NCBI GenBank assembly: GCA_027013225.1
Contig: JALUXU010000020.1
Coordinates: 239-64,238 of the forward strand
Reading direction: 5' to 3'
Length of the DNA stretch: 64,000 nt
Source of the DNA: Acidihalobacter sp.
GTDB taxonomy: Bacteria > Pseudomonadota > Gammaproteobacteria > DSM-5130 > Acidihalobacteraceae
Positions within the stretch are counted from its first letter, which is position 1. The number at the start of each line of letters is the position of its first letter. The notes beneath the pieces were generated by a model. The model ran no database searches. It worked only from the letters and a program-made list of their open reading frames with translations, and was not told the origin of the DNA. A program made the translations under genes and the position numbers. This document shows positions 1 through 64,000 of the stretch, in pieces.

Positions 1-171
1 CTGGGTGTCGTGAACCGGATGCAGGCCGGGAGCATCGGGATGAGCGAAAGGGCTGCCAGCAACAAAATCGATGACGATGGTTAGCGTCTTCTTGGCGGCA
101 TCGAATCGCACGCCTTCAACGTGCCAAGGCTCGGCCACCCCAAGGGCGGCTTCAAACAGTGGGTTGTTCAT
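1..171 (-). CDS. ISL3-family transposase, N-terminal part (runs off the window)
   Basis: Manual translation MNNPLFEAALGVAEPWHVEGVRFDAAKKTLTIVIDFVAGSPFAHPDAPGLHPVHDTQ is the typical ISL3 N-terminus; GGAG RBS upstream. Confidence 0.85.
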   Translation of the reverse strand, partial: MNNPLFEAALGVAEPWHVEGVRFDAAKKTLTIVIDFVAGSPFAHPDAPGLHPVHDTQ

Positions 172-232
172 GTCGGTACTCCATATCCATCAGTGATGGA
201 CGTAGACTACCCACTCGAAATTCAAAAGAGGC
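1..232 (-). mobile_element. Left end of an ISL3-family insertion sequence (continues upstream of the window)
   Basis: Minus-strand transposase N-terminus plus a putative terminal IR reading GCCTCTTTTGAATTTCGAGTGGG (about 210-232). The exact end is inferred because the other IR is outside the window. Confidence 0.7.
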
Positions 233-243
233 AAGGAAACAAC

Positions 244-918
244 ATGGAATGGCTGATATTTCTGGCTCTGCTGGTTCTGTTGGTTCTCATAGCATTTGCA
301 GCACTTGCGAAAAAAGGAGGCAACACGGATGAATTTTCGTATGAAAAAAATGAACCGTTGTTTTCGCCAGCTGAAAGGTCTTTCTTTGGTGTGCTAAGCC
401 AAGCGGCAAAAGACAATGCCGTTGTTTTGGGGAAGGTGCGTGTAGCTGATGTCCTCCGCCCTCCCAAAGGTATGGGAAGAAGCAACTGGCAAAAAGCATT
501 CAATCGCATCTCCGCCAAGCACTTCGATTACGTCATTTGCTCCCCTGATACCCTTTCGGTTTTGGCCGCAATCGAATTGGATGATAAATCGCACAATAAA
601 GGTAAGCGTGCGGAGCGAGATCGTTTCCTTGAAACGGCATGTTCCGGCGCCGGGCTACCATTGCACCGTTTTAAGGCCGCTGCTACGTACAACATTAGTG
701 AAGTAAGAAATGTCCTTTTTCCTCCTCCGGAAGAATTAGCTGAGGAGTCTTCGTTGCCTGAAGCACCTGGTCCCGAAGTCACTGAAGAGCAGCTTTGCCC
801 GAAATGCTCATCACCTCTTGTCAAAAAGGTGGCTAAGAAAGGGGAGCACAAAGGCACTGAGTTTCTCGCATGTAGCTCATTCCCGAAATGTCGCTACATC
901 GCTAAGTCAAATGCATAA
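244..918 (+). CDS. DUF2726 (PD-(D/E)XK-like) protein with N-terminal TM helix and C-terminal topoisomerase-type C4 zinc finger; integron-type cassette ORF
   Basis: MEWLIFLALLVLL TM; GKVRVADVL...KHFDYVIC...AIELDDKSH; CPKC...FLACSSFPKCRY; AAGGA RBS before ATG 244. Confidence 0.85.
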   Translation: MEWLIFLALLVLLVLIAFAALAKKGGNTDEFSYEKNEPLFSPAERSFFGVLSQAAKDNAVVLGKVRVADVLRPPKGMGRSNWQKAFNRISAKHFDYVICSPDTLSVLAAIELDDKSHNKGKRAERDRFLETACSGAGLPLHRFKAAATYNISEVRNVLFPPPEELAEESSLPEAPGPEVTEEQLCPKCSSPLVKKVAKKGEHKGTEFLACSSFPKCRYIAKSNA

Positions 919-1002
919 CAAGTACATCATGTCGTTCGCCTACGGCTCACTGGGACGCGCCACCGCTGCATGGCGGCTCGCCCCATATGATGGACGTTAG
1001 CG
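913..1002 (+). other. attC (integron cassette recombination site)
   Basis: GCATAAC (R'', overlapping the stop codon) ... GTTAGCG (R'); inner imperfect arms CATCATG/CATATGATG and GGGACG/CGCCC; about 90 bp. Confidence 0.75.
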
Positions 1003-1542
1003 CGCCGCGCAAAGCGTGGCGCATCTTGCCGGGTGAGAGTCCCGGCATGGAAAGGGTTAACCCCCCACCATTATCGAGTGTTGCGCCTCTGGCGGAACGG
1101 TGCACTGGTTAAGGAGACTGGTGCATTCGTGAACAAGAGAGGTGAAGCGTACACAGAGAATGTTATAGGCCGTTTGGTCACGTAGGACCTTAGAGATGGT
1201 ATCGCTTCGAAATGAACAGTTCCGGTTGGCCAGCGTTGTAACGTCCGTGAAGCCAACACAAAGCAGGCGTATTGGTGAGCCTGTGGAGAGCCGGCGGAGT
1301 TCTCAAGCTACGGCATGTAACAAGAGATGCGTCATGAACGCGGGAGATCCCATGGGCACCAAGGGAAGGGTAAGGCATACAGAACCGCCAGAAACGGGAA
1401 TGTTGCCAGACGGCCAATGGGAAGTCGGATCACTTCATAGTACTCGGAGACGGTAGGGCCGAATTACGTAGAGCCAACCTTCTTGCGGGCACTATCCACC
1501 AAGGCGAGCACATTGAGCGCTCACCGATTCCAAAATCCCTAC
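1000..1542 (+). mobile_element. 5'-fragment of a group II intron (bacterial class E-like), truncated
   Basis: 5' end GCGCGCC (GUGYG variant); GGGTGAGAGTCCCGG; GAAGCC; GGGAAGTCGGATCACTTCATAGTACTCGGAGACGG; followed by an RT N-terminal remnant. No domain V/VI found. Confidence 0.75.
1468..1542 (+). pseudogene. Remnant of intron-encoded reverse transcriptase N-terminus
   Basis: VEPTFLRALSTKASTLSAHRFQNPY resembles the class E IEP start (xPTSLRxIAxKA...HRFQNLY); similarity is lost after about 25 codons. Confidence 0.65.
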
Positions 1543-1906
1543 TGCGACGAGAAAGGTCAGCTCCGCGACGCAGTGAAGTCCGGTGGTCACCAATGCACGT
1601 ATATCCGCATGATCCACCGTCGCCATCTGCCTTACTGGCCCTGAGCCAAGGGGCTTGACATGACACAGGAACAGACAAATGAATAGGCAAATACCATGAG
1701 ACAATGTCAGTAGTGACACCCACCTATTGACAGGTTAAAACATATCAGCCCGGATGTTTCACAAATTCCCGCCGCTCCCTCTGAAATCCCCCTTTTGAAA
1801 ACAATATCCGGCGCGATATCGGCACTAGTTATGAAACATTCGGGTTAAAAACTTTCGCCCAATGCGGTAGAGTAAACCAATACTATTAATTGTAAAAGGA
1901 GTCGCC

Positions 1907-2599
1907 ATGTCCAAAGACAATCTGATTGCTCCATCCATCCTCTCTGCCGATTTCGCGCGTTTGGGGGAAGAGGTGGACAATGTGCTCGCCAGTGGGGCGG
2001 ACATCATCCATTTCGATGTAATGGATAACCATTACGTGCCAAATCTCACTATCGGCCCGCTGGTCTGTGATGCATTGCGCAAGCACGGCGTGACGGCACC
2101 GATAGACGTTCATCTCATGGTCAAGCCGGTGGACCGCATCATTCCGGATTTCGCCAAGGCGGGCGCCACGTACATCACTTTTCATCCTGAAGCTTCCGAA
2201 CATATCGACCGCAGTCTGCAGCTGATTCGTGACAATGGCTGCAAGGCCGGACTGGTATTCAATCCCGCCACTCCCCTCGATTATCTGGATTATGTGATGG
2301 ACAAGCTCGACATGATCCTGTTGATGTCAGTCAATCCAGGATTTGGCGGCCAGAAATTCATCCCCGCCACGTTGCGGAAATTGCGTGAGGCGCGGCGTCT
2401 CATTGATGACGGCGGGCTGGATATCCGCCTGGAAATCGATGGCGGCGTAAAGGTGGACAATATCGCTGAAATCAAGGCTGCAGGCGCAGATACATTCGTG
2501 GCTGGTTCGGCAATCTTCGGTGCTGCCGTCAAAGACGATCCTCATCATTACGACAGCGTGATCGCTGCGATGCGGGCCGAGCTGGCCAAGGCGGGCTGA
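1907..2599 (+). CDS. rpe: Ribulose-phosphate 3-epimerase
   Basis: [36 protein letters not shown] motifs. Confidence 0.97.
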
Positions 2600-3294
2600 T
2601 GCAACCGGTCTTGCCTCTGCCACGCCTCGCCGTAATCGATCTGGATGGCACCATGGTCGATAGCGTGCCCGATCTTGCTTGGTGCGTGAACGGCATGTTG
2701 CGTGAGCTTGGTATGCCAGAGCGCAGCGAGTCTTCCGTGCGTCGATGGGTGGGTAACGGCGTCGATCGTCTGGTCGAAAGGGCGTTGGTCGACGACATTG
2801 AAGGTCGACCCGAACCGCAATTGCGTGCCCGGGCGTTGCCGATCTTCATGCGGCTGTATGCGGAGCATGGCGCTACGGACAGTCGGCTCTATCCCGGCGT
2901 GGAAGAGGGGCTGGATTTTCTCCAGAAGCGCGGCGCGCATCTGGCTTGCGTGACCAACAAGGCGGAACAGTTTACGCTTCCATTGCTGGAGGCCATGGGC
3001 TTGCGTTCGCGCTTTGAGCTGGTGGTCAGCGGAGATACGCTTCCAGAACGCAAGCCATCGCCACGGCCACTTTTGTATGCTGCCGAATATTTCCGCGTGC
3101 CGCCGTCTGCTGCCGTCATGATCGGGGATTCACGCAGTGATGTCACCGCGGCGCGCGCCGCCGGTTTTGGCTGCGTGTGCGTGAGCTATGGATATAACCA
3201 CGGTATCGATATCCGGGCTGAAAAGCCGGATGTGGTGATCGACTCCCTCGCGGAACTGCCAGGCGTTTTTGCCGAAGACCAATCCCTGCCATAG
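2599..3294 (+). CDS. gph: Phosphoglycolate phosphatase (HAD)
   Basis: DLDGTMVDS motif I, TNK, KPSP, GDSRSD; rpe-gph-trpE synteny. Confidence 0.93.
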   Translation: MQPVLPLPRLAVIDLDGTMVDSVPDLAWCVNGMLRELGMPERSESSVRRWVGNGVDRLVERALVDDIEGRPEPQLRARALPIFMRLYAEHGATDSRLYPGVEEGLDFLQKRGAHLACVTNKAEQFTLPLLEAMGLRSRFELVVSGDTLPERKPSPRPLLYAAEYFRVPPSAAVMIGDSRSDVTAARAAGFGCVCVSYGYNHGIDIRAEKPDVVIDSLAELPGVFAEDQSLP

Positions 3295-3550
3295 CCAACG
3301 CGCCCTACTTATGATAAATAGGCTTTTAATCCCCCGAGCGCCTCAGAAGCTGTCCTTAAAATCAGGCTCCATATTCTCTCGCCGCGGGAGATTTTTTCTA
3401 CATTAGGACGGGTTTTGAGCCTGTCAGCTATGGACCCAAGAGACATGCCGGAATTCCAGGTCAAAAAAATAGGAAGCACAACTCGATGGTGATGATGATT
3501 CATTCGCCGGCATTTTTTCCGTGTTCCTTTTTTTTTCTAGATACCTGCCC

Positions 3551-5050
3551 ATGACTCCCGAACAATTCAATGCCCTCGCCTCGCGGGGGTTCAATCGCAT
3601 CCCAGTGATGCGCGAGATACTCGCTGATCTCGATACGCCTCTGTCTGCGTACCTCAAACTCGCCCATGGCGCGCCCTACAGCTACCTTCTCGAATCGGTG
3701 CAGGGAGGGGAGAAATGGGGCCGTTATTCCATGATCGGCTTGCCTGCGCGGGAGATTCTGAGCGTAATGGGTAATGAAGTGCGCGTGGAACGCGATGGCC
3801 TTGTCAAGGAACGCGCCACTGTGGATGACCCCCTGGCTTGGATCGAGGCTTATCAAAACCGCTTCCGGGTGGCCGAGAACCCTGATTTGCCGAGATTCAG
3901 CGGCGGTCTGGTCGGTTATTTCGGCTTTGAAACGGTGCGATTCATCGAGCCGCGGTTGGCGGCGCGCCGCCTCAAAGATAAGCCCGACCCCCTGGGTACG
4001 CCGGATATCATGCTCATGGTGTCCGATGAGGTGGTGGTATTCGACAATCTCAGCGGCAAATTAAGCTTCATAGTACATGCCGATCCGGCTGAGCCGGAGG
4101 CCTTGCGAAAGGCACAGCGGCGTCTTGATGAATTGGTGACGCGTTTGCGCAGCGGCATGGCCGATTACACACCCGCAGCGGTGGCGCGAAACGTGGAAGA
4201 ACAGGATTTTCGCTCCAGCTTCAGCCGTGAGGGTTACGAGGCCGCCGTCGAGCGGATTCGCCAGTACATCGTCGATGGCGACGTGATGCAGGTCGTGCCC
4301 TCGCAGCGCTTGACGATCCCTTTGGCCGCCCGGCCCCTGGACGTATATCGCGCCTTGCGCACTCTCAATCCATCGCCCTATATGTACTTTCTTGATCTGG
4401 GAGAGTTTCATATCGTCGGCTCCTCACCTGAGATTCTGGCGCGCCTCGAGGACGGCGAGGTGACTGTGCGGCCGATAGCGGGTACCCGCCCGCGGGGAAG
4501 AACGCTGGCCGAAGATCAAGCGCTGGAGGCCGACCTGCTATCCGATCCAAAGGAACTGGCTGAGCATCTCATGCTTATTGATCTGGGGCGCAATGACGTG
4601 GGAAGGGTGAGCGAAATCGGCTCGGTGAAGGTAGTCGAGCAAATGGTGGTCGAGCGCTATTCGCATGTCATGCACATCGTTTCCCATGTAACCGGTCGCC
4701 TCAGGGCAGGGCTGGGCGCCATGGATGTCTTGCGGGCGACCTTTCCAGCTGGCACCGTTAGCGGCGCACCGAAGATCCGGGCTCTGGAGATCATTGACGA
4801 GCTGGAGCCGGTTAAACGCGGCGTATACGCCGGCGCGGTCGGTTATCTTTCATGGAACGGCAACATGGATACAGCCATTGCCATCCGCACGGCGGTTATC
4901 AAAAACGGCGAGCTTCATATTCAAGCCGGCGGTGGGATCGTCTATGACTCGGTTCCCGCCACGGAATGGGAGGAGACTCTGAACAAGCGCCGCGCCATGT
5001 TCAGCGCTGTGGCCTTGGCCGAGGCGGGACTCGATGGATCTCACCGTTGA
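3551..5050 (+). CDS. trpE: Anthranilate synthase component I
   Basis: [42 protein letters not shown]; start taken at MTPEQF. Confidence 0.96.
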
Positions 5051-5165
5051 GGATTGACCGGCGATCAAGCTTTGCCCGCGGTTCAAACGCGCATTCATGT
5101 AAACTGAGCATGCGTTTATTTATCGCCTGAGCGACAACAGCGCACTGCCAGGAGGAGATAAAGAC

Positions 5166-5768
5166 ATGTTGCTCATGATCGACAATTACGATTCTTTCAC
5201 CTATAACCTGGTGCAGTATTTCGGCGAGCTGGGCGTCGAGGTGCATACCGTGCGCAACGATGCCATTGAGCCAGCCGAGGTGGAATCGCTCGCCCCCAGC
5301 CATATCGTCATTTCGCCAGGGCCATGCACCCCCAACGAGGCGGGCGTTTCCATGGCTGTGATCGAGCGTTATGCTGGCCGCATTCCAATTCTCGGCGTAT
5401 GTCTGGGGCATCAGTGCATCGGTCAGGTCTTCGGGGGCAAGGTGATTCATGCGCGTGAAATCATGCACGGGAAGACTTCGCCCATTTATCACCGCGGCCA
5501 GGGAGTATTCTCAGGGCTTCCCCAACCCATGCAGGCGACGCGCTACCATTCTCTGGTTCTGGAACACGCCAGCCTGCCTCGGGAGCTTGAGATCACCGCC
5601 TGGACGGAGCGGCCTGACGAAAGCTTTGATGAAATCATGGGGGTGCGCCACAAGAGCTTGCCGGTAGAAGGCGTGCAGTTTCATCCTGAATCCATATTGA
5701 CCCCGCAAGGGCATGCCTTGTTGGAGAATTTCTTACGCGGCACGCTGCCGCAAGGAGTAGCGGCATGA
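5166..5768 (+). CDS. trpG: Anthranilate synthase component II (glutamine amidotransferase)
   Basis: [32 protein letters not shown]. Confidence 0.96.
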
Positions 5769-6799
5769 GTTTGGTGAACGCGCTCGGCAAACTACATGCG
5801 GGCGAAGATCTCAATAGCGATGAAATGCGTGAGGCGATGGACCTGATCATGAATGGAGAGGCCACGCCCGCGCAAATAGGGGCGTTCCTGATGGGGTTGG
5901 CCATGAAGGGCGAGACGGTGAGCGAAGTCGCCGCTGCCGCTGAAGTCATGCGCAAGCTGGCCACGCCGGTGGATATCGATACCCAAGGCGTGGTCGATAT
6001 CGTCGGCACCGGTGGCGATGGCGCTCGAACCTTTAATGTTTCCACCACGGCGAGCTTCGTTGTGGCCGGGGCTGGAGCGCGGGTGGCAAAGCATGGTAAT
6101 CGCTCCGTGTCCAGCGCTTCTGGCGCCGCTGACTTGCTTGAGGCAATGGGGGTGAACTTGAATCTCGCGCCGCCCGCGATCGCCAAGTGTATCGAGGAGG
6201 CTGGAGTGGGATTCATGTTTGCTCCCCTGCATCATTCGGCGATGAAGCATGCCGTGGGTCCAAGACGTGAAATGGGGGTGCGTACGATTTTCAATGTCCT
6301 CGGTCCCTTGACCAATCCGGCGGGTGTGGTCAATCAACTGTTGGGAGTCTATGACCGGTGCTGGGTGTTGCCTATCGCAGAAGTCCTGCGGCGCCTCGGT
6401 AGCCGACATGTTCTGGTGGTGCATTCGCAAGACGGGCTGGATGAAATCAGTATCGCCGCACCCACTGAAGTGGCGGAATTGGTGGATGGCGAAATCAGAA
6501 CATATCAGATTGCGCCGGAAGATTTTGGATTGTCACGCGCTGCGCTTGATGCCATCCGGGTCGACGATCCAGCCTCCAGCCGGGCGATGGTCGAAGATGT
6601 GTTGGTCGGCAAGCCAGGAGCGGCTCGCGATATCGTGTTGCTCAACGCCGGCGCGGCGCTGTATGTGGCCGGCGCGGCAGAATCGATTGCCGATGGTGTG
6701 CGTCGGGCCGCCGAGAGCCTGGACAGCGGCGCAGCCCGTGATCGGCGTGATACTTTGATAACGCTGAGTCAGCAACTGGCCGGAGAACAGCACCCATGA
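5765..6799 (+). CDS. trpD: Anthranilate phosphoribosyltransferase
   Basis: [23 protein letters not shown]. Confidence 0.97.
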
Positions 6800-7620
6800 A
6801 CGTCAAGCCTCCTGACATCTTGCGCCGGATGCTCGCTCACAAGAGCGAAGAGTTGCGTCAGCGGGAAAGCCATATGCCCCTTTCTGAACTGCGTGAGCGC
6901 GCGGAGAACGCGCCCCCCACGCGTGATTTCGCTGCGGCCATCGAGGCTCATGTGATGGCAGGTCGTGCAGGAGTGATCGCTGAGATAAAACGGGCCTCGC
7001 CGAGCAAAGGGGTGATCAGGGAAGATTTTTCGCCCGCCGACATCGCTCGCCGCTATGCAGCTTGCGGAGCCGCCTGCCTGTCGGTTCTCACCGACCGCGA
7101 ATTCTTTCAAGGCGACGACGAGTATCTTGTCAGGGCGCGGATGGCGTGCGCTTTGCCGGTGTTACGCAAGGATTTTACCATCGACCCCTATCAGGTCTAT
7201 GAGGCCCGGGTGTTGGGCGCTGATTGTATCCTTCTGATCGTCGCCGCGTTGGATGACACTCGACTGAACGAGTTGTTGTGGCTGGCGCGTGAGCTCGATA
7301 TGGACGCCCTCGTTGAAGTGCATGACCGAGGCGAGCTGGAGCGCGCTCTGAATCTACCGGCACACCTGATAGGAGTGAACAACCGAGATCTGCGTGATTT
7401 TGAAACGCATATCGAGACCACATTGAATCTATTGCCCCTGATTCCCAAAGACCGCCGCATTATCACCGAAAGCGGAATACGCACTCGTGCTGATGTGAGT
7501 CGTCTGCGTAAGGCTGGAGTGCAGGGATTTCTGGTGGGCGAAACATTCATGCGCGCGCCCGATCCGGGGGCGGCGCTGGCCGAATTGTTCGATCTTGAAT
7601 GTTCTGGAGAAGGATCATGA
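6796..7620 (+). CDS. trpC: Indole-3-glycerol-phosphate synthase
   Basis: [36 protein letters not shown]. Confidence 0.97.
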
Positions 7621-8036
7621 AAGCACGCGTCAAGTGGCTGGATCACATGAGTTTCGTCGGCGAGTCTGAAAGCGGGCATTCGGTGGTGATGGATGGCTCG
7701 CCCGAATTCGGCGGCCGTAATCTGGGTGTTCGGCCGATGGAGATGTTGTTGCTCGGCATGGGGGGGTGCACTTCTTTTGATGTTGTTAGCATATTGCAGC
7801 GGGGACGCCAGAATTTGATCTCTTTGGAGACCCACCTCGAAGCCGAGCGCGCGAATGAGCATCCGAAAGTCTTCAAGCGCATCCATGTGCATTTCGTGGT
7901 CAAAGGACGCGACCTCAGCGAGCAGCGCGTTGCCAAGGCGATCGAGCTGTCTGCGGGAAAATACTGTTCGGCTTCCATCATGCTGGGCGCGATTGCCGAG
8001 ATAACCCACGATTATGAGATCATTGAGATTGCTTGA
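7617..8036 (+). CDS. OsmC family protein (YhfA-like)
   Basis: MKARVKW...[20 protein letters not shown]...KYCSAS. Confidence 0.9.
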
Positions 8037-8066
8037 TCGCTTCAGAGCATAGCGGAGAAATGGACT

Positions 8067-8894
8067 TTGCCTACAAGATCACGTGCGCGCAAAATCAAGC
8101 TTCATGGCTTTAACAACCTGACCAAGAGTCTGAGCTTCAATATCTATGATATCTGCTACGCGCAGACCGAAGAGCACCGTGCCGAGTATATCGAATATAT
8201 CGACGAGGTTTATAACGCCAAGCGACTCAGTCAGATCTTGCGTGAGGTGGCGGAGCTGATCGGAGCGAATGTGCTGGCCGTTTCCCATCAGGACTATGAT
8301 CCTCAGGGGGCCAGCGTTGTCATGCTGATTTCAGAAGAGCCTGTCGTCTCGGAGAAGATCGGCGAGAATGGCCGGGTTAGCGAGTCACCTGGCCCTTTGC
8401 CGGAAACAGTGCTGGCTCATCTTGATAAGAGTCACATCACTGTGCACACCTATCCGGAAAGTCACCCGGAAGGCGGAATAAGCACCTTCCGCGCTGATAT
8501 AGACGTTTCTACCTGTGGAAGAATATCTCCGCTGCGGGCATTGAACTTTTTGATTCACAGCTTTGACTCGGATATCGTCACTATCGATTATCGAGTGCGC
8601 GGTTTTACCCGTGACATACGTGGCAAGAAGCATTTCATCGACCACAAGATCAATTCGATCCAGAATTTCATTGACAGGCCAACCCGCGAGCGGTACGAAA
8701 TGATCGATGTCAATGTCTATGCCGAAAAGGTTTTTCATACCAAAATGCGGCTCAATGAATTCGATATCGATAATTATTTATTCGGCGCCGGACGCGAGGC
8801 GTATAGCGATGCACAGTTGCAGCGTATTGAGGGGCGTTTGCGGCGCGAGATGACAGAGATTTTCTATGGCAGGAATGTGCCTAGGGTGCGCTGA
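8067..8894 (+). CDS. speD: S-adenosylmethionine decarboxylase proenzyme
   Basis: [36 protein letters not shown]. Confidence 0.96.
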
Positions 8895-8974
8895 GTCCGT
8901 TCATGGAATACCCACGAAAATCACAAGTCTATCAGCCTTGCGGGTGAGCATGATCATCTACTGAGAGGAAATCT

Positions 8975-10972
8975 TCAGGTTGAGGGTGTAGCGGCGATTG
9001 AGCGCGCCCCGAAAAAATCGTTCAGGCGTAGAGCGAGATGTTCATTCGATGCGTTTTGCGTGGGCCGGATGTGGGCATAGACGACGAGGTTGAATAGCAC
9101 CTGTTCTATGTAGCGGCGTGTTTCTCCATAGGGCAGGGTCGCTATCCAGCGAGCACTGTCGGCTCGCAAAACCGGCTTGGACAGCCATTGGCTGACGGTT
9201 CCGGGCCCGGCATTGTAGGCAGCCAGCGCCGCTACAGTATCCCCCGAAAACCGGTTCAGCAAATAGGCAAGGTAGGTGCTGCCCGCCCGGATATTGGTTC
9301 CCGGATGCCCCAGCTTTGCGGGTATGCACCAGCGTTGATTCCGGCCCGTCTTTTGCCCGATCCAGCAGGCGGTCGCAGGCATGAGTTGCATCAAGCCACA
9401 GGCGCCCGCAGAGGAGCAGACTGTGGACCGGAATGTGCTCTCCTGACGCATGAGGGCCAGAATGAGGTCGGGAGAGATTCCGTTCTCGGTTGCGGCCAGT
9501 TTCACGGCCATCCAGTGTGCTCTCGGGAATGTCAAAGTCGAAGCTCCCCGGCCGGGGGAACGTACGGCAGCCGCGTAAGCACCATAGGCCCAATTTTGTT
9601 TCGCGGCCAAGAAAGCGGCTGTCTGACGTTCCTTGGGTGAGAGGCGAGCGAGTAAGCTCCGCCAGACAGCGCCCGCCCAGGCGGGGTGATCCGCCTGATG
9701 AAGCGCCAGCGCGATTCGGGTGAAACGCTGTTTGGCGACGCGTTGCTCCAGCAGGGCGTTGATTTCTTTCGGTTGCGGGCCGCGGGCATAAGACCCATCG
9801 ACGAGGTCGGCGGCAAGAAATCCATAATAACTGTAGTGCGTGGCTACCTGCCGGGCCAAGGCGCGGCCAGTGGTGTAATCCCCCTGTTGGAGTAATGCCC
9901 GGGCTTCCCAGTATTGCCACACGTCCTCGCGCCGTTGCGACGCTGGCATGAGGCGAATGGCTGCCAGCACCGCTTGCCAGTCTCCCGCTCGCAACGCCGC
10001 GCGGACGCTCCATGCGCGGCTGGAAGCGTTCTGGGCTCCCTTGGGTAGCGCGGTGAGCCATCGCCGAGCTTCCGGCAGCGCATCAATAGCTGCAAAAACC
10101 GCGATTGTGCGTTCGATGCGCTGCGTTTGCGCTGGGCGAATCCGATGCGTCATATGGGTCTTTATGGCCTTCCACAAGACATGCGCCTGTGCCGGGTGTT
10201 TGCGTCCAAGGTTTATCAACGCGGCGGTAATGGCGCGATCGGCATATCGGCCGTCTAGCCGCGAAGCAAAAGAGGGAATGCGAAGATCCTCGGGAGCGGT
10301 GTAGACTGCCAGCCAGCGTTGCGTGGACCTTTTCTGCTTATTTGGCAGTAGTGAGGTCAAATACCTCGAAAGAGAAAGGTTGCCCGCTTGCAGAGCCAAT
10401 ATGACTCGCTTTTCGATCAATTCAGAAGGCAGGCGGCCTTTGTTTTTGAGCAGATCGAAGGCGGGCTCGCAGATTTGTGGTTGACTGTAGCCGACCAGCC
10501 ATAGGCGACGCGCAAGCTGCTCGGCCTGTTGGTGCCGACCTGTTGCTGCCAGCGCCTGGGCGCGTGCGCATGCGAGCAGGGCGCCGTTTTTCTTGACCGT
10601 GTCGAAGCGAAGAAATTCGCGCCACTGTTTGCGCCGTGCCAATTCCAACAACCAAGCGCGCCTAAGAGTGGCGGAGATGGGGAGAGTGGTTTCTTTGCGC
10701 AGGAATTGCTTGATTTCAAATGGCTTGGCTTTGCGAATGTCCGCTCGCAACTGGGCGTAGCGCAGGTAAGGCCAAAGCACATTGCCGCGCATCTGTTTCT
10801 CCAGACGGGAGAATCTCTTCATGTCTTTTTCTTGTAGGGCCGCAAGCGCCTGATTGAAGCGTTGGGGGTTGGTTGCAACGAAATCGGCCTGAGCGGCGGC
10901 GCCGCTACCTATGAAAAGGGCGCCGAAGAACACCGGCAAGAAAAAGGAAAGATATCGGAGAGCGATTTTCAT
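8975..10972 (-). CDS. slt: Soluble lytic murein transglycosylase (Slt70-like)
   Basis: Signal peptide, superhelical repeats, MRQES, GLMQLMPAT, AAYNAGPG, ETRRY. Confidence 0.88.
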   Translation of the reverse strand: MKIALRYLSFFLPVFFGALFIGSGAAAQADFVATNPQRFNQALAALQEKDMKRFSRLEKQMRGNVLWPYLRYAQLRADIRKAKPFEIKQFLRKETTLPISATLRRAWLLELARRKQWREFLRFDTVKKNGALLACARAQALAATGRHQQAEQLARRLWLVGYSQPQICEPAFDLLKNKGRLPSELIEKRVILALQAGNLSLSRYLTSLLPNKQKRSTQRWLAVYTAPEDLRIPSFASRLDGRYADRAITAALINLGRKHPAQAHVLWKAIKTHMTHRIRPAQTQRIERTIAVFAAIDALPEARRWLTALPKGAQNASSRAWSVRAALRAGDWQAVLAAIRLMPASQRREDVWQYWEARALLQQGDYTTGRALARQVATHYSYYGFLAADLVDGSYARGPQPKEINALLEQRVAKQRFTRIALALHQADHPAWAGAVWRSLLARLSPKERQTAAFLAAKQNWAYGAYAAAVRSPGRGASTLTFPRAHWMAVKLAATENGISPDLILALMRQESTFRSTVCSSAGACGLMQLMPATACWIGQKTGRNQRWCIPAKLGHPGTNIRAGSTYLAYLLNRFSGDTVAALAAYNAGPGTVSQWLSKPVLRADSARWIATLPYGETRRYIEQVLFNLVVYAHIRPTQNASNEHLALRLNDFFGARSIAATPST

Positions 10973-11241
10973 GGTTCGGAGCAAAGCGAGCTGGTATGGC
11001 TTTTAAAACCATTCTGTATGCTTCGCAACAGGGCGTCAATTCATAACTGTGGGGCGAAGTATACAAGTCTGCTTGGCCAAGGGTATGTCTCATAGGCTAT
11101 GTGGCCGATCTTCGCTTACTTACGGCATCATAACGCGCGTCACAGGGCTTTCTTGCTTGAAGCATGTGCGTTTCGCATCCACGAAAAATCATGACGTGAT
11201 TTTGCGATATGATTTGCCGAAATCAGAATGTGACGGAAGAT

Positions 11242-11751
11242 ATGAAGTTCAGAGAATTTATTGTTGCTATCGTGGTCGCCTTATTGCTAGGAGGCGTTAT
11301 CTACCTGTGGTTTGGCGGGAAAGCTATCGATGCCAAGGCCCCGAATGTCTCTATGACGCTGCTAGATGGAGAGAAAATCGATCTTGCCTCTTTGCGCGGG
11401 CATCCGGTATTGATCGATTTTTGGGCAACGAGTTGTCCGGGGTGCGTGGCGGAACTGCCGCATCTCAATGCACTATACAAGGAACTGAAAGGCCGTGGGT
11501 TTCGTTTGATCGGAGTGGCTATGTACTATGATCCCGAAGAGCAGGTGCGTGCTATGCAAAAGGCGCGCGGGATCGCCTATCCAATCGTTCTGGATACGGA
11601 TGGGAAGATCGCCAAGGCGTTTGGTGACGTGCAGCTCACGCCGACGTATTTCCTGATCAGTCCTGGCGGGCGTGTCGTCTATCAAAAACTTGGTGCGCTT
11701 GACATGCAAAGCTTGATGGCCAAGCTAAAACCCATGCTTGAGACACCCTGA
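11242..11751 (+). CDS. TlpA family thiol:disulfide oxidoreductase
   Basis: N-terminal TM; FWATSCPGC; TPT cis-Pro region. Confidence 0.9.
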   Translation: MKFREFIVAIVVALLLGGVIYLWFGGKAIDAKAPNVSMTLLDGEKIDLASLRGHPVLIDFWATSCPGCVAELPHLNALYKELKGRGFRLIGVAMYYDPEEQVRAMQKARGIAYPIVLDTDGKIAKAFGDVQLTPTYFLISPGGRVVYQKLGALDMQSLMAKLKPMLETP

Positions 11752-11960
11752 CCCATGGCTCATGGGATCGATAACGGCTTCTATCCAGAAGAGTTCAGCA
11801 AATGCCTGCCGCGGCATGGTCATCGCATCCAGTGGGTGAAACATTCGGCCTGGAATGTCATTGCTGCCGCTTGAATTTTGACTCCGTTTGTGGCGACCGG
11901 ACGATTATTTGACGAAAAACCCGCGCAAAAGAATCAAGTTGCGCGGGTTTTGTTTGAGAT

Positions 11961-12302
11961 TTATTTTTTTGGCAGGGCCATGGGGGTTTTGAGTTTCAGT
12001 ATGGTCAAGTGGCCGTCGGCATCCTTGATGGAGAGGCTTTTCAACCCATTGTCGTCTTCTTCGACAACCACTTCCACGGGATTTTGCACATTGTGCATGA
12101 CGCGACTGCTATCCAGGTCTATGGTGATCAAATCATCTTTTGGATCGTAAGCAAGGCCACTGAGAGGTACCCACTCTCCTTCCACCTGATCACCAATATC
12201 CAGCCCGGCCACTTCCACTTCTGCAAGGAAAGTAGACATCACGCTGGAGAGGTGATTGAAATAGTGTTCCCAATCGGCTTTGTTGAGCGTTTGGCTAGAC
12301 AT
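11961..12302 (-). CDS. DUF5335-like hypothetical protein
   Basis: WEHYF...AEVEVAGLDIGDQVEGEWVPLSGLAYDPKDD pattern; GGAG RBS. Confidence 0.7.
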   Translation of the reverse strand: MSSQTLNKADWEHYFNHLSSVMSTFLAEVEVAGLDIGDQVEGEWVPLSGLAYDPKDDLITIDLDSSRVMHNVQNPVEVVVEEDDNGLKSLSIKDADGHLTILKLKTPMALPKK

Positions 12303-12381
12303 GATTAAAACTCCAATTCTGATTGCATTTGTTGGTTAAGGTCTATCGCCAGCCGAGTATGCCTAGCGATGCCAATAATGT

Positions 12382-12408
12382 ATGTGGGCGGTATGCTTAT
12401 GTTTCAAG
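12382..12408 (-). promoter_or_regulatory. Putative sigma32 (RpoH) promoter for the DUF5335 gene
   Basis: CTTGAAA-N13-CCCACAT versus consensus CTTGAAA-N13-17-CCCCATNT. Confidence 0.5.
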
Positions 12409-12496
12409 GTGAGTGCTATACAACCTGATTTTTTGCCCTCCCGAATGAATAAAAAGCAGGCCTCCACTCAGTCTGAGCATGGTTTTATGGAGTATC

Positions 12497-13477
12497 TCAA
12501 CCACCGGTCATAGACATGAAGCGTAAAACTTTTTGAGGTTTTTCGCGAAATTCGTGCCGCTCGGGTTTGCGCGAAATGGCATCCAGGAGGGTGGCTTCCA
12601 AACCCTCATCATCGATCCCGTTGCGTAATAACGGACGAAGTTCGATGCGGTCTTCCTGCCCGAGGCAGAGATAAAGCGTGCCGTCGACGGCAAGGCGGAC
12701 GCGGTTGCAGGTTTGGCAGAAATGCTGCGAGATCGGGGTGATGAATCCGATGCGTAGTTCGGTGCCAGCCACTTGCACATAACGGGCGGGGCCGCCGCCC
12801 GGCATCATCCCCTCAATCAATTTATAGCGTTTGGCCAAACGCTCGCGCACGGTTTGAAGGTTGAGGTAGCGGTCAGTGGCGGCCCGGCCACTTGCGCCCA
12901 TGGGCATGATTTCTATGAAGCGCAGAGTAAAGTCGTGTTCGATGCAAAATTCGACCATGTCCTCTATTTCGTCGTCGTTGACGCCCCGCATGACCACCAT
13001 GTTCAGTTTGATCGGCATAAAGCCGGTGGATTTTGCGGCCATGAGGCCAGCGATCACTTTCTCCAGCTTACCGCCGGTAAGATGTTTGAAACGATCGGCA
13101 TGCAGAGTGTCCAAGCTGACATTAATACGTTTGATGCCCGCGTGATGCAGCAGCTTGGCTTGTTTTTCGAGGCGGGTGGCGTTGGTGGACAGTGATAAGT
13201 CATCGATGCCAGGAAGGCGCGCGAGCCTGCCTGCGAGAAGGTGGATATCGCGTCGAACGAGCGGCTCGCCGCCGGTGAGCCGCACCCGGCTAACTCCTAG
13301 CCTCGCGAATGCGGCGATAACTCGCTCTATTTCGTCGAAACGCAACCACTCCTCAGGCTCATGAAAATCCTTGAAGCCCTTGGGCATGCAGTATTCACAC
13401 CGCAGGTCGCAGCGGTCGGTTACGGACAGTCGCACATATTCGATGCGACGCCCAAAAGGATCCAGCAATTCACTCAT
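12497..13477 (-). CDS. moaA: GTP 3',8-cyclase (Moco biosynthesis)
   Basis: RLSVTDRCDLRCEYC, C-terminal CQTCNRVR...C, ends MSMTGG. Confidence 0.95.
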   Translation of the reverse strand: MSELLDPFGRRIEYVRLSVTDRCDLRCEYCMPKGFKDFHEPEEWLRFDEIERVIAAFARLGVSRVRLTGGEPLVRRDIHLLAGRLARLPGIDDLSLSTNATRLEKQAKLLHHAGIKRINVSLDTLHADRFKHLTGGKLEKVIAGLMAAKSTGFMPIKLNMVVMRGVNDDEIEDMVEFCIEHDFTLRFIEIMPMGASGRAATDRYLNLQTVRERLAKRYKLIEGMMPGGGPARYVQVAGTELRIGFITPISQHFCQTCNRVRLAVDGTLYLCLGQEDRIELRPLLRNGIDDEGLEATLLDAISRKPERHEFREKPQKVLRFMSMTGG

Positions 13478-13573
13478 AAGCCAAGTATACGCCAGGATAC
13501 GACCCGTTGTGAGATCAACGATTACGATTGATTCACGGTCAATGAATAAGAAGTTGATCCCCTAAAAAGGCGT

Positions 13574-14947
13574 CTAGCCATGGTGAAAATGACCTTCAGG
13601 CGCTTTTGGGTGGGGAGGTGGATCGGCCTCGAGGGATTTGATGATATGACGAAGATCTGACAGCAGTATTTCGGCCATGTCGCGGGAGAAACCCTCGCGT
13701 ACGACGATTCGCAGCACGGCGATATTTTCGGCGTTGGCCGGCAATGTATAGGCCGGCACTTGCCAGCCGCGCATGCGCAGTCGGGCCGAGACGTCGAATA
13801 CGGAATAGCGCGTGGCGTCCTTGAGACGGAAGGCGAACACCGGAATGGTCGAGCCGTCGCTCAAAAGCTCGAAGGGTCCCAAGGCGGCGATTTTGGCGGA
13901 CAATTCGGTGGCGATCTCGCGCAAGGTCGTCATGATTCGAGTATAGCCTTCGCGTCCCAGGCGCAGGAAATTGTAGTACTGGCCAACGATCTGGTTGCCA
14001 GGGCGGGAAAAATTCAGGGTGAAGGTAGGCATATCACCGCCTAGATAATTAACGCGGAACACGAGTTCCTCGGGCAGATGTTCTTTACCACGCCATATCG
14101 CCCAGCCAACGCCCGGATAGACCAGGCCGTACTTGTGCCCCGAGACATTGATGGAGACCACGTTCGGAAGGCGGAAATCCCAGCGTAAGTCGGGGTGAAT
14201 GAAAGGCGCGACGAAACCGCCGCTGGCGGCGTCGATATGCAGCGGGACGGCAAGATCGTGGGCGGCGTTGTGCGCAACCACGGCGTCGTGTATCGCCTCG
14301 ACGGGCTCGAATTCCCCAGTGAAGGTGGTGCCGAGGATGGCGACTACGCCGATAGTGTTTTCGTCGATACGCCCTGTGACTTCCTCGGGGGTGATGACAT
14401 GGCAGTCTTCCTGCATCGGGATGTAGCGCGGCTCGACCTCCCAGTAACGGCAGAATTTCTCCCACACCACCTGCACGTCGGCGCCGAGGACAAGGTTGGG
14501 TTTGTCTACTGGCTTTTTTGCGGCTTGGCGGCGCGCTCGCCAGCGCCACTTGAGCGCCATGCCGGCCAACATCACCGCCTCGCTGGAACCGATCGCAGAC
14601 ACGCCTACAGGTTCCTCGCGCTCCTCGGCGTGGAACAGGCGTGCGATCATGTTGACGCAGCGGGTTTCTATCTCGGCGGTTTGCGGATACTCGTCCTTGT
14701 CGATCATGTTCTTGTCGAAGGTCTCAGCCATCAGTTTTTCAGCTTCGGGCTCCATCCATGTTGTAACGAATGTGGCGAGGTTGAGGCGGGCGTTTCCGTC
14801 GAGCATGAGTTCGTCGTGGATGAGCTGATAGGCCGTGCGGGGCAACACCCCTTTTGGGGGCAAACTGTATTTGGGCACCGGCTCGGACATGGTGCGGGAA
14901 CCAAAGGTGGGCGCGAGTTCGCTGTCAGGGCGGAGTTTTTTGACCAT
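13574..14947 (-). CDS. gadB: Glutamate decarboxylase (PLP)
   Basis: LDGNARLNLATFVTT, DKDEYPQT, HIDAASGGF, SGHKYGLVYPGVGW. Confidence 0.93.
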   Translation of the reverse strand: MVKKLRPDSELAPTFGSRTMSEPVPKYSLPPKGVLPRTAYQLIHDELMLDGNARLNLATFVTTWMEPEAEKLMAETFDKNMIDKDEYPQTAEIETRCVNMIARLFHAEEREEPVGVSAIGSSEAVMLAGMALKWRWRARRQAAKKPVDKPNLVLGADVQVVWEKFCRYWEVEPRYIPMQEDCHVITPEEVTGRIDENTIGVVAILGTTFTGEFEPVEAIHDAVVAHNAAHDLAVPLHIDAASGGFVAPFIHPDLRWDFRLPNVVSINVSGHKYGLVYPGVGWAIWRGKEHLPEELVFRVNYLGGDMPTFTLNFSRPGNQIVGQYYNFLRLGREGYTRIMTTLREIATELSAKIAALGPFELLSDGSTIPVFAFRLKDATRYSVFDVSARLRMRGWQVPAYTLPANAENIAVLRIVVREGFSRDMAEILLSDLRHIIKSLEADPPPHPKAPEGHFHHG

Positions 14948-15003
14948 GGTATTTCTCCTTCGTTTAGAAGAGCTCTGGGGTTGAAGTGCCATGTGTGGAT
15001 GGG

Positions 15004-15771
15004 CTAGTCGCGCGATGTGGAGGGCGAATCATCCCGCCGGCGACGCAAAGTGGAGCGGTCCAGTCGTTTGCGTAGTTCGTTAAGCTGATCGAGTTGCATT
15101 TCCTGAATCTGGGTCATGCTTTCCCACTGGGTATCGAGCAGGTGATTCATTTTTTCATGCAGTAGCTGGATTTCGAGCTCGGCTTTGAGGTTGACCTGGT
15201 AGTCGTGTTCGGAACGCCGCCGGTCGCGTGCTTCCTTGCGGTTTTGACTCATCATGATGATGGGCGCCTGAATCGCCGCAAGACAGGACAAAAGCAGATT
15301 GAGCAAAATATAGGGATAAGGATCGAAGGGATGTTTGACCAGCAGGAATGAATTGGTCGCAATCCACGATGCCAGAAACAAAAAGAAGATGATGATGAAT
15401 GTCCAGCTTCCACCAAATTCAGCAATCTTGTCGGCTATGCGTTCGCCTAAGGTCCATTGGGTATCAAGTTCTTCGTCTATGTTCTCAGAAACCAGCTCGT
15501 GATGCTTGAGGCTGTCGAGCACTTCCTGTTCGAGATCCGAAAGTTTGCCTTTTTCGCGCTCCAGTAATTCCTGAATATGTTGTTGCCGGTATTTCTCCAG
15601 GCAGTTGTCGCAGATCAGACTATCATCGTCCCAGGCCGGATAGTCTTTGCGAATGAGTTCGGCCACGGGTTCGCGCACCTGTTCCCCCGATGTCAGGTCT
15701 TCTTCATCGAAGATCTTGCCGCAGATGACGCAGGGGCAGCGGCGGCCGTGCACATCTTTACTTCCTGGCAT
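15004..15771 (-). CDS. DUF1003 domain membrane protein with N-terminal Cys motif
   Basis: GERIADKIAEFGGSW, PFDPYPYILLNL, AAIQAPIIMMSQNR. Confidence 0.88.
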   Translation of the reverse strand: MPGSKDVHGRRCPCVICGKIFDEEDLTSGEQVREPVAELIRKDYPAWDDDSLICDNCLEKYRQQHIQELLEREKGKLSDLEQEVLDSLKHHELVSENIDEELDTQWTLGERIADKIAEFGGSWTFIIIFFLFLASWIATNSFLLVKHPFDPYPYILLNLLLSCLAAIQAPIIMMSQNRKEARDRRRSEHDYQVNLKAELEIQLLHEKMNHLLDTQWESMTQIQEMQLDQLNELRKRLDRSTLRRRRDDSPSTSRD

Positions 15772-15776
15772 TATGA

Positions 15777-17708
15777 TCAGCTATTTTGCTTGCCGGCATG
15801 CGTTTTGGATGAGTGTTGGCATTTTCCCGCAATGCGTATTACATCTTCGCCTTTCAGGTTTTCACGCGCTTCAAGCTCGGCGCTGAGTTTTTCCAGTGTC
15901 TCGCGGCAGCGGTTGAGAATTTCGCGCGCGCGTTCATGACCTTCTTCGACGAGCGCCTTTATTTCTTCATCGATAGCCTGAGCGGTGGCTTGACTGTAAT
16001 TCCGATCTTCGACGGTCTGCGCAGAGCTAAGATATTGCAGGCGTTGTTCACGTCCCCAAACCACAGGCCCGAGTTTTTCATCCATGCCAAGACGAGCAAC
16101 CATGTTGCGCGCTAACTCTGTGGCTTTTTCCAGATCGTTGGCGGCGCCTGATGAAATACTGCCGAGGATCACTTCTTCAGCGGCCCGACCTCCAAGCAGA
16201 ATGGCGATCTGGTCTTTGATCTCTTCGGTGGTGGACAGGTATTTTTCCGAGACTGGCAACTGTAAGGTGAATCCCAGCGCGCCGATGGTGCGTGGAATGA
16301 TGGTGACTTGATGCACGGGTTCGCCGGTGGGTACCGCCAGCGCGACCACGGTGTGCCCGGACTCATGCACTGCAACACGATGCTTTTCATCGGCTGTGAG
16401 CACCTTTTGCTTGGCTTCTGGGCCGGCGATGATGCGATCGATGGCTGCCTCGAAATCGGCCATGGTCACTTGATCACGATTGGCTCGCAGAGCCTGAATG
16501 GCCGCCTCGTTGCAGACATTTTCAAGGTCGGCGCCAACGAATCCCGGTGTACGCTGGGCGATGATGTGAAGGTTCACGTCGGTGGCGAGCTTCATTTTGC
16601 CGGCATAGAGTTTGAGTATGGCTTCGCGGGTGGCAAGATCCGGCTTGTCCACCAGAATGCGGCGATCGAAACGGCCGGCCCGGAGCAGTGCTTGATCGAG
16701 GATTTCCGGACGGTTGGTGGCCGCCATGACGACGACGCCCGTGGATGGATCGAAGCCATCCATTTCGGTGAGGAGCTGGTTCAGGGTTTGCTCTCTCTCG
16801 TCATGCCCGCCCGTTGCGGGTGCGGCGCCGCGTGCGGCGCCGATAGCGTCGATTTCGTCGATGAAAATAATACACGGAGCCTGTTTGCGCGCCTCCTCGA
16901 AGAGTTCGCGCACCCGCGCCGCGCCCACACCCACGAACATCTCAATGAATTCCGAACCGCTGATCTTGAAAAAAGGCACGCCCGCCTCGCCGGCGACGGC
17001 GCGGGCAAGGAGGGTCTTGCCGGTGCCGGGTGGACCGACGAGCAACACGCCCTTGGGCGAACGGGCGCCGAGTTCCTGGATGCGCTTCGGATCTTTGAGA
17101 AAATCGACTGTTTCCCGTAATTCCTGCTTTACATCTTGATAGCCGGCGACGTCTTCAAAGGTTGTTTTGGGTCCTTGTTCGGGATGGACATGCACATGAT
17201 TGCCGATATTGAGAAAGCCTTTTCCCAGCCCTCCACTCATGCGTTGAGAGAACCATGCCCAGAACAGGAACAAAAGGCCGAACGGGAGTATCCAGTTGAA
17301 GAAGAACTGCGCCAACCAGTCGTTGCCCTTGGGCTTTACGCTGTAGTCAACATGATGGCTGACCAGCAAATCAGCCAATTGTTGATTCCATAAGGGCACC
17401 GTAACGAAATGCACCGGTTGCCCTGTTTTCGGGTTGTTGATCTTGAGCGTCCCGTAAATGGATTGATTGGATATGACGGCTTTTTCAACCTGGTCTTTTT
17501 CTACGTATTGAAGGAACTTGCTGTAGGGGATTGGCTCCACTTGCTGTGCTTGTTTGGCGGGCCAGAGAAAAAAGGAAAGGTAGATGAATAGCAGAAAAAG
17601 AATCAGGGTAAACCAGGGATTTTGCCAAAATTGTTGCTTCGTGGTCTTGTTGATTTCTATTTTCGGCTTCTTTGGACCGAGACCGGTCTGGTGAATTTTC
17701 CCTGCCAT
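15777..17708 (-). CDS. ftsH: ATP-dependent zinc metalloprotease FtsH (paralog)
   Basis: Two TMs, [28 protein letters not shown]. Confidence 0.93.
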
Positions 17709-17914
17709 TGCTTTTCCTCGATTCTGTTTCAAGTCGTTGAAGTCGAGAGGCTTTTATCTCGAGTGTGGATTCTAGCCATGGTTGTCAACAGCCTGGCAAG
17801 GTGTTTCTCAAGGCCAGGTCTACTGGAGTGTTCCGAGCAAACTACTGCCGTTAGGGAGATTGTTGCAATTCATCCGCTCTTCGGCAAGCACAGAGGTTAC
17901 GGGCGAGTCCTTGA

Positions 17915-18352
17915 TCAGCGCATGTGGGTCTGCGTCCAGCTTACGATCTGGGCCGCTCCCATGGCACCTGCCTGGCGCGCCAGCTCCTGGCCATGCAGAA
18001 ACAAGGCCAGCGTGGGGATGCTGCGGATGCCGTATTGAGCGCCCAGCATTTGTTCGGCTTCAGTATCCACTTTCGCGAGGCGGACATGGGGCTCGAGTTG
18101 CCGCGCGGCCTGCTCGAAATGAGGCGCCATCATCTTGCAGGGACCGCACCAAGGCGCCCAGAAGTCGATCAACACCGGAATGTCGTTGCGGGTGACATGC
18201 TTTGCGAAGTTGGCGGTGGTCAGGGAGACAGGGTGGCCGGTGAACAGGGGCTGATGGCATTTGCCGCATTTCGGGCCGGCATCGAGGCGGTCGGCGGGGA
18301 TGCGATTGACGGCGTCGCAGTGTGGACAAACGATATGGAGAGTGTCGCTCAT
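17915..18352 (-). CDS. trxC: Thioredoxin 2
   Basis: CPHC...CGKC Zn motif and WAPWCGPC. Confidence 0.93.
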   Translation of the reverse strand: MSDTLHIVCPHCDAVNRIPADRLDAGPKCGKCHQPLFTGHPVSLTTANFAKHVTRNDIPVLIDFWAPWCGPCKMMAPHFEQAARQLEPHVRLAKVDTEAEQMLGAQYGIRSIPTLALFLHGQELARQAGAMGAAQIVSWTQTHMR

Positions 18353-18412
18353 GATAGCATCCAGAGGTTGTTTGCAAGATAAAGAATGTTTCTGTTTGGA
18401 AAATCTTGAATT

Positions 18413-19378
18413 TCAATGCCATAGACCGCTGAGATGCCAGCGGGGGCGTCGCGCGGACGTTGATTCTTTGAAATGGATGTTTTCGGTCTCAGCCGGAAGC
18501 AAATGATATTCCTTGGAAAGCTTGGGTTCAAGAGCGCGCAGGCGGGCAATGCGTTCTTCGGTGGGAGGGTGGGTACGCAGCAGTGAGGGCACTTCCACTC
18601 GCCGCCCCGGTAGCAACAATTGCTCTAACCAGCCACCCTCTTGGTTTTCCAGTTTCTTCAAAGCACTTATCAGGCCCTCGGGATCGTGGGTGAGCATGGC
18701 CGCATTGAGGTCAGCATTGTATTCGCGGGTACGCGCCAAAGACAATTGGACCAGCACGCTCAAGGTGGGAGAAAAGATGAGCAAGGCGATGGCGCCCCAA
18801 TTGATATGCACGTGAGAGGTCATGATCAGCGGCAGGTTGACAAACAAAAGAAATTGCCCGATGAGGGAAAAAATGCTGGTGGCGCGGCTGAACATGTCGG
18901 CGAGAGCCATTACCCGCAGGTCATTGCTGCGGATATGGCTGATCTCATGCGCAAGCACGCCAGCCAGCTCACGCAGAGTCAAGGTGCGCAACAAGCCGTC
19001 TGTAACCGCAATCGCAGCATGTTTTGGATTGCCCACCGAAAAAGCATTGAGCATTTGGGAGGGTACGTAATAGAGATCTGGTGCGCTCGCCAGCCCGGCT
19101 CGCTCGGCAAGTGCTTCCACAAGGCGCCAAACCGGCAAGGCTTCGCTTCGTTCGAGCGGCCGGGCACCGTAGAGTCTAAGTATGGTTTTGGGAGAAAACG
19201 CGGGGCTAAAGGCGATACCCACCGCAAACATAACCGCCAGTACAAGCAGCGTATCGCTCCCCCATAGCAGGTAGCCCACAAAATAGGCAAAAGCGGCCAT
19301 GATAAGCATGAGGAATGCCGATTGCAGGCGATTGTGCCAAATGTGGCTTTTCCAGTGGTATTCGTCCACGGCGCTCAT
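18413..19378 (-). CDS. M48 family zinc metalloprotease (HtpX-like)
   Basis: NAF, LAHEISH, REYNAD, THPPTEERI. Confidence 0.9.
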   Translation of the reverse strand: MSAVDEYHWKSHIWHNRLQSAFLMLIMAAFAYFVGYLLWGSDTLLVLAVMFAVGIAFSPAFSPKTILRLYGARPLERSEALPVWRLVEALAERAGLASAPDLYYVPSQMLNAFSVGNPKHAAIAVTDGLLRTLTLRELAGVLAHEISHIRSNDLRVMALADMFSRATSIFSLIGQFLLFVNLPLIMTSHVHINWGAIALLIFSPTLSVLVQLSLARTREYNADLNAAMLTHDPEGLISALKKLENQEGGWLEQLLLPGRRVEVPSLLRTHPPTEERIARLRALEPKLSKEYHLLPAETENIHFKESTSARRPRWHLSGLWH

Positions 19379-19388
19379 GTTGCGCTTT

Positions 19389-19691
19389 TCATCTCTTGAT
19401 ACGCCGCAGGCGATCGAGCTCGTCGAGTAAATCGAGCGCCAGCGCGACGCCGGCCACATTTATGCCCAAATCGTTTTGCAATCGATACGCGCAGCGGGCA
19501 CGGTGAATGCTGGCGCCGGAAAACCGCCAGGAAGACAGGCTCCGCCCTTGCGGTTCGAGGATGCCGTAATCGACCAGCTCGATGATTTGCTCGGCGCTCA
19601 TGCGGCTCAGGCGGCACAATTGACCGAGGGTGAATCCACCCTGGTCGTCTATGAGTTCTCCTTGCAGCACAATCTGCATCATTTTTGCCAT
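19389..19691 (-). CDS. cbpM: Chaperone modulator CbpM (MerR-like)
   Basis: LCRLS...ELVDYGILEP...RLQNDLGINVAGVALALDLLDE; directly after cbpA. Confidence 0.9.
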   Translation of the reverse strand: MAKMMQIVLQGELIDDQGGFTLGQLCRLSRMSAEQIIELVDYGILEPQGRSLSSWRFSGASIHRARCAYRLQNDLGINVAGVALALDLLDELDRLRRIKR

Positions 19692-19696
19692 GCTGT

Positions 19697-20650
19697 TTAT
19701 ACCCCCAGTTGGGCTCGAGGATTGAAATCGAGCGCTTTTTTGCATGCTTCATAGGCCTGACGGGCGGCTGGAGTGTCCGCTTTCGGAAGAGCAATTTGCA
19801 GGACTACATAGAAATCTCCGGGTTCTTTGGATGGAATGCCGCGTCCCTTGAGCCGAAGTTTACGGCCCGCCGATGAATTGGGTGGGATTTTCAGATCAAC
19901 CGTTCCCGAAGGCGTGGGCACTTTCACCACGGCCCCCAGGGCTGCCTCCCACGGCGAGACCGGCAGATCGAGATAGACATCCTTGCCTTCCACTTTGTAG
20001 AAGGGGTGAGGTTTGAACTCGATTTCCAGATAAAGATCGCCTGCTGGCCCACCGCCGATGCCTGCGCCGCCTTGTCCGGCAAGCCTGATTTGCTGTCCCT
20101 GCCGGATCCCTTTGGGAATGCGTACGTTCAGGCTGCGTTCCTTGAGATGCGGGCGGCCATCGGGGCCGAGTTCCGTATGCTTGAGAGTAATGGTTCGGGT
20201 TGCGCCCTTGTAGGCGTCTTCTATATCAATCAGTATCCTGGCGTGTGTGTCCTCGCCGCGGGCGTGGAAACCCCGCCCAGCCCTGCCTTGCCGAGCGCCA
20301 CCGAATCCGCCACGGCCGAACAGACTTTCGAAAAAATCGCTGAACCCGGCGGCATCCGCACCGGTAAATCCGCCTCCATGGAATTCAAAGCCCTGATCCC
20401 AATCCGGCGGCGGCCTGAAGTCCTGCCCAGCCTTCCAGTTGGCGCCGAGCTGATCGTAGGCCGCGCGCTTTTCCGGGTCTTTGAGTACTTCATAGGCTTC
20501 CCCGACTTCTTTGAAACGGGCCTCGGCGTTGGGCTCTTTGCTCACGTCCGGATGATATTTGCGCGCTAACTTGCGGTAAGCACGCTTAATCTCGTCCTGA
20601 GTTGCGTCCTTGCTTACGCCCAATATCTGGTAATAGTCCTTGAATTCCAT
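19697..20650 (-). CDS. cbpA: Curved-DNA-binding DnaJ-class chaperone CbpA
   Basis: J domain MEFKDYY...YHPD, G/F linker, C-terminal domain without Zn fingers. Confidence 0.92.
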
Positions 20651-20676
20651 TGGTTATCGATCCTGCGTCAAGCGAG

Positions 20677-21207
20677 TCAAAGAGTTTTAACGAATTCCGT
20701 TCCCTTGCACTTGGGACACGGCGGGATGCGCGCCGTTTTATCGAAATGCAGTTTTTCCCCGCATTGTTTACACACCAGCGTCCCTGCGGAAGTGATCTCG
20801 CCGGTATGGTAGGTCAATGGGTCGCGCATTTTTTTGCTCATCCCCAAAAGCGCCTTGCCCGCGAGTTCCAAGGCCGTGGCCAGAGAGGCCAAGGCGCCAG
20901 CTTTTGTAGGGTCGGCGGCTGTTTTCTGCAGAAGGTCTTCACCTTTTTCCTCGGCGGCTTGCACCATCTCACGCAAGTCGCGTTCCAGGAAACGGCGCAA
21001 TTGTTCGCCACGCTCGAGGCTCATCTGTTTGGCGTTGACGAGTTCCTCCTTGGCTTTGTCCAAAGCCTGGAGCATGGTCTCAAATCCGCGCTCCGTACCT
21101 TTTTCATACAAAGCGTTGAACCGCTCGGCCAGCTCATCGTACTGACGGAGCCATTCATCGTCGGATGAAGTGGAAGGCGTGCTCTGTTTTATGTCATTGT
21201 CTGCCAT
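20677..21207 (-). CDS. Zinc-ribbon protein (DUF1451-like)
   Basis: YHTGEITSAGTLVCKQCG...PPCPKC. Confidence 0.8.
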   Translation of the reverse strand: MADNDIKQSTPSTSSDDEWLRQYDELAERFNALYEKGTERGFETMLQALDKAKEELVNAKQMSLERGEQLRRFLERDLREMVQAAEEKGEDLLQKTAADPTKAGALASLATALELAGKALLGMSKKMRDPLTYHTGEITSAGTLVCKQCGEKLHFDKTARIPPCPKCKGTEFVKTL

Positions 21208-21268
21208 GGTAATACACCTCTTTCGGTATCGTAAAATTCATCAGGCTGACGTAGCCAGCCCCCCGCCG

Positions 21269-22318
21269 TTAGCGCTTGGCGGGGAACAGCTGTTTCTGTT
21301 CACGGGGCGTAAAGCCTGCTTGTTTGAAATGCGCATTCATGAAATCACGCGCCTGTGCAAGCAGGGATTCGGCGTGTCGGTGTTCGAGATCAAGGATCTC
21401 GGCGACGGCTTCTGCCTCAAAATCTTCCCATTCGGCCAGTATCAGTACGCGTCTCCACAGAGCAGGAAGTTGAGCTATCCGCTCAATTGCGAAACTACGC
21501 TGATCAGACTCTGTTTGCGATTCCGGCGGTTCGATTTCTTCATCGGGTACGATGTCTTCAAGATGAATAACCTCGTCTGGTTGATAGAATTCATACAGTT
21601 CTTCTTCAACCATTTCCTCTGATGTGTCTTCCGCGTCTTTGAGAGGGCGATGTTCAAGATGCAACGCGTTTTTTTCATTATGAGTTATTTCCACTTCCCT
21701 ATCGATTGCACGGAAGGCTTCGCGCAGCAGGTGGACAAGCGTCTTATCCTCCGGCGTGCCCGGTTTCCAGTCTTTGTATACACGAGCTACGGCCTCATCG
21801 ACGATGTCGTTCACTCCGGGCGTATCCAGGGGCAAGTCACCGCCGGCGCGCAGAAACTCGATATCTCTGCGAACGATGCGACGAAGGCGAGGCAACAACG
21901 CCTGGATGCCGCCATGAAAGTCATCAGCGGCAGGTTCGGCCCGTTCGGCGGCCATTAATTTCAATTCGCGCAGGCGCTCGCGCCTGGCTTTGCGTCGATA
22001 CTCGGCTGTATGACGGAGAAAATCATTATGTTTTTGGACTTCTTTCAGCAGCTTATTTTCTGCGTCTTCTACAGCAGATCTGAGATCGGCATTGCTCGCT
22101 TGCGCAACCAGCATTTTTTTGTGCGGAACGGGAAGCCGAAGGCTGATGCTGTACTTTGAATCGCCTTTGGAATGTTTTTTTACGCGCACGCGAAGATCAC
22201 CTGCCCCTCTTGGCAAGAGGGGGGTCAGGTGTTTGTGAACCCAGGGTTCAATAAGGAGTGCGCGAATATCTTTTTCGGCTCCATCCACGAAGCCTTCATA
22301 AGTTTCCAGAATCCTCAT
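21269..22318 (-). CDS. HPF/RaiA-like domain fused to sigma70 region 2/4-like domains
   Basis: N-terminal LVAQASNADLRSAVEDAENKLLKEV (HPF-like); C-terminal IAQLPALWRRVLIL...AVAEILDL...ESLLAQAR (sigma r4.2-like HTH). Confidence 0.7.
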   Translation of the reverse strand: MRILETYEGFVDGAEKDIRALLIEPWVHKHLTPLLPRGAGDLRVRVKKHSKGDSKYSISLRLPVPHKKMLVAQASNADLRSAVEDAENKLLKEVQKHNDFLRHTAEYRRKARRERLRELKLMAAERAEPAADDFHGGIQALLPRLRRIVRRDIEFLRAGGDLPLDTPGVNDIVDEAVARVYKDWKPGTPEDKTLVHLLREAFRAIDREVEITHNEKNALHLEHRPLKDAEDTSEEMVEEELYEFYQPDEVIHLEDIVPDEEIEPPESQTESDQRSFAIERIAQLPALWRRVLILAEWEDFEAEAVAEILDLEHRHAESLLAQARDFMNAHFKQAGFTPREQKQLFPAKR

Positions 22319-22571
22319 ATTTTTGGCCTTTCTCGTCAGTGTTGGTTTCCAGGATATAGCGGGTGCCGCAATAGGGGCATACAGCCTCCGGGTGTGATTT
22401 GTCCAGAGGCAGATAAACTCTCGGATGGGCGTTCCACAGACATTCTTCCGGCAAAGGGCAGCTTATCGGAAGATCGGATGCCCTCACGCGATGAATCCTT
22501 TCTGCGGCGGCGGGAGCACAGGCTTCGCCGCCAGGAGCGCTGATAAAAGTATTCCTTTCGGTCGCGTTCAT
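22296..22571 (-). CDS. zf-CHCC zinc-finger protein
   Basis: CP...WNAHPRVYLPL...CPYCGTRY. Confidence 0.85.
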   Translation of the reverse strand: MNATERNTFISAPGGEACAPAAAERIHRVRASDLPISCPLPEECLWNAHPRVYLPLDKSHPEAVCPYCGTRYILETNTDEKGQKYEDSGNL

Positions 22572-22573
22572 CT

Positions 22574-23062
22574 TTATTTCACCTTGATTGCGAAGTGGCG
22601 GCGACGGGCCTGAGGCGCTTTGGGAATCTCGATGCGCAACACGCCATCGCGATAATGAGCGGAGGCTTTATCGGCCTCTACTGCCGTGGGTAAGGGCAAA
22701 ACGCGCTCGAAGCTGCCATACGCGCATTCACTGAGAACATAACGGCCCTTCTTGCGCTCCTGTTCGTATTTTTTCTCGCCGCGAACGATCAGGTGGTCAT
22801 TGGCGATTTCCAGGTCGAAGTCCGAGCGACTCATTCCCGGCGCCTCCAGGCGTACGACTATCTTGTCATCGTCTTCGCTTATTTCGGCAGCGAGGATACC
22901 CCAGCCTGCGCTGGGATTGACGGCTTGATCTCCGTTTGCAAGGGGTTTGGGCGTGAAATGGGTAATGGCGGTTGCGGCCTTTCGGGCAAGCCGCGCCCAG
23001 TCCGCGCTGAGATTTTTCCAGGTTTTGTTCAATTCTTCGCCAAGGTGCAGTAAGTCGGCCAT
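22574..23062 (-). CDS. Small heat-shock protein Hsp20
   Basis: EAPGM, ECAYGSFERVLPLP, AHYRDGVLRIEIPK. Confidence 0.92.
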   Translation of the reverse strand: MADLLHLGEELNKTWKNLSADWARLARKAATAITHFTPKPLANGDQAVNPSAGWGILAAEISEDDDKIVVRLEAPGMSRSDFDLEIANDHLIVRGEKKYEQERKKGRYVLSECAYGSFERVLPLPTAVEADKASAHYRDGVLRIEIPKAPQARRRHFAIKVK

Positions 23063-23113
23063 GTCATCCTTCCTCTTGAGTCATGTTCCCATCGAACCAA
23101 TCATCCATGGGAT

Positions 23114-23142
23114 ATGTGGGGCTAGCGTGGTTGCAATTCAAG
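23114..23142 (-). promoter_or_regulatory. Putative sigma32 promoter for hsp20 (23062) and downstream genes
   Basis: CTTGAAT-N14-CCCCACAT. Confidence 0.55.
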
Positions 23143-23704
23143 ATTGTGCCTTGTCGGAATCTTTCGGTTCATCTTTTTTCCGGGCGGCGTGGCGCTGATT
23201 CCTTCTTTGTTCCAGACGGGCGATGCGGCGCGCGTATTCATAGCGCTCCCGCAGCAACCAATACACCGCGCCCAGTGCCAGCGCGGCAAACCCCAAAGCA
23301 GCCAGCTCGCCTGCATTCACCTTTTCAAGGTCGAGAATGATGAACTTCCGCGCTAGCGCCAGCAGCGCGACCAGGATCACTGTCCTAACCTTTACGATGT
23401 GCTCCTGCCGTTCGATGACGCGCAGGATGGTGTGGTTGAACTCCAGAGCGATCAGCACGATGAGAATCATGCCGAAAACAGTCTGAAATACTTTCGCATC
23501 CAAGGGGTTGAGATTGCCATGGATGGCCATGAACCAAACCTGAAGGGCGAGTTCCCACAAGGCGATGGCGATGATGATCGCAATCAAAGTGGTAAGAATG
23601 AAGGCCACGAGTTGCTCGAAGCGCTCGTAAAAGGTCATCACGCCCCAAAAACGGCGGAATTCGTTCTCGGGCCTGCATTTTCTATTCTCGATTTCCGGTT
23701 CCAT
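23138..23704 (-). CDS. PsiE-like (phosphate-starvation-inducible) membrane protein
   Basis: FYERFEQ, VFGMILIVLIALEFNHTI, LLALARKFIILD. Confidence 0.85.
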   Translation of the reverse strand: MEPEIENRKCRPENEFRRFWGVMTFYERFEQLVAFILTTLIAIIIAIALWELALQVWFMAIHGNLNPLDAKVFQTVFGMILIVLIALEFNHTILRVIERQEHIVKVRTVILVALLALARKFIILDLEKVNAGELAALGFAALALGAVYWLLRERYEYARRIARLEQRRNQRHAARKKDEPKDSDKAQS

Positions 23705-23854
23705 AACGATAATCCCAAGCGCTGGTTCAGAGTGCGGCCCAACTACTCCCAACTCGGGGGGGGTCAAACACAAGCGGCTGTTGAAGGTATCAATGCGAAA
23801 AGGGTATGCGAGGGATTTCTCCCGCATACCCCAGACAATAATAACGGAAGGTTT

Positions 23855-24250
23855 TTAGGCCGCCTTGACTTCGATCTTGCGCGGCTGGACTTCCGCCCGC
23901 TTCGGCAGGCGCAGTGTGAGCTCGCCGTTTTTCAGTTCGGCACTGATCTGGTCTAAATCAAGCTCCTTGCTGAGGGTAAAACTGCGACGATAGTGGGTGG
24001 TGTTGATGTCGGCATAGATGGGTTCCATGCCTTCGGGCATATCGATCGCTGCTTCCCCGCTGATGGTTAGCGTGTCGTTGTCCACCTGGACATCAAGGCG
24101 CTCACGCGACACGCCGGGAAGATCGGCTTTCAGAGTGATGCCCGTCGCATCCTCGTAGATGTCCACATCAGGACGGATGAACGTTTCACTGCCGCTTTGC
24201 GCCTTGGCCTGTTCTGTTTTCGTCTGCTGTACTGCTTTGTTCTCACTCAT
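23855..24250 (-). CDS. Small heat-shock protein Hsp20
   Basis: RPDVDIYE, ADLPGV, YRRSFTLS, LKNGELTLRLPK. Confidence 0.92.
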   Translation of the reverse strand: MSENKAVQQTKTEQAKAQSGSETFIRPDVDIYEDATGITLKADLPGVSRERLDVQVDNDTLTISGEAAIDMPEGMEPIYADINTTHYRRSFTLSKELDLDQISAELKNGELTLRLPKRAEVQPRKIEVKAA

Positions 24251-24292
24251 GATGCTTTCTCCTTTCAGGCTGATTTTATAGGGGATATCCGC

Positions 24293-24724
24293 TTATGCCT
24301 TGACTTCGATTTTGCGTGACTGCAACTCTTCCTTGCGCTGGATGGTGATATGCAGCACACCGTCCTTGTAGCTCGCGTTGACCTTGTCGGGATCGATGTC
24401 CTCCGGCAGGGCGAGCACGCGCTTGAATTGGCCGCTGAAACGCTCGCTGCGGTAGATTTGCACCCCTTCTGGCGGTTCCGAAACGCGTTCGCCCGCGATA
24501 GTCAGCAGGTTCTGCTCCAGGGACACATCCAGTTTTTGCGGATCCATGCCCGCGGCGAAAACATACACATCGACCTGCTTGGGCGTGGAGCCGATGTTAA
24601 AGGGCGGATAACTGCCCGCTGCCATCGCGCGGATGCCGATCGGCAGCGTGCCGAACAGGGCATCCAGGTCGCGCTGTATGCGCCCGAATTGATCGAATAG
24701 ATCGGTAGTGCTCAAAAAAGCCAT
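24293..24724 (-). CDS. Small heat-shock protein Hsp20
   Basis: YPPFNI, ERFSGQFKRVLALP, ASYKDGVLHITI. Confidence 0.92.
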   Translation of the reverse strand: MAFLSTTDLFDQFGRIQRDLDALFGTLPIGIRAMAAGSYPPFNIGSTPKQVDVYVFAAGMDPQKLDVSLEQNLLTIAGERVSEPPEGVQIYRSERFSGQFKRVLALPEDIDPDKVNASYKDGVLHITIQRKEELQSRKIEVKA

Positions 24725-24780
24725 CGTTATTCCTCCTTCTTGATTGGAATCGATTAGTCAAATGAACCGGTCAATTTGCA

Positions 24781-24808
24781 ACATGAGGATAGGAAGAAGA
24801 ATTTCAAG
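24781..24808 (-). promoter_or_regulatory. Putative sigma32 promoter for the hsp20-hsp20-psiE unit
   Basis: CTTGAAA-N13-CCTCATGT. Confidence 0.65.
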
Positions 24809-24861
24809 CTTTTTCATGGGCCATGGATTCAGCGCATGATGACGCGGCACGGTGAGTGGAT

Positions 24862-26316
24862 TCATTCCAAATCCGGTCGGTTTCCAGACTGCCAGGCAGG
24901 GCGTCTCCAGCGATAGAGCAGCAGCGGGAACGCGATCATCAGCAGCAGGGTGACGAGCATGGCCGGGGCATAAACCTGTTCGGAAACGGCATTGCCGGGC
25001 GGAAAGAAGCCGATCAGCAGACAGGCGAATGTGGTGATAAAACCCGTGCCTCCGACCAGCCACAGACCCCAGGCGCGTCCCCCGGGAATACGGTAGGGGC
25101 GAGGGACATCAGGTTTGGTGTGACGCAGATAGATGGCGGCGGCGAACAGCATCAGGTACATGACGCTATAGAGAACCACGGCCATCGATGTCAGCATCAG
25201 AAAGACGGCGTTGACTGAGGGTATGATCAAAAACAGCAAAGATACACCGCTCATGGCCAGTGCTTGCAGAATAAGCAGATTACGCGGCACGCCGTAAGCG
25301 TTTGCTCGTTGCAGGATCGGAGGCAGATTGCCGGAACGGCCGGCCGCCCAAAGTCCCTTGATCGGTCCCACCACCCAGGTGCTGACCTGCCCGGCGGCGC
25401 CGAAAGCGACGAGTACAGCAAACAGCGGAAGCAGATAAGGGACGCCGAAGCGGGCGAACAGAGCACTCAGGGCTTGCACGCTACCCGATACCAGATCGAG
25501 TTCTTTCACAGGAATGACGGCGGCCACCGCCAGACCGCCGAGTAAGGTGATGGTGAATCCGAATGTCGCCGCCAAGAACACCGCAATCGGATAATTGCGC
25601 CGGACATTGCGCACTTCCGGCGCATGGGTGGCCGAAACCTCGATGCCGACGACCCCGAAGATGAAACTCAGAAACAGGAGTAGCGACTGTTGTGGATGCG
25701 CAAGCGGTAACCAGTTGTCGACTTGCAACGCCAGATTCAAATGAATTGGGTAGCCTTTGACGATATACAAAGCGGCCAGGCCGATGAGCACCGCGCTGGG
25801 CAGGAGCACGCCAGCGCTCAGGCAGATGCTCGAAATCATTCCGGAGATGCGGGTGCCGCGCATGTTGGCAAAGGTCGCCAGCCAGTAAACGACCAGAATC
25901 ACGGTGACGATGAAATAGCGGTTTCCGGCCAGGTTCGGATCGATCGCCCAAGCCAGGCTGGCGGCTACATAAGAGAGGATGGAGGTGATGCCGAACACGC
26001 TCTGGATCCATTGCAGCCACACCGCGGTCAACCCCCAGCGGGTGCCGAAGGCTTCCTCGACCCAGTGGAACACGCCGTTCTTCGGCCAGGCGGTGGCCAG
26101 CTCCGCCGACACCAGCGCGATCGGAATGAGAAAAGCGAACACGGTGACGATGTTGAAGAACACCATCTGCATTCCGGTCGCCGCCATCATCGGCATGTTG
26201 CGCAGGGTCAGGAACAGCGCCGCCGTCATCAGGGTGAGCGTGACCACGCCCAGGCTTTTGCTCGGCGTAGATGATGTGGCGGCGCGATCGGCGGGCGGAT
26301 GTAGAGAGTCGGACAT
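24862..26316 (-). CDS. APC-family amino acid permease, GadC/YjeH-like antiporter
   Basis: About 12 TMs; LVSAELATAW, GVFHWVEEAFG, GIEVSA, RPYRIPGG. Confidence 0.82.
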   Translation of the reverse strand: MSDSLHPPADRAATSSTPSKSLGVVTLTLMTAALFLTLRNMPMMAATGMQMVFFNIVTVFAFLIPIALVSAELATAWPKNGVFHWVEEAFGTRWGLTAVWLQWIQSVFGITSILSYVAASLAWAIDPNLAGNRYFIVTVILVVYWLATFANMRGTRISGMISSICLSAGVLLPSAVLIGLAALYIVKGYPIHLNLALQVDNWLPLAHPQQSLLLFLSFIFGVVGIEVSATHAPEVRNVRRNYPIAVFLAATFGFTITLLGGLAVAAVIPVKELDLVSGSVQALSALFARFGVPYLLPLFAVLVAFGAAGQVSTWVVGPIKGLWAAGRSGNLPPILQRANAYGVPRNLLILQALAMSGVSLLFLIIPSVNAVFLMLTSMAVVLYSVMYLMLFAAAIYLRHTKPDVPRPYRIPGGRAWGLWLVGGTGFITTFACLLIGFFPPGNAVSEQVYAPAMLVTLLLMIAFPLLLYRWRRPAWQSGNRPDLE

Positions 26317-26498
26317 CAGTGCAGGAAATTGTTTCTCAAAAGGTTTACGAATTCATCGGCGCAGCCGTTTAGAACCGCCTAGGCCCCGAAAGCGCGGTGT
26401 CGGCGAGGTGTTCCGGTTCGGCCTTGGGCGGAGCCGTAACAGCGCCTGGCGCTGGCTTCGAGCAGGGTGTCGACGATGATTTCGGATACAGTGGACAT
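26316..26498 (-). pseudogene. Remnant of a TPP-dependent pyruvate oxidase/dehydrogenase (PoxB-like); only the N- and C-termini remain
   Basis: MSTVSEIIVDTLLEASARRCYG joined to PPKAEPEHLADTAL / AVLNGCADEFVNLLRNNFLH*; the stop overlaps the permease ATG. Confidence 0.7.
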
Positions 26499-26514
26499 AA
26501 GGGTTCCTAGGCTG

Positions 26515-28209
26515 TCAGTAATCGGGTTCGGCAACGCGTGGAGCGGTATTGGCGCGGAAATTGTCCATGGGGCAACGGGGCCTGAAACTATGCGCGTCGG
26601 CCGCTTGCCACCAGCGCGCGTAGGCGGTTTCCTCGGGCGCGTCCAGCAGCACTTCTTCTGGCAGAAACTCCCAGATGTGATCCAGCGGCAGCGCTTGAGC
26701 CGCGCTGATGCGGCGCTGGACATGGTGAGGCCGCAGCTCGCGCGGATGCGACAGTCCGGCAGCGGCGACGATGTTCATCAGCGCCTCGAGAGTGGCGCAT
26801 TGAAAGTTGGCCGCCCGTTGCGCTTGGATAGCCGGTTCGAGCCCGCGCATGCGCGCCGGATCCTGGGTGGTGATGCCGGTCGGACAGGTGCCGGTATGGC
26901 AGCGTTTGGCCTGGATGCAGCCGATGGAGAACATGAATGCGCGCGCGGCGTTGCCCCAGTCGGCGCCGATGGACAGGCATTCGGCCAGGCCCGCGCCGGA
27001 ATACAGTTTGCCGCTGGCAGCGAGCCGCACTTGCCTGTGCAGGCCGGTACCCACCAGCGCGTTGCGCACCACGATCAGGCCGTCGCGCAGCGGCATGCCG
27101 ACGCGGTTGGACAATTCCAGGGGCGCCGCGCCGGTGCCGCCCTCGGCGCCGTCGACGACGATGAAATCCAGGAATATGCCGGTTTCCAGCATGGCCTTAA
27201 TGATCGCCATGACTTCGTGGGGATGACCCACGCAGAGTTTGATGCCAACCGGCTTGCCGCTGGACAGCTCGCGCATGCGGGCGGCGAACTCAATCAGTTC
27301 CACGGGCGTGGAGAAGGCCGAATGGGCGCGTGGCGAAAGGCAGTCCTGATGCGCGGGTACTTTGCGCACGCGGGCGATTTCCTCGGTGACCTTGGAGCCG
27401 GGCAGCAGCCCACCGTGCCCCGGCTTGGCGCCCTGACTGAGCTTGATTTCGGTCATGCGCACGCTTTCCTGCTGCGCCTGCTCCGCGAACAGCGCCGGAT
27501 CGAAGCGGCCCTGGTCGTCGCGCGCGCCGAAATAGCCCGAGCCCAGTTCCCAAACCAGATCGCCGCCGTGCGCGAGATGATAGGGGCTGATACCGCCCTC
27601 GCCGGTGTCATGGTAGTAGCCGCCACGCTTCGCCCCGAGGTTCAGGGCTTCGATAGCGCGCGCCGAGAGTGCGCCGAAACTCATCGCCGAGACATTGAAA
27701 AGTGCCGCATCGTAAGGCTTATCGCAGTGTCCGCTGCCGACCCGTACTCGCGGGTTGTTGTCTATGTTTTCAGAAGCGGAGATGGAGTGCGTCAAAGAGA
27801 AAAAATCCGCCCCATAGGTGTCGAGATCGGTGCCGAAAGGATGCACGCTCGCTGCCTTATCGGCGCGTTCGTACACCAGCCGGCGAGCTTCGTAACTATA
27901 GGGTCTTCCTTCCTGATCGTCCTCAACCATGTAGGCACGGAAGAATGGCCGCAATTCCAGCGCCAGCCAGCGGAAACGCGCGGCTACAGGATAATTGGCG
28001 AGCAGGGCGGAACGGCGCTGCAGCGCATCGTGAACGCCGAGCGCCACGATCGCTAGCGCGAACGCGACCGCCAGCAGCCACCAAAGATTGACGACTACGA
28101 CAAGCGCCAATGAGGCGATAGCAAGCATCAATCCAGCGATGGGAATCAGTGCGCGGATGACGCCGCTGGCGTTGAGATGGCTTTCTATGAGGGAGTTCCA
28201 GCGAGGCAT
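26515..28209 (-). CDS. FMN-binding glutamate synthase family protein
   Basis: NVSAMSFGALS, DTGEGG, EIKLSQGAKPGHGG, VDGAEGGTGAAP, CIQAKRCHTGTCP. Confidence 0.9.
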   Translation of the reverse strand: MPRWNSLIESHLNASGVIRALIPIAGLMLAIASLALVVVVNLWWLLAVAFALAIVALGVHDALQRRSALLANYPVAARFRWLALELRPFFRAYMVEDDQEGRPYSYEARRLVYERADKAASVHPFGTDLDTYGADFFSLTHSISASENIDNNPRVRVGSGHCDKPYDAALFNVSAMSFGALSARAIEALNLGAKRGGYYHDTGEGGISPYHLAHGGDLVWELGSGYFGARDDQGRFDPALFAEQAQQESVRMTEIKLSQGAKPGHGGLLPGSKVTEEIARVRKVPAHQDCLSPRAHSAFSTPVELIEFAARMRELSSGKPVGIKLCVGHPHEVMAIIKAMLETGIFLDFIVVDGAEGGTGAAPLELSNRVGMPLRDGLIVVRNALVGTGLHRQVRLAASGKLYSGAGLAECLSIGADWGNAARAFMFSIGCIQAKRCHTGTCPTGITTQDPARMRGLEPAIQAQRAANFQCATLEALMNIVAAAGLSHPRELRPHHVQRRISAAQALPLDHIWEFLPEEVLLDAPEETAYARWWQAADAHSFRPRCPMDNFRANTAPRVAEPDY

Positions 28210-28384
28210 TATTGTTTTTTCGCTTTGACCTGGCATGAAGCGCCTGGATTGCTTGGCCAAAAGGTTTGCTTGGGCGCAGTATGGCAGTTATCTGATTCTT
28301 TTGCCATGAGATGCTGATTCGTTTTGGTTGCCGGCAAGCGTTCGCAGTCCCATCGGGCGCTTGATTCGGGTATGCTTGCCCGCC

Positions 28385-29725
28385 ATGAACGTACACAGAA
28401 ATTCCGATACCCCGCTGTTGGAAAATACCTTGCCGCCCCAGCCAAAAACGGCGGCGCGTTGGTTTTTGCTGGCTTTCGATCGCATCGTGCGAACGTTATT
28501 CAAAATCGAGGAAAGCGGCTTGCCTCGGCGCCTGCCGCATCCCTGCCTGATCACTGTCAACCACCGCCGTGATGCAGATATTCCGGTGCTTGGCGTCTTT
28601 CTGGGGCGTGCCCGAGGTGGGCGCATCACGGGAACGCTGCCTCATTTCGTTGCTCGGGAAGATTTGTTCGACCGCGATTTCCTTTGGCATTACTGGCGTT
28701 CGCCCTGGCTGATAGGGCCGCGTTTGCTTTCTCCTTTGATTCCTTTGCCACGCATTCTCGAAATATTTAAGGCGCACCCCATTCACCGCATCCGCGAACA
28801 GAGCTTGGCGGTGGTGCTGCGCGATCTCCGCCGCGATTTCGGGGAGAAAACGCTGGGAGAAGTGTTGCATCCGCGCTGGGCGGCCCGCCTGCAAGCGGCA
28901 GGGGCGCCGAGCGAAAGCAATATCTCATGGCTGCTCAAACATCAGGCGCGGTTTGCTTCGCTGGTGGATGGCGAATGGGGGCATCGGCGCCTGAATCTAG
29001 ATACCTTTCGTGCCTTCAAGCCGTTGGAACGGGCACGCATCGCTGCACACCTGGATGTTTTCGCCCGCGCCTTGGCGCAAGGTGAGGCCGTCATGATTGC
29101 GCCGGAGGGGGCAAACAGTCCCAGCGGTTTTTTTCAGCGCCCGCGCGCCGGCGGATGGCAGTTGGCGGCCACAGCAGGGCCGGATCTTTCCATAGTGCCG
29201 GTGGGCCTGGGCTACGATCCTTCCTATCCGGCGTGGCGTACCCGCGTATTTGTTCATGCTGGCACGCTGTTGCGTCGCGGCGATTATGCGCAGCGGCGCG
29301 CATTCGATGATGCGGTGGCAAGAGGCATCCTGAGGGCGACCACCTTGACGGCCAGCCATTTCATGGCACATTGGATCTTGCGAGCGCGCCCCGGCGCGCG
29401 CATGGAGCAGGAGAACTATGTCGCTTTGCAGCAGGCATTGAGCAGTCGCTTGCAAGCGGCGGGTTTGCGCGTGGCGGATGACGCTGATGCCGCAGGCGAT
29501 TTTGAGCGCCGGATGCGCTGGTTCGAGCAAGCGGGCTTACTGACCGCCTCTGCACACGGTTGGCGGCGCAGCGCTCTGCCTGAGCCGCCGCCTGGCTGGA
29601 TGCCGCGTGCCGCGTTGGCGGTTTATCTTCGCAATGAAATGGCTTCAGCGGCGGCGCTGGCTGATGGCGTACTCGAGGCGTTCGATTTTCCAGCGCCGCC
29701 TTATGTGCCGCAGAGCGCTTTTTAG
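28385..29725 (+). CDS. PlsC-like acyltransferase domain protein
   Basis: NHRRDAD (HX4D), FVAREDLF, IAPEG; start at MNVH is tentative. Confidence 0.7.
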   Translation: MNVHRNSDTPLLENTLPPQPKTAARWFLLAFDRIVRTLFKIEESGLPRRLPHPCLITVNHRRDADIPVLGVFLGRARGGRITGTLPHFVAREDLFDRDFLWHYWRSPWLIGPRLLSPLIPLPRILEIFKAHPIHRIREQSLAVVLRDLRRDFGEKTLGEVLHPRWAARLQAAGAPSESNISWLLKHQARFASLVDGEWGHRRLNLDTFRAFKPLERARIAAHLDVFARALAQGEAVMIAPEGANSPSGFFQRPRAGGWQLAATAGPDLSIVPVGLGYDPSYPAWRTRVFVHAGTLLRRGDYAQRRAFDDAVARGILRATTLTASHFMAHWILRARPGARMEQENYVALQQALSSRLQAAGLRVADDADAAGDFERRMRWFEQAGLLTASAHGWRRSALPEPPPGWMPRAALAVYLRNEMASAAALADGVLEAFDFPAPPYVPQSAF

Positions 29726-29757
29726 GGCAAGTCAACCACGCTGAATTCAGGAGAGGC

Positions 29758-31470
29758 TCAACCGATATTCGCACGACGCGGAACATCGCCCTCCATGCCT
29801 TCGTCATTGTCTGAAGCCATAAGGCGGCCCGCCGCGGACAGCACACATTGAATCGTGGCCGAGGCCGTGTCATTGCTGAATGCGGCTGCCGTGGCATGGG
29901 CTCCATTGAGCTGCGTGCGCACGATCGCCAACGCTTGTGCGTCTGTTCCTCGAGTCAGCGCCTGCTGATCGAAATACTCGATTTTCAGGTGTTGGCGTTT
30001 TCGGCGGGTAATCGCGTCCACTAGGGCTTCGACCAGACCGCGCCCGTAACCTTGCCAAGATGAATCTTTATCATCGCCTTCGAGCTGGAATCTGACCTCA
30101 ACCCGTTGGCCAATGCGGCTGATGGCATAGCCGGCCAAGCGCCAACTTTCCGGCATGACACAAAAATGCGCCTGAAAATTTGCATAGATGCGTTGTGACG
30201 GTACTTCTTCGCCGCTGGCTTCGGACTCGGCCTGAACGATGCGGCTGAGTTCTCGCGCCAGCCATGCCGGGGCATCGATACCGTAATCTCGTTCAAGCAC
30301 ATGTGCCACGCCGCCCTTGCCCGACTGGCTGTTGATCCGCACCACCTCCTCGTATCGGCGGCCGATGTCAGCCGGATCGATGGGCAGGTAAGGAACCTGC
30401 CAGCCGTTTTCCGGCTGGGACCGGTAATGGCGCATTCCTTTGCGGATGGCATCTTGGTGACTGCCGGAGAAAGCGGTGTAGACCCACTTTCCTACCCAGG
30501 GATGACGAGGGTGTACGGGCATGCCGGTGCAGCGTCGGTAGCAGCTCAGTATCCGCTGCGGATCGGAGAAATCAAGGCGCGGATCGATGCCTTGCGAATA
30601 GAGGTTCATCGCCAGGGTAATGATATCCATGTTGCCGGTGCGTTCTCCGTTGCCGAATAGAGTGCCTTCCACGCGGTCGGCGCCGGCCAGAATAGCCAGC
30701 TCGGAGGCGGCCACGGCCGAACCCCGGTCATTATGGGTGTGAACGCTGATGCAAACGTACTCGCGGTCAGGGAGGTTGTCGCAGAACCATTCGACCTGAT
30801 CGGCGAATACATTGGGGGTGGACGACTCCACCGTGGCAGGAAGGTTGATGATGACGGACTGACCCTCGCGCGGTTGCCAAATGGCATTGACCGCATTACA
30901 GACATCGAGCGCGAAGTCGGGTTCGGTCTGGGAAAAGCTTTCCGGCGAGTATTCGAACGTCCACTCGGTGGCTGGAAATTGCTCGGCGTATTTCTTCACC
31001 CAGCGCGCGCCTCGGCGGGCGATGTCCATGACGCCTGCGCGATCGAGGCGAAACACCTGTTCCCGCTGGACTGGATTGGTGGAGTTGTAGACATGCACAA
31101 TGGCTTTGTTAACGCCGCGCAGGGCCTCGAATGTGCGGGCGATGAGGTCTTCGCGCGCCTGGGTCAACACCTGGATGCTGACATCTTCCGGAATGCGTTG
31201 TTCTTCGATGATGCGGCGGACGAAGTCGAAGTCTGGCTGCGATGCCGCGGGAAAACCGACTTCGATTTCTTTGCAGCCGATCGCGATGAGCAGGTCGAAA
31301 AACTCAAGTTTCTGCTCCACATTCATAGGCCGGGACAGCGCCTGATTGCCATCGCGCAGATCCACGCTGGCCCAGCGCGGTGCCTGGGTGATGCGTTTGT
31401 CCGGCCAGCGGCGGTCTGGCTTGGAGATCGGCTCGAATGGACGGTATTTGCGATGATCGAAGCGATTCAT
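29758..31470 (-). CDS. leuA: 2-isopropylmalate synthase
   Basis: SVDLRDGNQAL, EYSPESF, HTHNDRG, LFGNGERTGN, AFSGSHQDAI. Confidence 0.95.
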   Translation of the reverse strand: MNRFDHRKYRPFEPISKPDRRWPDKRITQAPRWASVDLRDGNQALSRPMNVEQKLEFFDLLIAIGCKEIEVGFPAASQPDFDFVRRIIEEQRIPEDVSIQVLTQAREDLIARTFEALRGVNKAIVHVYNSTNPVQREQVFRLDRAGVMDIARRGARWVKKYAEQFPATEWTFEYSPESFSQTEPDFALDVCNAVNAIWQPREGQSVIINLPATVESSTPNVFADQVEWFCDNLPDREYVCISVHTHNDRGSAVAASELAILAGADRVEGTLFGNGERTGNMDIITLAMNLYSQGIDPRLDFSDPQRILSCYRRCTGMPVHPRHPWVGKWVYTAFSGSHQDAIRKGMRHYRSQPENGWQVPYLPIDPADIGRRYEEVVRINSQSGKGGVAHVLERDYGIDAPAWLARELSRIVQAESEASGEEVPSQRIYANFQAHFCVMPESWRLAGYAISRIGQRVEVRFQLEGDDKDSSWQGYGRGLVEALVDAITRRKRQHLKIEYFDQQALTRGTDAQALAIVRTQLNGAHATAAAFSNDTASATIQCVLSAAGRLMASDNDEGMEGDVPRRANIG

Positions 31471-31705
31471 GGCGAGTTTCTCTCTTGAGTTGAAAATCGA
31501 CTGGATGAACTATTCGGGCTGAGCGGAGGCTTTTCGTAAAGCCTCCTTGTTGGAATCAGCGCCGAAAAGTAAGCCATCAGGTTTGAGAAAGAGTATAAAA
31601 GCCCAGAGATGACAGTTTGTTGCGAATTTTTCTTAAAACACGATAAAATTGAAATAATATGCTACAGATAATTCATTTTGAGCAAACTAATTTCTTTACT
31701 TGAAA

Positions 31706-32191
31706 ATGAAAGGCCAGATACACGTTCTGGATCGCATGGATCGGCGCATTCTTGAAGCATTGCAAGCGGACGCGGGTTTGAGCAATCAGGCGCTGGCCGA
31801 ACGGGTGGGTTTGTCACCATCGCCCTGTCTGCGGCGAGTGCGCGCACTGGAAGAGGCGGGCATCATCATAGGCCGCGTCACCTTGTTGGATCGTCACAAA
31901 TTGGGGCTGTCCTTGACTGTGCTGGTGCACATCAGCATGGACAAGCACACGCCGGAGCGCTTTCAGTCCTTCGAGGAAAAGGTGAAAACGTTCCAGGAAA
32001 TTCAAGAATGCTATCTAATCACGGGCCAGGAGGCGGATTATCAACTCAAGGTGGTCGTCCCCGACATGGATCATTATCAGACGTTTTTGCTCAATCGCCT
32101 TACTCGCATCGAAGGCGTGAGCGGCGTTCATTCCAGTTTCGTCTTGCGGCGAGTGGTGGACACCACAGAGCTCCCCCTCGGTTATCTTTGA
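31706..32191 (+). CDS. Lrp/AsnC family regulator, divergent from leuA
   Basis: LDRMDRRIL, VGLSPSPCLRRVRALE, CYLITG. Confidence 0.93.
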   Translation: MKGQIHVLDRMDRRILEALQADAGLSNQALAERVGLSPSPCLRRVRALEEAGIIIGRVTLLDRHKLGLSLTVLVHISMDKHTPERFQSFEEKVKTFQEIQECYLITGQEADYQLKVVVPDMDHYQTFLLNRLTRIEGVSGVHSSFVLRRVVDTTELPLGYL

Positions 32192-32230
32192 AAACCGAAC
32201 CTGGTAGAGATCGCATGGGAAACATTCGGG

Positions 32231-32512
32231 TTAAAGCAGGCCGTGAGCCGCGAGTTTTTTGCGCAGCGTGCCTCGACTGATACCCAACCAGGCGGCTGCG
32301 CGACATTGATTGCCGCGGGCCCGATGCAGCACGGTTTCCAGCAAGGGCCGTTCCACTTCGTTCATGACCAGGCGATAAAGCGCGGCCGGCTCATGATCTT
32401 CAAGGGCATCGAAATAGGCATGCACGGCTTGCGCGACCACGTATCCAAGCGGTGGGGAGGTTTCTTCCTCGGCGACTGGAATTTGGGCTGAGATGTCGGG
32501 TTCGGCGTTCAT
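32231..32512 (-). CDS. fis: Fis family DNA-binding protein
   Basis: LYRLVMNEVERPLL...GNQCRAAAWLGISRGTLRKKL; downstream of dusB. Confidence 0.88.
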   Translation of the reverse strand: MNAEPDISAQIPVAEEETSPPLGYVVAQAVHAYFDALEDHEPAALYRLVMNEVERPLLETVLHRARGNQCRAAAWLGISRGTLRKKLAAHGLL

Positions 32513-33504
32513 GCGGCGAGTTCCTCGTGGTTGGCGGTGGCATCGAGAAGTGAAATCAGCATGCGCCGCTGATCAGTGGCGCCATCTATGGCGAGAATCC
32601 GTCGTCGCCATATCGCGGCCATGTCGGGCGGAAGCTGAGCTTTGAGGTACCAGTCTATGTGTTTTCGGGCGACGCGATAACCTCGCTCCTCACCATAGAA
32701 AGCATACAAGGCATCCAGGTGCTCAAGAAGCGTGACTTTGACTTCTGCGAAGGAAGGGGCGGCGGGTTTTTGCCCGTGGGCGAGATAATGCGCGATTTGC
32801 CGAAAGATCCATGGATTGCCTTGGGCGGCGCGGCCGATCATGAGGCCGTCGGCCTGACTTTTTTCCAGTATGTCCGCCGCCTTTTCGGGGCTATCGATAT
32901 CGCCATTGGCGATTACGGGCATGGTGACTGCTTCTTTGACTTGGCGCAGGCTTTCGTGCTCGGCTTCACCCTTGAAACCGCAGGCTCGGGTGCGGCCGTG
33001 AATGCTCAATGCCTGGATGCCGGCTTTCTCGGCCATGCGTGCGATGCGCACCGCATTTTTGTTTTCCGGATCCCAGCCGGTGCGGATTTTCAGAGTGACA
33101 GGAACCGTAACGGCGGCAATCACGGCATCCAGGATTCGACCTACTAGTTTCTCGTCGCGAAGCAAGGCGGAACCCGCCGCCTGCTGGCACACTTTCTTTG
33201 CGGGACAACCCATGTTGATGTCGATGATTTGCGCCCCTTCGGCCTCATTGAGGCGGGCCGCATCGGCCAGCATGGCGGGATCGGCACCGACGATCTGCAC
33301 CCAGGAAGGGGGGGCTTCGCCAGAATGATCCAGGCGCAAGCGTGTCTTCAAGCTGGAACGCAGTTCAGGGCGCGTGCCCACCATCTCGGATACAGCCAGG
33401 TCGGCACCCAGCCGTCGGCACAACATTCTGAACGGTCGGTCAGTAACGCCAGCCATAGGGGCGAGGATCAACGGCGTGGAAAATTCAAGTGAGCCGATGT
33501 GCAT
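32509..33504 (-). CDS. dusB: tRNA dihydrouridine synthase DusB
   Basis: LAPMAGVTD, DINMGCPAKKV, KIRTGW, IHGRT, NGDI. Confidence 0.95.
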   Translation of the reverse strand: MHIGSLEFSTPLILAPMAGVTDRPFRMLCRRLGADLAVSEMVGTRPELRSSLKTRLRLDHSGEAPPSWVQIVGADPAMLADAARLNEAEGAQIIDINMGCPAKKVCQQAAGSALLRDEKLVGRILDAVIAAVTVPVTLKIRTGWDPENKNAVRIARMAEKAGIQALSIHGRTRACGFKGEAEHESLRQVKEAVTMPVIANGDIDSPEKAADILEKSQADGLMIGRAAQGNPWIFRQIAHYLAHGQKPAAPSFAEVKVTLLEHLDALYAFYGEERGYRVARKHIDWYLKAQLPPDMAAIWRRRILAIDGATDQRRMLISLLDATANHEELAA

Positions 33505-33649
33505 GGTTTGATTGCCGGGACAAAAAGTGGAGCTGTTTAACATAGCGGTAAAGCGATGCTCAGTAAAGCCATGCGTTATGAGCCGCCGAGTGGCTGCTGG
33601 CATGGGAAAGGAAATGGAAGAATGCAGGATCTTAGCGCGTCATGCGTGT

Positions 33650-35980
33650 ATGAGGGCTGTAATTTTTTTTGTCTTGCGGCGATTGCCGATCCTGGCCTTG
33701 CTCCTGATTTTGAGCGCGTCCGCGGCGGCCAACCATCTCGGCGACTCGGCCGATCCGTATCTGCGCATGCACGCCCACGATCCCGTGGACTGGTATCCGT
33801 GGGGGGCGGCCGCCCTGGAAAAGGCGCGGCGCGAACACAAGCTGATTTTCCTGTCCATCGGCTACCTGTCCTGTTACTGGTGCCATGTGGCTGACCGCGA
33901 GCTGTTCTCCGACCCGTCCATCGCCCGCCTGATGAACCGCTGGTTCGTCAACATTCTGGTCGATCGCGAGCAGCGCCCGGATCTGGACCGTGTCTACCAG
34001 CTTGCCGCGGTGGTTATGAACGGCCGCGGCGGCTGGCCGAACAATCTGTTCCTGACGCCCGACCTTAAGCCGTTTTACGTCGGCACCTACTTCTCGCCGC
34101 GGGACGATTCGCTGGGCGCGCCCGCCTTCGTGCCGCTGTTGCGGCGCATCCACCGCGAATGGGGCAGCGATCCCGCGGCGGTAATGGCCCGCGCCGACGC
34201 CGTGGTGGCGAAGATGCGGGCGCAGGGCGGCAGCGCGGGTGATGCGAAAATCCAGCCGCGGTGCTGGCTGCAACAGGCGGTGGCGACCAGCGCCGCGCAT
34301 TTCGACTGGCGCCACGGCGGTCTGCCCGCGGGCGCCGCCCAGGCCAAATTTCCGCGCCCGCCCCTGCTTGCGCTGTGGCTGAGCGCGGCGGTACACGAAC
34401 ACGATCCACGCGCCTCGGCTATGCTGCGCGAGACGCTGGACGCGATGGCCTACGGCGGCATCCACGACGCGCTGGGCGGCGGTTTTCACCGCTACGCCAT
34501 CGATCCCGCCTGGTCATTGCCGCATTTCGAGAAAATGCTCTCCGGCAATGCCCAACTGCTGGCCGTCTATGCCCGCGCCTGGGCCCGCGATCACGACCCC
34601 TTGTATCTCCTAGTGGCCCTTGACACCGCCGCCTGGCTGGCGCGGCGGCTGCAGACGCCGGCGGGCGGTTTCTACGCCGGCATGGCGGCGGCGACGCATG
34701 GCGAAAAAGGCGCCTATTATCTGTGGACGCGGCAGGAAATCGACGCCTTGCTGGGCACGGCGGGTGCCCGGCGCTTTTTCGAGCTCTACGCGCTCACGCC
34801 CATCAGCCACCCCAGCGCCGAGGCCCTGTTCAGCGGCGAGATCCCGGGCGTACTGCGCGTGCGCGAGGCGCTGGAAAGCCTGGGTGGGCGGCAAACGGCG
34901 CGGCGCATCGCGGCGCTGGCCCCGGAACGCGAACGGCTGCTCGCCGCCCGCCAGAAACGGCCCAGGCCGCAGATAGACCGGCTGATGCCGGTCGGCCTCA
35001 ACGGACTGGCCATAGGCGCATTCGCCCAGGCCGGGCTGGCCCTGCACCGGCCACAGCTGACCGGTATCGCCGCACGGGCGGCGGAGCGGATCTGGCGCGT
35101 GGCCTGGCAGGCGCGCTCCCGCACCCTGGCTCACGCGCTGCTGGCCGGGCGTCCCGACGGCGCCGGTCTGTTGGCCGACTACGCCCTGTTCGGTAACGGC
35201 CTGCTCGATTTGTACCACAATGACCGCCAGCCGCGTTGGCTGCACCGCGCGCGGCGGCTGGGCGATGCGCTCCTCGCCCGTTTCCGCCGCCCGGACGGCG
35301 CGTTGATGGAAACGCGGGGCGATGCCAGTCTCCCGGTCGCGCCGCGGGCGACGGGGGACATCCATCGCCCATCTGCTTTGTCGGCGGCCATCGTGCTGCT
35401 GCTGCGCCTGGGCGAACTCACCCATGACCCCCGTTACACGCGCGCCGCCCGCGAGGCGCTGCGAAACGCCGCGCCCGCGATCGCCGCCGCTCCCGAGCGC
35501 TGGGGCTATCTGCTCGCCCGGCTCAACGATCTGCCGTCACCTGTGCGCGAGGCCCTGGCCGCGCCGACGGGCGTCGAGGCGGCAGGCGGCGGCTTCCACA
35601 TCGCCACCAGCGCCGAGGCGGTCTCGGTGCTTGCCGAACGCGCGCCGGTCGATGGCCGCCCCGGCCTCGTCCTGCGCCTGCGCATCGCCCCGGGCTATCA
35701 CATCAACGCCGATCCGGCCTCCTTGCCCTACCTCATCCCCACCCAGGTGCGCCTCGAAAACCTGACGCCCGTGCGCGTCCATTACCCTGAAGGGCGATGG
35801 ATACACCCGGCCATCTCGCGCGAGGGTTTGCGCGTCTATACCGGCGAGGCGACGATCCGCGTCGTCTTGCCGCCCGGGGCAACGCCGGCCCGCGCCGTGC
35901 GCGGCACGCTGAGGATTCAGGCATGCAAGGCGCAAGTCTGCCTGCCGCCGGCCAGCCTGTCGTTTCGGGTGGGTAAGTAA
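33650..35980 (+). CDS. Exported YyaL/DUF255 thioredoxin-glycosidase-like protein with C-terminal DsbD-N-like domain
   Basis: PVDWYPWG, SCYWCH, DREQRPDLD, GGWP, GGFHRYA, PHFEKML, QACKAQVCLPP; start codon uncertain. Confidence 0.8.
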   Translation: MRAVIFFVLRRLPILALLLILSASAAANHLGDSADPYLRMHAHDPVDWYPWGAAALEKARREHKLIFLSIGYLSCYWCHVADRELFSDPSIARLMNRWFVNILVDREQRPDLDRVYQLAAVVMNGRGGWPNNLFLTPDLKPFYVGTYFSPRDDSLGAPAFVPLLRRIHREWGSDPAAVMARADAVVAKMRAQGGSAGDAKIQPRCWLQQAVATSAAHFDWRHGGLPAGAAQAKFPRPPLLALWLSAAVHEHDPRASAMLRETLDAMAYGGIHDALGGGFHRYAIDPAWSLPHFEKMLSGNAQLLAVYARAWARDHDPLYLLVALDTAAWLARRLQTPAGGFYAGMAAATHGEKGAYYLWTRQEIDALLGTAGARRFFELYALTPISHPSAEALFSGEIPGVLRVREALESLGGRQTARRIAALAPERERLLAARQKRPRPQIDRLMPVGLNGLAIGAFAQAGLALHRPQLTGIAARAAERIWRVAWQARSRTLAHALLAGRPDGAGLLADYALFGNGLLDLYHNDRQPRWLHRARRLGDALLARFRRPDGALMETRGDASLPVAPRATGDIHRPSALSAAIVLLLRLGELTHDPRYTRAAREALRNAAPAIAAAPERWGYLLARLNDLPSPVREALAAPTGVEAAGGGFHIATSAEAVSVLAERAPVDGRPGLVLRLRIAPGYHINADPASLPYLIPTQVRLENLTPVRVHYPEGRWIHPAISREGLRVYTGEATIRVVLPPGATPARAVRGTLRIQACKAQVCLPPASLSFRVGK

Positions 35981-35987
35981 ACCTGGT

Positions 35988-36752
35988 TTAGCCGCGAAGC
36001 TGGCGGTAAACGCTCTCGGCGATGCGCAGCAGCGCCGCGCGGTCGAGGCGGCCGGCCACGGCATAGGCCATGCCGCCGTCTATCCAGTAAAAAACCTCGA
36101 CCCCGTCCCGGCGCACGAAGCGAAAGGCGGTACGTTGCACGGGCCGGCGCGGCCAGGTGATATAGACGGTGATGCGTCGCCGCGCCGCATTCTGATACAT
36201 GAACTGCGCGGCGGGCCCGGCGCTGCCGGGCAGCAGGCTGCCGCCCATCAGGTGATAACCGTAGGCGGAAAGATCGGGCGCCTGCAGTGTATGGCCTAGA
36301 CGCCGCGACAGCCAGTGCATCAGCTCGGCCTTTTCGGCGGCGCCGACCATGACCGGATGCCGCGCTTCCGGCGCGTACACGGCGTAGGCCAGTGCTGCCT
36401 CCTGCGGCAGCCGGGGCGCCGCCGTGGCCAGGGGCACGGGTCCCGAACCCAGGGCAAGAAACCAGCCCAGGGCGATGCCCAGCCCGAAACTGGCCACGCC
36501 CGCCGCCAGCGCCGCCCGCCGACGCGGCCGCGGCGGCGCAACGCGCAGGCGGTCGGGTATCGGCTCGGCCAGCACGCCGTCGAAAGCCTGATGCAGGGCG
36601 CGGCGATGACGGCGGTAGGCGGCGGCGCGCGCGGCGAGCGCCGGATCCTGCTCTATCCGCGCCTCGATCTTGGCTTGCCGCGCCGGATCCAGACGCCCGT
36701 CCACCCAGGCCTGCAAGGTATCGTCGTCCAACACCCGGCGCTGCCCGCTCAT
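35988..36752 (-). CDS. Transmembrane anti-sigma factor
   Basis: LQAWVDGRL, TM, WLSRRLG...APDLS...GGSLLP...AQFMY. Confidence 0.88.
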   Translation of the reverse strand: MSGQRRVLDDDTLQAWVDGRLDPARQAKIEARIEQDPALAARAAAYRRHRRALHQAFDGVLAEPIPDRLRVAPPRPRRRAALAAGVASFGLGIALGWFLALGSGPVPLATAAPRLPQEAALAYAVYAPEARHPVMVGAAEKAELMHWLSRRLGHTLQAPDLSAYGYHLMGGSLLPGSAGPAAQFMYQNAARRRITVYITWPRRPVQRTAFRFVRRDGVEVFYWIDGGMAYAVAGRLDRAALLRIAESVYRQLRG

Positions 36753-37237
36753 CGGCCCTTCTCCGTTGGCGGCAGCTCGCCTTCCATCGCCCGGCGCAGT
36801 TTCTCTCGCCCGCGAGACAGGCGCGACATCACCGTGCCTCGAGGAATGCCGAGGATGGCGGCGGCTTGGGCATAGCTGAAATCCTCCAGCCCCACCAGCA
36901 GCACGACCTCACGAAACTCGGGCGGCAACTGCTGCAAGGCCCGTTGCAGATCGCGCACCATGAGCTGCTCTTCCTGCGTCGCCGCCACAGGCGCCAGATA
37001 AGCCTCATTCCATTCCAGCATGGGCCGTTCGGCACGGCGCTGGTTGACATAGAGGTTGTGCATCAGGGTGAAGAGCCAGGCGCGAAGATCACTGCCGCGC
37101 CGCCACAGGGAAAACTTGCGCAGCGCCCGTTCCAGGGTGTCCTGCACCAGATCGTCGGCGCGGTCGGGATCTCCCGCCAGGGCGCGGGCGTATCGGCGCA
37201 AGCGGGGTATGTGCGCTTCGAGCGCGGCGGCATCCAT
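36749..37237 (-). CDS. ECF RNA polymerase sigma factor
   Basis: ADDLVQDTLERA, WLFTLMHN, GTVMSRLSRGR. Confidence 0.93.
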   Translation of the reverse strand: MDAAALEAHIPRLRRYARALAGDPDRADDLVQDTLERALRKFSLWRRGSDLRAWLFTLMHNLYVNQRRAERPMLEWNEAYLAPVAATQEEQLMVRDLQRALQQLPPEFREVVLLVGLEDFSYAQAAAILGIPRGTVMSRLSRGREKLRRAMEGELPPTEKGR

Positions 37238-37245
37238 GCGGCAGC

Positions 37246-37274
37246 AAAAACGGGCGCGCCTCAGCGCGCCCGTT
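37246..37274 (-). terminator. Intrinsic terminator-like hairpin between the SnoaL gene and the ECF sigma gene
   Basis: AACGGGCGCGC-TGAG-GCGCGCCCGTT followed by TTT on the minus strand. Confidence 0.6.
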
Positions 37275-37280
37275 CATGGA

Positions 37281-37739
37281 TCAATAGCCGCCTGAGGCCA
37301 TTTCGTGCTTGTGCATGAGTTTCAGCAGGTGCGGGTCGATCTGCCAGATCTCGTCAACCAGCACGCCTTGCCGGAAGGTCATGACGTAGCGCACCGGGAT
37401 CGGTTTCATGCCCTTAAACACAACGTCCGCCGTGACTGTGGCGCCGGCAGGGTTGGCCGCCACCTTCATGTCCCAGATTTTGATCCTGAGTGGCCCGTTG
37501 GCCTTGGCGAACTTGTGCCACACTTGGCGGATCGCCGGCGTGCCGCGGTAATCGCCGTTCAGTGGGCCGCCGACCCACTGGAACACCGCGGCGGGCGAAT
37601 AGTCGGCCATGATCGCCGGCACATCGCCGCGGGCGATAGCGTGCAGATGCGCGCGCGCCTCGTGTGCGGGGTTCGCAAACGCCAGGGCAGGCACGGCGGC
37701 AGCGGTGAAAGCGAGCAACTTCAAAGCGGATTTGCGCAT
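37281..37739 (-). CDS. Exported SnoaL/NTF2-like protein
   Basis: Signal peptide; MADYSPAAVFQWVGGPL...DEIWQID. Confidence 0.75.
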   Translation of the reverse strand: MRKSALKLLAFTAAAVPALAFANPAHEARAHLHAIARGDVPAIMADYSPAAVFQWVGGPLNGDYRGTPAIRQVWHKFAKANGPLRIKIWDMKVAANPAGATVTADVVFKGMKPIPVRYVMTFRQGVLVDEIWQIDPHLLKLMHKHEMASGGY

Positions 37740-37774
37740 GCTTGGATCTCCTTCGATTGTTAGGATTGCAGCAG

Positions 37775-37803
37775 ATTAACACCTCAGGCATCGATCTATT
37801 CCC
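37775..37803 (-). promoter_or_regulatory. Putative ECF-sigma promoter
   Basis: GGGAAT-N17-GTTAAT upstream of the SnoaL gene. Confidence 0.45.
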
Positions 37804-37833
37804 GCTCAACGCAAAAAACGTTTCTTGAGCTGG

Positions 37834-38769
37834 TTATTCGCGCAAGGTCACTGGCAGGCTGAAGGTGATTTTTTCTTCCCGTCCAGGCAGTTCTTGCGCG
37901 ACGACCGCTCCCAGCCTTTGCAGATAACGAACTACGTCCTGGACCAGCGTTTCCGGGGCCGAGGCACCGGCGGTCACGCCGATGTGACGCTTGCCTTCCA
38001 GCCAGGCTGGATCAATGTCGATGGCACTGTCGATCAGGCGGGCGGTGACGCCTGAAGTTTCGCTGAGTTCGCGCAAGCGGTTCGAGTTGGAGCTGTTAGC
38101 CGATCCGACCACCAGAATCAGATCGCAGCGGGTGGCGAGATCACGTACTGCATCCTGCCGGTTCTGAGTGGCATAGCAGATGTCGTCCTTGCGGGGGCCT
38201 TCGATGTTGGGAAAGCGCTTGCGAAGCGCGCCGATTACCACGCGGGCATCATCCACCGACAGGGTGGTCTGGGTGACGAAGGCAAGATGATCGGGGTCCC
38301 TGACTTCGAGTTTTTCTACATCCTGCGGTGAATCGACAAGGTACATGGTGCCACCGTAAGACGTGTCGTATTGGCCCAGAGTGCCTTCGACTTCGGGATG
38401 ACCGCGATGACCAATGAGAATGGTTTCACGCCCTTCGCGGGCGTACTTGCTCACCTCGATATGGACTTTGGTGACCAACGGACAAGTCGCGTCAAACACA
38501 TTGAGTCCGCGTGATTCCGCGTCACGGCGCACCGCCTGGGATACGCCGTGGGCACTGAAAATAACGGTGGCTCCGTCGGGGACTTCATCCAGTTCCTCCA
38601 CGAACACCGCGCCTTTCTCACGCAAGCCGTCGACGACAAAGCGGTTGTGCACCACTTCATGGCGCACATAGATCGGTGCGCCGAAGCGCTCCAGCGCGTG
38701 TTCTACGATTTCGATGGCTCGGTTGACGCCGGCGCAGAAGCCCCGGGGGTTTGCAAGCAGAATATCCAT
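37834..38769 (-). CDS. ispH: 4-hydroxy-3-methylbut-2-enyl diphosphate reductase
   Basis: [29 protein letters not shown]. Confidence 0.97.
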
Positions 38770-38874
38770 GGATTGACTCGCTCGTGATGGGTAGGGTTTG
38801 TTGGCAAGAGCGAACATTAGCCTATCTTGGCGGCGAGTTCATCCCCCGCCGTTTCAATAAATGCCTCAATGCGA

Positions 38875-40338
38875 TCAGCTCTGGGGATCGAGCGACAGGA
38901 CTCCGGCAGTGCGGTCGAGGTCTTCGGCGATCTCGCGGAACTGCTCCAGCGCCGCCTCCAGATCCTCGACGATCTCCTGGGCGATGACCTCCGGCGGCGG
39001 CAGGTTTTCGGTCTCGTTCAGGGATTCGTCCCTGAGCCAGAAGATGTCCAGGCTGGCCTTGTCACGGGCCACCAATTCTTCGTAGTCGTAGGCGCGCCAC
39101 CGGCCTTGCGGGTTGTCCTCGCGCCAGGTGGCCTTGCGCTCGTGGCGCTTCTCGGGCTTGTAGAGCGCGACGAATTCGTCCAGATTCTCGCGCCTGAGCG
39201 GATGGGTCTTGAGGGTGAAGTGCTTGTTGGTGCGCAGGTCGTAGATCCAGAGTTTCTTGGTCCAGGGTTTCTCCGAGGCCGGTTTCTTGTCGAAGAACAG
39301 CACGTTGTCCGGCACCACCACGGCGGCGCGGCCGTTGACCTTGAGCAGGGTCTTGATGTGCTGCACGAAGTTGAGCTGCTTATTGGAGGTGGTGGTCCAG
39401 AAATCGTCGCGCTCGACCGTGTCCTTTTCCTTGCTGACCTTGCCTTCCTCGCCGACGATGGTGGTGCTGCTCTTCTTGCCGAAGGGCGGATTGGTGAGCA
39501 CCAGGTTGAAGTGCTCGCCCGGGTCGGCGGCCAGCGAATCGCCCACCTCGATGGGCTCATACTCCTGGCTGCCGATGCCGTGCAGCAGCAGGTTCATGGT
39601 GCACAGGCGCGCCGTGGCCTGCACCAGCTCCCAGCCCTTGAAGGTCTTTTCCTTGAGGAACTTGCGTTCCGTCTTGGTCATGTGAGGATGGTTCTTCACC
39701 ACATAGTCGTGCGCGGCGAGCAGAAAGCCGCCGGTGCCGCAGGCCGGGTCGCAGACCGTCTCGCCGGGTTCGGGCTGCATCACATCCACGATGGCCTGAA
39801 TCAGCGGACGCGGGGTGAAATACTGTCCGGCGCCGGACTTGGTGTCCTGGGCGTTCTTCTCCAGCAGGCCCTCGTAGGCGTCGCCCTTCACGTCGGCGCT
39901 CAGCGACGACCAGTTTTCCTTGTCGATGAGATCCACGATCAGCCGCCGCAGCTTGGCCGGGTCCTGACAAATTCATCAGGAATGAATTTGGACGCACGGA
40001 GTGCGCCCGCAGGGTGAGCGCCAGGGATGGCGCGAATCAAATTTGTTCTGCGCCTTGTTGAAGATCAGTCCCAGCAGGCCCTTGTCCCGGCCCAGCGTCT
40101 CCAGGGTGTGACGATAGTGATCGAACAGCGCGTCGCCGTCCTTGTTGATCAGGTTCTGCCAGCCGTAACCTGCGGGAACCGGACTCGGTTGCTTGTAGGG
40201 CGGCCGCGAGCGCTCGTCGGCCATCTTCAGAAACAGCAGATAGGTCAGCTGCTCGACGTAGTCGTCGTAGGACATGCCGTCGTCGCGCAGCACGTTGCAG
40301 TAGTTCCAGAGTTTCTGGACGATGTTGGCAGGAGTCAC
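38875..40338 (-). pseudogene. hsdM: Type I R-M methyltransferase, interrupted by a 72-bp insertion and apparently internally deleted
   Basis: IVQKLWNYC N-terminus; GQYFTPR, DPACGTGGF, NPPF; in-frame stops inside the insert at 39967-40038. Confidence 0.9.
39967..40038 (+). mobile_element. 72-bp four-hairpin insertion element (copy A)
   Basis: Removing it restores KAQNKF-QDPAKLRRL in hsdM. Stems: CAAATTCAT/ATGAATTTG, CGCAC/GTGCG, CCC/GGG, GCGCC/GGCGC. Confidence 0.8.
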
Positions 40339-40691
40339 GTCTTCCCCTCTTTGGCCGGCAAGATCAGGCGCAGTCGTGTGGCGAGCGCAGGGATGTCGTC
40401 TGTCGCTGTGTGATACAGGAGTGCATGATCGATCCGCCCGTATTCGTGGGCCAGGATATTCCGTATCCCGATGATTTCACGCCAGGCAAGTTCGGGGTGC
40501 GCATCACGGAAGACTTGAGACAGTGTGCGAGCGGTTTCACCAACCAGTTCCACATCCCGCTCGATCGCTCGCTGAAGCAATCGATTGTCGTGGAATGCCG
40601 CCTCGTCGTGCTCTTTGAGCAGATCCGCGATCTCTTCACAGATTTGCAGCATGTCCCAAAGATACGCCGCATCGCGTTCATCAGGCTGCAT
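40335..40691 (-). CDS. HepT/DUF86 HEPN ribonuclease toxin
   Basis: RNILAHEY = RX4HXY motif; AYLWDML N-terminus. Confidence 0.88.
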   Translation of the reverse strand: MQPDERDAAYLWDMLQICEEIADLLKEHDEAAFHDNRLLQRAIERDVELVGETARTLSQVFRDAHPELAWREIIGIRNILAHEYGRIDHALLYHTATDDIPALATRLRLILPAKEGKT

Positions 40692-41016
40692 ACAACGTCT
40701 CCAGATCCCGCATGATGGTCCGCCGACGATAGGGATTTTCGAGCACGACGGGGGTGACGAGATCGACCCGGCGTCCGCCGAACAGCCGCGAGAATTCATC
40801 CGATATCGTGACCATTTTCCCCAGCGATGGCGCCTTCCCCTCCTCGAACTCCACCATCAGGTCGATGTCGCTGTCCGGCCTCAGCTCGCCGCGCGCCGCC
40901 GAGCCGAACAGCGACAGGCGGCGGATGTCATATTTTCTCGCCAATGCCTGTAACGCCGCCCGAGGCACCTCGAGGCCCTCGGCGATCACGATCATGTCAT
41001 CGGTCTGCCCGTTCAT
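40681..41016 (-). CDS. MntA-like minimal nucleotidyltransferase antitoxin
   Basis: FGSAARGELRPDSDID = GSX10DXD; overlaps the HepT start. Confidence 0.88.
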   Translation of the reverse strand: MNGQTDDMIVIAEGLEVPRAALQALARKYDIRRLSLFGSAARGELRPDSDIDLMVEFEEGKAPSLGKMVTISDEFSRLFGGRRVDLVTPVVLENPYRRRTIMRDLETLYAA

Positions 41017-41024
41017 CTTCAGCC

Positions 41025-41440
41025 TCAGGATACCACCGCCGTCGTGGACTCGCTGGCGGCATCCGCATCGGTCGGGCCCGCGCCCTCATGGCTCGGAACC
41101 AACCGGCCCGAGAAGGCGGCGGCGAGGATGGACTGGCGCAGGCGCTCGGCGCGCTGGAGGTTGGCCTCAACTTGGGCCTCAGTTTCGTGGAGGATGGAGA
41201 GGCGGCGGTCGACTTCGGCGACGATGCGGTGTTGTTCGGCTAGTGGTGGTAGTGGCAATCCGATTGAGCGGAAACGGCCCAAGCTTATTTTCAGCTGAGC
41301 AACGCCTTTCGTTATTCCTAAATATTGCTTGTGAACCAGTTCCGATTCAATTGCATACATGAAGAATCGTCCGGAAAGGACGCCCTTTGAAAGCCTTAAC
41401 TTTATACAGTCCGCAGTAATGATTGCTTTTGGTTTGCCCC
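41025..41440 (-). pseudogene. hsdS: 3' fragment of type I R-M specificity subunit
   Basis: End of an AT-rich TRD followed by LPLPPLAEQHRIVAEVDRRLS...LRQSILAAAFSGRLV; no start codon. Confidence 0.85.
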
Positions 41441-42132
41441 GCGCACCTTGGGGTCGTGCAGGGGCTTGACGGCTTGCTGGATGAGCTTTTCGCGGGCGGC
41501 GGCGAGGGCTTGGTCGGGGATGGGCCGGTCGTCGTCGGGGGCGAGGCCGAGATCGGCCCGGTCCTGTTCGATGTGGCGGTCGGGGTCGAGGGCCTCGACG
41601 ATGCGATGGCTGAGGTCCTTGACGCCGAGGCCCCCGGTCAGCTCGCGCACCTACTGGTCGTCTTCGGCGCTCATGCGGTGTTCCATGCGGGCCAGGCGGC
41701 CGGCGAGGGAGGTGAGCACGTCTTCGTCCGTCGAGCCGAAGGCGACGGCCTGCATGAGCTTGTCGAAGGCGACGGTGGGCTTGCGCTCCATGGGACGGGA
41801 GTCGGTCTTGTCCTGCTCGCAGACGCCGACGGCATCGACGATGACGAAATGGTCCTTGACCTTGGCGTCCGGGGTGACGCTCTGCAGGTCGTCGGGCTTG
41901 ATCACGCGCACGCCGCGGCCCTTCATCTGCTCGAAGAATGCACGGGACTTGACCGCGCGCAGGAACATGACCACCTCCACCGCCTTGATGTCGGTGCCGG
42001 TGGCGATCATGTCCACGGTGACGGCGATCCTGGGCATGGGGCTGGTGCGGAACTCCTGGATCAAGTCCCGGGGTTTCTTGCCGGTGGTGCGGTAGGTGAT
42101 CTTCTGGGCGAAGTCGTTGCCCTTGGCGAATT

Positions 42133-42206
42133 GTCGATGGCGCCTCCTGTGCCATCGCCCTTCGGGCGCACTACGTGCGACCAAATCGGCTGTCCTGCCG
42201 ATTTGT
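42133..42206 (-). mobile_element. 74-bp four-hairpin insertion element (copy B)
   Basis: Removing it restores VREEFAKGNDFAQKITY. Stems: CAAATCGGC/GCCGATTTG, CGCAC/GTGCG, CCC/GGG, CGATGGC/GCCATCG. Confidence 0.8.
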
Positions 42207-42755
42207 CCTCGCGCACGATCTCGACGATGTTCTCGGCGTGCGCATCGTCCTTGGCGAAGATGAGGGTCTTGGGCACCCATTCGCGGCCGGGGAAGATCTC
42301 GGTGAACAGCTTGTCGCGGTAGGTCTGGATGATGGTGCGGATCTGGTCGGGGGCGACCACGTCGCGGTCGAGCTGGTTGGGGTCGTATGCGAACTCGTCG
42401 TCGAGCTGTTCCCAGCGTTTCTTGCGGGTGTCGCGCTCCATGACCTGCACCGCGTAGCCGGATTCCACCTTGCTGCCCTGCTCGCTGATGGCGGTGCGGA
42501 TGCGATAGACGTCGTAGTTGACGTTGACGCCGTCGGCCACGGCCATCTCGTGGTTGTATTCCATCACCAGGTTCTGGTGGAAGAAGCCGAAGGTCTGCTT
42601 GGACGGCGTTGCGGTGAGGCCGATGAGGTAGGCGTCAAAGTATTCGAGCACCTGCGCCCAGAGGTTGTAGATGGAGCGGTGGCATTCGTCGGTGACGATG
42701 ATGTCGAAGGTTTCGATGGGAATATTCGGGTTGTATGCAATCGGCTCCGGTCTGC

Positions 42756-42860
42756 GCGGGAGGCCGCCAGCCGGCGTTGCGGGACTCGCTGCGCTGCTCA
42801 TTGCGCCATCCGGCAATTGCGCTGCCCGCTTGCTTTGCGCCTTGGCTGGCGGCCTCCTGC
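42756..42860. repeat. Palindromic MITE/REP-like element inserted in frame in hsdR
   Basis: Inverted repeats GCGGGAGGCCGCCAGCC (42756-42772) and GGCTGGCGGCCTCCTGC (42844-42860), 16/17 match; encodes a low-complexity extra peptide. Confidence 0.65.
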
Positions 42861-43867
42861 TGTGCCCGGTGGTATCCATCAGGGCGCCCAGTTGATCAAC
42901 CGAGATTTCTTCCAGATCTTCCTCCAGCTCGCGGCCCTTGAGCATGGCGTACAGACGCTGGATGGTGCCGATGCAGACCCGCGCGGTGGTGTCGAGGGTG
43001 TTCGATTGCAGGCGCTGGACGATGTATTCCTCGGTGAACTTGAAGTTGTTGTAGGGCGAGCGGTACTGCTGGAACTCCTTGAGGGTCTGATCGGCGAGGT
43101 TGCCGCGGTCCACCAGGAACAGCACCCGGCGCGCCCCGGCGAACTTGATCAGCCGGTAGATGAAGCTGATGGCGGTGAAGGTCTTGCCCGAGCCGGTGGC
43201 CATCTGGATGAGCGCCCGCGGGCGGTTCTCGCGCAGGGACTGCTCCAGGTTGCGGATGGCCGTGATCTGGGCGGGCCAGAGGCCTTCCTCGATCAGCGGC
43301 GGCATCTGCTGCAGGCGGGCGAGGAAGGTGCCATGTCGGTTTGCGTAAGCGGGCGGCTGCTCGGCGACCTGATCAAATGGTACCGTTTCCAGCCACGCGG
43401 CGAGGGTCTCGGGCCGGTGGAAGGCGAAGATGGGTCTGGATCGGGGCTCCGGGTCAAGGCCGTTGGTGAAGCGCGTCTCGGCGCCGGTGGACTGATAGGA
43501 GAACGGCAGCGGGTTGCGCCAGGCCGGCAGGTTGTCCGGCAGGCCGGTGGTGTACTTGGCCGCCTGCACCTCCACACCGGTGAGCGTGGCGCCCGCCTTC
43601 TTGGCCTCGATGACCCCGGCGGCCTTGCCATCGATGTACAAGCAGGTAGTCCGCGAAGCCGTGGCCGGCCTTGAGGGGAAACTCGCGTATGGCGATGCCG
43701 CGGGCGGCGTGGATGTTGGTGGCGCCGGCGTCGAAGATCGCCCAACCGGCCTGCTTGAGCAGGCGGTCTATGCTTTCTCTGGCCTGATCTTCCAATGCGC
43801 TGGATGCCATCCGGCTGCCTCCCTTTTGCGTGATGCTCCCCGACCCAAACCGATCCAAATGCGGGGC

Positions 43868-43899
43868 TTGACCTTGCACCTTGCTACAGACTTTATACT
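43868..43899 (+). promoter_or_regulatory. MerR-type long-spacer promoter for the copper operon
   Basis: TTGACC-N20-TATACT upstream of the cueR-like gene. Confidence 0.6.
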
Positions 43900-43941
43900 T
43901 GCTCTGAATCCAACGTTACGCGTATAGAGCAGAGGCAAGGC

Positions 43942-44351
43942 ATGGATAAACTTGTGACCATCGGCGCCCTGGCGCGCACCGAACAGCTGGCGCCGGAGAC
44001 GCTGCGCTATTACGAGCGGGTGGGGCTGATTGAGCCGGCCCGCCGCACCGCATCGAACTATCGTTTGTACGGGCCGGAGGCTCGGCGGCGGTTGCGCTTC
44101 ATCCGCCGCGCGCAGGCGCTGGGCTTCTCGCTGGCCGAGATCGGGGAGCTGCTTTCTCTGCACGCCCGGCCCGAAGCGGACATGGGCGAGGTCAAGGCCC
44201 TGGCTGATGAAAAGATCGCCGACATCGAGCGCAAGATTCGTGATCTCGAACGCATGAAGGCGGGGCTCGAAGGCTTGGCCGAGCAATGCCCGGGCCACGG
44301 TTCCACCGCCGAATGCCCCATCCTGGGGGCGCTGCTGAGCGAGGATGCCTG

Positions 44352-44352
<1 letters not shown>
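43942..44352 (+). CDS. cueR: MerR-family metal-responsive regulator, CueR-like
   Basis: TLRYYE HTH; [13 protein letters not shown]; lacks the extra Cys used by divalent-metal MerRs (DMGEV). Confidence 0.75.
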
Positions 44353-46820
<2,468 letters not shown>

Positions 46821-46853
46821 TTTGATCATCCATTCCAACAAGGAGGCATCACC

Positions 46854-47252
46854 ATGAGCAAAATCGTATTTTCCGTTACCAGTCCCATTGATTACGACGC
46901 CACCATCGAGCGCGTCACCGAGGCGCTCAAGAGCGAGGGCTTCGGCGTGCTCACCACCATCGACGTGGCCGCCACGCTGAAGAACAAGCTCGGCGTGGAG
47001 CACAAGCCTTACGTCATTCTCGGCGCCTGCAATCCGAACTACGCCCATCAGGCGCTGCAGGCGGTGCCGGACATCGGCGCGCTGCTGCCCTGCAACGTGG
47101 TGGTGCGCGAGGAGGACGACGGCCGCGTCAGCGTGGTGTTCATGGATCCCGAGTCGGTGCTGGGCCTTATCGCCGATCCCACGGTGGAAAAAGTCGGCCA
47201 TGAAGTGGCCGAGAAGCTGCACCGCGTGGCCGAAGCCGTGGCCAAGGCCTGA
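46854..47252 (+). CDS. DUF302 protein
   Basis: GFGVLTTIDV, ILGACNP, LLPCNVVV. Confidence 0.9.
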   Translation: MSKIVFSVTSPIDYDATIERVTEALKSEGFGVLTTIDVAATLKNKLGVEHKPYVILGACNPNYAHQALQAVPDIGALLPCNVVVREEDDGRVSVVFMDPESVLGLIADPTVEKVGHEVAEKLHRVAEAVAKA

Positions 47253-47279
47253 ATATTCAACACACAACAGGAGAGAAAT

Positions 47280-47486
47280 ATGAGCGACATCAAACTCAAA
47301 GTCACCGGCATGACCTGCGAACACTGTGTGCGCGCCGTCACCAAGGCGCTCGAAAGCGTGCCCGGCGTGGAAAAGGCCGAAGTCACCTTGAAGCCGGGCG
47401 GCGCGGTGGTACACGGCGAGGCCGACCCCGAGCAGTTGATCGCAGCAGTACGCGAAGAAGGCTACGACGCCGAAGTGCAGGACTAG
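47280..47486 (+). CDS. copZ: Copper chaperone (HMA)
   Basis: VTGMTCEHC, 68 aa. Confidence 0.88.
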   Translation: MSDIKLKVTGMTCEHCVRAVTKALESVPGVEKAEVTLKPGGAVVHGEADPEQLIAAVREEGYDAEVQD

Positions 47487-47489
47487 GTC

Positions 47490-47729
47490 ATGGCCGAGGT
47501 TTTGCTTTACACCAGCCCCGGCTGCCCGGACTGCGCGGCCGTCAGGCGCTATCTCGAAGCGCACGGCATCACTTTCGAGGAACGCGACGTGACCGCGCCG
47601 GGCGTGGCCGAGGAGGCCAAATCCCGCTACGGCGTGCGCGTCGCGCCCATCACCGTGATCGGCGATAAGGTGCTGTACGGCACCTTCGCTGAGCAAAAAC
47701 CGCAGCTCGACGCCGCGTTCGGCGGCTGA
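47490..47729 (+). CDS. Glutaredoxin-like protein
   Basis: YTSPGCPDC, VAP cis-Pro. Confidence 0.85.
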   Translation: MAEVLLYTSPGCPDCAAVRRYLEAHGITFEERDVTAPGVAEEAKSRYGVRVAPITVIGDKVLYGTFAEQKPQLDAAFGG

Positions 47730-47750
47730 AGGCTGTCTCACACGAGGAAA

Positions 47751-48446
47751 ATGGAAATGAACAGGAAAGTTTTCACACGCCTTGCCCTGGCGGCCGCCTG
47801 CGCCGCCCTCGTTGTTCCGCCCGCGTTCGCTCAGGGCATGATGGGTGGCGGCCAAGGTGGCCCCGGCATGATGGGTGGCGGCCAAGGTGGCCCCGGCATG
47901 ATGGGTACGATCAACAATCGCCCCGTGGCCCCCGGCTGGGGCGGTGCCACCTGGAATTATGCGCAGGTGAAACGCTATCTGGCTGCTTCGGAGGCGGACG
48001 GCCGCGCCGAGGGCAAGCGCGTGGTGTTCCAGGGGCATGCTGTGACCATCGACATGGTGGCGGTGCAACCCGGGCATCCCGACACCACCTTCGAGGTGCA
48101 TGGCATCACCAATCCGACTCTGGTGGTGCCGGCCGGCGCGACCGTGCATCTCAATCTTGTCAACATGGACTACGGCAACAACATGGAACACGGCGTGATC
48201 ATCACCGCCGCGCCGCCGCCCTATCCGCGCTATCTAATGCAGACCATGGCCCAGTACGGCCCGCCTCTGGCCGGCATCTCGCCGCCGATCCCGTGGCGCA
48301 GCAAGAAAGACCTGAATCAATCGCTGTTCGCCGCGGCCGGTACGACTTTCACCGCCCCGAGCCGACCCGGTGTCTACTGGTACGTATGCCAAACGCCTGA
48401 GCATGCCGAGAAGGGCATGTACGGCAAGTTCGTGGTGACGGGATGA
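47751..48446 (+). CDS. Rusticyanin/sulfocyanin-like type-1 blue copper protein
   Basis: Signal peptide; FEVHGITNPTLVVPAGATV; ligands H(MEHG), C-H-M in YVCQTPEHAEKGMYG. Confidence 0.82.
   Translation: MEMNRKVFTRLALAAACAALVVPPAFAQGMMGGGQGGPGMMGGGQGGPGMMGTINNRPVAPGWGGATWNYAQVKRYLAASEADGRAEGKRVVFQGHAVTIDMVAVQPGHPDTTFEVHGITNPTLVVPAGATVHLNLVNMDYGNNMEHGVIITAAPPPYPRYLMQTMAQYGPPLAGISPPIPWRSKKDLNQSLFAAAGTTFTAPSRPGVYWYVCQTPEHAEKGMYGKFVVTG
47835..47906 (+). repeat. 30-bp tandem repeat (2.4 copies) encoding GMMGGGQGGP
   Basis: GGCATGATGGGTGGCGGCCAAGGTGGCCCC x2 plus GGCATGATGGGT. Confidence 0.95.
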
Positions 48447-48456
48447 GGAGCCGCAT

Positions 48457-48717
48457 ATGCCTTATGGATACGGCCCTGGCGGTTTCGGTGGCATGTGGTG
48501 GGGGCCTGTCGTGGGTTTCCTGATCATGCTGGCGGTGCTGGCCGCTGTGGTGTGGGTGATCGTCGCAGTGGCGCGCTCGGCCTGGAAGGGACGAGAGGAA
48601 CCTCCACCACCATTGCCGCGCCGCGACAGCGCGCTGGAAGCGTTGCGCGAACGCTACGCCCGCGGCGAGATCGACCGCGACACCTACGAACGCATGCGGC
48701 GCGACCTTGAGCGCTGA
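48457..48717 (+). CDS. SHOCT-domain small membrane protein
   Basis: TM then ALEALRERYARGEIDRDTYERMR. Confidence 0.88.
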   Translation: MPYGYGPGGFGGMWWGPVVGFLIMLAVLAAVVWVIVAVARSAWKGREEPPPPLPRRDSALEALRERYARGEIDRDTYERMRRDLER

Positions 48718-48727
48718 AAGGTATCTC

Positions 48728-50317
48728 ATGAAACGAAACGAAGACATAAACCATCCGCGCCGACGCCTGCTGCTGCACGGCCTTGCCGCTGGCGGCGCGC
48801 TGGCCCTCGGGCTGGGGCCACGCGCCGCATCAGCGGGCGGCACACAAAGCGCGCCTGCCGCCGGCGCGTTCTTGCGCTCGCTGCCGGTGCCGGCGCCGCT
48901 GCATGGCCGGGCTGATGCAAGGGGCGTGCTCCACTATGCCTTGCGTGCCGGGGGCGGCCTCAGCGAGCTGATCGCCGGCGTACGCTCGCCCACCTGGGGC
49001 TACAACGGCGCGCTGCTCGGCCCCACCTTGCGGATACCGCGCGGCAAACCGGTGCAGATGCATGTCAGCAACGGACTGGGGGTGCCCACCACCCTGCATT
49101 GGCACGGCGCCCAGGTGCCGGGGAAGGTGGACGGCGGGCCGCATAACACCATCGCGCCGGGTGCCGTGTGGACGCCGGCTTTCACCCTGGACCAGCCGGC
49201 CGGCACCCTCTGGTATCACCCTCATCCGGATACCTACACCGGCCCGCAGGTGTATGCCGGGCTGGGCGGCTTTTTGTTCATCGATGATGGCGAGGATGCG
49301 CGGCTCGGCTTGCCGCATACCTATGGCGTGGACGATCTGCCTCTGGCGATTCAGGACCGGCGCCTGGACGCCGACGGGCATCTTGCCTACATGGACCGGA
49401 TGCCGGACATGATGGGCATGAAAGGCGACCGTTTCCTGGTCAACGGCGTCGAGCAGCCCCATGCCGAGGTGCCGGCCGGCTGGCTGCGCCTGCGCCTGCT
49501 CAACGCATCGAACGCACGAATCTACAATCTGGCCTTCGCTGACGGGCGTGAATTTCATGTGATTGCCGGCGATGCGGGTCTGCTGGAGCAGCCGGTGCCG
49601 CTACGCAGTCTGCTGCTCGCACCGGCCGAACGTGCCGAGATCGTGGTCGATCTGCGTCGCGAGCAGGGGCGCTCACTGGTGCTGCGCAGCGATTCCGGCG
49701 CCGTGGTGCCCGCGCTGTACCGCATGCCCATGGCCGCCGACGCCTTCGACCATGGCCGCTTCGATCTGCTGCAGTTGCGCGTCGGCCCGCCCTCGGGGCG
49801 GCTGGCGCGGCTGCTTGACCGCCTGGGCAGCGTGCCGGCCCTGAGCACGGACGGTCCCACCCGGGACTTCAGCCTTGAGGGCATGATGCAAGGCGGCATG
49901 ATGAACATGATGCGGGCGCGTTTCGGCATGCGCGGCCAGGACGGCCCCGGCGGCATGAGCATGGGCATCGGCGGCTACGACCTGTTCGCCATCAATGGCC
50001 GTTACATGCGCATGGACGTGATCGATGCGCACATGCCGCTGGGAAAAACCGCGTTATGGCGGGTGCGCAACGTCAGCACCATGGCGCATCCTTTCCACAT
50101 GCACGGCGCCTCGTTCTTGATCCGTAGCCGCAACGGCCGGCCGCCGCCCGCCCACGAGCGTAGCTGGAAAGATGTGGTACTGGTAAGGCGGGGCGAAACC
50201 GTGGAGTTGCTGATTCCCTTTCGCCATCGCGCGGGGGACGAGCATCCCTACATGTATCACTGCCATATCCTGGAACACGAAGACAACGGCATGATGGGGC
50301 AGTTCACGGTGAGCTGA
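48728..50317 (+). CDS. Multicopper oxidase (CueO-like), Tat-exported
   Basis: RRRLL Tat; HWHG, WYHPH, HPFHMHG, HCHILEHEDNGMM; Met-rich loop. Confidence 0.93.
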   Translation: MKRNEDINHPRRRLLLHGLAAGGALALGLGPRAASAGGTQSAPAAGAFLRSLPVPAPLHGRADARGVLHYALRAGGGLSELIAGVRSPTWGYNGALLGPTLRIPRGKPVQMHVSNGLGVPTTLHWHGAQVPGKVDGGPHNTIAPGAVWTPAFTLDQPAGTLWYHPHPDTYTGPQVYAGLGGFLFIDDGEDARLGLPHTYGVDDLPLAIQDRRLDADGHLAYMDRMPDMMGMKGDRFLVNGVEQPHAEVPAGWLRLRLLNASNARIYNLAFADGREFHVIAGDAGLLEQPVPLRSLLLAPAERAEIVVDLRREQGRSLVLRSDSGAVVPALYRMPMAADAFDHGRFDLLQLRVGPPSGRLARLLDRLGSVPALSTDGPTRDFSLEGMMQGGMMNMMRARFGMRGQDGPGGMSMGIGGYDLFAINGRYMRMDVIDAHMPLGKTALWRVRNVSTMAHPFHMHGASFLIRSRNGRPPPAHERSWKDVVLVRRGETVELLIPFRHRAGDEHPYMYHCHILEHEDNGMMGQFTVS

Positions 50318-50337
50318 GTCCGGGCGGCCCTGGCCGT

Positions 50338-50952
50338 TCAGGAGACGTAGCCGAGCATCACGCGGGTGACGAAATTCTGCGTTTCGGGGTAGGGTGGGAT
50401 GCCGTCATAGCGCTTCACCGCGGCGGGGCCGGCGTTGTAGGCCGCCAGCGCCAGGCGCAGGTTGCCCTGATAGCGCCTGATCAGGCCGGCTAGATAGCGC
50501 GTGCCGGCCTCGAGATTGGCGAGCGGGTCGAAAGGATGCGTCACCCCGAAGCGCCGCGCCGTGTCCGGCATCAGCTGCATCAAGCCTTGCGCCCCGACCA
50601 CGGAAACCGCCTTGGGGTCGAAGCACGATTCGACCGCGATCACGGCGCGCACCAGCTTCCAGGGCACGCCGCTTTGCGCGGCGACCTGCTTGATCATCGG
50701 CGTATAGCGTTCGGCGCGTTGCTTGAGCGTCTTGTTGCTCAGGCCCAGGCAGGACTTCCAGGCCGGCGGGCGGCCGTAATGGCGCACTCCCTGCAAGCGG
50801 TAGTTTTTCGGCGCCACCGGATGGTCGGTGAAATACACCTCACCCTGCGCGTCGCGGTAGATATAGACCTTTTCCGCCTGCGCCGGCATGGACAGGCCCA
50901 GCCAGCACCCGCAGGCCAGGGCGGCCAGCAAGGCGTGGGGCAAGCGGCTCAT
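50338..50952 (-). CDS. Lytic transglycosylase (DUF4124 + SLT)
   Basis: AVESCFDPKAVS, GLMQLMP, AAYNAG, ETQNFV. Confidence 0.88.
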   Translation of the reverse strand: MSRLPHALLAALACGCWLGLSMPAQAEKVYIYRDAQGEVYFTDHPVAPKNYRLQGVRHYGRPPAWKSCLGLSNKTLKQRAERYTPMIKQVAAQSGVPWKLVRAVIAVESCFDPKAVSVVGAQGLMQLMPDTARRFGVTHPFDPLANLEAGTRYLAGLIRRYQGNLRLALAAYNAGPAAVKRYDGIPPYPETQNFVTRVMLGYVS

Positions 50953-51686
50953 GATAGCACCGTCCAGGCCACACCCAGGTCGTCCAGGCCCGACTGCATG
51001 GCCGCAAAGGCCGCCTCGGCCTGCGCTCGCGGCCCGCGCACCCCCAGCTCGATGCGCCCTCGCCGGCCGGTGCTAGGCAGGCTGGACACCTGGACCTCGG
51101 GCCAGGCGGCGAGCACGGTTTCCATCAACGGCACCAGCGCGCTTTCCGGCGTGTCTTCGGCTCGCAACCGCCGCTCCACCGGCGGTTGCGGGTCGAACAA
51201 ATGGCGGTAGCGGGTGTCCAGCACCCATTCCGCCATCGGCCAGGCCATGTCGGGGAAACCGGGCAGGAAATGGTGGTCGCCCACGCTGAAACCGGGCACG
51301 CGGTTGACCGGATTGGGAATCAGGGTCGCGCCTTGCGGCAGTTCGGCCATGCGGATGCGGATGGGATAGGCCTCGCGGCCGAAACGTTCTTCGAGGATGA
51401 CCACCGCTTCCGGGTGGCGCGCCAGCGGCCGCCCGCTGGCGGCGGCGCATTCGCGGGTGAGGTCGTCCGGTGTGCCGCCGATGCCGCCGAAGCTGAACAC
51501 CAGGTCGCCCGAGGCGAAGGTTTCGCGCAAATGGCGGGTGAGACGGGCGCGATCGTCGCCGACGATGCGCACCCAGGCCACTTCCAGCCCCCGCGCCGCA
51601 AGCACTTCCCGCATGTGCGGGAAGTGCTTGTCCTCACGCTTGCCGCGCGTGAGCTCGTCTCCGATCAGCAGCAGGCCGATGTCCAT
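50949..51686 (-). CDS. CinA-like molybdopterin-binding domain protein
   Basis: IGDEL, GGIGGTPDDLT, LPGFP. Confidence 0.87.
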   Translation of the reverse strand: MDIGLLLIGDELTRGKREDKHFPHMREVLAARGLEVAWVRIVGDDRARLTRHLRETFASGDLVFSFGGIGGTPDDLTRECAAASGRPLARHPEAVVILEERFGREAYPIRIRMAELPQGATLIPNPVNRVPGFSVGDHHFLPGFPDMAWPMAEWVLDTRYRHLFDPQPPVERRLRAEDTPESALVPLMETVLAAWPEVQVSSLPSTGRRGRIELGVRGPRAQAEAAFAAMQSGLDDLGVAWTVLS

Positions 51687-51707
51687 GGTCCGGCCAAGGC
51701 GCGGCGT

Positions 51708-52727
51708 TCAGTCCTCGAGGTGATAGCGGGTGACGCGCTCGACCTCGTTTTTCGAACCCAGCACCACCGGCACCCGCTGGTGGATGTGCTGGGGCTGGAT
51801 GTCGAGGATGCGCTCGCGGCCGGTGGTGCTGGCGCCGCCTGCCTGTTCGACGATCAGGCTCATGGGGTTGGCCTCATACATCAGGCGCAGCTTGCCGCCT
51901 TCGCCCTTGGCCTTGATCTTTTCGTCTATTGGATACATGAAGATGCCGCCGCGGGTGAGGATGCGATGCACTTCGGCCACCATGCTCGCCACCCAGCGCA
52001 TGTTGAAATCCTTGCCGCGCGGCCCTTCCTTGCCCGCTAGGCATTCGTCTATGTAGCGCTTCACCGGCGGTTCCCAGAAACGCATGTTGGACATATTGAT
52101 GGCGAACTCCTGAGTGTCTTCCGGAATGGTCATGTTGGGATGGGTGAGGATGAATTCGCCGATGTTACGATCAAGGGTAAAACCGTTGACGCCCTTGCCG
52201 GTGGTCATTACCAGTACGGTAGAAGGCCCGTAGAGCGCGTAACCGGCCAGAATCTGCTGCGTTCCGGGTTGCAAAAAGTCGGCTTCGCTGGGCTCGGCCA
52301 CGCCCTCGGGCGCTTTCAGCACTGAGAAAATGGTGCCCACGGATACGTTCACGTCCATGTTGGAGGAGCCGTCCAGCGGGTCGAAGACGAGCAGGTATTT
52401 GCCATGCTTGGCGCCTTCTGGCACTGGCGAAATCTCATCCAGTTCCTCCGAAGCCATTGCCGCCACGTGGCCGTTGCGACCGTTGACGTGCAGCATGATA
52501 TCGTTGGACAGGATGTCCATTTTCTTCTGCGTTTCTCCTTGTACGTTTTCGGTTTCGGCGCTACCCAGCACACCGGCCAGTGCACCGTGGTTGACCCCGT
52601 CTGATATAGCCTTGCAGGCTGTGGCAATGTCGTTGACGAGCAAAGTGAACTCGCCGGTCGCGCCGCTGATCTTGCGTTGTTCTTCGATGATGAATTGAGT
52701 CAATGTCTTGTTGTCTATCATGGTCAT
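51708..52727 (-). CDS. fbp: Fructose-1,6-bisphosphatase class 1
   Basis: [33 protein letters not shown]. Confidence 0.96.
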
Positions 52728-52840
52728 CCGCCTGTTGGGTTTAAAACTCCTAAATCATAGCAAACAAACGGGCGTGATAGCGTCCCGTGATTGGCAGAGG
52801 CGCTATCATTGCGAATTTCCACCCACAGCGAGCCGGGCAA

Positions 52841-54121
52841 ATGAAACAAAACATCCTTTATGCACAATCAGGCGGCGTTACAGCGGTTATAAACGCTTCG
52901 GCCCGTGGTGTAATCGAGGCGTCGGGCCGACGGGCGGATGTGTTTGGCGGCGTGTTTGCCGCCCGCGACGGGATCGTCGGCGTGCTGGATGAGTCTTTAT
53001 ATGACCTGAGACGAGAGGAGCCTGCCACGATCGCCGCTTTGAGTCAGCGTCCCGGTGGCGTGTTCGGCTCATGCCGCCTCGATCTTGATCCTTTCGAGAC
53101 ACATCGCCATGAGTACGAACGGGTGCTGAACGTTTGTGCGGCTCATGATATTGGCTGTTTTTTCTACAATGGCGGTGGTGGTTCGATGCTCACCGCGGCC
53201 CGCCTCGCCGAAGCGGCAGAGGAACTTGGATATCCTTTGCAGGTGATCGGCATCCCCAAAACCATAGACAACGACCTTTTCGCCACCGATACCAGCCCGG
53301 GATTCGGCTCGGCAGCCAAATATGTGGCTGTTTCCACCCGTGAGGCTGCCTGCGACGTGGCATCCATGCAGGCTACTTCGACAAAGGTTTTCATTCTTGA
53401 AGTCATGGGGCGTCATGCCGGTTGGTTGGCGGCGGCGGGAGGATTGGCAGAACGAACCCGTGGGGAATTGCCTTTGGTGCTGCTGTTTGCCGAGCGCGTT
53501 TTCGACGCCAGGCAATTCGCCGATGCGGTGCGCGAACGCGTGGAGAGTGCGGGATATTGCGTTGTCGTGGCGAGCGAGGGTGTTCGCGACGCTAGCGGAG
53601 ATTATCTTTCTGTACGTCAACGCAGTCAGGTGAGAGGCTGGTCGCAACTGGGCGGCGTGGCCCGTGTGCTTGCAGAAGAAGTCGGTCGGCGTCTTGGGTA
53701 TCGCACCCATTGGGCGGTGCTGGACTATCTGCAACGCGCTGCCCGCCATTTGGCTTCACGCGTAGATCTCGAGCAGGCATACGCTGTCGGCGAGGCGGCT
53801 GTAGGGCTGGCCGCTGCCGGCCGCAGCCGGGTCATGGTGACTATCGAACGGCTGAGTGACGCGCCTTACGCCTGGCGAACTGCTGCGACTGATCTGCAAA
53901 GTATCGCCGATCGGGAACGCCCTGTGCCGGACGAGTTCATCGATGCGGAAGGCTTTGGCATTACCGAGGCGGCTCGTCGTTATCTCGAACCTCTGATACA
54001 AGGCGAGGATTGGCCCGTGTTCGCCGATGGCGTGCCGGTGTATACACCTTTGCGCTTGCAGCTGCGCCCCCGCAAACTCCCGGCCTATACGCCAAGGATT
54101 GGAGATCATCAAGGTGCTTGA
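52841..54121 (+). CDS. 6-phosphofructokinase (PfkA superfamily)
   Basis: YAQSGGVTAVIN, PKTIDNDL, EVMGRHAGW. Confidence 0.88.
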   Translation: MKQNILYAQSGGVTAVINASARGVIEASGRRADVFGGVFAARDGIVGVLDESLYDLRREEPATIAALSQRPGGVFGSCRLDLDPFETHRHEYERVLNVCAAHDIGCFFYNGGGGSMLTAARLAEAAEELGYPLQVIGIPKTIDNDLFATDTSPGFGSAAKYVAVSTREAACDVASMQATSTKVFILEVMGRHAGWLAAAGGLAERTRGELPLVLLFAERVFDARQFADAVRERVESAGYCVVVASEGVRDASGDYLSVRQRSQVRGWSQLGGVARVLAEEVGRRLGYRTHWAVLDYLQRAARHLASRVDLEQAYAVGEAAVGLAAAGRSRVMVTIERLSDAPYAWRTAATDLQSIADRERPVPDEFIDAEGFGITEAARRYLEPLIQGEDWPVFADGVPVYTPLRLQLRPRKLPAYTPRIGDHQGA

Positions 54122-54140
54122 AAAAGGAGTGATTAACAAG

Positions 54141-55007
54141 ATGCGCGTGACATTACTGGGGACCGGATTGATGGGGTCTGCGATGGCTCGGCGCTTGTGT
54201 GCCGAAGGTGCAAACGTGACGGTGTGGAACCGGACGGCGCAACGGGCCGAAGCGCTGCGTGAATACGGCATCACCCCCTGCCGCAGTGCGGTGGAAGCGG
54301 TGGTGGCGGCTGAGGTGGTACTGCTCACGCTGAGCAATGCGGACGCTATCGAGTCCATGCTGGCCAGCGAGGGAATGACCGAGGCCGTGCGCGGGAGGTT
54401 GCTGGTGCAGATGGGTACAATCGCGCCGGAGGAAAGCCGCGCTCTGGCCGCGAAAATAAAAACACTGGGCGCGGCGTTTATCGAGGCGCCGGTGCTGGGT
54501 AGTATTCCCGAAGCGCTGAAGGGAACATTGCTGATCATGACCGGCGGTGATGAGGCTGTGGTAGAAAGGGCGCTGCCCGTCCTCGAAATGCTGGGAAAAC
54601 AGCCGCGCCATATCGGCGCAGTCGGCCAGGCGGCGGCGCTCAAGCTCGCCTTGAATCAACTCATCGCCTCCCTGACGGCCGCTTTCTCCCTGAGTCTGGG
54701 GCTGGTTCGCCGCGAGGGAGTGGATGTAAAAACTTTCATGGATGTCTTGCGTAAGAGCGCCTTGTATGCACCCACCTTCGACAAAAAGTTGGCGCGGGAA
54801 ATCGAGTGGAATTTTTCCAACCCCAATTTCCCTCTCAAGCATTTACTCAAAGACGTCGATTTGTTCAGGCAAGTCGCGGCTGCCGATGGTCTCGATGATC
54901 GACCGCTAGAAGGCATTCGCGCGGCGATCGCTGCGGGGATTGCCGCAGGTTTCGGGGAATTGGACTATTCCGTGCTGTATGCAGTCATCGATCCCCAGTC
55001 ACGCTGA
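54141..55007 (+). CDS. NAD(P)-dependent beta-hydroxyacid dehydrogenase family protein
   Basis: LGTGLMG, WNRT, EAPVLGS, LKLALN, DVDL. Confidence 0.88.
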   Translation: MRVTLLGTGLMGSAMARRLCAEGANVTVWNRTAQRAEALREYGITPCRSAVEAVVAAEVVLLTLSNADAIESMLASEGMTEAVRGRLLVQMGTIAPEESRALAAKIKTLGAAFIEAPVLGSIPEALKGTLLIMTGGDEAVVERALPVLEMLGKQPRHIGAVGQAAALKLALNQLIASLTAAFSLSLGLVRREGVDVKTFMDVLRKSALYAPTFDKKLAREIEWNFSNPNFPLKHLLKDVDLFRQVAAADGLDDRPLEGIRAAIAAGIAAGFGELDYSVLYAVIDPQSR

Positions 55008-55838
55008 TCTTTCGGCCACATGGGTAAACCATCGCCAAGCGTTCTGGATGCCGGCAAACAGGAGGTAGATGGCACAGGCGGTAGCCACGATGCTCGCGCC
55101 CGAACTCAGGTTGGTCTGGTAAGCCAGCCACAGCCCGCTCACGCAGAACAGCAAACTCCACAGGCTGGAGGCCACCATCATGCCGGCCAGGCTGCGGGTA
55201 TGCCGCTCGGCCAGATAGGGCGGAATGGTGAGCAGCGCCATGACCATGATCAGGCCCACTACCTGCAGCAGCATGACCACGGTCTCGGCCACCAGCACCA
55301 GCAGCATCAGGGTCAGGCCGTCCACCGGAATGCCGCGCGAACGGGCAAAATCAGGATCGAACGAGAGCGACAGAATGTCGCGAAAATAGTATGTGAGCAA
55401 GGCAAGGATCAGCCCGTCGACAATCGCCATGAGCCACAATACAGGGGTGGAGACGGTGAGGATGCTGCCGAACAAGTAACTCATCAGGTCTGCGCCGTAG
55501 CCTGGCGAGAGATCGATCAGGATCACGCCCATGGCCATGCCCGCCGCCCATAGCACGCCGATGAGCGTATCGGTGCGCTCGCGACGGCGCCGGCTCAGGC
55601 CGCCCAGCAAAAGAGCCGCCAGTGCGGTGAATCCGCCGGTTATGGGCAGAACCGGCAACCCGGTATAGAAAGCCAGACCTACGCCTCCGTAGGCCGTATG
55701 CGCAATGCCACCGGCCATGAAGACCAGCCGATTGACCACCACCAGGGCGCCGATCGCGCCGCAGGCGATACTGACCAGTAACGCGGCAAGCAGCGCATGC
55801 TGGACGAAGGATTCGCCGAGCAACTGGAGGATGCTCAT
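54999..55838 (-). CDS. znuB: Zn/Mn ABC transporter permease
   Basis: IAHTAYGG, YLFGSIL, ALLTIP. Confidence 0.85.
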   Translation of the reverse strand: MSILQLLGESFVQHALLAALLVSIACGAIGALVVVNRLVFMAGGIAHTAYGGVGLAFYTGLPVLPITGGFTALAALLLGGLSRRRRERTDTLIGVLWAAGMAMGVILIDLSPGYGADLMSYLFGSILTVSTPVLWLMAIVDGLILALLTYYFRDILSLSFDPDFARSRGIPVDGLTLMLLVLVAETVVMLLQVVGLIMVMALLTIPPYLAERHTRSLAGMMVASSLWSLLFCVSGLWLAYQTNLSSGASIVATACAIYLLFAGIQNAWRWFTHVAERSA

Positions 55839-56614
55839 GGTCGCTCGGCATCCTTTGGTGCGTCTTCGGTGGTTAGATGCGCCATTTGGGTGCGCACGGG
55901 ACAGTTTGGATCGTGTACTCCGTACATAAGTTCCAGCATTGCCTGAGTGGGGTGGGGGCTGCGCTTGAAAAGCAGGTAGCGGTTGACGGCGGCCACAGCC
56001 GTCACCGCACTAGCGGTGATGCCGAGGTCATGACTGACCATGACGATAGTGATATCCGCACCGAGCGCCGTCAGGGTCTCGACGATGCATTGCCGACCAT
56101 AGGGATCAATGTTCGAGAGAGGCTCATCCAGCAACACCAGTTCCGGCCGGGTGATTAAAGCGCGCGCGATCAGCACCCGCTGGCGCTGACCACCGGATAG
56201 CGCAGCGAAAGGCTGACCGGCCAGCGCATCGACGCCGGTACGATTCAGGGCTTCATGGGCCAGCGCCCTTTCGTCCGACCAGAAAGTAGGGCCATGGCGG
56301 CGGCTATGCGGCAGACCCATGAGCACGACCTGTTCGACAGTAGCCGGGAATCCCGGGGCCAGATTGCCATGCTGGGGCACATATCCTATGCGCGCCGGTT
56401 CGCGTCCAGGGGGCTTGCCGAACACGGAGATCCGACCGTGGGTGGGTTTGAGAAGGCCGACGATCAATCGCAATAGAGTGGTTTTTCCCCCGCCATTCGG
56501 ACCGATTATCGCTAGAAACTCTCCCCGTTCCACGGTCAGATCGACATGTTCCAGCACCGGCTCTGTGTCATAGGCGTAGGAAACGTCTTGTATTTCTATA
56601 ACAGCATCATTCAT
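55835..56614 (-). CDS. znuC: Zn/Mn ABC transporter ATPase
   Basis: [23 protein letters not shown]-terminal His/Cys tail. Confidence 0.85.
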
Positions 56615-57477
56615 GACGACGTCGAGGCGAGCGCCTCGCTCAAGGCGGCTGCGATGGCCTCCATGCCTGCGGGCCAATTTTCCGGCAGGGGGTTGATGAT
56701 CCTTACCTGGGCTCCGATCTGGGCGGCCAGCGTGCGGGCGGCGCGTTGCGAAAACTGGGGCTCAACGAAAATCACGCGGATGTGATCGCGTCGCGCCATC
56801 TGGATGAGGCGGGCCAGTTCCTTGGGACTCGGTGACTTGCCTTCGATCTGAATCGGGATCTCTTCGAGGTCATAGCAGCGGGCGAAATAATAAAAAGCGG
56901 GATGAAACACCATGAAGCGGCGGTTGGCCAGATCGACGTTTAGCAGTTTATGGCCGATTTTGGTGTCGATTGCGTCGATGATGTCGATCAGGCGCGCATA
57001 GCCGCGGCGGAACGTGGCCGCGTGCGCCGGATCGGCGGCCACCAGCGCGCGCAGAATATTGGCGGCCTGGATGCGCACCAGCGGGGGCGAAAGCCAGATA
57101 TGCGGATTGGGATGCGGTCCCGGCCGCCCCGTCGCAGCCGCCAGCCGCTGGATGCCGCGCTGGGTGTAAACGATCTTCATCTTCGGGTTGACTGCCTGGA
57201 AGCGGCCCAGCCAGCTGCTCTCGAAGGGCACGCCGATGGCGAAATAAAGCCGCGCCTGTGTCAGCTCGGCCAGCTGGCGGGGCGTCGGATCGTAGGTGGC
57301 CGGATCGAACCCGGGCCGCACCATGACCTGAACGCGCACGTCGGCCCCACCGATGGTTTGGACGAAGAATTTCTGGGGCAGAATGCTGACTGCGACATCC
57401 AGCGGCGCGGCCCACGCCGCGAGCGGCGCCAGCAACAGGGCGCACAGCCATATGACACGATGAAAAAGACGCTGCAC
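56611..57477 (-). CDS. znuA: Zn/Mn ABC transporter substrate-binding protein
   Basis: GTG start with GGAGG RBS; NPHIWLSP, VFHPAF, FVEPQF. Confidence 0.85.
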   Translation of the reverse strand: MQRLFHRVIWLCALLLAPLAAWAAPLDVAVSILPQKFFVQTIGGADVRVQVMVRPGFDPATYDPTPRQLAELTQARLYFAIGVPFESSWLGRFQAVNPKMKIVYTQRGIQRLAAATGRPGPHPNPHIWLSPPLVRIQAANILRALVAADPAHAATFRRGYARLIDIIDAIDTKIGHKLLNVDLANRRFMVFHPAFYYFARCYDLEEIPIQIEGKSPSPKELARLIQMARRDHIRVIFVEPQFSQRAARTLAAQIGAQVRIINPLPENWPAGMEAIAAALSEALASTSS

Positions 57478-57530
57478 GGAAAACCTCCAAAGTCGAATAA
57501 CGGGATGGGGAAGGCACATCTCCCGAATCT

Positions 57531-58540
57531 TCATAAAGCGGAACCGGCATCGCGGGCAAGCGCTTCTGTGGCCGTCTTTGCTGTTTCGCTCCCCCTGCGG
57601 CTTGCAAGGCTACGGGCGCGATCACCGATTCCATCGCAAGCCGGATATGAGCCGCGATCTGCTCGCGCAGCGCAGCGCGCCGACGGGCCGCGGCCCGCTT
57701 TTTCGAGGGCAATTCGGCCGGATCGCGATGCTGCGTTTCGGCCGCCAGCATCCATCCATCGTCGCCAGCCTGCGCTCCGAGTTCCGTTGCCCAGGTATCA
57801 TAATCGAACTTCCAGGCGGTGCGTGTGTTGCGCTTTTTGAATCGGCTGCGCGGATGCCGGTACACGTGGTCGCGCGTGCGCACGATGCCAATGTGTGACA
57901 TGCCCGCCGCCCGCGCGATCTCGCGGGCGGCGTCCAGAAGCAGATCGCGCGGGCGCATGCCGTGAAGGTCGCGGGTCGCCCGCCGTACTGCGTCCCGGGC
58001 ATGTTCGCCGGTCGGCCCCTGCAGGCAGGCGATGAACAGATGCGGCTGCCGAGGGCGCTGAAAACTGAAAGCAAGAGAATACAGGCGTTCGCCGTCGTGA
58101 TACATCTGCAACGTCCATTCGCCCTCCTTGCCGAAGCGGGGCGCATAGCCAAGCTCCAGCCGGTACGCTCGCTGTTTGCCCTGAACCCGCGCCAGCAACA
58201 CAGGCCCGTCAGCCAGCCGCTCCAGCAACGGCATCCAGTCGAGATCGGCGCACAGGAGGTAATGATCCAGCAGGGCCTGCAGGCGCTGCCGACGGTTCAA
58301 ACCGGCGCGCAGAAACGGCCGGTGCAGGCGCTCGATCAGCCAGGGCTGGGCCTGCATCAGGATTGCCAGTGTTTTTTCCGCGGCCAGAAAGTCGAGCCAG
58401 ATGCGGGTGACATCGGCATAGAATCCGGCTCTGGCCAGAAATCTCAGGCGATTGGCTCGGGACTGCGGATACAAACGACGGGCGATGGCCGCCAGCCGTT
58501 CGGGATGTTTGACGAAAAGCGGTTCGAAGGTGGATGGCAT
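57531..58540 (-). CDS. VirK/YbjX (DUF535) family protein; the reading frame runs on to 56948
   Basis: LFIACLQG, LHGMRPRDLL, FDYDTWATELG; native stop probably at 57531 in another frame. Confidence 0.7.
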
Positions 58541-58546
58541 GGAGTG

Positions 58547-59428
58547 TCAGGCCTCGAGTTCGGCAAGGAGCACGGCAAGCATGCGTTGCGCTTGTGTGGC
58601 GTAGCCGCCGCCGAACAGGTGGTGATGGTTGAGGATATGATAGAGATTGTACAGCGTTGTGCGCACCTGATAACCCGGGTCCAGCGGCCATGCGGCATCG
58701 TAGGCGGCGTAGAATTCCCTGCCGGGCGAACCGAACAGGCCGGTCATGGCAATGTCAGTCTCGCGGTCGCCGTAATACACCGCCGGGTCGAACAGCACCG
58801 GCTCGCCTGTGCGCTCGAAGCCCCAGTTGCCGGACCACAGGTCGCCATGCAGCAGGGAAGGTTCGGGGCGATAGTCGGTGAAGAACGCGGGCAATGCCTC
58901 GTACAATCGCTCGCCGGCAGCGATCAGGGCGCGCGGCGCACCATCCCGGTGGGCGAATTCGAGCTGTGGGCCGAGGCGGCAATGGCGCCAGAATTCGACC
59001 CAGTCGGCATGCGGCGTGTTGCATTGCGGGGTGCTGCCGATGGTATTGTTCCGCTGCCAGCCGAAGGTGTCGCCGCGCTGCAAATGAAGGCGGGCAAGCG
59101 CCTCCCCGAAACGGGCAGGATGAGCGGGACCGCCGAGATCCATAAACTCCATCGCCAGCCAGCTGAAGCCGGCATGAGTTCCAAGGGCGATGACTCGAGG
59201 CACCTTCATGGCATCGGTGCTCTTTAATGCCTCCAGGCCGTCGGCTTCGGCGGCGAACATGTCGGCCAGATGCGCTTTATTGATTTTGATGAAAAACCGG
59301 CCTGCCGTCGTTTCGAGGGACAAGGCGCTATTGATTGAGCCGCCGCTGACCGATTGGCTGGTTTCGATGCGAACGGGTCGTTTCAACGTGGCGGAAAGCG
59401 AGGCGGCAATGGCGGTTATCAAATCCAT
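58547..59428 (-). CDS. Fructosamine kinase family protein
   Basis: SGGSIN, FAAEADGL, LLHGDLWSGN, DPAVYYGDRETDIAM. Confidence 0.92.
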   Translation of the reverse strand: MDLITAIAASLSATLKRPVRIETSQSVSGGSINSALSLETTAGRFFIKINKAHLADMFAAEADGLEALKSTDAMKVPRVIALGTHAGFSWLAMEFMDLGGPAHPARFGEALARLHLQRGDTFGWQRNNTIGSTPQCNTPHADWVEFWRHCRLGPQLEFAHRDGAPRALIAAGERLYEALPAFFTDYRPEPSLLHGDLWSGNWGFERTGEPVLFDPAVYYGDRETDIAMTGLFGSPGREFYAAYDAAWPLDPGYQVRTTLYNLYHILNHHHLFGGGYATQAQRMLAVLLAELEA

Positions 59429-59451
59429 AAACGAATCAGAGGTGGTTTGTG

Positions 59452-59832
59452 ATGAAAAAGAAAATCCTGCGGCCCTTGTGTGACCGGATCGGCCGCGATG
59501 CGGTTGATCGGGTGACTGCGAGATTTTACGATCGTTTGCGCGAGGATGCCCAACTGTCGCCTTTTTTCGCCCATATCCTGAATTTCCCCGAGCATGAACG
59601 CCGGATCGCCGATTTCTGGTGGATTGCGATGGGTGGCCGCTTGGCTGACCCGCCCACGGTGGATATGCTCGGTTTGCATCGGCCTATGGGTATGCGCCAG
59701 GCTGATCTTGATCGTTGGCTGGAATTGTTTGCAGAAACTGTCGAGGACGAGCTGGAAACTGATTTGGCCGAGCAGTGGAAAGCCATGGCCGAAGGAATCG
59801 GTCGGCGCCTCGCCCAAGGCGCGATCGAATAA
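59452..59832 (+). CDS. Group III truncated hemoglobin
   Basis: FYDRLRED, HERRIADFW, LHRPM, RWLELF. Confidence 0.78.
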   Translation: MKKKILRPLCDRIGRDAVDRVTARFYDRLREDAQLSPFFAHILNFPEHERRIADFWWIAMGGRLADPPTVDMLGLHRPMGMRQADLDRWLELFAETVEDELETDLAEQWKAMAEGIGRRLAQGAIE

Positions 59833-59873
59833 GGTTTTTTCTCTGGGAGGTATCGGGCTTGGGAAAAATCACA

Positions 59874-60410
59874 TCATGAGACTCGCCATTGCCCCGGGAG
59901 GAGTCCGTCTAGGGTCCAGGAGCCGATGCGGTAACGGATCAAACGCAAGGTGGGATGTCCCACCGCCGCGGTCATGCGCCGTATCTGACGGTTACGCCCC
60001 TCATGGATCGTTATGGCAAGCCAAGCGGTGGGTATATGCTTGCGATAGCGTATCGGAGGCTCGCGTCGCCATAGATCGGGCGGTTCATCCATGCGGCTGA
60101 TCTTGGCTGGGCGGGTAGGTCCGTCGTTCAGGATCACGCCTTCACGCAGTTGTTGTAACGCCGCGTCATCCGGTTCGCCCTCGACCTGTGCCCAGTATGT
60201 CTTACTCATCTGATGCCGCGGATGCGTAATGCGATGCTGCAAACGGCCGTCGTCGGTGAGCAGCAGCAGACCTTCACTATCACGATCGAGCCGGCCGGCG
60301 GGATACACGCCGGGCAGAACGATGTAATCAGAGAGCCGAGGTCGGCTTGCTGCATCCGTAAACTGTGTAAGTACCCCAAAAGGCTTGTTGAATAGAAAAA
60401 TGCGCGCCAT
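59874..60410 (-). CDS. rluE: 23S rRNA pseudouridine synthase
   Basis: [31 protein letters not shown]. Confidence 0.88.
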
Positions 60411-60542
60411 CTGATTAACCTTAAAAAATGTGTATGTAGGCAAGATGTTGAAGAGTGCTAGAATCACCAGGTTTTCCTTTCCGCCGCCCTTGGTTTACAA
60501 GCCGCGTCGGTTCCAGCCGACCCTTTAGTTTCGAGTGAGAAA

Positions 60543-61163
60543 ATGTCTTTGGAAACTTTCAACGACCATGCATTTCTGATGATCAATGCAGGGGCGCATC
60601 CCCCATCCGCCTTGCTGGATTTCGGCTTGTTCTGTGCTGTGGGGATTGTGCCACTGACGGTAGCATTGTTCATCCTGTTATGGGTGCGCATGCCGGATGC
60701 TCAACGCCGGGCCGCACTTGTCACTGCGACGTTTATCATGTTGATTGGCTTGGGCATCAATCAACTGATCGGTTTTTTTTATTATCATCCCAGACCTTTT
60801 GTTTTGCATCTTGGCTATACCTGGCTCCATCATCCGGCTAATAATTCATTTCCTAGCGACCACGGCACATTCATGTGGAGTTTGGGGTTTGCCTTGCTCG
60901 CGCTGGGACGGCGCGGAGGATTGCAAATGTGGGGGGTGCTTTTGACTTTGGGCGGGTTTGCCGTGGCTTGGGGAAGAATTTATGTGGGAGTGCATTTTCC
61001 TCTGGACATGATCGCTTCTTTTTGTGTGGCTCTGGGTGTTTCTTTGCTGGCTCGCCCGCTGTATGGACCGGTATCGAAATGGGCACTGCCATTTTTCGAC
61101 AAGATTTATTTCAGGTTGATCGACACATTGCACTTGCCTGAGAAGCTTTTTCCTCGCGCCTGA
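60543..61163 (+). CDS. PAP2-family undecaprenyl-diphosphatase (BcrC-like)
   Basis: HPRPF, SFPSDH, RIYVGVHFPLD. Confidence 0.88.
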   Translation: MSLETFNDHAFLMINAGAHPPSALLDFGLFCAVGIVPLTVALFILLWVRMPDAQRRAALVTATFIMLIGLGINQLIGFFYYHPRPFVLHLGYTWLHHPANNSFPSDHGTFMWSLGFALLALGRRGGLQMWGVLLTLGGFAVAWGRIYVGVHFPLDMIASFCVALGVSLLARPLYGPVSKWALPFFDKIYFRLIDTLHLPEKLFPRA

Positions 61164-61205
61164 TTTTTTTTAAAACCGCAAAATCTCAAAAACTCTGATG
61201 TTTGC

Positions 61206-61937
61206 TTAATCAGAGTGCTTCATCTTCTTGGCGCGTCGCCGACTATGGGACGGAGCGGAGGCGAGGCGATCCGCTTGGCGGGTGGTTTCTGGAAGGCGAT
61301 AGCGGGTCACCATGCGCATTACTATTTCCACCGCCGTTTCCAGGCTCAGGCGATGGCCAATGGACACGAACAAGGGTTTGACATTCACCCGCGAACGCAA
61401 AACCGCGCCGATGCATTCTTCGCCGTCAACCAGAGGCGTCCATGCGCCGCGGCGATTGGGCGGCTTATCGTATCGCCCGATCAGCCTGCTTTTGGCGACA
61501 CCGATGCTTGGAATATCCAACAATACGCCCAGGTGGGCGGCAATGCCCAGGCGCCGGGGGTGGGCGATCCCCTGGCCGTCGCAGAGCAAAACGCAGGGGC
61601 GTTCTTGAAGTTGGCCGAGCGCCTCGATTACGGCCGGAAGTTCCCGGAATGAAAGCAAGCCCGGTATATAGGGGAAAGTCGTGGGGCGTCGCACCAATAC
61701 CTGCTCACGCACTTCCAGGCTGTATGCATCGAGCACCACAATGGCGGCGCGGGTAAGGCGGCCATTGTCTTCGAAACCGACATCGATACCCGCCACCAGG
61801 CGAAGAGGCGCTTCGATGCGATCCTCGGTCTCTACTTTTTCCCGCAATCGCTCCTGAATGCTGCGTGCTTCAGCCGGCGTGACTTCCCATGAGTGCAAGA
61901 GCGCGGGATCAATAGGGAAAAAGTTAGATTTTATCAT
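61206..61937 (-). CDS. nfi: Endonuclease V
   Basis: AGIDVGF, FPYIPGLLSFRE, DGQGIAHPRR, GVAKS. Confidence 0.95.
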   Translation of the reverse strand: MIKSNFFPIDPALLHSWEVTPAEARSIQERLREKVETEDRIEAPLRLVAGIDVGFEDNGRLTRAAIVVLDAYSLEVREQVLVRRPTTFPYIPGLLSFRELPAVIEALGQLQERPCVLLCDGQGIAHPRRLGIAAHLGVLLDIPSIGVAKSRLIGRYDKPPNRRGAWTPLVDGEECIGAVLRSRVNVKPLFVSIGHRLSLETAVEIVMRMVTRYRLPETTRQADRLASAPSHSRRRAKKMKHSD

Positions 61938-61941
61938 GTCG

Positions 61942-64000
61942 TCAGACCTCGGCATAGCGTTCCGCGCCGCCCAGCCAGCGCCTAATCAGGGCGTCGCAAA
62001 GACGGGAGTCCTGTTCGAGGAGCATCCCGGCCGCTTTGCGCGCCGCCGCCACCAAGTCCGCATCCCTAACCAGATCTGCAACACGCAATTTCGCCAACCC
62101 CGTCTGCCGCGTTCCCAAAAACTCGCCCGGCCCTCGGATCTCCAGATCCAGGCGCGCGATCTCGAATCCATCGTGGGTTTCGCGCAAAGCCTGCAACCGG
62201 CGTTTGGCGATCTCTCCCAAGGGAGGGCGGTAAAGCAGTACGCAACTGGAGTCGGTCGTGCCCCGACCTATGCGGCCCCGCAGTTGATGCAGTTGCGCAA
62301 GCCCCAAGCGTTCCGCGTTTTCGATAATCATCAAGGTGGCGCTGGGTACATCGACACCCACTTCTATTACGGTAGTAGCCACCAAGAGGTCGATGTCCCC
62401 TTGCTTGAATGCATGCATCACGGCCTCCTTGTCGGCCGTTTTCATGCGCCCGTGAACCATGCCCAGGCGGACGTCCGGAAGGGCGTCACGAAGCAACGCA
62501 TGCGTCGATTCCGCCGCTTCGCATTGAAGTGCTTCTGATTCCTCGATGAGGGTGCATACCCAATAGGCTTGCCGGCCAGCGGCGATTGCGGAACGCAGGC
62601 GGGCGATGACTTCGGAACGGCGATCATCCGCGATCGCTACTGTAGTGACTGGCCGCCTTCCCGCTGGAAGTTCGTCGATGGCCGAATAATCGAGGTCAGC
62701 ATAAGTGGTCATAGCCAAAGTGCGCGGAATCGGCGTGGCCGTCATCACGAGCTGATGGGCCTGCATGTTCGCCGCATTCGCCTTATCGCGCAGGGCCAAG
62801 CGCTGATGCACGCCAAAACGGTGCTGCTCGTCTATCCCCACTAAGGCCAGATTGTGAAAGCGTACCTGTTCTTGAAACAAGGCATGGGTGCCGATGGCGA
62901 GTTGCGCCGAACCGTCGGCCAGCGCGGCCAGTTGTTTGTCTCGCTCTGACTTTTTCTGTTTGCCGCTCAACCAGGCGATGTGCACTCCCAGCGGCTGCAA
63001 CCATTTGCCGGCGTTTCGATAATGTTGCTCGGCGAGCAATTCGGTGGGCGCCATCAAGGCCGCCTGATAACCACTGGCGATGGTGTGCAGGCAGGCCGCT
63101 AAAGCGACGATCGTCTTGCCCGAACCCACATCGCCTTGTACCAGACGCATCATGGGCGTCGGTCGAGCCATATCCCGGAAAATTTCGTCGATGACCCGTT
63201 GTTGGGCTAAAGTCAGAGTGAAGGGTAGTGCGCTTATGAATTGCCGAAAAAGGGTGCCATCGTTTTGAAGCGCAGGCGACTGCAGGGCGCGGAGGCGATG
63301 ACGTAGCCGCATCAGACTCAACTGATGGGCGAGCAGTTCCTCGAAGGCGAGACGCTGCTGGGCCGGGTGGCGTCCTCCGGTCAGGGCAGCGAGGTCAGCT
63401 TCCGGAGGCGGGGCATGGACTAGCTCGAGCGCTTCTTTCAAGCCGTAGCGAAGCGTTGGAGGCAATTGATCCAAAGGGATGATGTCTTCTATTTCGTATT
63501 CATGGAGCGCCTGTTCGATCAGTCGGCGCAACACCGCTTGACCTATGCCTTCGGTACTTGGATAGACCGGGGTCAAGGTGGATTCCACAGGCACTTGGGG
63601 CATTTCGCTTGCGCCAATCAAGCGGTATTCAGGGTGAACCATCTCCAGGCCCGCGGGGCCTGGGCGGACTTCACCGAACAGGCGGAGAGTTTGCCCTTGG
63701 CTCAGTCGATTTTGCAGAGCGGCCCCGAAATGAAAAAACCGAAGCGTCAAGCAACCGGTGCCGTCAGCGATCCGGACCAAGAAGGCGCGGCGCTTTCTTT
63801 GCACGACTTGAGCGTATTCGACGCGCCCTTGCACCAACGCTTCGGTATGGGGACGCACCGCGCCTAAAGGCGTCAGGCGGGTGCGGTCCTGATAGCGTAA
63901 CGGTAGGTGAAGCAGTAGATCCTCGATGCGTTCCAGTCCCAAGCGCGACAGGCGCTCCTGCACTCGTGCACCAACGCCTTTGAGCTGTGTGAGCGGGGCT
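61942..64000 (-). CDS. recG: ATP-dependent DNA helicase RecG (5' end beyond the window)
   Basis: QGDVGSGKT, APTELLAEQH, DEQHRFGV, MTATPIPRT, QLRGRIGRG; LTQLKGVG continues to the window edge. Confidence 0.96.
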   Translation of the reverse strand, partial: APLTQLKGVGARVQERLSRLGLERIEDLLLHLPLRYQDRTRLTPLGAVRPHTEALVQGRVEYAQVVQRKRRAFLVRIADGTGCLTLRFFHFGAALQNRLSQGQTLRLFGEVRPGPAGLEMVHPEYRLIGASEMPQVPVESTLTPVYPSTEGIGQAVLRRLIEQALHEYEIEDIIPLDQLPPTLRYGLKEALELVHAPPPEADLAALTGGRHPAQQRLAFEELLAHQLSLMRLRHRLRALQSPALQNDGTLFRQFISALPFTLTLAQQRVIDEIFRDMARPTPMMRLVQGDVGSGKTIVALAACLHTIASGYQAALMAPTELLAEQHYRNAGKWLQPLGVHIAWLSGKQKKSERDKQLAALADGSAQLAIGTHALFQEQVRFHNLALVGIDEQHRFGVHQRLALRDKANAANMQAHQLVMTATPIPRTLAMTTYADLDYSAIDELPAGRRPVTTVAIADDRRSEVIARLRSAIAAGRQAYWVCTLIEESEALQCEAAESTHALLRDALPDVRLGMVHGRMKTADKEAVMHAFKQGDIDLLVATTVIEVGVDVPSATLMIIENAERLGLAQLHQLRGRIGRGTTDSSCVLLYRPPLGEIAKRRLQALRETHDGFEIARLDLEIRGPGEFLGTRQTGLAKLRVADLVRDADLVAAARKAAGMLLEQDSRLCDALIRRWLGGAERYAEV

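Follow-up and report, generated by a model that had tools for sequence, protein, structure and literature searches.

The window, the whole stretch of 64,000 nucleotides of Acidihalobacter sp. DNA that was analysed, begins 238 nt inside its contig and carries the following features at its left end:

1 to 232, minus strand: left end of an ISL3-family insertion sequence (Pfam HTH_Tnp_ISL3 and Zn_ribbon_ISL3)
244 to 918, plus strand: cassette gene for a DUF2726 protein with a C-terminal Top1-type zinc ribbon (ORF list, Pfam)
913 to 999, plus strand: attC, top strand (sequence and homology to relatives' attCs)
992 to 999, plus strand: IBS1, GGACGTTA, the 8 nt of 5' exon that adjoin the intron (perfect complement of 1239–1246)
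1000 to 1542, plus strand: class E-type group II intron, 5' fragment comprising domains I–III and the start of domain IV (RF02005, homology to the relative L111)
1239 to 1246, plus strand: EBS1, UAACGUCC, in a domain I hairpin loop (loop and 3' stem, RF02005 positions ~139–169)
1462/1463, plus strand: junction of a 71-nt internal deletion (three-way alignment with the relatives L111 and L062)
1471 to 1542, plus strand: reverse transcriptase (RT) remnant EPTFLRALSTKASTLSAHRFQNPY, 24 codons, RT0 region (23 of 24 residues match the L111 IEP)
1549 to 1764, plus strand: 3'-terminal segment of an IS110-family element, without transposase (87–90% identity to five copies in genome G001)
1770 to 1850, no strand assigned: short dispersed repeat, flanked by the IS remnant and rpe (80-nt matches, 90–95% identity)
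1907 to 2599, plus strand: rpe, ribulose-phosphate 3-epimerase (ORF list), the first ordinary chromosomal gene past the relic

The ISL3 element at the left edge retains the N-terminus of its transposase (1–171) and a terminal inverted repeat that ends at 232; a copy on contig C12 of the same genome is 95% identical and diverges exactly after the terminal repeat (...AAAAGAGGC at 232). Between the end of the element and the cassette ATG lie 11 nt; the upstream boundary of the cassette has been removed by the element. The string GATGGACGT at 199–207 was considered as a second attC end and rejected, since it belongs to the terminal repeat of the ISL3 element. The ISL3 element at the start of contig C20 is also found in C12 and C71, and the start of contig C39 of the same genome overlaps it by 66 nt; because the assembly breaks at IS copies, the wider surroundings of the cassette relic are unassembled. 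The cassette ORF itself has 224 codons, is preceded by an RBS at 233–243, and encodes a product that matches PF10881 (E 6.5e-41) and PF01396 (E 4.3e-11).

Downstream of the intron fragment, the IS110-family segment is recognized from its copies in G001, which lie ~165 nt downstream of a DEDD_Tnp_IS110/Transposase_20 gene in all three cases examined; degenerate copies of the same segment are present on contigs C59 and C29 of the window's own genome. The adjacent repeat at 1770–1850 has matches at many G001 sites and on contigs C6 and C22 of the window's own genome and forms an imperfect inverted repeat with 1738–1764; this ~80-nt unit may be an IS110 target repeat or a REP-like element. Related genomes have unrelated ordinary genes upstream of rpe, and no integron integrase gene (intI) scores over the TIGR02249 cut-off in the window's own genome; hence, the cassette and its intron are a relic stranded in the core genome beside rpe, with IS debris on both sides, and not a live integron.

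The R''(RYYYAAC)...R'(GTTRRRY) palindrome of a cassette attC is present at the 3' end of the cassette ORF (913–999). Its R'' box, GCATAAC at 913–919, overlaps the TAA stop of the ORF, and its R' box is represented by the first four bases alone (GTTA, 996–999), the remainder having been split off by the intron and lost. Over 90 nt, the site shares 80% identity with an attC of genome G026, and it partially matches two attCs of an array in G002 (570 nt apart) and one attC of G005; in both of the latter genomes, intI genes over the TIGR02249 cut-off lie directly beside the attCs (G002 contig C39, G005 contig C3). The site can be folded with TAAC/GTTA and CATCAT/ATGATG pairings, and the fold energy of neither strand is better than that of shuffled sequence, so that the attC call rests on homology to the attCs of relatives. 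On the strength of that homology, we conclude that 913–999 is a real attC.

A preliminary description of this DNA had placed the intron directly after GTTA of R', in the orientation of the cassette, and had read its 5' end as GCGCG and not as GUGYG; both readings stand, as the intron and the DUF2726 ORF lie on the plus strand and GCGCG occupies 1000–1004. The Rfam search that it proposed returns RF02005 (group-II-D1D4-6) at 1036–1309 on the plus strand, over the full model and at 95.7 bits (E 1.4e-26; gathering score 49). What is retained is the 5' 542 nt of the intron, the sole copy in the genome. The same description had proposed comparing EBS1 and IBS1 with the 3' end of the attC, and here eight Watson–Crick pairs are found, or ten contiguous pairs counting one wobble. 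The position of EBS1 is kept in 38 relatives (UAACG-type) and co-varies with the 5' exon (exon/EBS1: ACGUUA/UAACGU, GCGUUA/UAACGC, CUGUUA/UAACAG, CCGUUA/UAACGG), and 11 of 2000 permutations of the exons reach the observed level of pairing. The EBS1–IBS1 pairing thus places the 5' splice site after GTTA and makes GCGCG the real start of the intron. Indeed, the GCGCG end is shared by at least 13 independent relatives, the other 5' ends of the lineage being GUGCG, GAGCG and UCGCG, and we judge from these comparisons that it is the true intron end and not a private mutation. No EBS2 complement was found for exon positions −9 to −20 of the window copy.

The closest relative, L111, comes from a gammaproteobacterial MAG and is 95% identical to the window copy over 996–1462 and 94.5% identical over 1455–1545. 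In L111, a full-length intron, domains V and VI lie downstream of the sequence for an IEP of ~456 residues. Aligned with L111 and L062, the window copy lacks 71 nt at 1462|1463, a gap bordered by short direct repeats, GGCCG(G)AT, that took with it the IEP start codon (ATG) and ~21 codons. The preliminary description had suspected a shortening between the ribozyme motifs and the RT start, which corresponds to this deletion, and its estimate that the RT stops after about 25 codons is borne out by the 24 codons that we count. At 1542, inside the RT gene, homology to the relatives ends and the 3' end of the IS110-family element then begins. A tblastn search with the L111 IEP yields only the 1471–1542 piece from the whole genome, and no RT body, domain V or domain VI was found in the window or elsewhere in the 99.97%-complete assembly. 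Since the transposase is missing from the IS110 segment, a deletion with one end in the IS appears to have removed the remainder of the intron, and the window copy is an inert fragment, incapable of splicing or moving. Three GIIM (maturase) fragments lie elsewhere in the genome (C24:71710–71928, C67:111758–111961 and C33:16–144), each with an in-frame TAG, and the C33 fragment adjoins an IS110-like transposase; all three were considered as the missing 3' part of the intron and rejected, as tblastn with the L111 IEP misses them.

The likeness to class E and not class C that the preliminary description had seen is upheld by the relatives. The L111 IEP (456 aa) contains RVT_1, has a GIIM match below cut-off, and has no HNH/endonuclease domain. 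Domain V, which we located in ~20 relatives with an nhmmer profile (the window copy has none), carries a 5-nt loop (GAAAA, UAAUU or UAGUU) between GCGG and CCGC; such a loop, not a GNRA tetraloop, is an idiosyncrasy of IIE and IIF alike, and a trait of class E is the position of alpha' at the tip of the DId3 stem-loop, with an extra bulge (Nagy et al. 2013; PMC3753933). The lineage IEPs share 60–84% amino-acid identity (L111, 65%) with a 75-residue piece of H.ha.F2, an element that its authors placed in bacterial class E and whose closest database match is Ps.tu.I1 (Sonbol and Siam 2021; PMC7923331). Domain V of the G009 relative equals that of H.ha.F2 at ~49 of 51 positions (counted by eye); the exact domain V strings of the lineage are missing from the supplement of Sonbol and Siam, and near-identical sequences are found there. 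An HRFQNLY-type N-terminal region occurs in 11 of 11 aligned lineage IEPs; among the solved intron RTs, those of class C resemble the lineage no more closely than 6me0 and LtrA do. None of the named class E/F host species (Photorhabdus, Clostridium beijerinckii, Dechloromonas and others) is among the 80 IEP-related loci, and neither Pseudoalteromonas tunicata (Ps.tu.I1) nor Halorhodospira halochloris is among the loci returned by exact DNA patterns. On the basis of the 5-nt domain V loop, the En-less IEP and the likeness to H.ha.F1/F2, we file the lineage as class E-type and not IIC, the E label being second-hand, via one paper's tree for H.ha.F2.

Relatives were gathered in four ways, by an exact domain I motif, IEP similarity, a 5'-end motif and a domain V motif, the last giving a sample chosen independently of the intron 5' end. 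Their insertion sites, which the preliminary description had suggested tabulating, share the attC position: GTTA precedes 156 of 185 distinct 5' junctions, and 36 of 47 in the domain V sample. By a crude arm-pairing score, 84 of 178 relatives have attC-like 5' exons, as do 39 of 1654 control CGTTA sites of the window's genome. That score finds no likeness to attC at roughly half of the CGTTA sites of the relatives, and some sites fall inside ordinary genes, so that base pairing might be enough by itself, attC being the richest source of the motif, and the attC hairpin may be dispensable for targeting. As both strands of an attC read RYYYAAC...GTTRRRY, orientation was judged against genes: a same-strand ORF of at least 50 codons ends at R'' in 56 of 81 attC-like cases, and the longest upstream ORF lies on the intron's strand in 65 attC-like cases and on the opposite strand in 13. 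The 3' exons of the relatives start GGC, GCT, TGC and so on, and after GTTA they complete plausible R' cores. The hosts are Gammaproteobacteria, Desulfobacterota, Bacillota, Nitrospinota and others, and some genomes carry many copies (~20 loci from Rheinheimera baltica alone).

We hypothesize, and think it likely, that these introns form a large, multi-phylum class E-type lineage whose natural homing site is the top strand of attC at (R)CGTTA|, read by a conserved EBS1 (UAACGY), and which has not been described as such. It would constitute a second, independent and mirror-image form of attC targeting beside that of the IIC-attC introns, one in which the R' core is split but the intron could still be spliced out of the cassette transcript, and the lineage would tolerate 5' ends other than GU, including U at position 1.

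Several members of the lineage are of interest in their own right. A large branch that shares its domain V with H.ha.F1/F2 (L300–L419 and L144–L223; e.g., L311, L341 and L368) starts with UCGCG after CGTTA, so that position 1 of the intron is U and not the near-universal G; in the domain V sample, 40 of 47 junctions are of this kind. Derivatives without an ORF (L075, L060, L112, L030, L032 and L077) measure ~530–780 nt, have intact domains V and VI and sit at CGTTA, and one of them, L075, is 89% identical to the window copy. At a second junction of L145, in a Desulfosarcina MAG, the intron starts ~1 base past the apparent 3' end (domain VI, ...CCTACCGCGAG) of another, which suggests head-to-tail tandem introns. 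Finally, the full-length L023 (G009:C57), from a genome of the same class, is inserted at GCGTTA between the 5' exon ...CAGCGTTA and the 3' exon TTTTATTT; no R''-type partner was found for it, the completed core is a poor R' box, and the insertion looks like one outside a recognizable attC.

The lineage might instead home to any (R)CGTTA through EBS1, and not to attC as such, in which case attC would dominate through the frequency of the R' motif. The many non-attC-like sites among the 178 scored 5' exons, several of them within ordinary coding sequence, fit this explanation, as does L111, which for all its 95% identity to the window copy sits at AATGTTA with EBS1 unchanged; moreover, in IIE/IIF ribozymes it is the EBS1–IBS1 contact that proved decisive (Nagy et al. 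2013; PMC3753933). However, a match of 5–6 nt alone would offer ~1650 sites in the 2.3-Mb genome, yet insertions are enriched ~20-fold in attC-like contexts, and their orientation is strongly cassette-sense although both attC strands end GTTRRRY-like. Enrichment and orientation together suggest that more than a pentamer is read, be it structure, an IBS2-like contact or replication polarity, and we regard homing to the short motif as possible but somewhat doubtful.

It is very improbable that the intron is a variant of the known group IIC-attC (class C) introns on the other strand. Targeting of attC is the textbook property of those introns (PMC3001079), and a sense-oriented IIC intron is on record in an Enterobacter cloacae integron (PMC7923331), but the best Rfam family of the fragment is RF02005, with a full-length domain I of ~270 nt, and its eight EBS1–IBS1 pairs contrast with the shortened EBS1 described for IIC; the domain V loops, RT N-termini and H.ha.F2 identities of the relatives, and the distance of the solved class C RTs, likewise speak against it. 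That the fragment is a working ORF-less intron served by an RT in trans we find scarcely credible: the ORF-less relatives with intact domains V and VI demonstrate that such derivatives exist, but in the window's genome these domains and any lineage IEP are absent from the whole assembly, and the homology to relatives stops inside an RT gene, with an IS remnant next to it.

[quoted passage not shown] A mobile, En-less intron of class E type (IIB-like) would have retrohomed into the attC top strand between GTTA and the rest of R', the site being chosen mainly by the pairing of EBS1 (UAACGUCC) with the exon end (GGACGTTA). Other En-less introns suggest, by analogy, that insertion probably took place at a replication fork, where the DNA was transiently single-stranded; an intact, sense-oriented copy could presumably have spliced out of the cassette transcript. 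During decay, the RT would have lost its start codon to a 71-nt slip deletion, the intron would have lost everything past its position 542 to another deletion, with an end in the IS110-family element, and the ISL3 element would have cut away the upstream side of the cassette; the order of these events is one that we infer.

The textbook integron-targeting introns are class C, lie antisense and block cassette transcription. A sense-strand class that relies on base pairing would mean that cassette arrays have been colonized at least twice, independently. Sense introns, if spliced out, could be transcriptionally silent passengers, yet they split R' three bases from the integrase crossover and may thereby freeze cassettes in place. 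In addition, the lineage would supply a compact natural scaffold of IIB type that is En-less and whose simple EBS1 could be re-programmed.

The established attC-targeting introns are those of the IIC-attC group (S.ma.I2 lineage), which occupy the bottom strand and run antisense to the cassettes, so that splicing out of a cassette transcript is impossible for them, and which depend on internal outward promoters (PMC3001079). The present lineage resembles them in inserting site-specifically into attC, next to a core that contains GTT at the base of the hairpin, and in its En-less IEPs (PMC3001079; PMC4424553); it differs in ribozyme and IEP class, in its use of the sense strand and the ORF-distal R' end, and in its long EBS1 pairing. 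In a 2015 review, class C is the one class listed as targeting attC, every other class being given homing sites (PMC4424553). With the IIE/IIF ribozymes Cl.be.I2 and Pe.th.I2 (Nagy et al. 2013; PMC3753933), the lineage shares an IIB-like ribozyme that measures a few hundred nt once the ORF is discounted, a domain V loop of 5 nt and an EBS1–IBS1 contact that is decisive. Those two are, in contrast, described as ordinary homing-site introns with IBS1 and IBS2, for which an attC target goes unmentioned (PMC3753933), whereas the 5' ends of this lineage depart from GUGYG (GCGCG, GAGCG, UCGCG) and no IBS2 was found for the window copy.

In the open full text, nothing beyond the paper of Sonbol and Siam and reviews is found on class E in connection with integrons, or on group II introns and the top strand of attC. 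Specificity for attC at the level of a lineage thus seems to be undescribed in the searchable open literature, where print holds hints only (PMC7923331). The reports of non-C introns at attC that the preliminary description mentioned do exist, in that same paper. One concerns UHB.I2, likewise a non-class-C intron, which directly follows an attC, runs in the direction of the cassettes and has a non-canonical 5' end (UUGCG); it differs in being CL1/IIB1 and a single metagenomic case whose relatives are without a conserved target (PMC7923331). The other concerns H.ha.F1 and H.ha.F2, 5'-truncated elements in a CALIN of Halorhodospira halochloris that were assigned to bacterial class E, for which association and not homing specificity was reported (Sonbol and Siam 2021; PMC7923331). 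These belong to the same lineage as the window copy and, like it, are broken and lie in integrase-less cassette arrays beside IS elements; being 5'-truncated, they show no visible 5' junction, target or EBS1, whereas the window copy is truncated at its 3' end and shows all three. The window copy, although functionless, is hence of value because its 5' junction survives, whereas that of the only published class E examples does not.

Follow-up and report, generated by a model that had tools for sequence, protein, structure and literature searches.

A 72-nt hairpin-rich insertion in an hsdM pseudogene and its five-helix relatives in Gammaproteobacteria

Copy A, a 72-nt segment of hsdM in the DNA analysed here (a stretch of 64 kb, referred to as the window), is a small, hairpin-rich mobile element whose insertion is real and precise. 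Our main reading, to which we assign a probability of roughly 55%, is that copy A belongs to a large non-autonomous family of ∼72-nt insertions whose two ends are juxtaposed and which would be moved as single-stranded DNA (ssDNA) by an HUH-like enzyme acting in trans. The family is widespread in Gammaproteobacteria and apparently undescribed. Table 1 gives the coordinates of the features discussed below.

Table 1. Elements, helices and host pseudogenes in the window
Feature	Position	Strand	Details
Copy A, whole 72-nt element	39967–40038	folding (top) strand = window +	inserted in minus-strand hsdM between G39966 and A40039
Helix 1 (hairpin 1)	39968–39990	+	39968–39976 pairs with 39982–39990; loop CAGGA
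Linker GA	39991–39992	+	pairs with 3'-terminal TC at 40037–40038; 2-bp helix closing the four-way junction
Helix 3 (hairpin 2)	39993–40005	+	CGCAC-GGA-GTGCG; mini-hairpin with C-GNA-G triloop
Helix 4 (hairpin 3)	40006–40014	+	CCC-GCA-GGG; second GNA triloop mini-hairpin
Helix 5 (hairpin 4)	40015–40036	+	40015–40022 pairs with 40029–40036, including a tandem G.A/A.G pair; loop AGGGAT
3'-terminal dinucleotide TC	40037–40038	+	partner of linker 39991–39992
Copy B, 74-nt element	42133–42206	-	in minus-strand hsdR at GAGG^AATTCG; frameshifts hsdR
hsdM pseudogene	38875–40338	-	interrupted by copy A; has lost 120 bp in frame at about 39295, between two NVLF repeats
hsdR pseudogene	41651–43641	-	interrupted by copy B; premature stop after ...AEDDQ; N-terminal domain reduced to a tail

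Two insertions in a decayed restriction-modification locus

A sequence-only reading of this DNA had proposed that the 72-bp segment was inserted precisely in hsdM, and had raised the possibility that the closest intact hsdM already contains it. The homologues dispose of that possibility: the closest intact HsdM proteins (P0001, P0002, P0003, P0009 and P0024) all read NKAQNKFQDPAKL, with the segment absent, and the insert is likewise missing from all close homologues, which are 83–90% identical. Deletion of 39967–40038 in silico restores an unbroken HsdM ORF of 463 aa, and an empty site is at hand in a related metagenome contig (run X4), which runs from 39966 straight into homologous sequence past copy A. 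The junction is CTG^AAATTT, in which a single A is ambiguous, which allows the insert to be written either A...C or C...A; apart from this one A, shared by occupied and empty sites, copy A has no target duplication, and it has no terminal inverted repeats, as had been proposed.

Copy B lies 2 kb away in hsdR. It is 74% identical to copy A and scores 63.4 bits with our covariance model R1, and related contigs in runs X2, X3 and X4 omit exactly this copy (74 nt at 42131->42206, with a 1-nt ambiguity). Copies A and B are the sole two copies in the window, and they are oppositely oriented, also relative to their host genes.

What have these insertions done to the locus? Copy A is antisense to hsdM, and the interrupted frame reads KAQNKF-DSRHPWRSPCGRTPCVQIHS, followed by two in-frame stops (TGA TGA) and IC QDPAKL. 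The earlier claim that the insert kills the methylase tells only part of what happened: hsdM also carries a deletion that removes, in frame, 40 aa of conserved methylase sequence. Related contigs depart at 39295 into sequence encoding EGGAGETIRR, and hsdM matches the Pfam N6_Mtase profile at positions 3–191 of 311 only. Given the hsdM deletion, an hsdR that is truncated at its 5' end and carries a nonsense codon, and an hsdS that is a fragment, the locus is a decayed pseudogene cluster. Its decay is independent of the two inserts; copies A and B added to the loss of a type I restriction-modification (R-M) system that was already decaying.

A five-helix fold that juxtaposes the ends

As ssDNA, copy A folds at -21.2 kcal/mol compared with -9.9 ± 2.1 kcal/mol in shuffles (z = -5.5), and covariance model R1 scores it at 87.7 bits (E = 1e-19). 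The opposite strand also folds (z = -6.2 versus shuffles). The four consecutive hairpins described in the sequence-only reading are thus reproduced, although that architecture was incomplete, as it missed a fifth helix of 2 bp (39991–39992/40037–40038).

Covariation in the family bears out the fold. Pairing is found in 94.6% of cells of the family alignment as opposed to 75% in shuffles and 24–45% in slid controls, and compensatory changes occur in 236 cells versus 65 in shuffles. Among 48 family members, such changes are seen at 9/9 pairs of helix 1, whose stem varies in sequence while its loop motif C-N-G-G-R-A is conserved, and at 8/8 pairs of helix 5. Helix 3 covaries in divergent copies (CGGCC-AGA-GGCCG, CAACC-GGA-GGTTG, CGAAC-AAC-GTTCG and CCGC-GAA-GCGG), its invariance among pattern-found copies being an ascertainment effect, and helix 4 covaries in divergent copies as well, with variants CCCC-GAA-GGGG and CCCC-GCA-GGGG. 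Pairing of the linker with the 3' terminus (GA or GT with TC or AC) holds in 48/48 sequences, with pair 28/76 being A-T in 30 and T-A in 16 of them; in 70 distinct copies the combinations include GA/TC (37), GT/AC (20), AA/TT (2), CA/TG (1) and GG/CC (1).

The folding strand begins ACAAA, and hairpin 1 comes first, followed by the GW/WC helix that encloses the two mini-hairpins and the longer hairpin 4. In the modelled fold the four-way junction is gapless, with zero unpaired junction nucleotides, and the closing helix is predicted to stack on hairpin 1, so that the 5' and 3' ends of the element, and hence both flanks, would be juxtaposed. Which strand, and which nucleic acid, is folded? Wobble pairs are asymmetric (G:T 24 versus A:C 8), the 33 tandem G.A/A.G cells are strand-specific, and nearly all copies have GNA triloops with C:G closure. 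C:G-closed GNA triloops are unusually stable DNA mini-hairpins. Together, the G:T wobbles, the C-GNA-G triloops and the tandem G.A pairs suggest that a single strand is folded, and judging from these sequence features the active form is probably ssDNA.

Size and spread of the family

Against the possibility, also raised beforehand, that no copies exist beyond A and B, a 22-nt core pattern matches at least 120 genome loci, mostly Gammaproteobacteria among the matches listed, and the structure-aware search that had been suggested, carried out with the covariance model, added divergent copies beyond these. Elements are about 72 nt long (range 55–90) and occur at moderate copy number per genome. 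Carriers include Woeseiaceae, Steroidobacteraceae, Lysobacterales, Chromatiales, Thiohalobacter, Legionellales, Francisellaceae, Aeromonas and Zetaproteobacteria, and the cultured species Aeromonas caviae has a variant; a chromosome-sized record of this species is also the sole match in a plasmid collection. Self-targeting and clustering occur, with four copies head to tail in L114, three in one IS91 transposase gene of L089 and two in the R-M locus described here; inverted pairs 17–35 nt apart are found in L037 and L095. Phage and E. coli sequences gave no match. Rfam matches within 39800–42400 are at chance level (E >= 0.8), and in six family loci tRNAs alone reach the gathering score. In the literature, 18-nt core strings of the element were without match, and nothing retrieved on T-loop insertions, tRNA-linked repeats or palindromic elements fits the element.

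Target sites and consequences for host genes

Across the family, the insertion point lies after G and before A(A), ambiguous by 1 nt, and the flank logos read ..(T)(C)G on the left, A...WC for the element and A(A/G)(Y) on the right. The left flank (T)(C)G(A), with G in 41/64 and A in 53/64, is weaker than a fixed tetranucleotide. The element favours TTCG^AAT-type sites, most of all in the T-loops and anticodon loops of tRNA gene fragments that are dispensable; what it interrupts is a 3' or 5' part of a tRNA, beside an intact gene. A tRNA intron in the T-loop was considered and rejected, as excision in silico followed by ARAGORN gave almost no full tRNAs, the hosts being fragments. Hairpin-loop targeting was rejected as a general rule: a stem of at least 4 bp surrounds 34% of insertions compared with 19% of control G^AA sites, a modest enrichment driven by T-arms. 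As to a replication-strand bias, orientation against GC skew is 60:31 toward the G-rich strand overall and 34:24 (p = 0.24, not significant) without tRNA-linked copies, a comparison confounded by tRNA orientation.

Intragenic copies are found in hsdM, hsdR, dnaE, cobO, IS91 transposase genes and a phage gene. Protein genes either tolerate the element, which then adds 24 codons in frame, or are destroyed by it, as hsdM is by its antisense copy. The sense copies in dnaE (two species) and in the phage gene are in frame and open for 24 codons, such that removal is not needed, and the cobO copy is also in frame and open. RNA-level removal of copies A and B is unlikely, as the two are oppositely oriented to their genes and sense copies elsewhere are simply open. 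IS91-family transposase genes are interrupted in L089, L104 and L115 by stop-bearing antisense copies; IS91 was therefore rejected as a mobiliser, its genes being victims and the flanks being unlike its GTTC/CTTG targets.

Proposed mobilisation

By analogy with IS200/IS605 TnpA, mobilisation in trans by a similar structure-specific enzyme appears most likely. The element would move as folded ssDNA, with an enzyme encoded elsewhere in the genome cutting and rejoining at the two juxtaposed junctions; hairpins 1 and 4, which are of similar size and share a loop motif, would be two putative protein-binding sites, and the GW/WC pairing may be the guide, or cleavage-site, pairing of the right end. 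The nearest mechanistic analogue would be the HUH/Y1 "peel-and-paste" pathway of IS200/IS605 and REP/RAYT. IS608 has its cleavage sites recognised through base pairs with guide sequences that lie 5' of the foot of the hairpin (PMC3201880). In our element the GW/WC pairs of the right end covary perfectly; for a left-end cleavage guide no pairing partner was found, and flank and element positions share mutual information at background level only. A variable target guide was rejected, as flanks and element do not covary.

Among about 120 loci, none has a linked gene for a Y1, RAYT or other recombinase, all-against-all clustering of the ORFs of 121 loci gave no enriched family, and no autonomous, gene-carrying version of the element was seen. 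A response regulator and ABC ATPases that recur near elements are chance neighbours.

The tRNA-linked copies lend themselves to another, unlikely, account, namely that the five-helix element is an attC-like, structure-specific site for a trans-acting tyrosine recombinase, for which tRNA T-loops would serve as primary, attI-like sites; the result would be an undescribed gene-capture system without a linked integrase, an integron-like platform on tRNA genes. Recombination between T-loop and element junction would excise and integrate circles of [tRNA 3' end + cargo + element], insertion would restore the tRNA and build arrays, and solo inserts would arise at secondary G^AA sites. Such arrays do exist downstream of intact tRNA genes (L058, L007, L011, L116, L039, L008, L048, L102, L070, L096 and L076), with units of [AATCC..CCA + terminator/cargo + ..GGTTCG + element] and then a displaced tRNA 3' end; integrase-free islets of 1.6–2.4 kb separate an intact tRNA-Phe from an element-bearing fragment, and an AbiEi/AbiEii pair is carried by one of them; and recognition of one strand by structure rather than sequence parallels attC. 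Also consistent with capture, a hairpin element or variant precedes every tRNA 3' fragment examined except one. However, one Aeromonas fragment has an intact T-arm and no element, the tRNA fragment continues unbroken on either side of the element, as would follow from independent insertion into an attR fragment that was already there, both orientations of the element relative to the displaced fragment occur, and unequal crossing-over between repeated 3' ends can also yield arrays. RYYYAAC/GTTRRRY core sites are absent, and no intI-like or other recombinase gene lies beside the arrays. Were gene capture true, the DNA between a T-loop and a downstream element would be excisable as a circle carrying the tRNA 3' end, its re-insertion into the same tRNA of another genome would leave that tRNA undamaged, and solo 72-nt inserts such as copies A and B would be "empty cassettes" that went off target.

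Somewhat less probable again is that a RAYT (TnpA-REP) services the element as a REP/REPIN-type repeat, that is, a domesticated, mostly extragenic structural repeat. Folded ssDNA hairpins, the inverted pairs in L037 and L095 and a moderate copy number per genome would suit it, and RAYTs, as single-copy genes (PMC3333891, PMC8266576), would not adjoin most copies; none was found within the 8-kb family loci. Weighing against it, no GTAG or similar tetranucleotide precedes a single palindrome, there are five helices in 72 nt instead of one 20–40-nt palindrome, many copies are intragenic and not extragenic, and insertion is precise and site-specific, with empty sites at hand.

It is improbable that the functional form is RNA, either as a structured module or as an element removed from or tolerated in transcripts and spreading via an RNA intermediate: strong covariation with an excess of G:U-type over A:C-type pairs, targets in loops of tRNA genes (i.e. 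transcribed hairpins) and helix-juxtaposed ends reminiscent of introns would agree with this, but no Rfam match rises beyond chance level, both orientations relative to host genes and tRNAs occur, the dnaE and phage-gene copies in sense orientation have open frames, the conserved, unpaired core nucleotides that a ribozyme requires are absent, the loops are GNA triloops and not GNRA or UNCG tetraloops, and the tRNA targets are fragments, not functional genes.

If mobilisation as folded ssDNA in trans is right, a tiny structured DNA has spread across many gammaproteobacterial lineages and some other proteobacteria, and the covarying 2-bp "guide" helix that joins both junctions offers a concrete model of precise excision and insertion. 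The T-loop preference would account for a recurrent oddity, the hairpin clusters that precede tRNA 3' fragments lying downstream of tRNA genes. Such an element would lengthen essential proteins such as DnaE by 24 codons, and it could inactivate defence genes, as in the R-M locus described here. A covariance model of the family would also clean pseudo-tRNA and split-gene calls in metagenome-assembled genomes.

Comparison with known systems

The proposal made at the outset, that the element is neither a classical MITE nor a simple REP, is borne out: it lacks terminal inverted repeats, a real target duplication and a GTAG motif, and it has five helices. Classical MITEs (Correia/NEMIS, ERIC, QMITE1/2) are likewise small, non-autonomous and multicopy and can sit within genes, but they carry terminal inverted repeats and 2–11-bp direct repeats (for QMITEs, PMC5896051), and our family has neither: the left ACAAAT... 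and right ...GAATC ends are not complementary, and the 3' end pairs with an internal linker. Coxiella QMITEs were rejected as an identity on the same grounds (PMC5896051). With REP/BIME/REPIN sequences and their RAYTs, the element shares small size, non-coding character, folding as ssDNA, occasional inverted pairs and presumed mobilisation in trans by a single-copy gene; it differs in lacking a GTAG-type motif, in its multiple helices and in its often intragenic, precise, site-specific insertions.

Rickettsia palindromic elements (RPEs) are also structured repeats that lie in frame in protein genes, essential ones included, and are translated, and the mobilising enzyme is not known for either. 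RPEs belong to another phylum, differ in sequence and are about 100–150 bp long; they have not been reported at tRNA T-loops or with an end-juxtaposing fold (PMC10969869). Integron attC sites share recognition by structure on one folded strand, covarying stems, arrays of short units plus cargo and simple secondary sites. Unlike attC, the element has no R''/R' core sites (it begins ACAAA... and ends ...WC, with termini that are not mutually paired), is not a single long hairpin with extrahelical bases and crosses over at G^A(A) and not at G^TT; no intI or attI lies beside it, and no recombinase family recurs in the loci.

With IS200/IS605 and their gene-less relatives, the PATEs (Y1 HUH TnpA), there are differences as well. 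The element is only 72 nt long, and its hairpins abut the ends directly; its guide pairing encloses three hairpins, not one, with a gapless four-way junction; its flank motif, about 2–3 nt, is shorter and looser than the 4–5 nt of IS200/IS605; and there is no left-end guide found, no linked TnpA gene and no significant lagging-strand bias. Like them, the element has hairpins at both ends, lacks terminal inverted repeats and a target duplication, and lies next to a short conserved flank motif. It would also share with them a single active strand, a cleavage site set by Watson–Crick pairing at the hairpin foot (PMC3201880), whose counterpart in the element would be the pairing of GW with the terminal WC, and ends that are united for excision as a circle, which in IS200/IS605 and REP/RAYT is single-stranded.

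An insertion within a decaying restriction–modification locus

The sequence-only reading had proposed a precise, small mobile insert, a four-hairpin segment of 72 nt, in hsdM, and both the observation and its interpretation are upheld; hsdM is a type I methylase gene on the minus strand. The quoted sequence (copy A) lies where it was described. Folded as single-stranded DNA, it makes four successive hairpins with an energy of −21.2 kcal/mol, as against −9.9 ± 2.1 kcal/mol for dinucleotide shuffles (z = −5.5; 0 of 200 shuffles fold equally well); for the complementary strand z is −6.2. Across copy A the hsdM frame reads KAQNKF, then DSRHPWRSPCGRTPCVQIHS, two stops and IC, then QDPAKL. The claim of clean removal holds as well: in silico deletion of exactly 39967–40038 leaves one continuous reading frame of 463 aa that encodes HsdM_N and N6_Mtase domains. 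Eight thousand homologues were found at E ≤ 1e-50, and the best of these (83–90% identity, 493–501 aa) read NKAQNKFQDPAKL uninterrupted, without copy A. Additionally, a related metagenome contig presents the empty site, running from 39966 straight into the homologous sequence past the insert. The junction is CTG^AAATTT, with one A assignable to either side, and terminal inverted repeats are absent from copy A. The window derives from a hydrothermal-vent metagenome, and a Thiohalobacter sp. MAG contig with 99.9% identity to it contains the same copy A.

A sensitive search of the window returned a sole relative, copy B, on the opposite strand and 74% identical to copy A, with hairpin 1 and hairpin 4 stems that differ between the copies by compensatory changes. 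A covariance model likewise finds only copies A (87.7 bits) and B (63.4 bits) in the 64 kb, the next best match scoring 10.8 bits. Copy B, 74 nt long, sits in hsdR at GAGG^AATTCG and shifts the reading frame; contigs of three other metagenomes skip exactly 74 nt here, with 1-nt ambiguity.

The two copies are two among several lesions of a decaying restriction–modification system, since hsdM, hsdR and hsdS are also damaged in other ways. For example, hsdM has an in-frame 120-bp deletion between two NVLF-coding repeats, with the loss of 40 residues of conserved methylase sequence (EGGAGETIRRKLL...GVKA); its methylase Pfam match is restricted to model positions 3–191 of 311, and related metagenome contigs part from the window exactly at position 39295, where they continue with the EGGAGETIRR sequence that the window hsdM has lost. 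In hsdR a premature stop follows ...RMSAEDDQ and the HSDR_N domain is reduced to its tail, and hsdS is a fragment whose Methylase_S match survives within an overlapping 376-aa ORF.

More widely, window G+C steps at ~34 kb from 52–60% (1–34000) to 60–71% (34000–52000), and the plus strand has positive GC skew over its whole length, which may point to a mosaic built from acquired segments. A perfect 30-bp tandem duplication (GGCATGATGGGTGGCGGCCAAGGTGGCCCC twice) adjoins a GMTCxxC metal-binding repeat region.

Locations of element copies and neighbouring features, in the window and at other genome loci (L handles)
Feature	Location	Strand	Remark
Copy A	39967-40038	+	in hsdM
hsdM deletion	39295	minus	120 bp
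Copy B	42133-42206	-	in hsdR
hsdR	41651-43641		truncated
hsdS fragment	~41180-41420
MNT nucleotidyltransferase + HepT-like RNase toxin-antitoxin pair	40335-41016	minus	between hsdS remnant and hsdM
GMTCxxC repeat region	44383-44644, 47293-47319
30-bp tandem duplication	47835-47894
dnaE copies	L051 3011-3082; L092 2386-2457	sense	in frame, stop-free; linker before NRATLMATLD
IS91-family (HUH Y2) transposase gene copies	L089 3996-4817; L104 1615-1686; L115 5244-5315	antisense	L089 third copy, 3996-4070
MITE-nested copies	L006, L035, L061, L062, L079, L081, L105, L110, L111, L117
Tandem copies	L114 1-247
Split element	L120 5653-5726 and 7083-7154
tRNA-Phe islet	L075 504-2494		2.4 kb; intact tRNA-Phe to element-bearing tRNA-Phe fragment; no integrase seen

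A widespread family with a conserved fold

Copies beyond A and B do exist: in a scan of one genome per species, the 22-nt core CGCACGNAGTGCGCCCGNAGGG matched at least 120 stretches, and the covariance model adds copies with an altered core. Among the matches listed, the majority are from Gammaproteobacteria (Woeseiaceae, Steroidobacteraceae, Lysobacterales, Wenzhouxiangellaceae, Thiohalomonadales, Chromatiales, Pseudomonadales, Legionellales and Francisellaceae), with Zetaproteobacteria and a Methyloversatilis also represented; one viral contig has a core match, the cultured species Aeromonas caviae has two variants, and the phage and E. coli collections yielded no copy. The plan is constant from locus to locus and the flanks differ. 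The element is thus a member of a widespread family, the five-helix element; neither its core sequence nor a description of it was found in the literature searched.

Aligning 48 full-length members shows compensatory changes at all 9 bp of hairpin 1 and all 8 bp of hairpin 4, and paired cells make up 94%, versus 75% in shuffles and 24–45% with slid partners. Hairpins 2 and 3 are invariant in this set because the search pattern fixed both; their covariation is seen in divergent copies (CGGCC-AGA-GGCCG, CAACC-GGA-GGTTG, CGAAC-AAC-GTTCG, CCGC-GAA-GCGG and CCCC-GAA-GGGG). A fifth helix is formed by the 2 nt between hairpins 1 and 2 and the element's last 2 nt. Its pairing is kept in all 48 aligned sequences, the linker/terminus combinations among 70 distinct copies being GA/TC (37), GT/AC (20), AA/TT (2), CA/TG (1) and GG/CC (1), and its variable pair has mutual information of 0.95 bit versus 0.3–0.5 for background pairs. 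Because no nucleotides are left unpaired between helices, hairpins 2, 3 and 4 are predicted to make a perfect four-way junction together with the 2-bp helix, which in this model can in turn stack on hairpin 1; a consequence of junction and stacking together would be that the element's first and last nucleotides, hence both flanks, are brought to one spot. Pair counts show the fold to be specific to one strand (G:T 24 versus A:C 8). Tandem G.A pairs are frequent in hairpin 4 (33 cells in total), hairpins 2 and 3 have a GNA loop closed by C:G in nearly every copy, and hairpins 1 and 4 have in common the loop motif CNGGRA or AGGGAT.

Insertion targets

At 64 distinct sites, the preceding base is G in 41 and the element's first base A in 53; the 3' end is (T/A)C, followed by A, then A/G, then a pyrimidine. 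One third or more of the sites fall in tRNA T-loops (GGTTCG^AATCC) or in anticodon loops (TTCG^AAA, TTCGC^AA), the general preference for hairpin loops being only modest. By ARAGORN and inspection, the interrupted tRNAs are non-functional: 3' or 5' fragments next to an intact tRNA gene (Ser, Phe, Arg or Leu), or supernumerary members of tRNA arrays. Many tRNA-Ser genes are followed by one or two repeats of a unit (tRNA 3' end, terminator, spacer, GGTTCG, element) and then by the displaced original 3' end. At three loci (L075, L068 and L120) 1.6–2.4 kb of cargo, without an integrase, lies between an intact tRNA-Phe and the fragment; that of L075 appears, judged from ORF sequences alone, to encode an AbiEi/AbiEii-like toxin–antitoxin pair.

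An attC-like recombination site with T-loops as its primary site would account for these arrays and integrase-free islets, and for an element that precedes almost every tRNA fragment, but the tRNA fragments are contiguous across the element, which occurs in both orientations, and neither a recombinase near the arrays nor attC core sites are present; we consider this explanation unlikely.

At three loci 3' of tRNA-Ser (L048, L039 and L013), the terminator–element spacers hold a reverse-complement tRNA 3' end and T-arm, which together with the terminator form a long palindrome. L120 also has one element whose two parts are separated by 1.36 kb of DNA, which holds a secreted-protein gene plus a truncated IS30-like N-terminus, with ~48 nt of its interior duplicated on both sides.

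Protein genes are targets too. The element is exactly 72 nt long in 32 of 48 copies, and most frames are stop-free. Two species have sense copies in dnaE (DNA polymerase III alpha) that add 24 residues (TVS.GEKRDARSAPEGHAPG.ARV) to an open 1,190-aa frame, and DnaE, an essential protein, is predicted to carry a translated copy. A phage peptidase-like gene has an open-frame copy directly after its ATG, and an antisense copy leaves the cobO frame open. Antisense copies in IS91 transposase genes are stopped in the frame that is also stopped in the window hsdM; the site NLTRL^HGVFAP is used at two loci (L104 and L115), and a third (L089) has three copies within 1 kb of one such gene, the third of these being near that site. 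Such intragenic, site-specific insertions do not fit a REP/RAYT repeat, nor does the architecture, and we give that identity slightly less credence than an attC-like site. An RNA element is improbable: no Rfam family matches, orientation is inconsistent, the tRNA targets are non-functional, and sense copies stay open in frame, because of which RNA-level removal is unnecessary.

Copies also occur inside other repeats. Two Pseudomonadales/Gammaproteobacteria MAGs have the element inside a classical MITE of ~330 bp (terminal inverted repeats TAGCCCGCATATCTCACCGAT), which was later amplified with the element as passenger. Locus L114 has four head-to-tail copies of a 63-nt variant without hairpin 2 and with no spacer, as if each had inserted at the G^A junction created by the preceding copy. 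The chance that both copies in the 64-kb window fall within the same 5 kb is small; local hopping is possible (cf. L089 and L114), as are passage of the locus through a single-stranded stage or through a host with an active element, and simple tolerance of insertions in already dispensable genes. A selected anti-restriction role is favoured by no evidence.

Mechanism and relation to known systems

That copies A and B are mobile insertions of a widespread structured family is a near-certainty. The overall account, which we put at roughly 55%, adds that a non-autonomous element would move as folded single-stranded DNA and be processed in trans, with pairing to an internal 'guide' positioning the dinucleotide at its terminal cleavage site; this figure takes together the near-certainty of mobile insertion and a less secure HUH-like chemistry. 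The reading draws on insertion that is precise and involves neither duplication nor inverted repeats, on a fold specific to one strand and kept by covariation, on DNA-type mini-hairpins, on the pairing of the terminal dinucleotide with the 'guide', on the similarity of the hairpins at either end, and on self-targeting tandem copies. The flank motif is short, an orientation bias toward the G-rich strand (60:31) shrinks to 34:24 (p = 0.24) when tRNA-linked copies are left out, mutual information revealed no left-end guide, and no linked enzyme gene was found among the family loci; we infer both the mobilising enzyme and the single-stranded intermediate. HUH-like chemistry in itself, proposed by analogy, is tentative, with the odds somewhat against it.

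Among systems understood in detail, the nearest parallel is IS608 (IS200/IS605 family), in which guide sequences 5' to each hairpin foot pair with the cleavage sites and excision releases a single-stranded circle (PMC3201880); related to it are the REP/RAYT systems (PMC3333891, PMC8266576). Rickettsia palindromic elements are alike in that open copies lie in frame in protein genes. The five-helix element belongs among the small non-autonomous structured mobile repeats, and is distinctive in its end-juxtaposing five-helix fold and its preference for tRNA loops as targets.

Follow-up and report, generated by a model that had tools for sequence, protein, structure and literature searches.

The window (the whole 64-kb stretch of DNA that we analyzed, from a hydrothermal-vent metagenome) carries a type I restriction locus in which the methylase gene hsdM and the restriction subunit gene hsdR are each interrupted by a short insertion, copy A in hsdM and copy B in hsdR (Table 1). 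The two genes are separated by a HepT/MntA toxin-antitoxin pair and by a remnant of hsdS that comprises its C-terminal part only, and ordinary chromosomal genes (rpe, gph, trpEGDC, ftsH, leuA, ispH, copA, and recG) make up the remainder of the window. There are no tRNA or tmRNA genes in the 64-kb window; a group II intron fragment is present.

Table 1. Positions of the two insertions, their parts, and their host genes in the window
Feature	Position	Strand	Description
hsdM, type I methylase	38875..40338	-	interrupted by copy A
Copy A	39967..40038	+	72 nt; antisense in hsdM at CCTG^AAATT; found via inverted-repeat search
Copy A parts	H1 39968-39990; link 39991-39992; H2 39993-40005; H3 40006-40014; H4 40015-40036; tail 40037-40038	+	
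hsdR, type I restriction subunit	41651..43641	-	frameshifted by copy B
Copy B	42133..42206	-	74 nt; inserted in hsdR at GAGG^AATTC
Copy B hairpin H1	42182..42205	-	CAAATCGGC / GCCGATTTG, 9 bp; loop AGGACA with GGA motif
Copy B link GT	42180..42181	-	pairs with tail AC (42133-42134) as 2-bp helix
Copy B conserved core	42158..42179	-	H2 CGCAC-GTA-GTGCG + H3 CCC-GAA-GGG; both with C-GNA-G triloop caps
Copy B hairpin H4	42135..42157	-	CGATGGC(AC) AGGA (GGC)GCCATCG; GGA in loop; model alignment

Two exact insertions in a decayed restriction system

The minus strand of copy B reads ACAAATCGGCAGGACAGCCGATTTGGTCGCACGTAGTGCGCCCGAAGGGCGATGGCACAGGAGGCGCCATCGAC, exactly as a first-pass annotation of this DNA had quoted it, between ..GTGCGCGAGG on the left and AATTCGCCAAGG.. 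on the right. That annotation had also placed the copy in hsdR, in the orientation opposite to copy A, and excision in silico bears this out, in that two frames are joined into a single hsdR frame (..IVEIVREE-FAKGNDFAQKITYRTTGKK..) whose product matches Pfam ResIII, SWI2_SNF2, and Helicase_C. Because deletion of the 74 bases fuses the frames and the product carries helicase-type domains, the host gene of copy B is hsdR, which the copy, lying in the sense orientation, has put out of frame. Copy A, whose right flank (AAATTTGTTCTG) is coding sequence like that of copy B, adds 24 codons to hsdM, two stops among them; the healed hsdM product has the Pfam domains HsdM_N and N6_Mtase. There is an additional lesion in hsdR, a stop codon, and the whole type I restriction system of the window is decayed. 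The two copies, about 2.1 kb apart and oppositely oriented, share a common architecture, and both begin with ACAAAT after a G and finish in C before AA.

Contigs of four metagenome runs were compared over 39700-42500. Contigs of related strains from two other runs (~91 to 95% identical) join position 42131 to position 42206; the bases absent from them number exactly 74 (42132-42205, with a 1-base ambiguity), and the empty hsdR allele reads GAGGAATTC. One related contig is also without copy A (..CCTG joined to GAACTTGTTCTG), and the copy-A site is likewise empty in an intact hsdM paralogue of a Chromatiaceae MAG (L211). Because related contigs are missing exactly these bases, A and B are DNA insertions with exact ends and with no target duplication longer than 1 nt; formally, one may also count a 73-nt element plus a 1-nt duplication of A. 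The same MAG, L211, bears a copy at the same hsdM site as copy A, with four compensated changes in hairpin H1 and a different H2, and a further copy 145 nt from it, both antisense to hsdM as copy A is. Two known classes were considered and rejected. A classical MITE does not fit, in that the ends (ACAAATCGGC.. and ..GCCATCGAC) are not mutually inverted and the empty site shows no duplication beyond the possible single A, and the RYYYAAC / GTTRRRY boxes of an integron attC site (G^TT recombination) are on neither strand of A or B.

Fold, target, and spread of the family

The plan of copy B is a single A, H1, a 2-nt link, H2, H3, H4, and a 2-nt tail, and the same plan emerges from 61 distinct full-length copies of other genomes, most copies being 72 nt long. 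Across the family, H1 has 9 bp and a loop of the form C(N)GGA, the link and the tail are 2 nt each, and H4 has nine positions, with Watson-Crick pairs or a tandem G.A/A.G at positions 2-3 and a loop reading (A)GGGA(U) or UGGA. In the copies found with the core pattern, a search that itself fixed H2 and H3, H2 reads CGCAC-GNA-GTGCG and H3 reads CCC-GNA-GGG. The H2 loop is GTA in B, GGA in A, and GNA across the family; H3 has the variant GCC/GGC in L211; and G.U pairs are rare in the stems. As a single strand, each copy folds far better than its shuffles (z -4.7 to -6.3; 0/200 shuffles), and alignment and folding agree with the first-pass annotation that A and B share their ends and differ in stem sequence with the pairing intact. 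The strand as written is the folding strand, since the GNA triloops, the tandem G.A, and the GGA loops occur only on it. C-GNA-G triloops are especially stable as DNA.

Covariation, which had been claimed from the two copies, extends to every variable helix, H2 included. In a 54-sequence alignment, 94.7% of the cells are paired versus 74.5% in shuffles, and 99.6% of the H1 cells are so, percentages inflated by the choice of seed sequences, for which H1 and H4 hairpins were required. Double-sided changes occur at 20 pairs, all 9 H1 pairs and all 9 H4 positions covary, none of 500 shuffles reaches any of the covariation or pairing measures, and slid controls are 26 to 42% paired. The variety of pair types and the link-tail pair stand outside the seed selection and so are uninflated. 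The latter, a 2-bp helix absent from the first-pass annotation, covaries family-wide (GA/TC, GT/AC, GG/CC, AA/TT, and CA/TG), its inner pair being AU in 31 sequences, UA in 18, GU in 2, UG in 2, and GC in 1 and unpaired in none. This covariation implies that the 2 bp close the H2-H4 part and set the 5' and 3' ends of the element side by side. For H2, a second scan anchored on H3 and H4 brought out 29 different inner stems among the matches listed, with GNA loops in 57/93 of that wider family. The stems are thus free to change while remaining paired, and the loop motifs and the H2-H3 core are conserved among core-pattern copies.

A covariance model (R1) was built from 54 seeds, metagenomic copies that come mostly from other genomes and include no E. 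coli sequences. In the 64 kb it scores copy A at 86 bits (E 8.5e-17) and copy B at 72.6 bits (E 6.6e-14), values that are partly circular, as the seeds include copy B and a sequence from locus L016 identical to copy A; the next-best match in the window has 14.8 bits, and only A and B are significant. In the fetched loci, R1 has at least 125 + 31 significant matches, which, taken with the empty sites, upholds the proposal of a structured insertion-element family. The core pattern was found at no fewer than 120 loci (contigs of one genome per species), and its listed matches are mostly from Gammaproteobacteria (Woeseiaceae, Steroidobacteraceae, Thiohalomonadales, Chromatiales, Lysobacterales, Legionellales, and Francisellaceae), with others from Beta- and Zetaproteobacteria and a few MAGs of other phyla. 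The H3+H4 pattern, likewise at 120 loci or more, adds the cultured genera Erwinia, Pantoea, Aeromonas, Shewanella, Microbulbifer, Rheinheimera, Rhodanobacter, Marinospirillum, Paraglaciecola, and Psychromonas and is also present in some Desulfobacterota. Viral contigs gave 1 and 0 matches in two scans, phages gave nothing relevant, and plasmids gave weak partial matches only, apart from one Aeromonas chromosome catalogued as a plasmid. An element variant 95.8% identical between two genomes sits in unrelated flanks, several MAGs have many copies, and there are head-to-tail arrays of ~80-nt units as well as adjacent inverted pairs (L095 and L037). The cultured strains rich in copies include Microbulbifer donghaiensis, M. 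rhizosphaerae, Rheinheimera spp., Aliiglaciecola sp. CAU 1673, and Rhodanobacter spp. Among the matches listed, copies that span an open reading frame are sense in 4 cases and antisense in 7.

At 78 distinct sites among the matches listed, the base before the element is G in 61/78, the first element base is A in 75/78, and the last is C in 70/78; to the right, position +1 is A in 62, +2 is A in 58 or G in 17, and +3 is T in 39 or C in 28. To the left of the insertion point, only position -1 is strongly conserved. This logo supports the G^AA target that the first-pass annotation had named, and the full target reads (T)(C)G^A-A-(T/C). Since the flank bases do not covary with the element at any position, a guide-type reading of the target is not indicated. 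A hairpin-loop context for the target in the window is weak for B (z -0.9) and lacking for A.

Relation to tRNA-linked repeats and stable RNA genes

Sequences of this kind have a history. According to PMC8144298, tRNA-linked repeats (TLRs) were first seen by Egan and Landy in 1978, and Rudd in 1999 listed 22 copies at ten loci of E. coli K-12. In each TLR, the terminal 18-19 bp exactly match the 3' end of the preceding tRNA or 5S gene, a kept end for which RNase E processing has been proposed; TLRs have been described as transcribed repeats without known function, an early link to amino acid starvation having been retracted (PMC8144298). The repeats between T1 and T2 of rrnA, rrnB, and rrnD correspond to the processed sRNAs RrA, RrB, and RrF, which are conserved in Enterobacterales and whose GGA motifs mediate binding to Hfq and CsrA in vitro (PMC8144298). 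In the Rfam family RtT (RF00391), tandem G.A pairs are supported by covariation (Rivas; bioRxiv 10.1101/2020.02.04.933952).

Copies A and B appear, by sequence and fold, to be the bare core of this family, known behind tRNA or 5S genes as TLR, RtT, or RrA/B/F. The E. coli rrnB T1-T2 spacer holds a perfect copy (ACAAATCCGCCGGGAGCGGATTTGAACGTTGCGAAGCAACGGCCCGGAGGGTGGCGGGCAGGACGCCCGCCATA) between ..CTCCTGAGTAGG and AACTGCCAGGCAT, with the parts ACAAATCCGC-CGGGA-GCGGATTTG AA CGTTGC-GAA-GCAACG G CCC-GGA-GGG TGGCGGGC-AGGA-CGCCCGCCA TA, and R1, built without E. coli, scores this repeat at 53.5 bits (E 3.8e-11). RtT matches Erwinia and Aeromonas units at 45 to 54.7 bits (gathering threshold, 45 bits), and the Erwinia copies satisfy both models. 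The RtT consensus consists of GGUUCGA, an element of the same architecture, and AAUCCUUCCCCCACCACCA, with the same H2, H3 (CCCGAAGGG), and H4 (CGA..GAG, tandem G.A) standing between GGUUCGA and AAUCC..CCA, and the "178-bp repeats" of E. coli tyrT-tyrV (rttR, tpr) have the same hairpin order. At A and B themselves (39900-42300), Rfam, RtT included, gives no match either at gathering thresholds or at E up to 10. The first-pass annotation had spoken of an undescribed system, a description that does not survive for the tRNA- and 5S-linked members, which are the E. coli TLRs, RtT, and RrA/B/F.

The core sequence, the fold, and the G^AA junction are common to A/B and the E. coli TLRs. In contrast, TLRs adjoin the 3' side of a tRNA or 5S gene and carry the terminal identity of 18-19 bp to a stable RNA gene, whereas A and B interrupt hsdM and hsdR in a window without tRNA genes, and their right flanks are coding sequence. 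A and B show the 72- to 74-nt core to be the inserting unit, with exact ends, at G^AA. The same junction would account simply for the TLR hallmark, since on the right of an element inserted at G57^A58 of the T-loop there remain the 19 nt of tRNA positions 58-76. Two points found no match in the literature that we searched, namely that the bare core inserts alone into protein genes and that the target rule explains the TLR hallmark. Our searches on TLRs, in which PMC8144298 was the one paper to deal with them at any length, turned up no account of them as mobile or within protein genes, and those on the core sequence, T-loop insertion elements, and GNA-triloop elements turned up nothing specific.

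Of 129 copies among the matches listed, 44 have a tRNA or tmRNA gene within 700 nt, the usual flanks being GGTTCG-element-AATCC..CCA, so that the link which the first-pass annotation drew to similar shapes at the G^AATC of tRNA T-loops proves sound. When the tRNA is on the opposite strand, the flanks read ..ATTCG-element-AAC.., and the site in the element frame is always TCG^AA. The anticodon loop (TTCG^AAA), the D-loop of tRNA-Ser (GGTCG^AATGG), and the 3' region of 5S are also targets; a candidate T-arm target sequence is GGTTCGAATCC. By our own tally of the listed copies, about 30/41 of those linked to a tRNA are in its sense orientation and about 11/41 oppose it.

Could these T-loop copies be interruptions of working tRNAs? 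Excision in all registers followed by ARAGORN returned a tRNA in 8/129 copies only, and on inspection those eight have an intact tRNA copy alongside or reflect an assembly loop (L090). The T-loop copies sit in partial or decayed second gene copies that adjoin an intact gene. At L005, a full-length tRNA-Met carrying the element is followed by an intact tRNA-Met; at L015, a decaying tRNA-Arg carrying the element is followed by a tRNA-Arg; and elsewhere, 5' fragments carrying the element precede tRNA-Ser(CGA), or short 3' remnants, often in tandem units, stand behind tRNA-Ser. The series L005, L015, L191/L193, and L007 looks like successive stages of decay. Nearby tRNA duplicates found by a crude probe were all with the element (24/24) and none without it, in a comparison whose control set is small. 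The partial gene copies sometimes include leader or trailer sequence. In Aeromonas, single, syntenic copies stand behind tRNA-Ser, and in Marinospirillum, all three of three rrn operons have the order 5S, terminator, ..CATGTG-element-AAAGTAGGTCATCGTCAGGCAC, terminator.

The same evidence bears on the idea of an intron-like intervening sequence that is removed from the transcript, with hsdR still functional. The ends of the element are joined by pairing, copy B lies in the sense orientation, and the family occurs inside RNA genes. An element acting purely at the RNA level is nevertheless disfavored by the presence of both orientations relative to genes, copy A being antisense; element-bearing tRNA copies are always accompanied by an intact copy, and the restriction-modification operon is otherwise decayed, with its hsdS fragment and the stop codon in hsdR. 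No Rfam intron or ribozyme matches at the element, and a self-splicing intron or small ribozyme was rejected on this ground and on the antisense position of copy A. We regard removal from the transcript as scarcely credible.

Is the element instead a functional RNA domain first, a two-site CsrA/RsmA-binding or processing module of tRNA and rRNA operons, with the hsdR and hsdM copies as rare accidents of illegitimate recombination? GGA is present in the H1 loop of 57/61 copies and in the H4 loop of 55/61, at a spacing of ~45 nt, and the H4 loop CAGGGAUG equals the core of the CsrA SELEX consensus, RUACARGGAUGU. Like CsrB/RsmZ, the element displays GGA motifs in its hairpin loops, with two to each unit; unlike them, it has no Rfam match, lacks GGA in its most conserved part (H2-H3), and consists of dispersed units that insert into DNA. 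The CsrA and Hfq binding of RrA/B/F, their conservation in Enterobacterales (PMC8144298), and the single syntenic copies behind Aeromonas tRNA-Ser are all in keeping with an RNA role, but in vitro CsrA binding concerns one E. coli TLR subgroup, in which it was demonstrated for RrB, and the other 19 E. coli TLRs scored <0.01 as binders (PMC8144298). Nor would illegitimate recombination predict boundaries that are exact and identical at 78 different sites, one fixed target, and flanks without homology. Two insertions in one operon, a second and a third in the hsdM of L211, many copies per genome in unrelated flanks, and head-to-tail arrays also tell against the accident, and we consider an RNA domain with incidental insertions unlikely.

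Candidate routes of movement

What moves the element? The first-pass annotation had suggested an HUH/REP-associated or site-specific enzyme acting in trans, and no candidate protein for this role recurs near the listed copies. An all-versus-all comparison of the ±4-kb flanks of 120 listed loci found only syntenic housekeeping genes as recurrent open reading frame families; no tnpA, tnpB, RAYT, or reverse transcriptase gene lies beside copies in those flanks; and Pfam found no transposase, recombinase, or integrase among the 46 larger open reading frames of the window or the healed products. No full-length autonomous relative, circle junction, or excision product was seen. Two candidates for a larger autonomous element were rejected: what copies share in one copy-rich MAG extends over only ~250 nt, and the 5-kb stretch shared in Marinospirillum is simply the rrn operon. 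Rickettsia palindromic elements are short structured repeats that likewise occupy protein and stable-RNA genes and encode no transposase. They differ from the present element, with which they have no sequence similarity, in that they are in frame and kept in the protein, whereas copy B frameshifts its gene and copy A brings stops.

We next weigh the known HUH-driven families, of which the element would be an IS200/IS605 deletion derivative (PATE) or a REP moved by a RAYT. Like IS200/IS605 PATEs, the element has asymmetric ends without terminal inverted repeats or target duplication, carries a subterminal hairpin close to each end, has a short fixed motif beside its insertion point, and is structured on a single strand. 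However, H1 starts at element base 2, which leaves no space for a 5' guide tetranucleotide; the conserved segment is central rather than terminal, and there is no GTAG-type motif and no guide-target covariation; the stems are free in sequence, whereas those enzymes read specific hairpins; and no tnpA, tnpB, or RAYT gene is beside any copy in the listed loci. Orientation in IS200/IS605 is tied to the lagging-strand template, whereas A (+) and B (-) stand in opposite orientations 2 kb apart and inverted pairs occur elsewhere. A REP, in turn, is a single imperfect palindrome with a GTAG-type 5' tetranucleotide, extragenic, often in inverted pairs, and served by a RAYT, whereas the element has four hairpins, intragenic copies, copies beyond extragenic inverted clusters, and no RAYT nearby. 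Membership in either family is, in our judgment, quite improbable.

On balance, we favor the reading that copy B is a nonautonomous 74-nt insertion module that moves as a single strand through an enzyme acting in trans, probably at the level of DNA. Our confidence is moderate in the insertion-element part of this reading and low in the choice of DNA over RNA. The one-strand signals, the asymmetric ends, the lack of duplication, and the occurrence of both orientations support the single-stranded DNA (ssDNA) route; the lack of a nearby transposase, the internal conserved segment, and the opposite orientations 2 kb apart stand against a scheme of the IS200/IS605 type. Against the favored reading as a whole, the GGA loops, the tandem G.A, and the covariation are equally to be expected of a functional RNA, and the E. 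coli rrn copies look static, being in 1 to 3 places per genome; among the best E. coli matches, every rrnB allele is filled and none is empty.

In the mechanism that we posit, the element would move as a single strand, by preference ssDNA, and would be cut out and rejoined at N^A junctions by an enzyme in trans that reads its shape together with the conserved H2-H3 core; the fold would offer both ends to one active site. The commonest targets would be T-loops (TTCG^AAT), anticodon loops, and D-loops with G^AA. Insertions in a sole gene copy would be lost, and the survivors would be those in a second (tandem) copy. The 5' part of the struck stable-RNA gene copy would then decay, leaving a classic TLR, and the 3' end would be kept, probably for processing. 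Extending this, we speculate, with somewhat less than even confidence, that TLRs are resident copies of a widespread and still active mobile element of ~72 nt with a fixed four-hairpin fold, put into G^AA of exposed loops, the tRNA T-loop above all, by an unrecognized strand-transfer enzyme that is either new or a conserved host function.

Alternatively, movement could be RNA mediated, with the highly transcribed copies of tRNA and rRNA operons serving as masters and the folded RNA module being cut out or ligated into an exposed G^A of other RNAs, or else reverse transcribed, to return to DNA by recombination. Copies are concentrated in the most transcribed operons and are in the sense orientation in about 30/41 cases, the targets are the three exposed tRNA loops and the 3' part of 5S, some partial gene copies carry leader or trailer as if derived from a precursor, and position 58 of the tRNA is where the 19-nt hallmark ends. 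TLR transcripts are processed and stable (PMC8144298), and the group II intron fragment in the window indicates that retroelements visit this genome. However, hsdM is read on the strand opposite to copy A and to both L211 copies, about one-quarter of the tRNA-linked copies run counter to the tRNA, the listed loci show no recurrent reverse transcriptase near copies, and the aligned full-length copies have no unpaired conserved bases of the kind that a ribozyme would need. We hold an RNA route to be improbable and return to the favored reading of a single-stranded, probably DNA, module.

TLRs, RtT, and RrA/B/F have stood for more than 40 years without an accepted function or origin. If a mobile module with its own set fold, ends, and target does lie at their core, then the odd anatomy of TLRs is explained, and an old orphan repeat class becomes a testable mobile-element problem. 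Were the proposal true, an insertion activity aimed at the tRNA T-loop would become searchable, and annotation in many Proteobacteria could take in a source of gene inactivation that has here struck an entire type I restriction system. As a lead and not as evidence, coverage of tyrT-rttR-tpr is reported to be raised in exonuclease-resistant DNA of E. coli under stress (bioRxiv 10.1101/2024.07.17.603846). The proposal would also have a practical bearing, in that the rrnB T1-T2 region, the terminator cassette of common expression vectors, contains a complete copy.

Element copies at rrn operon ends

In the complete genome of Marinospirillum sp. ABH-597, all three rrn operon ends (L161, L177 and L228) are built in the same order: 5S is followed by a terminator, next comes the 3' end of a pseudo-5S with the element in it, and a second terminator closes the series. 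The same layout is seen at rrnB T1-T2 of E. coli, where the K-12 copy of the element is complete (see the table). Many cloning vectors use the rrnB T1-T2 region as their terminator cassette. In line with this use, as many as 9 places in a single E. coli genome and 30 places on plasmids were seen.

Features of the window and of E. coli rrnB T1-T2 (window coordinates unless stated)
Feature	Position	Strand	Note
Group II intron D1-D4-6 match	1036-1309	+	Rfam, 95.7 bits
HepT (HEPN RNase)/MntA (nucleotidyltransferase) toxin-antitoxin pair	40335-41016	-	
hsdS C-terminal fragment	about 41025-41400		
In-frame stop ending healed hsdR	41651-41653	-	..AEDDQ*
Perfect 30-nt tandem duplication	47835-47894		GGCATGATGGGTGGCGGCCAAGGTGGCCCC x2
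Complete element, E. coli K-12 rrnB T1-T2	L238 339-412 = 4171838-4171911		E. coli coordinates

Copies A and B within the type I RM operon

The window has two copies, A in hsdM and B in hsdR. A contig of metagenome run X2 joins the A core to the B core on opposite strands, at window 40001 / 42175, and has a depth of 158x versus about 14x for the locus. Most likely, this contig represents either a copy from another genome or an assembly join via the 32-nt core that A and B have in common; less probably, it reflects inversion of the DNA between the two copies.

The same operon houses the HepT/MntA pair, which is flanked by hsdM and the C-terminal hsdS fragment. When copy B is removed, the resulting (“healed”) hsdR frame ends at a stop beyond which about 80 more codons are open in the same frame, a stretch in which Pfam gave no match. 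This stop is a possible second lesion of the gene.

Multiple, variant, and gene-disrupting elements in other genomes

Several loci carry more than one element. Units placed directly head to tail, repeating every 80 nt or so and with no tRNA-derived spacer between them, are found at L203 (about 1300-1550), L209 (about 600-810), L164, and L234, the hosts being Aliiglaciecola, Rheinheimera, and a Coxiellaceae MAG. A Chromatiaceae MAG (L211) has two hsdM copies (3798-4582 and 6299-7264); one contains two elements (4191-4262 and 4407-4478) as well as a different insert, about 108 nt long, and the second is intact, its site empty. L043 and L083 each hold two elements in the same 5' fragment of tRNA-Ser(CGA), i.e., a standard element in the anticodon loop and a diverged one in the D-loop, between GGTCG and AATGGG.

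The 22-nt core, lacking the usual outer hairpins, H1 and H4, occurs in a Bacteroidota MAG (L024), where it caps a long perfect hairpin, and in a Fibrobacteres MAG (L012/L056); these cores represent distant variants of the element or else matches by chance. At L033 (619-690), an element disrupts an apparent P4-type integrase gene in its N-terminal part, with a tmRNA gene about 270 nt upstream.

Other features of the window

The group II intron match is bordered by a DUF2726/Zn-ribbon gene on one side and by rpe on the other. The ORFs that come after it are rpe, gph, and trpE, with no reverse transcriptase among them, and the match is therefore probably an intron fragment. The GGCATGATGGGTGGCGGCCAAGGTGGCCCC duplication falls within a Met/Gly-rich cupredoxin-like ORF (47751-48446) of a copper-resistance cluster.

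Follow-up and report, generated by a model that had tools for sequence, protein, structure and literature searches.

A rusticyanin-fold cupredoxin with a Met/Gly-rich tail encoded in a copper operon of Acidihalobacter sp.

The copper operon and its cupredoxin gene

In the window, which is the whole 64-kb stretch of DNA analysed here, the cupredoxin gene is part of one tight operon whose genes overlap or stand 4 to 34 nt apart. The operon encodes, in order, a MerR/CueR-like regulator, CopA, a DUF302 protein, CopZ, a glutaredoxin-like protein, the cupredoxin under study, a SHOCT protein and a CueO-like oxidase exported by the Tat pathway. The genes and other features are as follows.

43868..43899, + strand: promoter-like TTGACC-N20-TATACT, spotted by eye 43 nt upstream of the merR-like gene
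43942..44352, + strand: MerR-family metal-responsive regulator, CueR-like (PF09278, PF13411, PF00376)
44352..46820, + strand: CopA, Cu(I)-exporting P1B-type ATPase with two N-terminal HMA domains (TIGR01511, E1-E2_ATPase)
46854..47252, + strand: DUF302 protein (PF03625, 97.8 bits), a recurrent neighbour
47280..47486, + strand: CopZ cytoplasmic copper chaperone (NF047957 CopZ_AFE_1862, HMA domain)
47490..47729, + strand: small glutaredoxin-like protein with a CPDC motif (PF00462, 54.7 bits)
47757..48446, + strand: secreted type-1 cupredoxin of rusticyanin fold, alternative ATG at 47751
47757..47831, + strand: predicted Sec-type signal peptide MNRKVFTRLALAAACAALVVPPAFA of the cupredoxin
47832..47945, + strand: Met/Gly-rich disordered tail (QGMMGGGQGGPGMMGGGQGGPGMMGT...) of the cupredoxin, pLDDT < 50
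47835..47906, + strand: perfect 30-bp tandem repeat, 2.4 copies, coding GMMGGGQGGP (TRF, 100% matches)
47946..48443, + strand: folded cupredoxin domain, residues 66-231, pLDDT mostly > 90
48457..48717, + strand: SHOCT single-pass membrane protein (PF09851, 34.7 bits)
48728..50317, + strand: CueO-like multicopper oxidase, Tat-exported (Cu-oxidase_3, Cu-oxidase_2)

The CopZ, glutaredoxin-like, SHOCT and Tat-exported multicopper oxidase genes surrounding the cupredoxin, already named in the first-pass annotation, were all recovered by profile searches. CopA scores 597 bits with TIGR01511 (cut-off 397) and CopZ 108 bits with NF047957 (cut-off 85). The MerR-like protein reaches 120.5 bits with the CueR model TIGR02044, below the cut-off of 147.4 and with the ZntR and MerR models close behind, and the oxidase reaches 453 bits with the CueO model NF008205, below the cut-off of 525. 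The start of copA overlaps the stop of merR by 1 nt and, like the start of the oxidase, is the one called in the near-identical contig L081; an alternative TTG start for the oxidase lies at 48707. The oxidase possesses, as read from its sequence, an RRRLLL twin-arginine signal and a Met-rich insert GMMQGGMMNMMRARFGMRGQDGPGGMSMG. The N-terminus of the SHOCT protein is rich in Gly, Tyr and Met and is predicted from the positive-inside rule to face outward, with the SHOCT domain in the cytoplasm.

The ten largest other ORFs of the window are housekeeping genes. The FtsH-like gene is most similar to those of Sedimenticola MAGs, a single-gene indication against Acidihalobacter as the host. A 1377-aa ORF on the minus strand (44058-48191) was dismissed as a high-GC artefact because five plus-strand genes supported by Pfam overlap it. 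The earlier remark that no cyc2 or cox genes lie nearby holds for the entire window, in which tblastn with Cyc2, Cyc1, CoxB, CoxA, CoxC, CtaA and CtaB of the Acidihalobacter aeolianus rus operon gave no match.

The TTGACC-N20-TATACT element is the sole match to this pattern within the window, and a long spacer is typical of MerR-family promoters. As a MerR-type promoter it is suggestive only, because the pattern was chosen after the sequence had been seen. No clear dyad operator of the MerR type was found in front of the operon, where a search gave only short GC palindromes further upstream, and a sigma-70 scan returned no promoter. The upstream region is not conserved in an Acidihalobacter MAG.

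The 231-aa ORF of the cupredoxin (47751-48446) is real. Its likelier start is the second ATG (47757), found 8 nt past a GAGGA and also used by the gene call in L081. The FEVH, NPTL and PAGATV motifs and the type-1 (T1) copper ligand pattern H147...C213-x4-H218-x4-M223, numbered according to the 231-aa ORF, are all found in it. The signal peptide, recognised by direct reading of the sequence, would be cleaved before QG, and an A-x-A-Q junction is kept throughout the alignment of the cupredoxin family. The tail that follows, 38 residues long, contains 17 Gly and 6 Met. Copy number of the 30-bp repeat differs between strains, with L081 possessing exactly one unit fewer and being otherwise identical. 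The folded domain includes the N-terminal helix/strand extension typical of rusticyanin and a Met-containing internal loop following the first His ligand.

Among homologues with a named host, the closest (76% identity) comes from Acidihalobacter ferrooxydans, an iron oxidiser. Neither this homologue nor the window cupredoxin gave an exact match in the contig index, whereas the 96% relative P0001 did. No RNA run was found to contain the sequence. Homologues are named 'rusticyanin', 'sulfocyanin-like' or 'hypothetical' in genome annotations.

Relation to rusticyanin and the wider family

The comparison with rusticyanin was based on Rus of Acidithiobacillus ferrooxidans, the structures PDB 1RCY, 1A3Z and 2CAK, and the model TIGR03095. 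The term rusticyanin-like, used in the first description of the gene, is right for the fold and the four ligands. The window protein matches 1a3z in phmmer with an E-value of 5e-21, and its H147, C213, H218 and M223 align residue for residue with rusticyanin His85, Cys138, His143 and Met148. Foldseek comparisons with rusticyanin structures gave TM scores of 0.88-0.90 and an rmsd of 1.8-2.6 A at 34-37% identity. The N-terminal extension, the fold, the C-x4-H-x4-M spacing and secretion are common to both.

However, the family of the window protein adds a Met/Gly-rich tail of about 40 residues, and its internal loop is richer in Met. With the rusticyanin equivalog TIGR03095 the window protein obtains 93.4 bits against a cut-off of 146.7. 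In neighbour-joining trees (numpy implementation, 200 bootstraps), canonical rusticyanins form their own clade apart from 158 other representatives in 200 of the 200 replicates. This clade contains the A. aeolianus rusticyanin, which is encoded in a cyc2-cyc1-coxBACD-ctaAB-rus operon, whereas the window protein lies in a cop operon. The diagnostic residues also differ, being N-M-D...M-E-H-G in the window protein and N-T-N...F-G-H-S(86) in rusticyanin. Phe83 is replaced by Met, and the position of Ser86, which is Ser in 27 of 31 canonical sequences, is Gly148 in the window protein and mostly Gly or Asn in the cop-linked family. Ser86, beside the His85 ligand, has been linked with stability in acid and with a high potential (Hall et al. 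1998, cited in PMC10654088); rusticyanin has a redox potential of about +680 mV and is stable and functional at pH 2. Judged by its sequence, the window protein falls outside the rusticyanin orthologue group.

Clustering with generic plastocyanin/azurin or CopC-type proteins, which the first-pass annotation named as an outcome that would refute it, was not seen. The annotation's suggestion of a hint at the origin of rusticyanin is compatible with both midpoint and outgroup rooting, though the trees are poorly resolved. A group of sequences carrying the NMD motif was considered as a subfamily; this motif was not used as a definition because the group appeared in 0 of 200 bootstraps and formed no clean clade.

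The homologues make up a large and widespread family that is separate from rusticyanin and apparently uncharacterised; it counts 1062 representatives at E<=1e-3, of which the stricter E<=1e-10 leaves 374. Essentially every intact member contains the complete type-1 redox centre, and the T1 motif is missing from 21 sequences, which are truncated, carry a frameshift or vary in spacing. Met density is 0.09-0.11 in the tails against 0.034 in the remaining protein, with His nearly absent, and 0.10 in the internal loop against 0.047 in the loop of canonical rusticyanin. The GMMGG-type motif turns up again in the SHOCT and LTXXQ proteins encoded nearby and in the insert of the oxidase. Hosts include the anaerobes Desulfosporosinus, Clostridium and Desulfocapsaceae as well as an archaeon, and the named hosts are mostly genera not known as iron oxidisers.

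Gene context across genomes

Gene context was sampled at 80 genome loci, using tblastn with the window's proteins against 8-kb flanks (E<=1e-5) and, as a second method, clustering of called genes within 5 kb. At least one copper gene lies within 5-8 kb at 54 of the 80 loci, where three types of copper regulator are represented (CueR/MerR-like, CusRS and CsoR). By tblastn, CopA was identified at 39 loci, DUF302 at 21, SHOCT at 20, a multicopper oxidase at 15, and MerR and CopZ at 6 each. The called-gene clusters revealed CusS at 19 loci, CusR at 14, LTXXQ/Metal_resist at 12 and CsoR at 11. Over the two methods, a multicopper oxidase is nearby at 12-15 loci, DUF302 is near the cupredoxin at 17-21, and SHOCT adjoins it at 20-22, most of these SHOCT proteins having N-termini rich in MMG or GYG. 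Recurring gene orders are CopA>cupredoxin and CopA>SHOCT>cupredoxin>CsoR. Arrangements of CopA with the cupredoxin are distributed amongst Campylobacterales, Bacillota, Nitrosotalea, Planctomycetota, Acidocella and Thiomonas, and a Burkholderia thailandensis plasmid has the same kind of copper context. In Planctomycetota loci the cupredoxin gene comes immediately after that of the oxidase.

At 26 of the 80 loci, several of them on short contigs, no recognisable copper gene is present within 5-8 kb, and cox or cta genes were found at none of the 80. One Paraburkholderia plasmid, annotated with Pfam, encodes a family member next to both a Cyc2-like porin-cytochrome and a cytochrome c of the dihaem type, indicating that some members may be ordinary respiratory electron carriers. 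As the linkage to copper genes recurs across phyla, it is not due to chance, and the copper-handling role put forward in the first-pass annotation gains strong support from a context conserved in 54 of 80 genomes of multiple phyla.

A probable role in copper tolerance, and alternative functions

CopI, an established copper-tolerance cupredoxin, combines a T1-type centre with a metal-binding tail at the N-terminus and with an internal His/Met loop on which resistance depends (PMC13308877). The examples considered were those of Rubrivivax gelatinosus, the pMOL30 homologue of Cupriavidus metallidurans, and homologues from Vibrio and Pseudomonas. The pMOL30 cupredoxin following copD is taken to be CopI on the basis of the published gene order. 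CopI and the window protein are alike as periplasmic single-domain cupredoxins of copper-resistance clusters with a His-Cys-His-Met centre and a C-x4-H-x4-M loop, and in both a disordered N-terminal metal-binding tail is combined with a Met-containing loop just past the first His ligand; the His/Met loop of the pMOL30 protein occupies the same topological place. The three modules of CopI (centre, tail and loop) are present in the window protein with Met/Gly chemistry replacing His, and location in a copper resistance cluster, another CopI trait, appears from gene content to be shared by the window operon and the 54 related loci.

The two nevertheless differ in sequence family, as CopI belongs to PF00127/PF13473 (the pMOL30 protein scores 43 and 34 bits, respectively) and the window protein to PF06525 and the rusticyanin model. 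With PF00127 the latter obtains 19.3 bits, below the cut-off of 21.2, which leaves it outside the CopI sequence family, and BLASTP aligns only 35 C-terminal residues of the two proteins. The accessory segments of CopI are His- or His/Met-rich, whereas those of the window protein's family are Met/Gly-rich with virtually no His, and the rusticyanin N-terminal extension is absent from CopI. CopI is reported to be most important under low oxygen, which fits the presence of the rusticyanin-fold family in anaerobes.

Among Pfam families, only PF06525, the sulfocyanin (SoxE) model, scores above its cut-off with the window protein (24.1 versus 21 bits), and for this reason NCBI names homologues 'sulfocyanin-like copper-binding protein'; with the sulfocyanin model TIGR03094, however, the protein obtains 25.4 bits where the cut-off is 168.4. 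Sulfocyanin serves archaea as a respiratory carrier and is tied to terminal oxidases. AcoP shares the putative role suggested here, being a copper-induced cupredoxin of acidophiles proposed as a copper-resistance determinant (PMC7463520), but its description sets it apart: its gene is part of the rus operon, and its interaction partners are cytochrome c and the oxidase (PMC7463520, PMC4059628). In Sulfobacillus thermotolerans Kr1, a rusticyanin gene beside copZ, copA and csoR in a plasmid-like metal-resistance region, for which a role in metal resistance was suggested (PMC6803676), resembles the window gene by description and was reported as a single-genome curiosity. Rusticyanin and AcoP have both been proposed as copper-resistance determinants (Navarro et al. 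2016, cited in PMC7463520 and PMC6803676). A copper role is not new in kind, given that proposal, CopI (PMC13308877) and the Sulfobacillus gene (PMC6803676).

A separate family placed in copper-resistance operons of many phyla is, from this gene context, most likely concerned with handling toxic copper outside the cytoplasm rather than with iron oxidation. The window gene probably encodes a periplasmic copper-tolerance cupredoxin that acts in the manner of CopI on the acid-stable scaffold of rusticyanin and is co-transcribed with CopA, CopZ and the CueO-like oxidase. According to this reading, a promoter regulated by a MerR/CueR-type protein would express the cupredoxin together with CopA as the Cu(I) pump, the chaperone CopZ and a cuprous oxidase resembling CueO, presumably in response to copper. 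CopA would pump Cu(I) out to the periplasm, where the cupredoxin may catch it with its flexible Met/Gly tail and Met-rich internal loop via thioether sulfurs, which would keep binding at low pH when His does not. The invariant His-Cys-His-Met T1 centre could then accept the metal or an electron, converting Cu(I) to less toxic Cu(II), alongside the oxidase or in its place when oxygen is scarce; the reduced cupredoxin would need an electron acceptor.

It is rather less probable that the protein is a passive periplasmic copper buffer or metallochaperone whose Met segments and T1 pocket, without any redox step, only sequester copper, pass it to an efflux partner or supply it to the maturing multicopper oxidase. 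It would then be comparable to CusF, CopC or PcoE, or to the loading of CutO with the help of CutF. The same copper-gene context speaks for this function, the Met-rich disordered segments fit it, and CopI has been called a 'modular copper buffer' (PMC13308877). The reported protection of copper-sensitive E. coli by rusticyanin and AcoP depended on H-C-H-M and was read as copper binding (Navarro et al. 2016, summarised in PMC7463520 and PMC6803676), and maturation of Rhodobacter CutO depends on the CopA pathway and CutF (PMC8456105). However, a T1 redox centre kept in essentially every intact member is more than a sink needs, and one T1 site per protein provides little buffering capacity. CopC and CusF are not known to have a Cys ligand.

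A dedicated carrier that collects electrons, whether from Cu(I) or from some other donor, and passes them to the adjacent multicopper oxidase at its T1 site, as the first-pass annotation also proposed, is improbable and not supported. The cupredoxin and oxidase do share one operon with a single gene between them, and the Planctomycetota loci repeat the association, but the oxidase is missing from about 80% of neighbourhoods and CopA is the commonest partner; the idea is weak because an oxidase occurs at no more than 15 of 80 loci against 39 for CopA. An O2-reducing partner makes little sense in strict anaerobes such as Desulfosporosinus, Clostridium and Desulfocapsaceae, and enzymes of the CueO type have a Met-rich site of their own where Cu(I) is oxidised directly. 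If the potential were as high as that of rusticyanin, transfer to the oxidase T1 site would presumably be uphill.

Highly improbable is a true rusticyanin paralogue of Fe(II) oxidation or another respiratory chain, placed beside copper genes by chance or co-transfer, as the shared fold and ligands, the homologue in the iron oxidiser A. ferrooxydans and the Paraburkholderia plasmid might suggest, since the protein falls outside the canonical clade and below the TIGR03095 cut-off, and does not keep Ser86 or N-T-N. The window lacks cyc2, cyc1 and cox, and neither cox nor cta occurs at any of the 80 loci. The named hosts of the family are mostly not known as iron oxidisers, and its copper-gene linkage is repeated across phyla.

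A copper-tolerance function would make the family a second, independent example of the CopI principle, showing how copper is captured in the periplasm where low pH disables His, namely by Met/Gly tails on an acid-stable scaffold. A broader proposal, which is speculative and on the whole doubtful, is that the cop-linked Met-rich family is ancient and widespread and detoxifies Cu(I) independently of oxygen or a multicopper oxidase, that rusticyanin is a late, specialised offshoot that lost the Met-rich modules, and that the GMMGG-type Met/Gly module on cupredoxin, SHOCT, LTXXQ and oxidase proteins forms a common, pH-insensitive Cu(I) relay. This provides a concrete evolutionary hypothesis for the origin of rusticyanin; if it were true, acidophilic iron respiration would have recruited a copper-defence protein. 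KEGG-style 'rus' calls serve as markers of Fe(II) oxidation in metagenomes, and puzzling rus expression has been described in an anoxic pit-lake layer (PMC7563247). Should copper-defence proteins account for most 'rus' matches, the potential for iron oxidation is being called too often. Two so far unstudied partners, SHOCT and DUF302, are also indicated as possible components of copper homeostasis.

The copper operon and its cupredoxin

The cupredoxin is encoded in an eight-gene operon on the plus strand, whose last three co-directional genes make up the interval singled out by the first-pass annotation. Pfam and NCBIfam matches bear out that annotation's placing of the protein within a copper-resistance operon with a multicopper oxidase. 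Genes are separated by 4-34 nt or overlap, and the gene calls are matched in L081, a near-identical 74-kb metagenome contig.

Genes of the operon (window coordinates, strand, product, supporting match)
43942-44352, +, MerR-family regulator, CueR-like (PF09278, PF13411, PF00376)
44352-46820, +, CopA, P1B ATPase with two HMA domains (TIGR01511, 597 bits)
46854-47252, +, DUF302 protein (PF03625)
47280-47486, +, CopZ (NF047957, 108 bits, cut-off 85)
47490-47729, +, glutaredoxin-like protein (PF00462)
47757-48446 (alternative ATG 47751), +, cupredoxin (rusticyanin match, by fold)
48457-48717, +, SHOCT single-pass protein (PF09851)
48728-50317, +, CueO-like multicopper oxidase (NF008205, 453 bits, below the cut-off of 525)

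The oxidase has a Met-rich insert, and its export signal is of the twin-arginine type (RRRLLL). The regulator gene is preceded, 43 nt upstream, by a TTGACC-N20-TATACT element, whose long spacing resembles that of MerR-type promoters; as the pattern was picked post hoc, with the sequence already in view, and no operator dyad was found upstream of the gene, this candidate promoter is suggestive only. A 1377-aa minus-strand ORF (44058-48191), antisense to the genes from merR to the cupredoxin, overlaps five Pfam-supported plus-strand genes and was rejected as a high-GC artefact.

Rusticyanin was the sole strong match of the cupredoxin among PDB sequences (phmmer, E 5e-21). The rusticyanin-pattern motifs quoted in the first-pass annotation are present, and H147, C213, H218 and M223 align with rusticyanin His85, Cys138, His143 and Met148. 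In an AlphaFold model built on an 18-sequence family alignment (mean pLDDT 82.6), residues 1-55 come out as disordered, and most of the others exceed pLDDT 90. Foldseek superposed this model on rusticyanin structures with TM 0.88-0.90 (target-normalised), rmsd 1.8-2.6 A and 34-37% identity, the runner-up cupredoxins being auracyanins (TM at most 0.74). As had also been noted, cyc2 and cox genes are not nearby: Cyc2, Cyc1, CoxBAC and CtaAB of a true rus operon gave no tblastn match within the 64-kb window, where housekeeping genes account for the ten largest remaining ORFs.

A Met-rich family apart from canonical rusticyanins

The rusticyanin label is correct for the fold and ligands and wrong for orthology. 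The protein scores 93.4 bits with the NCBIfam rusticyanin equivalog model, below the cut-off of 146.7. The canonical set includes the Acidihalobacter aeolianus protein, whose gene was confirmed to close a published cyc2-cyc1-coxBACD-ctaA-ctaB-rus cluster (PMC10654088). In the comparison with rusticyanin proposed at first pass, a neighbor-joining tree of 165 representatives, canonical rusticyanins split from all other sequences, the window protein among the latter, in 200 of 200 bootstraps. The diagnostic residues of canonical rusticyanins, N-T-N...F/A-G/E-H-Ser86, are replaced by N-M-D-x-G-x-x-M-E-H-Gly in the window protein and close relatives, and by N-x-D...M-x-H-G/N in the wider family. 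Among 1.84 billion representatives, a profile search retrieved 1062 family matches at E<=1e-3, 374 of them at E<=1e-10. Virtually every intact member retains the type-1 ligands; 21 sequences depart from the pattern, being truncated, frameshifted or spacing variants.

A Sec-type signal peptide is followed by about 40 disordered residues (QGMMGGGQGGPGMMGGGQGGPGMMGT...), with 6 Met and 17 Gly per 38 residues. This tail is partly encoded by a perfect 30-bp tandem repeat (47835-47906, unit GMMGGGQGGP); L081 has exactly one unit fewer and is otherwise identical, and tail length therefore varies between strains.

Met density in the family and in canonical rusticyanins
N-terminal tail: family 0.09-0.11 (His 0.005-0.012); canonical tail only about 14 residues
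Loop after the first His ligand: family 0.10; canonical 0.047
Rest of the protein: family 0.034; canonical 0.019

A GYGPGMMGG-like low-complexity motif, rich in Met, Gly and Tyr, recurs across different proteins of the family's copper loci (window 48457-48717; L005-L012, L016, L023, L026, L031, L039, L046, L048, L078 and others). Besides the cupredoxin tail, it occurs at the N-terminal end, predicted to face outward, of most neighbouring SHOCT proteins, in the window oxidase insert, and as long arrays in LTXXQ/CpxP-like proteins of betaproteobacterial loci. Since Met-rich Cu(I) sites are known in CueO, CusF, PcoE and Ctr1, the motif may be a shared Cu(I)-binding module.

Midpoint rooting places the canonical clade on a long branch, at a nesting depth of three nodes. 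With the cupredoxin of plasmid pMOL30 as outgroup, the root fell inside the non-rusticyanin family in 165 of 200 bootstraps and next to rusticyanin in 32-35. These rootings are consistent with rusticyanin having branched off from within the family, a lead rather than a result because internal branches are short, the single outgroup is distant and the method is distance-based.

Gene context and a probable role in copper tolerance

Scanning one genome per species gave 101 loci, of which 80 were analysed both by tblastn with the window proteins as queries (8-kb flanks) and by unbiased clustering within 5 kb with Pfam.

Genes near the cupredoxin (loci of 80)
CopA: 39 by tblastn, 37 by clustering
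DUF302: 21 by tblastn, 17 by clustering
SHOCT: 20 by tblastn, 22 by clustering
Multicopper oxidase: 15 by tblastn, 12 by clustering
MerR: 6 by tblastn
CopZ: 6 by tblastn
CusS-type kinase: 19 by clustering
CusR: 14 by clustering
LTXXQ/Metal_resist protein: 12 by clustering
CsoR: 11 by clustering

Representative gene orders
Thiomonas and related MAGs: CusS< CusR< LTXXQ> cupredoxin> CopA> DUF302> MCO>
Acidocella: CopA< CsoR> MCO> SHOCT> DUF302> cupredoxin>
Campylobacterales: CopA> SHOCT> cupredoxin> CsoR>
Nitrosotalea, Bacillota: CopA> cupredoxin>
Planctomycetota: MCO> cupredoxin>

At least one clear copper gene is present at 54 of the 80 loci, and cox/cta genes at none. A Burkholderia thailandensis plasmid has a SHOCT-cupredoxin pair near an oxidase, a YHS protein and a copper ATPase. 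Locus L039 (Deinococci MAG) holds two cupredoxin copies with CopA and SHOCT, and a Cyc1-like match about 4 kb downstream. Hosts include Acidiphilium, Acidocella, Paraburkholderia, Burkholderia, Jiella, Desulfosporosinus, Clostridium, Alicyclobacillus, Mesoaciditoga and Nitrosotalea; none of these genera is known to oxidise iron, and strict anaerobes are represented by several of them. Because the linkage to copper genes spans three unrelated copper-regulator types, in bacteria and archaea, it is strong circumstantial evidence for a role of the family in copper homeostasis.

The closest functional analogue is CopI, a copper-tolerance cupredoxin. The pMOL30 cupredoxin gene after copD, which we take from the published gene order to be copI, encodes a PF00127/PF13473 protein. 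As its alignment with the window protein is limited to 35 C-terminal residues and its His/Met loop occupies the topological place of the Met loop, the two share a design and belong to different families, with Met instead of His in the window protein. His is protonated at low pH, so the replacement fits the acid environments of many hosts. The pMOL30 gene directly adjoins one annotated 'cytochrome c' (L084, 25316-26411), presumably copJ; a haem partner could bear on what re-oxidises such proteins. CopI itself is periplasmic, with a His-Cys-His-Met centre, a His-rich N-terminal tail and an internal His/Met loop that resistance requires; in the proposed model this flexible loop binds Cu(I), which is oxidised at the cupredoxin centre, and CopI matters chiefly under low oxygen (PMC13308877).

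The gene context thus supports well the reading of the window protein as a CopI-like copper-tolerance cupredoxin on a rusticyanin scaffold, and its copper role, judged from sequence, is probable as a whole. Cu(I) released by CopA would be captured on the Met-rich segments, and the copper would then be oxidised or sequestered at the type-1 site, whether alongside the oxidase or without its involvement; taken by itself, the redox step is tentative. A purely passive buffer or chaperone is a rather unlikely reading. The first-pass annotation had offered copper handling or an electron shuttle to the oxidase, and its copper half is supported by the 54 loci; a dedicated shuttle is improbable, since about 80% of loci lack an oxidase, the steadiest neighbour being the Cu(I) exporter, and anaerobes are among the family's hosts. 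A true respiratory or iron-oxidation carrier is the least probable, although plasmid pTA2.1 of Paraburkholderia sp. A1BS-2L keeps such a role conceivable for some members: there (L003, 7821-11217) DUF4396, a family member with the Met-rich tail, a 95-aa protein, a dihaem cytochrome c and a Cyc2-like 485-aa protein (27% identity to A. aeolianus Cyc2, E 4e-35) follow one another, the only Cyc2-like gene among the 80 loci.

A contribution of rusticyanin and AcoP, an acidophile cupredoxin, to copper resistance has been put forward (Navarro 2016, as cited in PMC7463520, PMC6803676 and PMC5328820), and in Sulfobacillus a rusticyanin gene adjoins copZ, copA and csoR (PMC6803676). A literature search of incomplete coverage found no description of the Met-rich, cop-linked family as such.

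Neighbouring DNA

The window sequence occurs only in hydrothermal-vent metagenomes, and no RNA runs containing it were found. A syntenic operon in an Acidihalobacter MAG shares 73-78% identity with the cop genes, and the cupredoxin is 76% identical to its A. ferrooxydans counterpart; an FtsH-like gene (15777-17732) is closest to vent Sedimenticola MAGs (69-76%). The operon is about 10 points richer in GC (65-71%) than most of the window (52-60%), and abuts an apparently degraded type I restriction-modification system (38875-43641), found in the same state in L081.

Parts of the restriction-modification system
42061-43641 and 41651-42280, hsdR, split
38875-39936 and 39976-40338, hsdM, two ORFs
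41025-41360, hsdS, 111-aa fragment
40335-41016, HepT/MNT toxin-antitoxin pair between the pieces

No tRNA or integrase was seen. Horizontal acquisition is plausible, and the operon may be an island so gained by a Sedimenticola-related gammaproteobacterium of vents, the host being judged from the single FtsH-like gene. A second high-GC block (33512-37739, 70-72%) could likewise be an acquired module, with a redox or metal-related function; it contains three small minus-strand genes and the gene for an 822-aa DUF255/thioredoxin protein whose C-terminus is DsbD_N-like.
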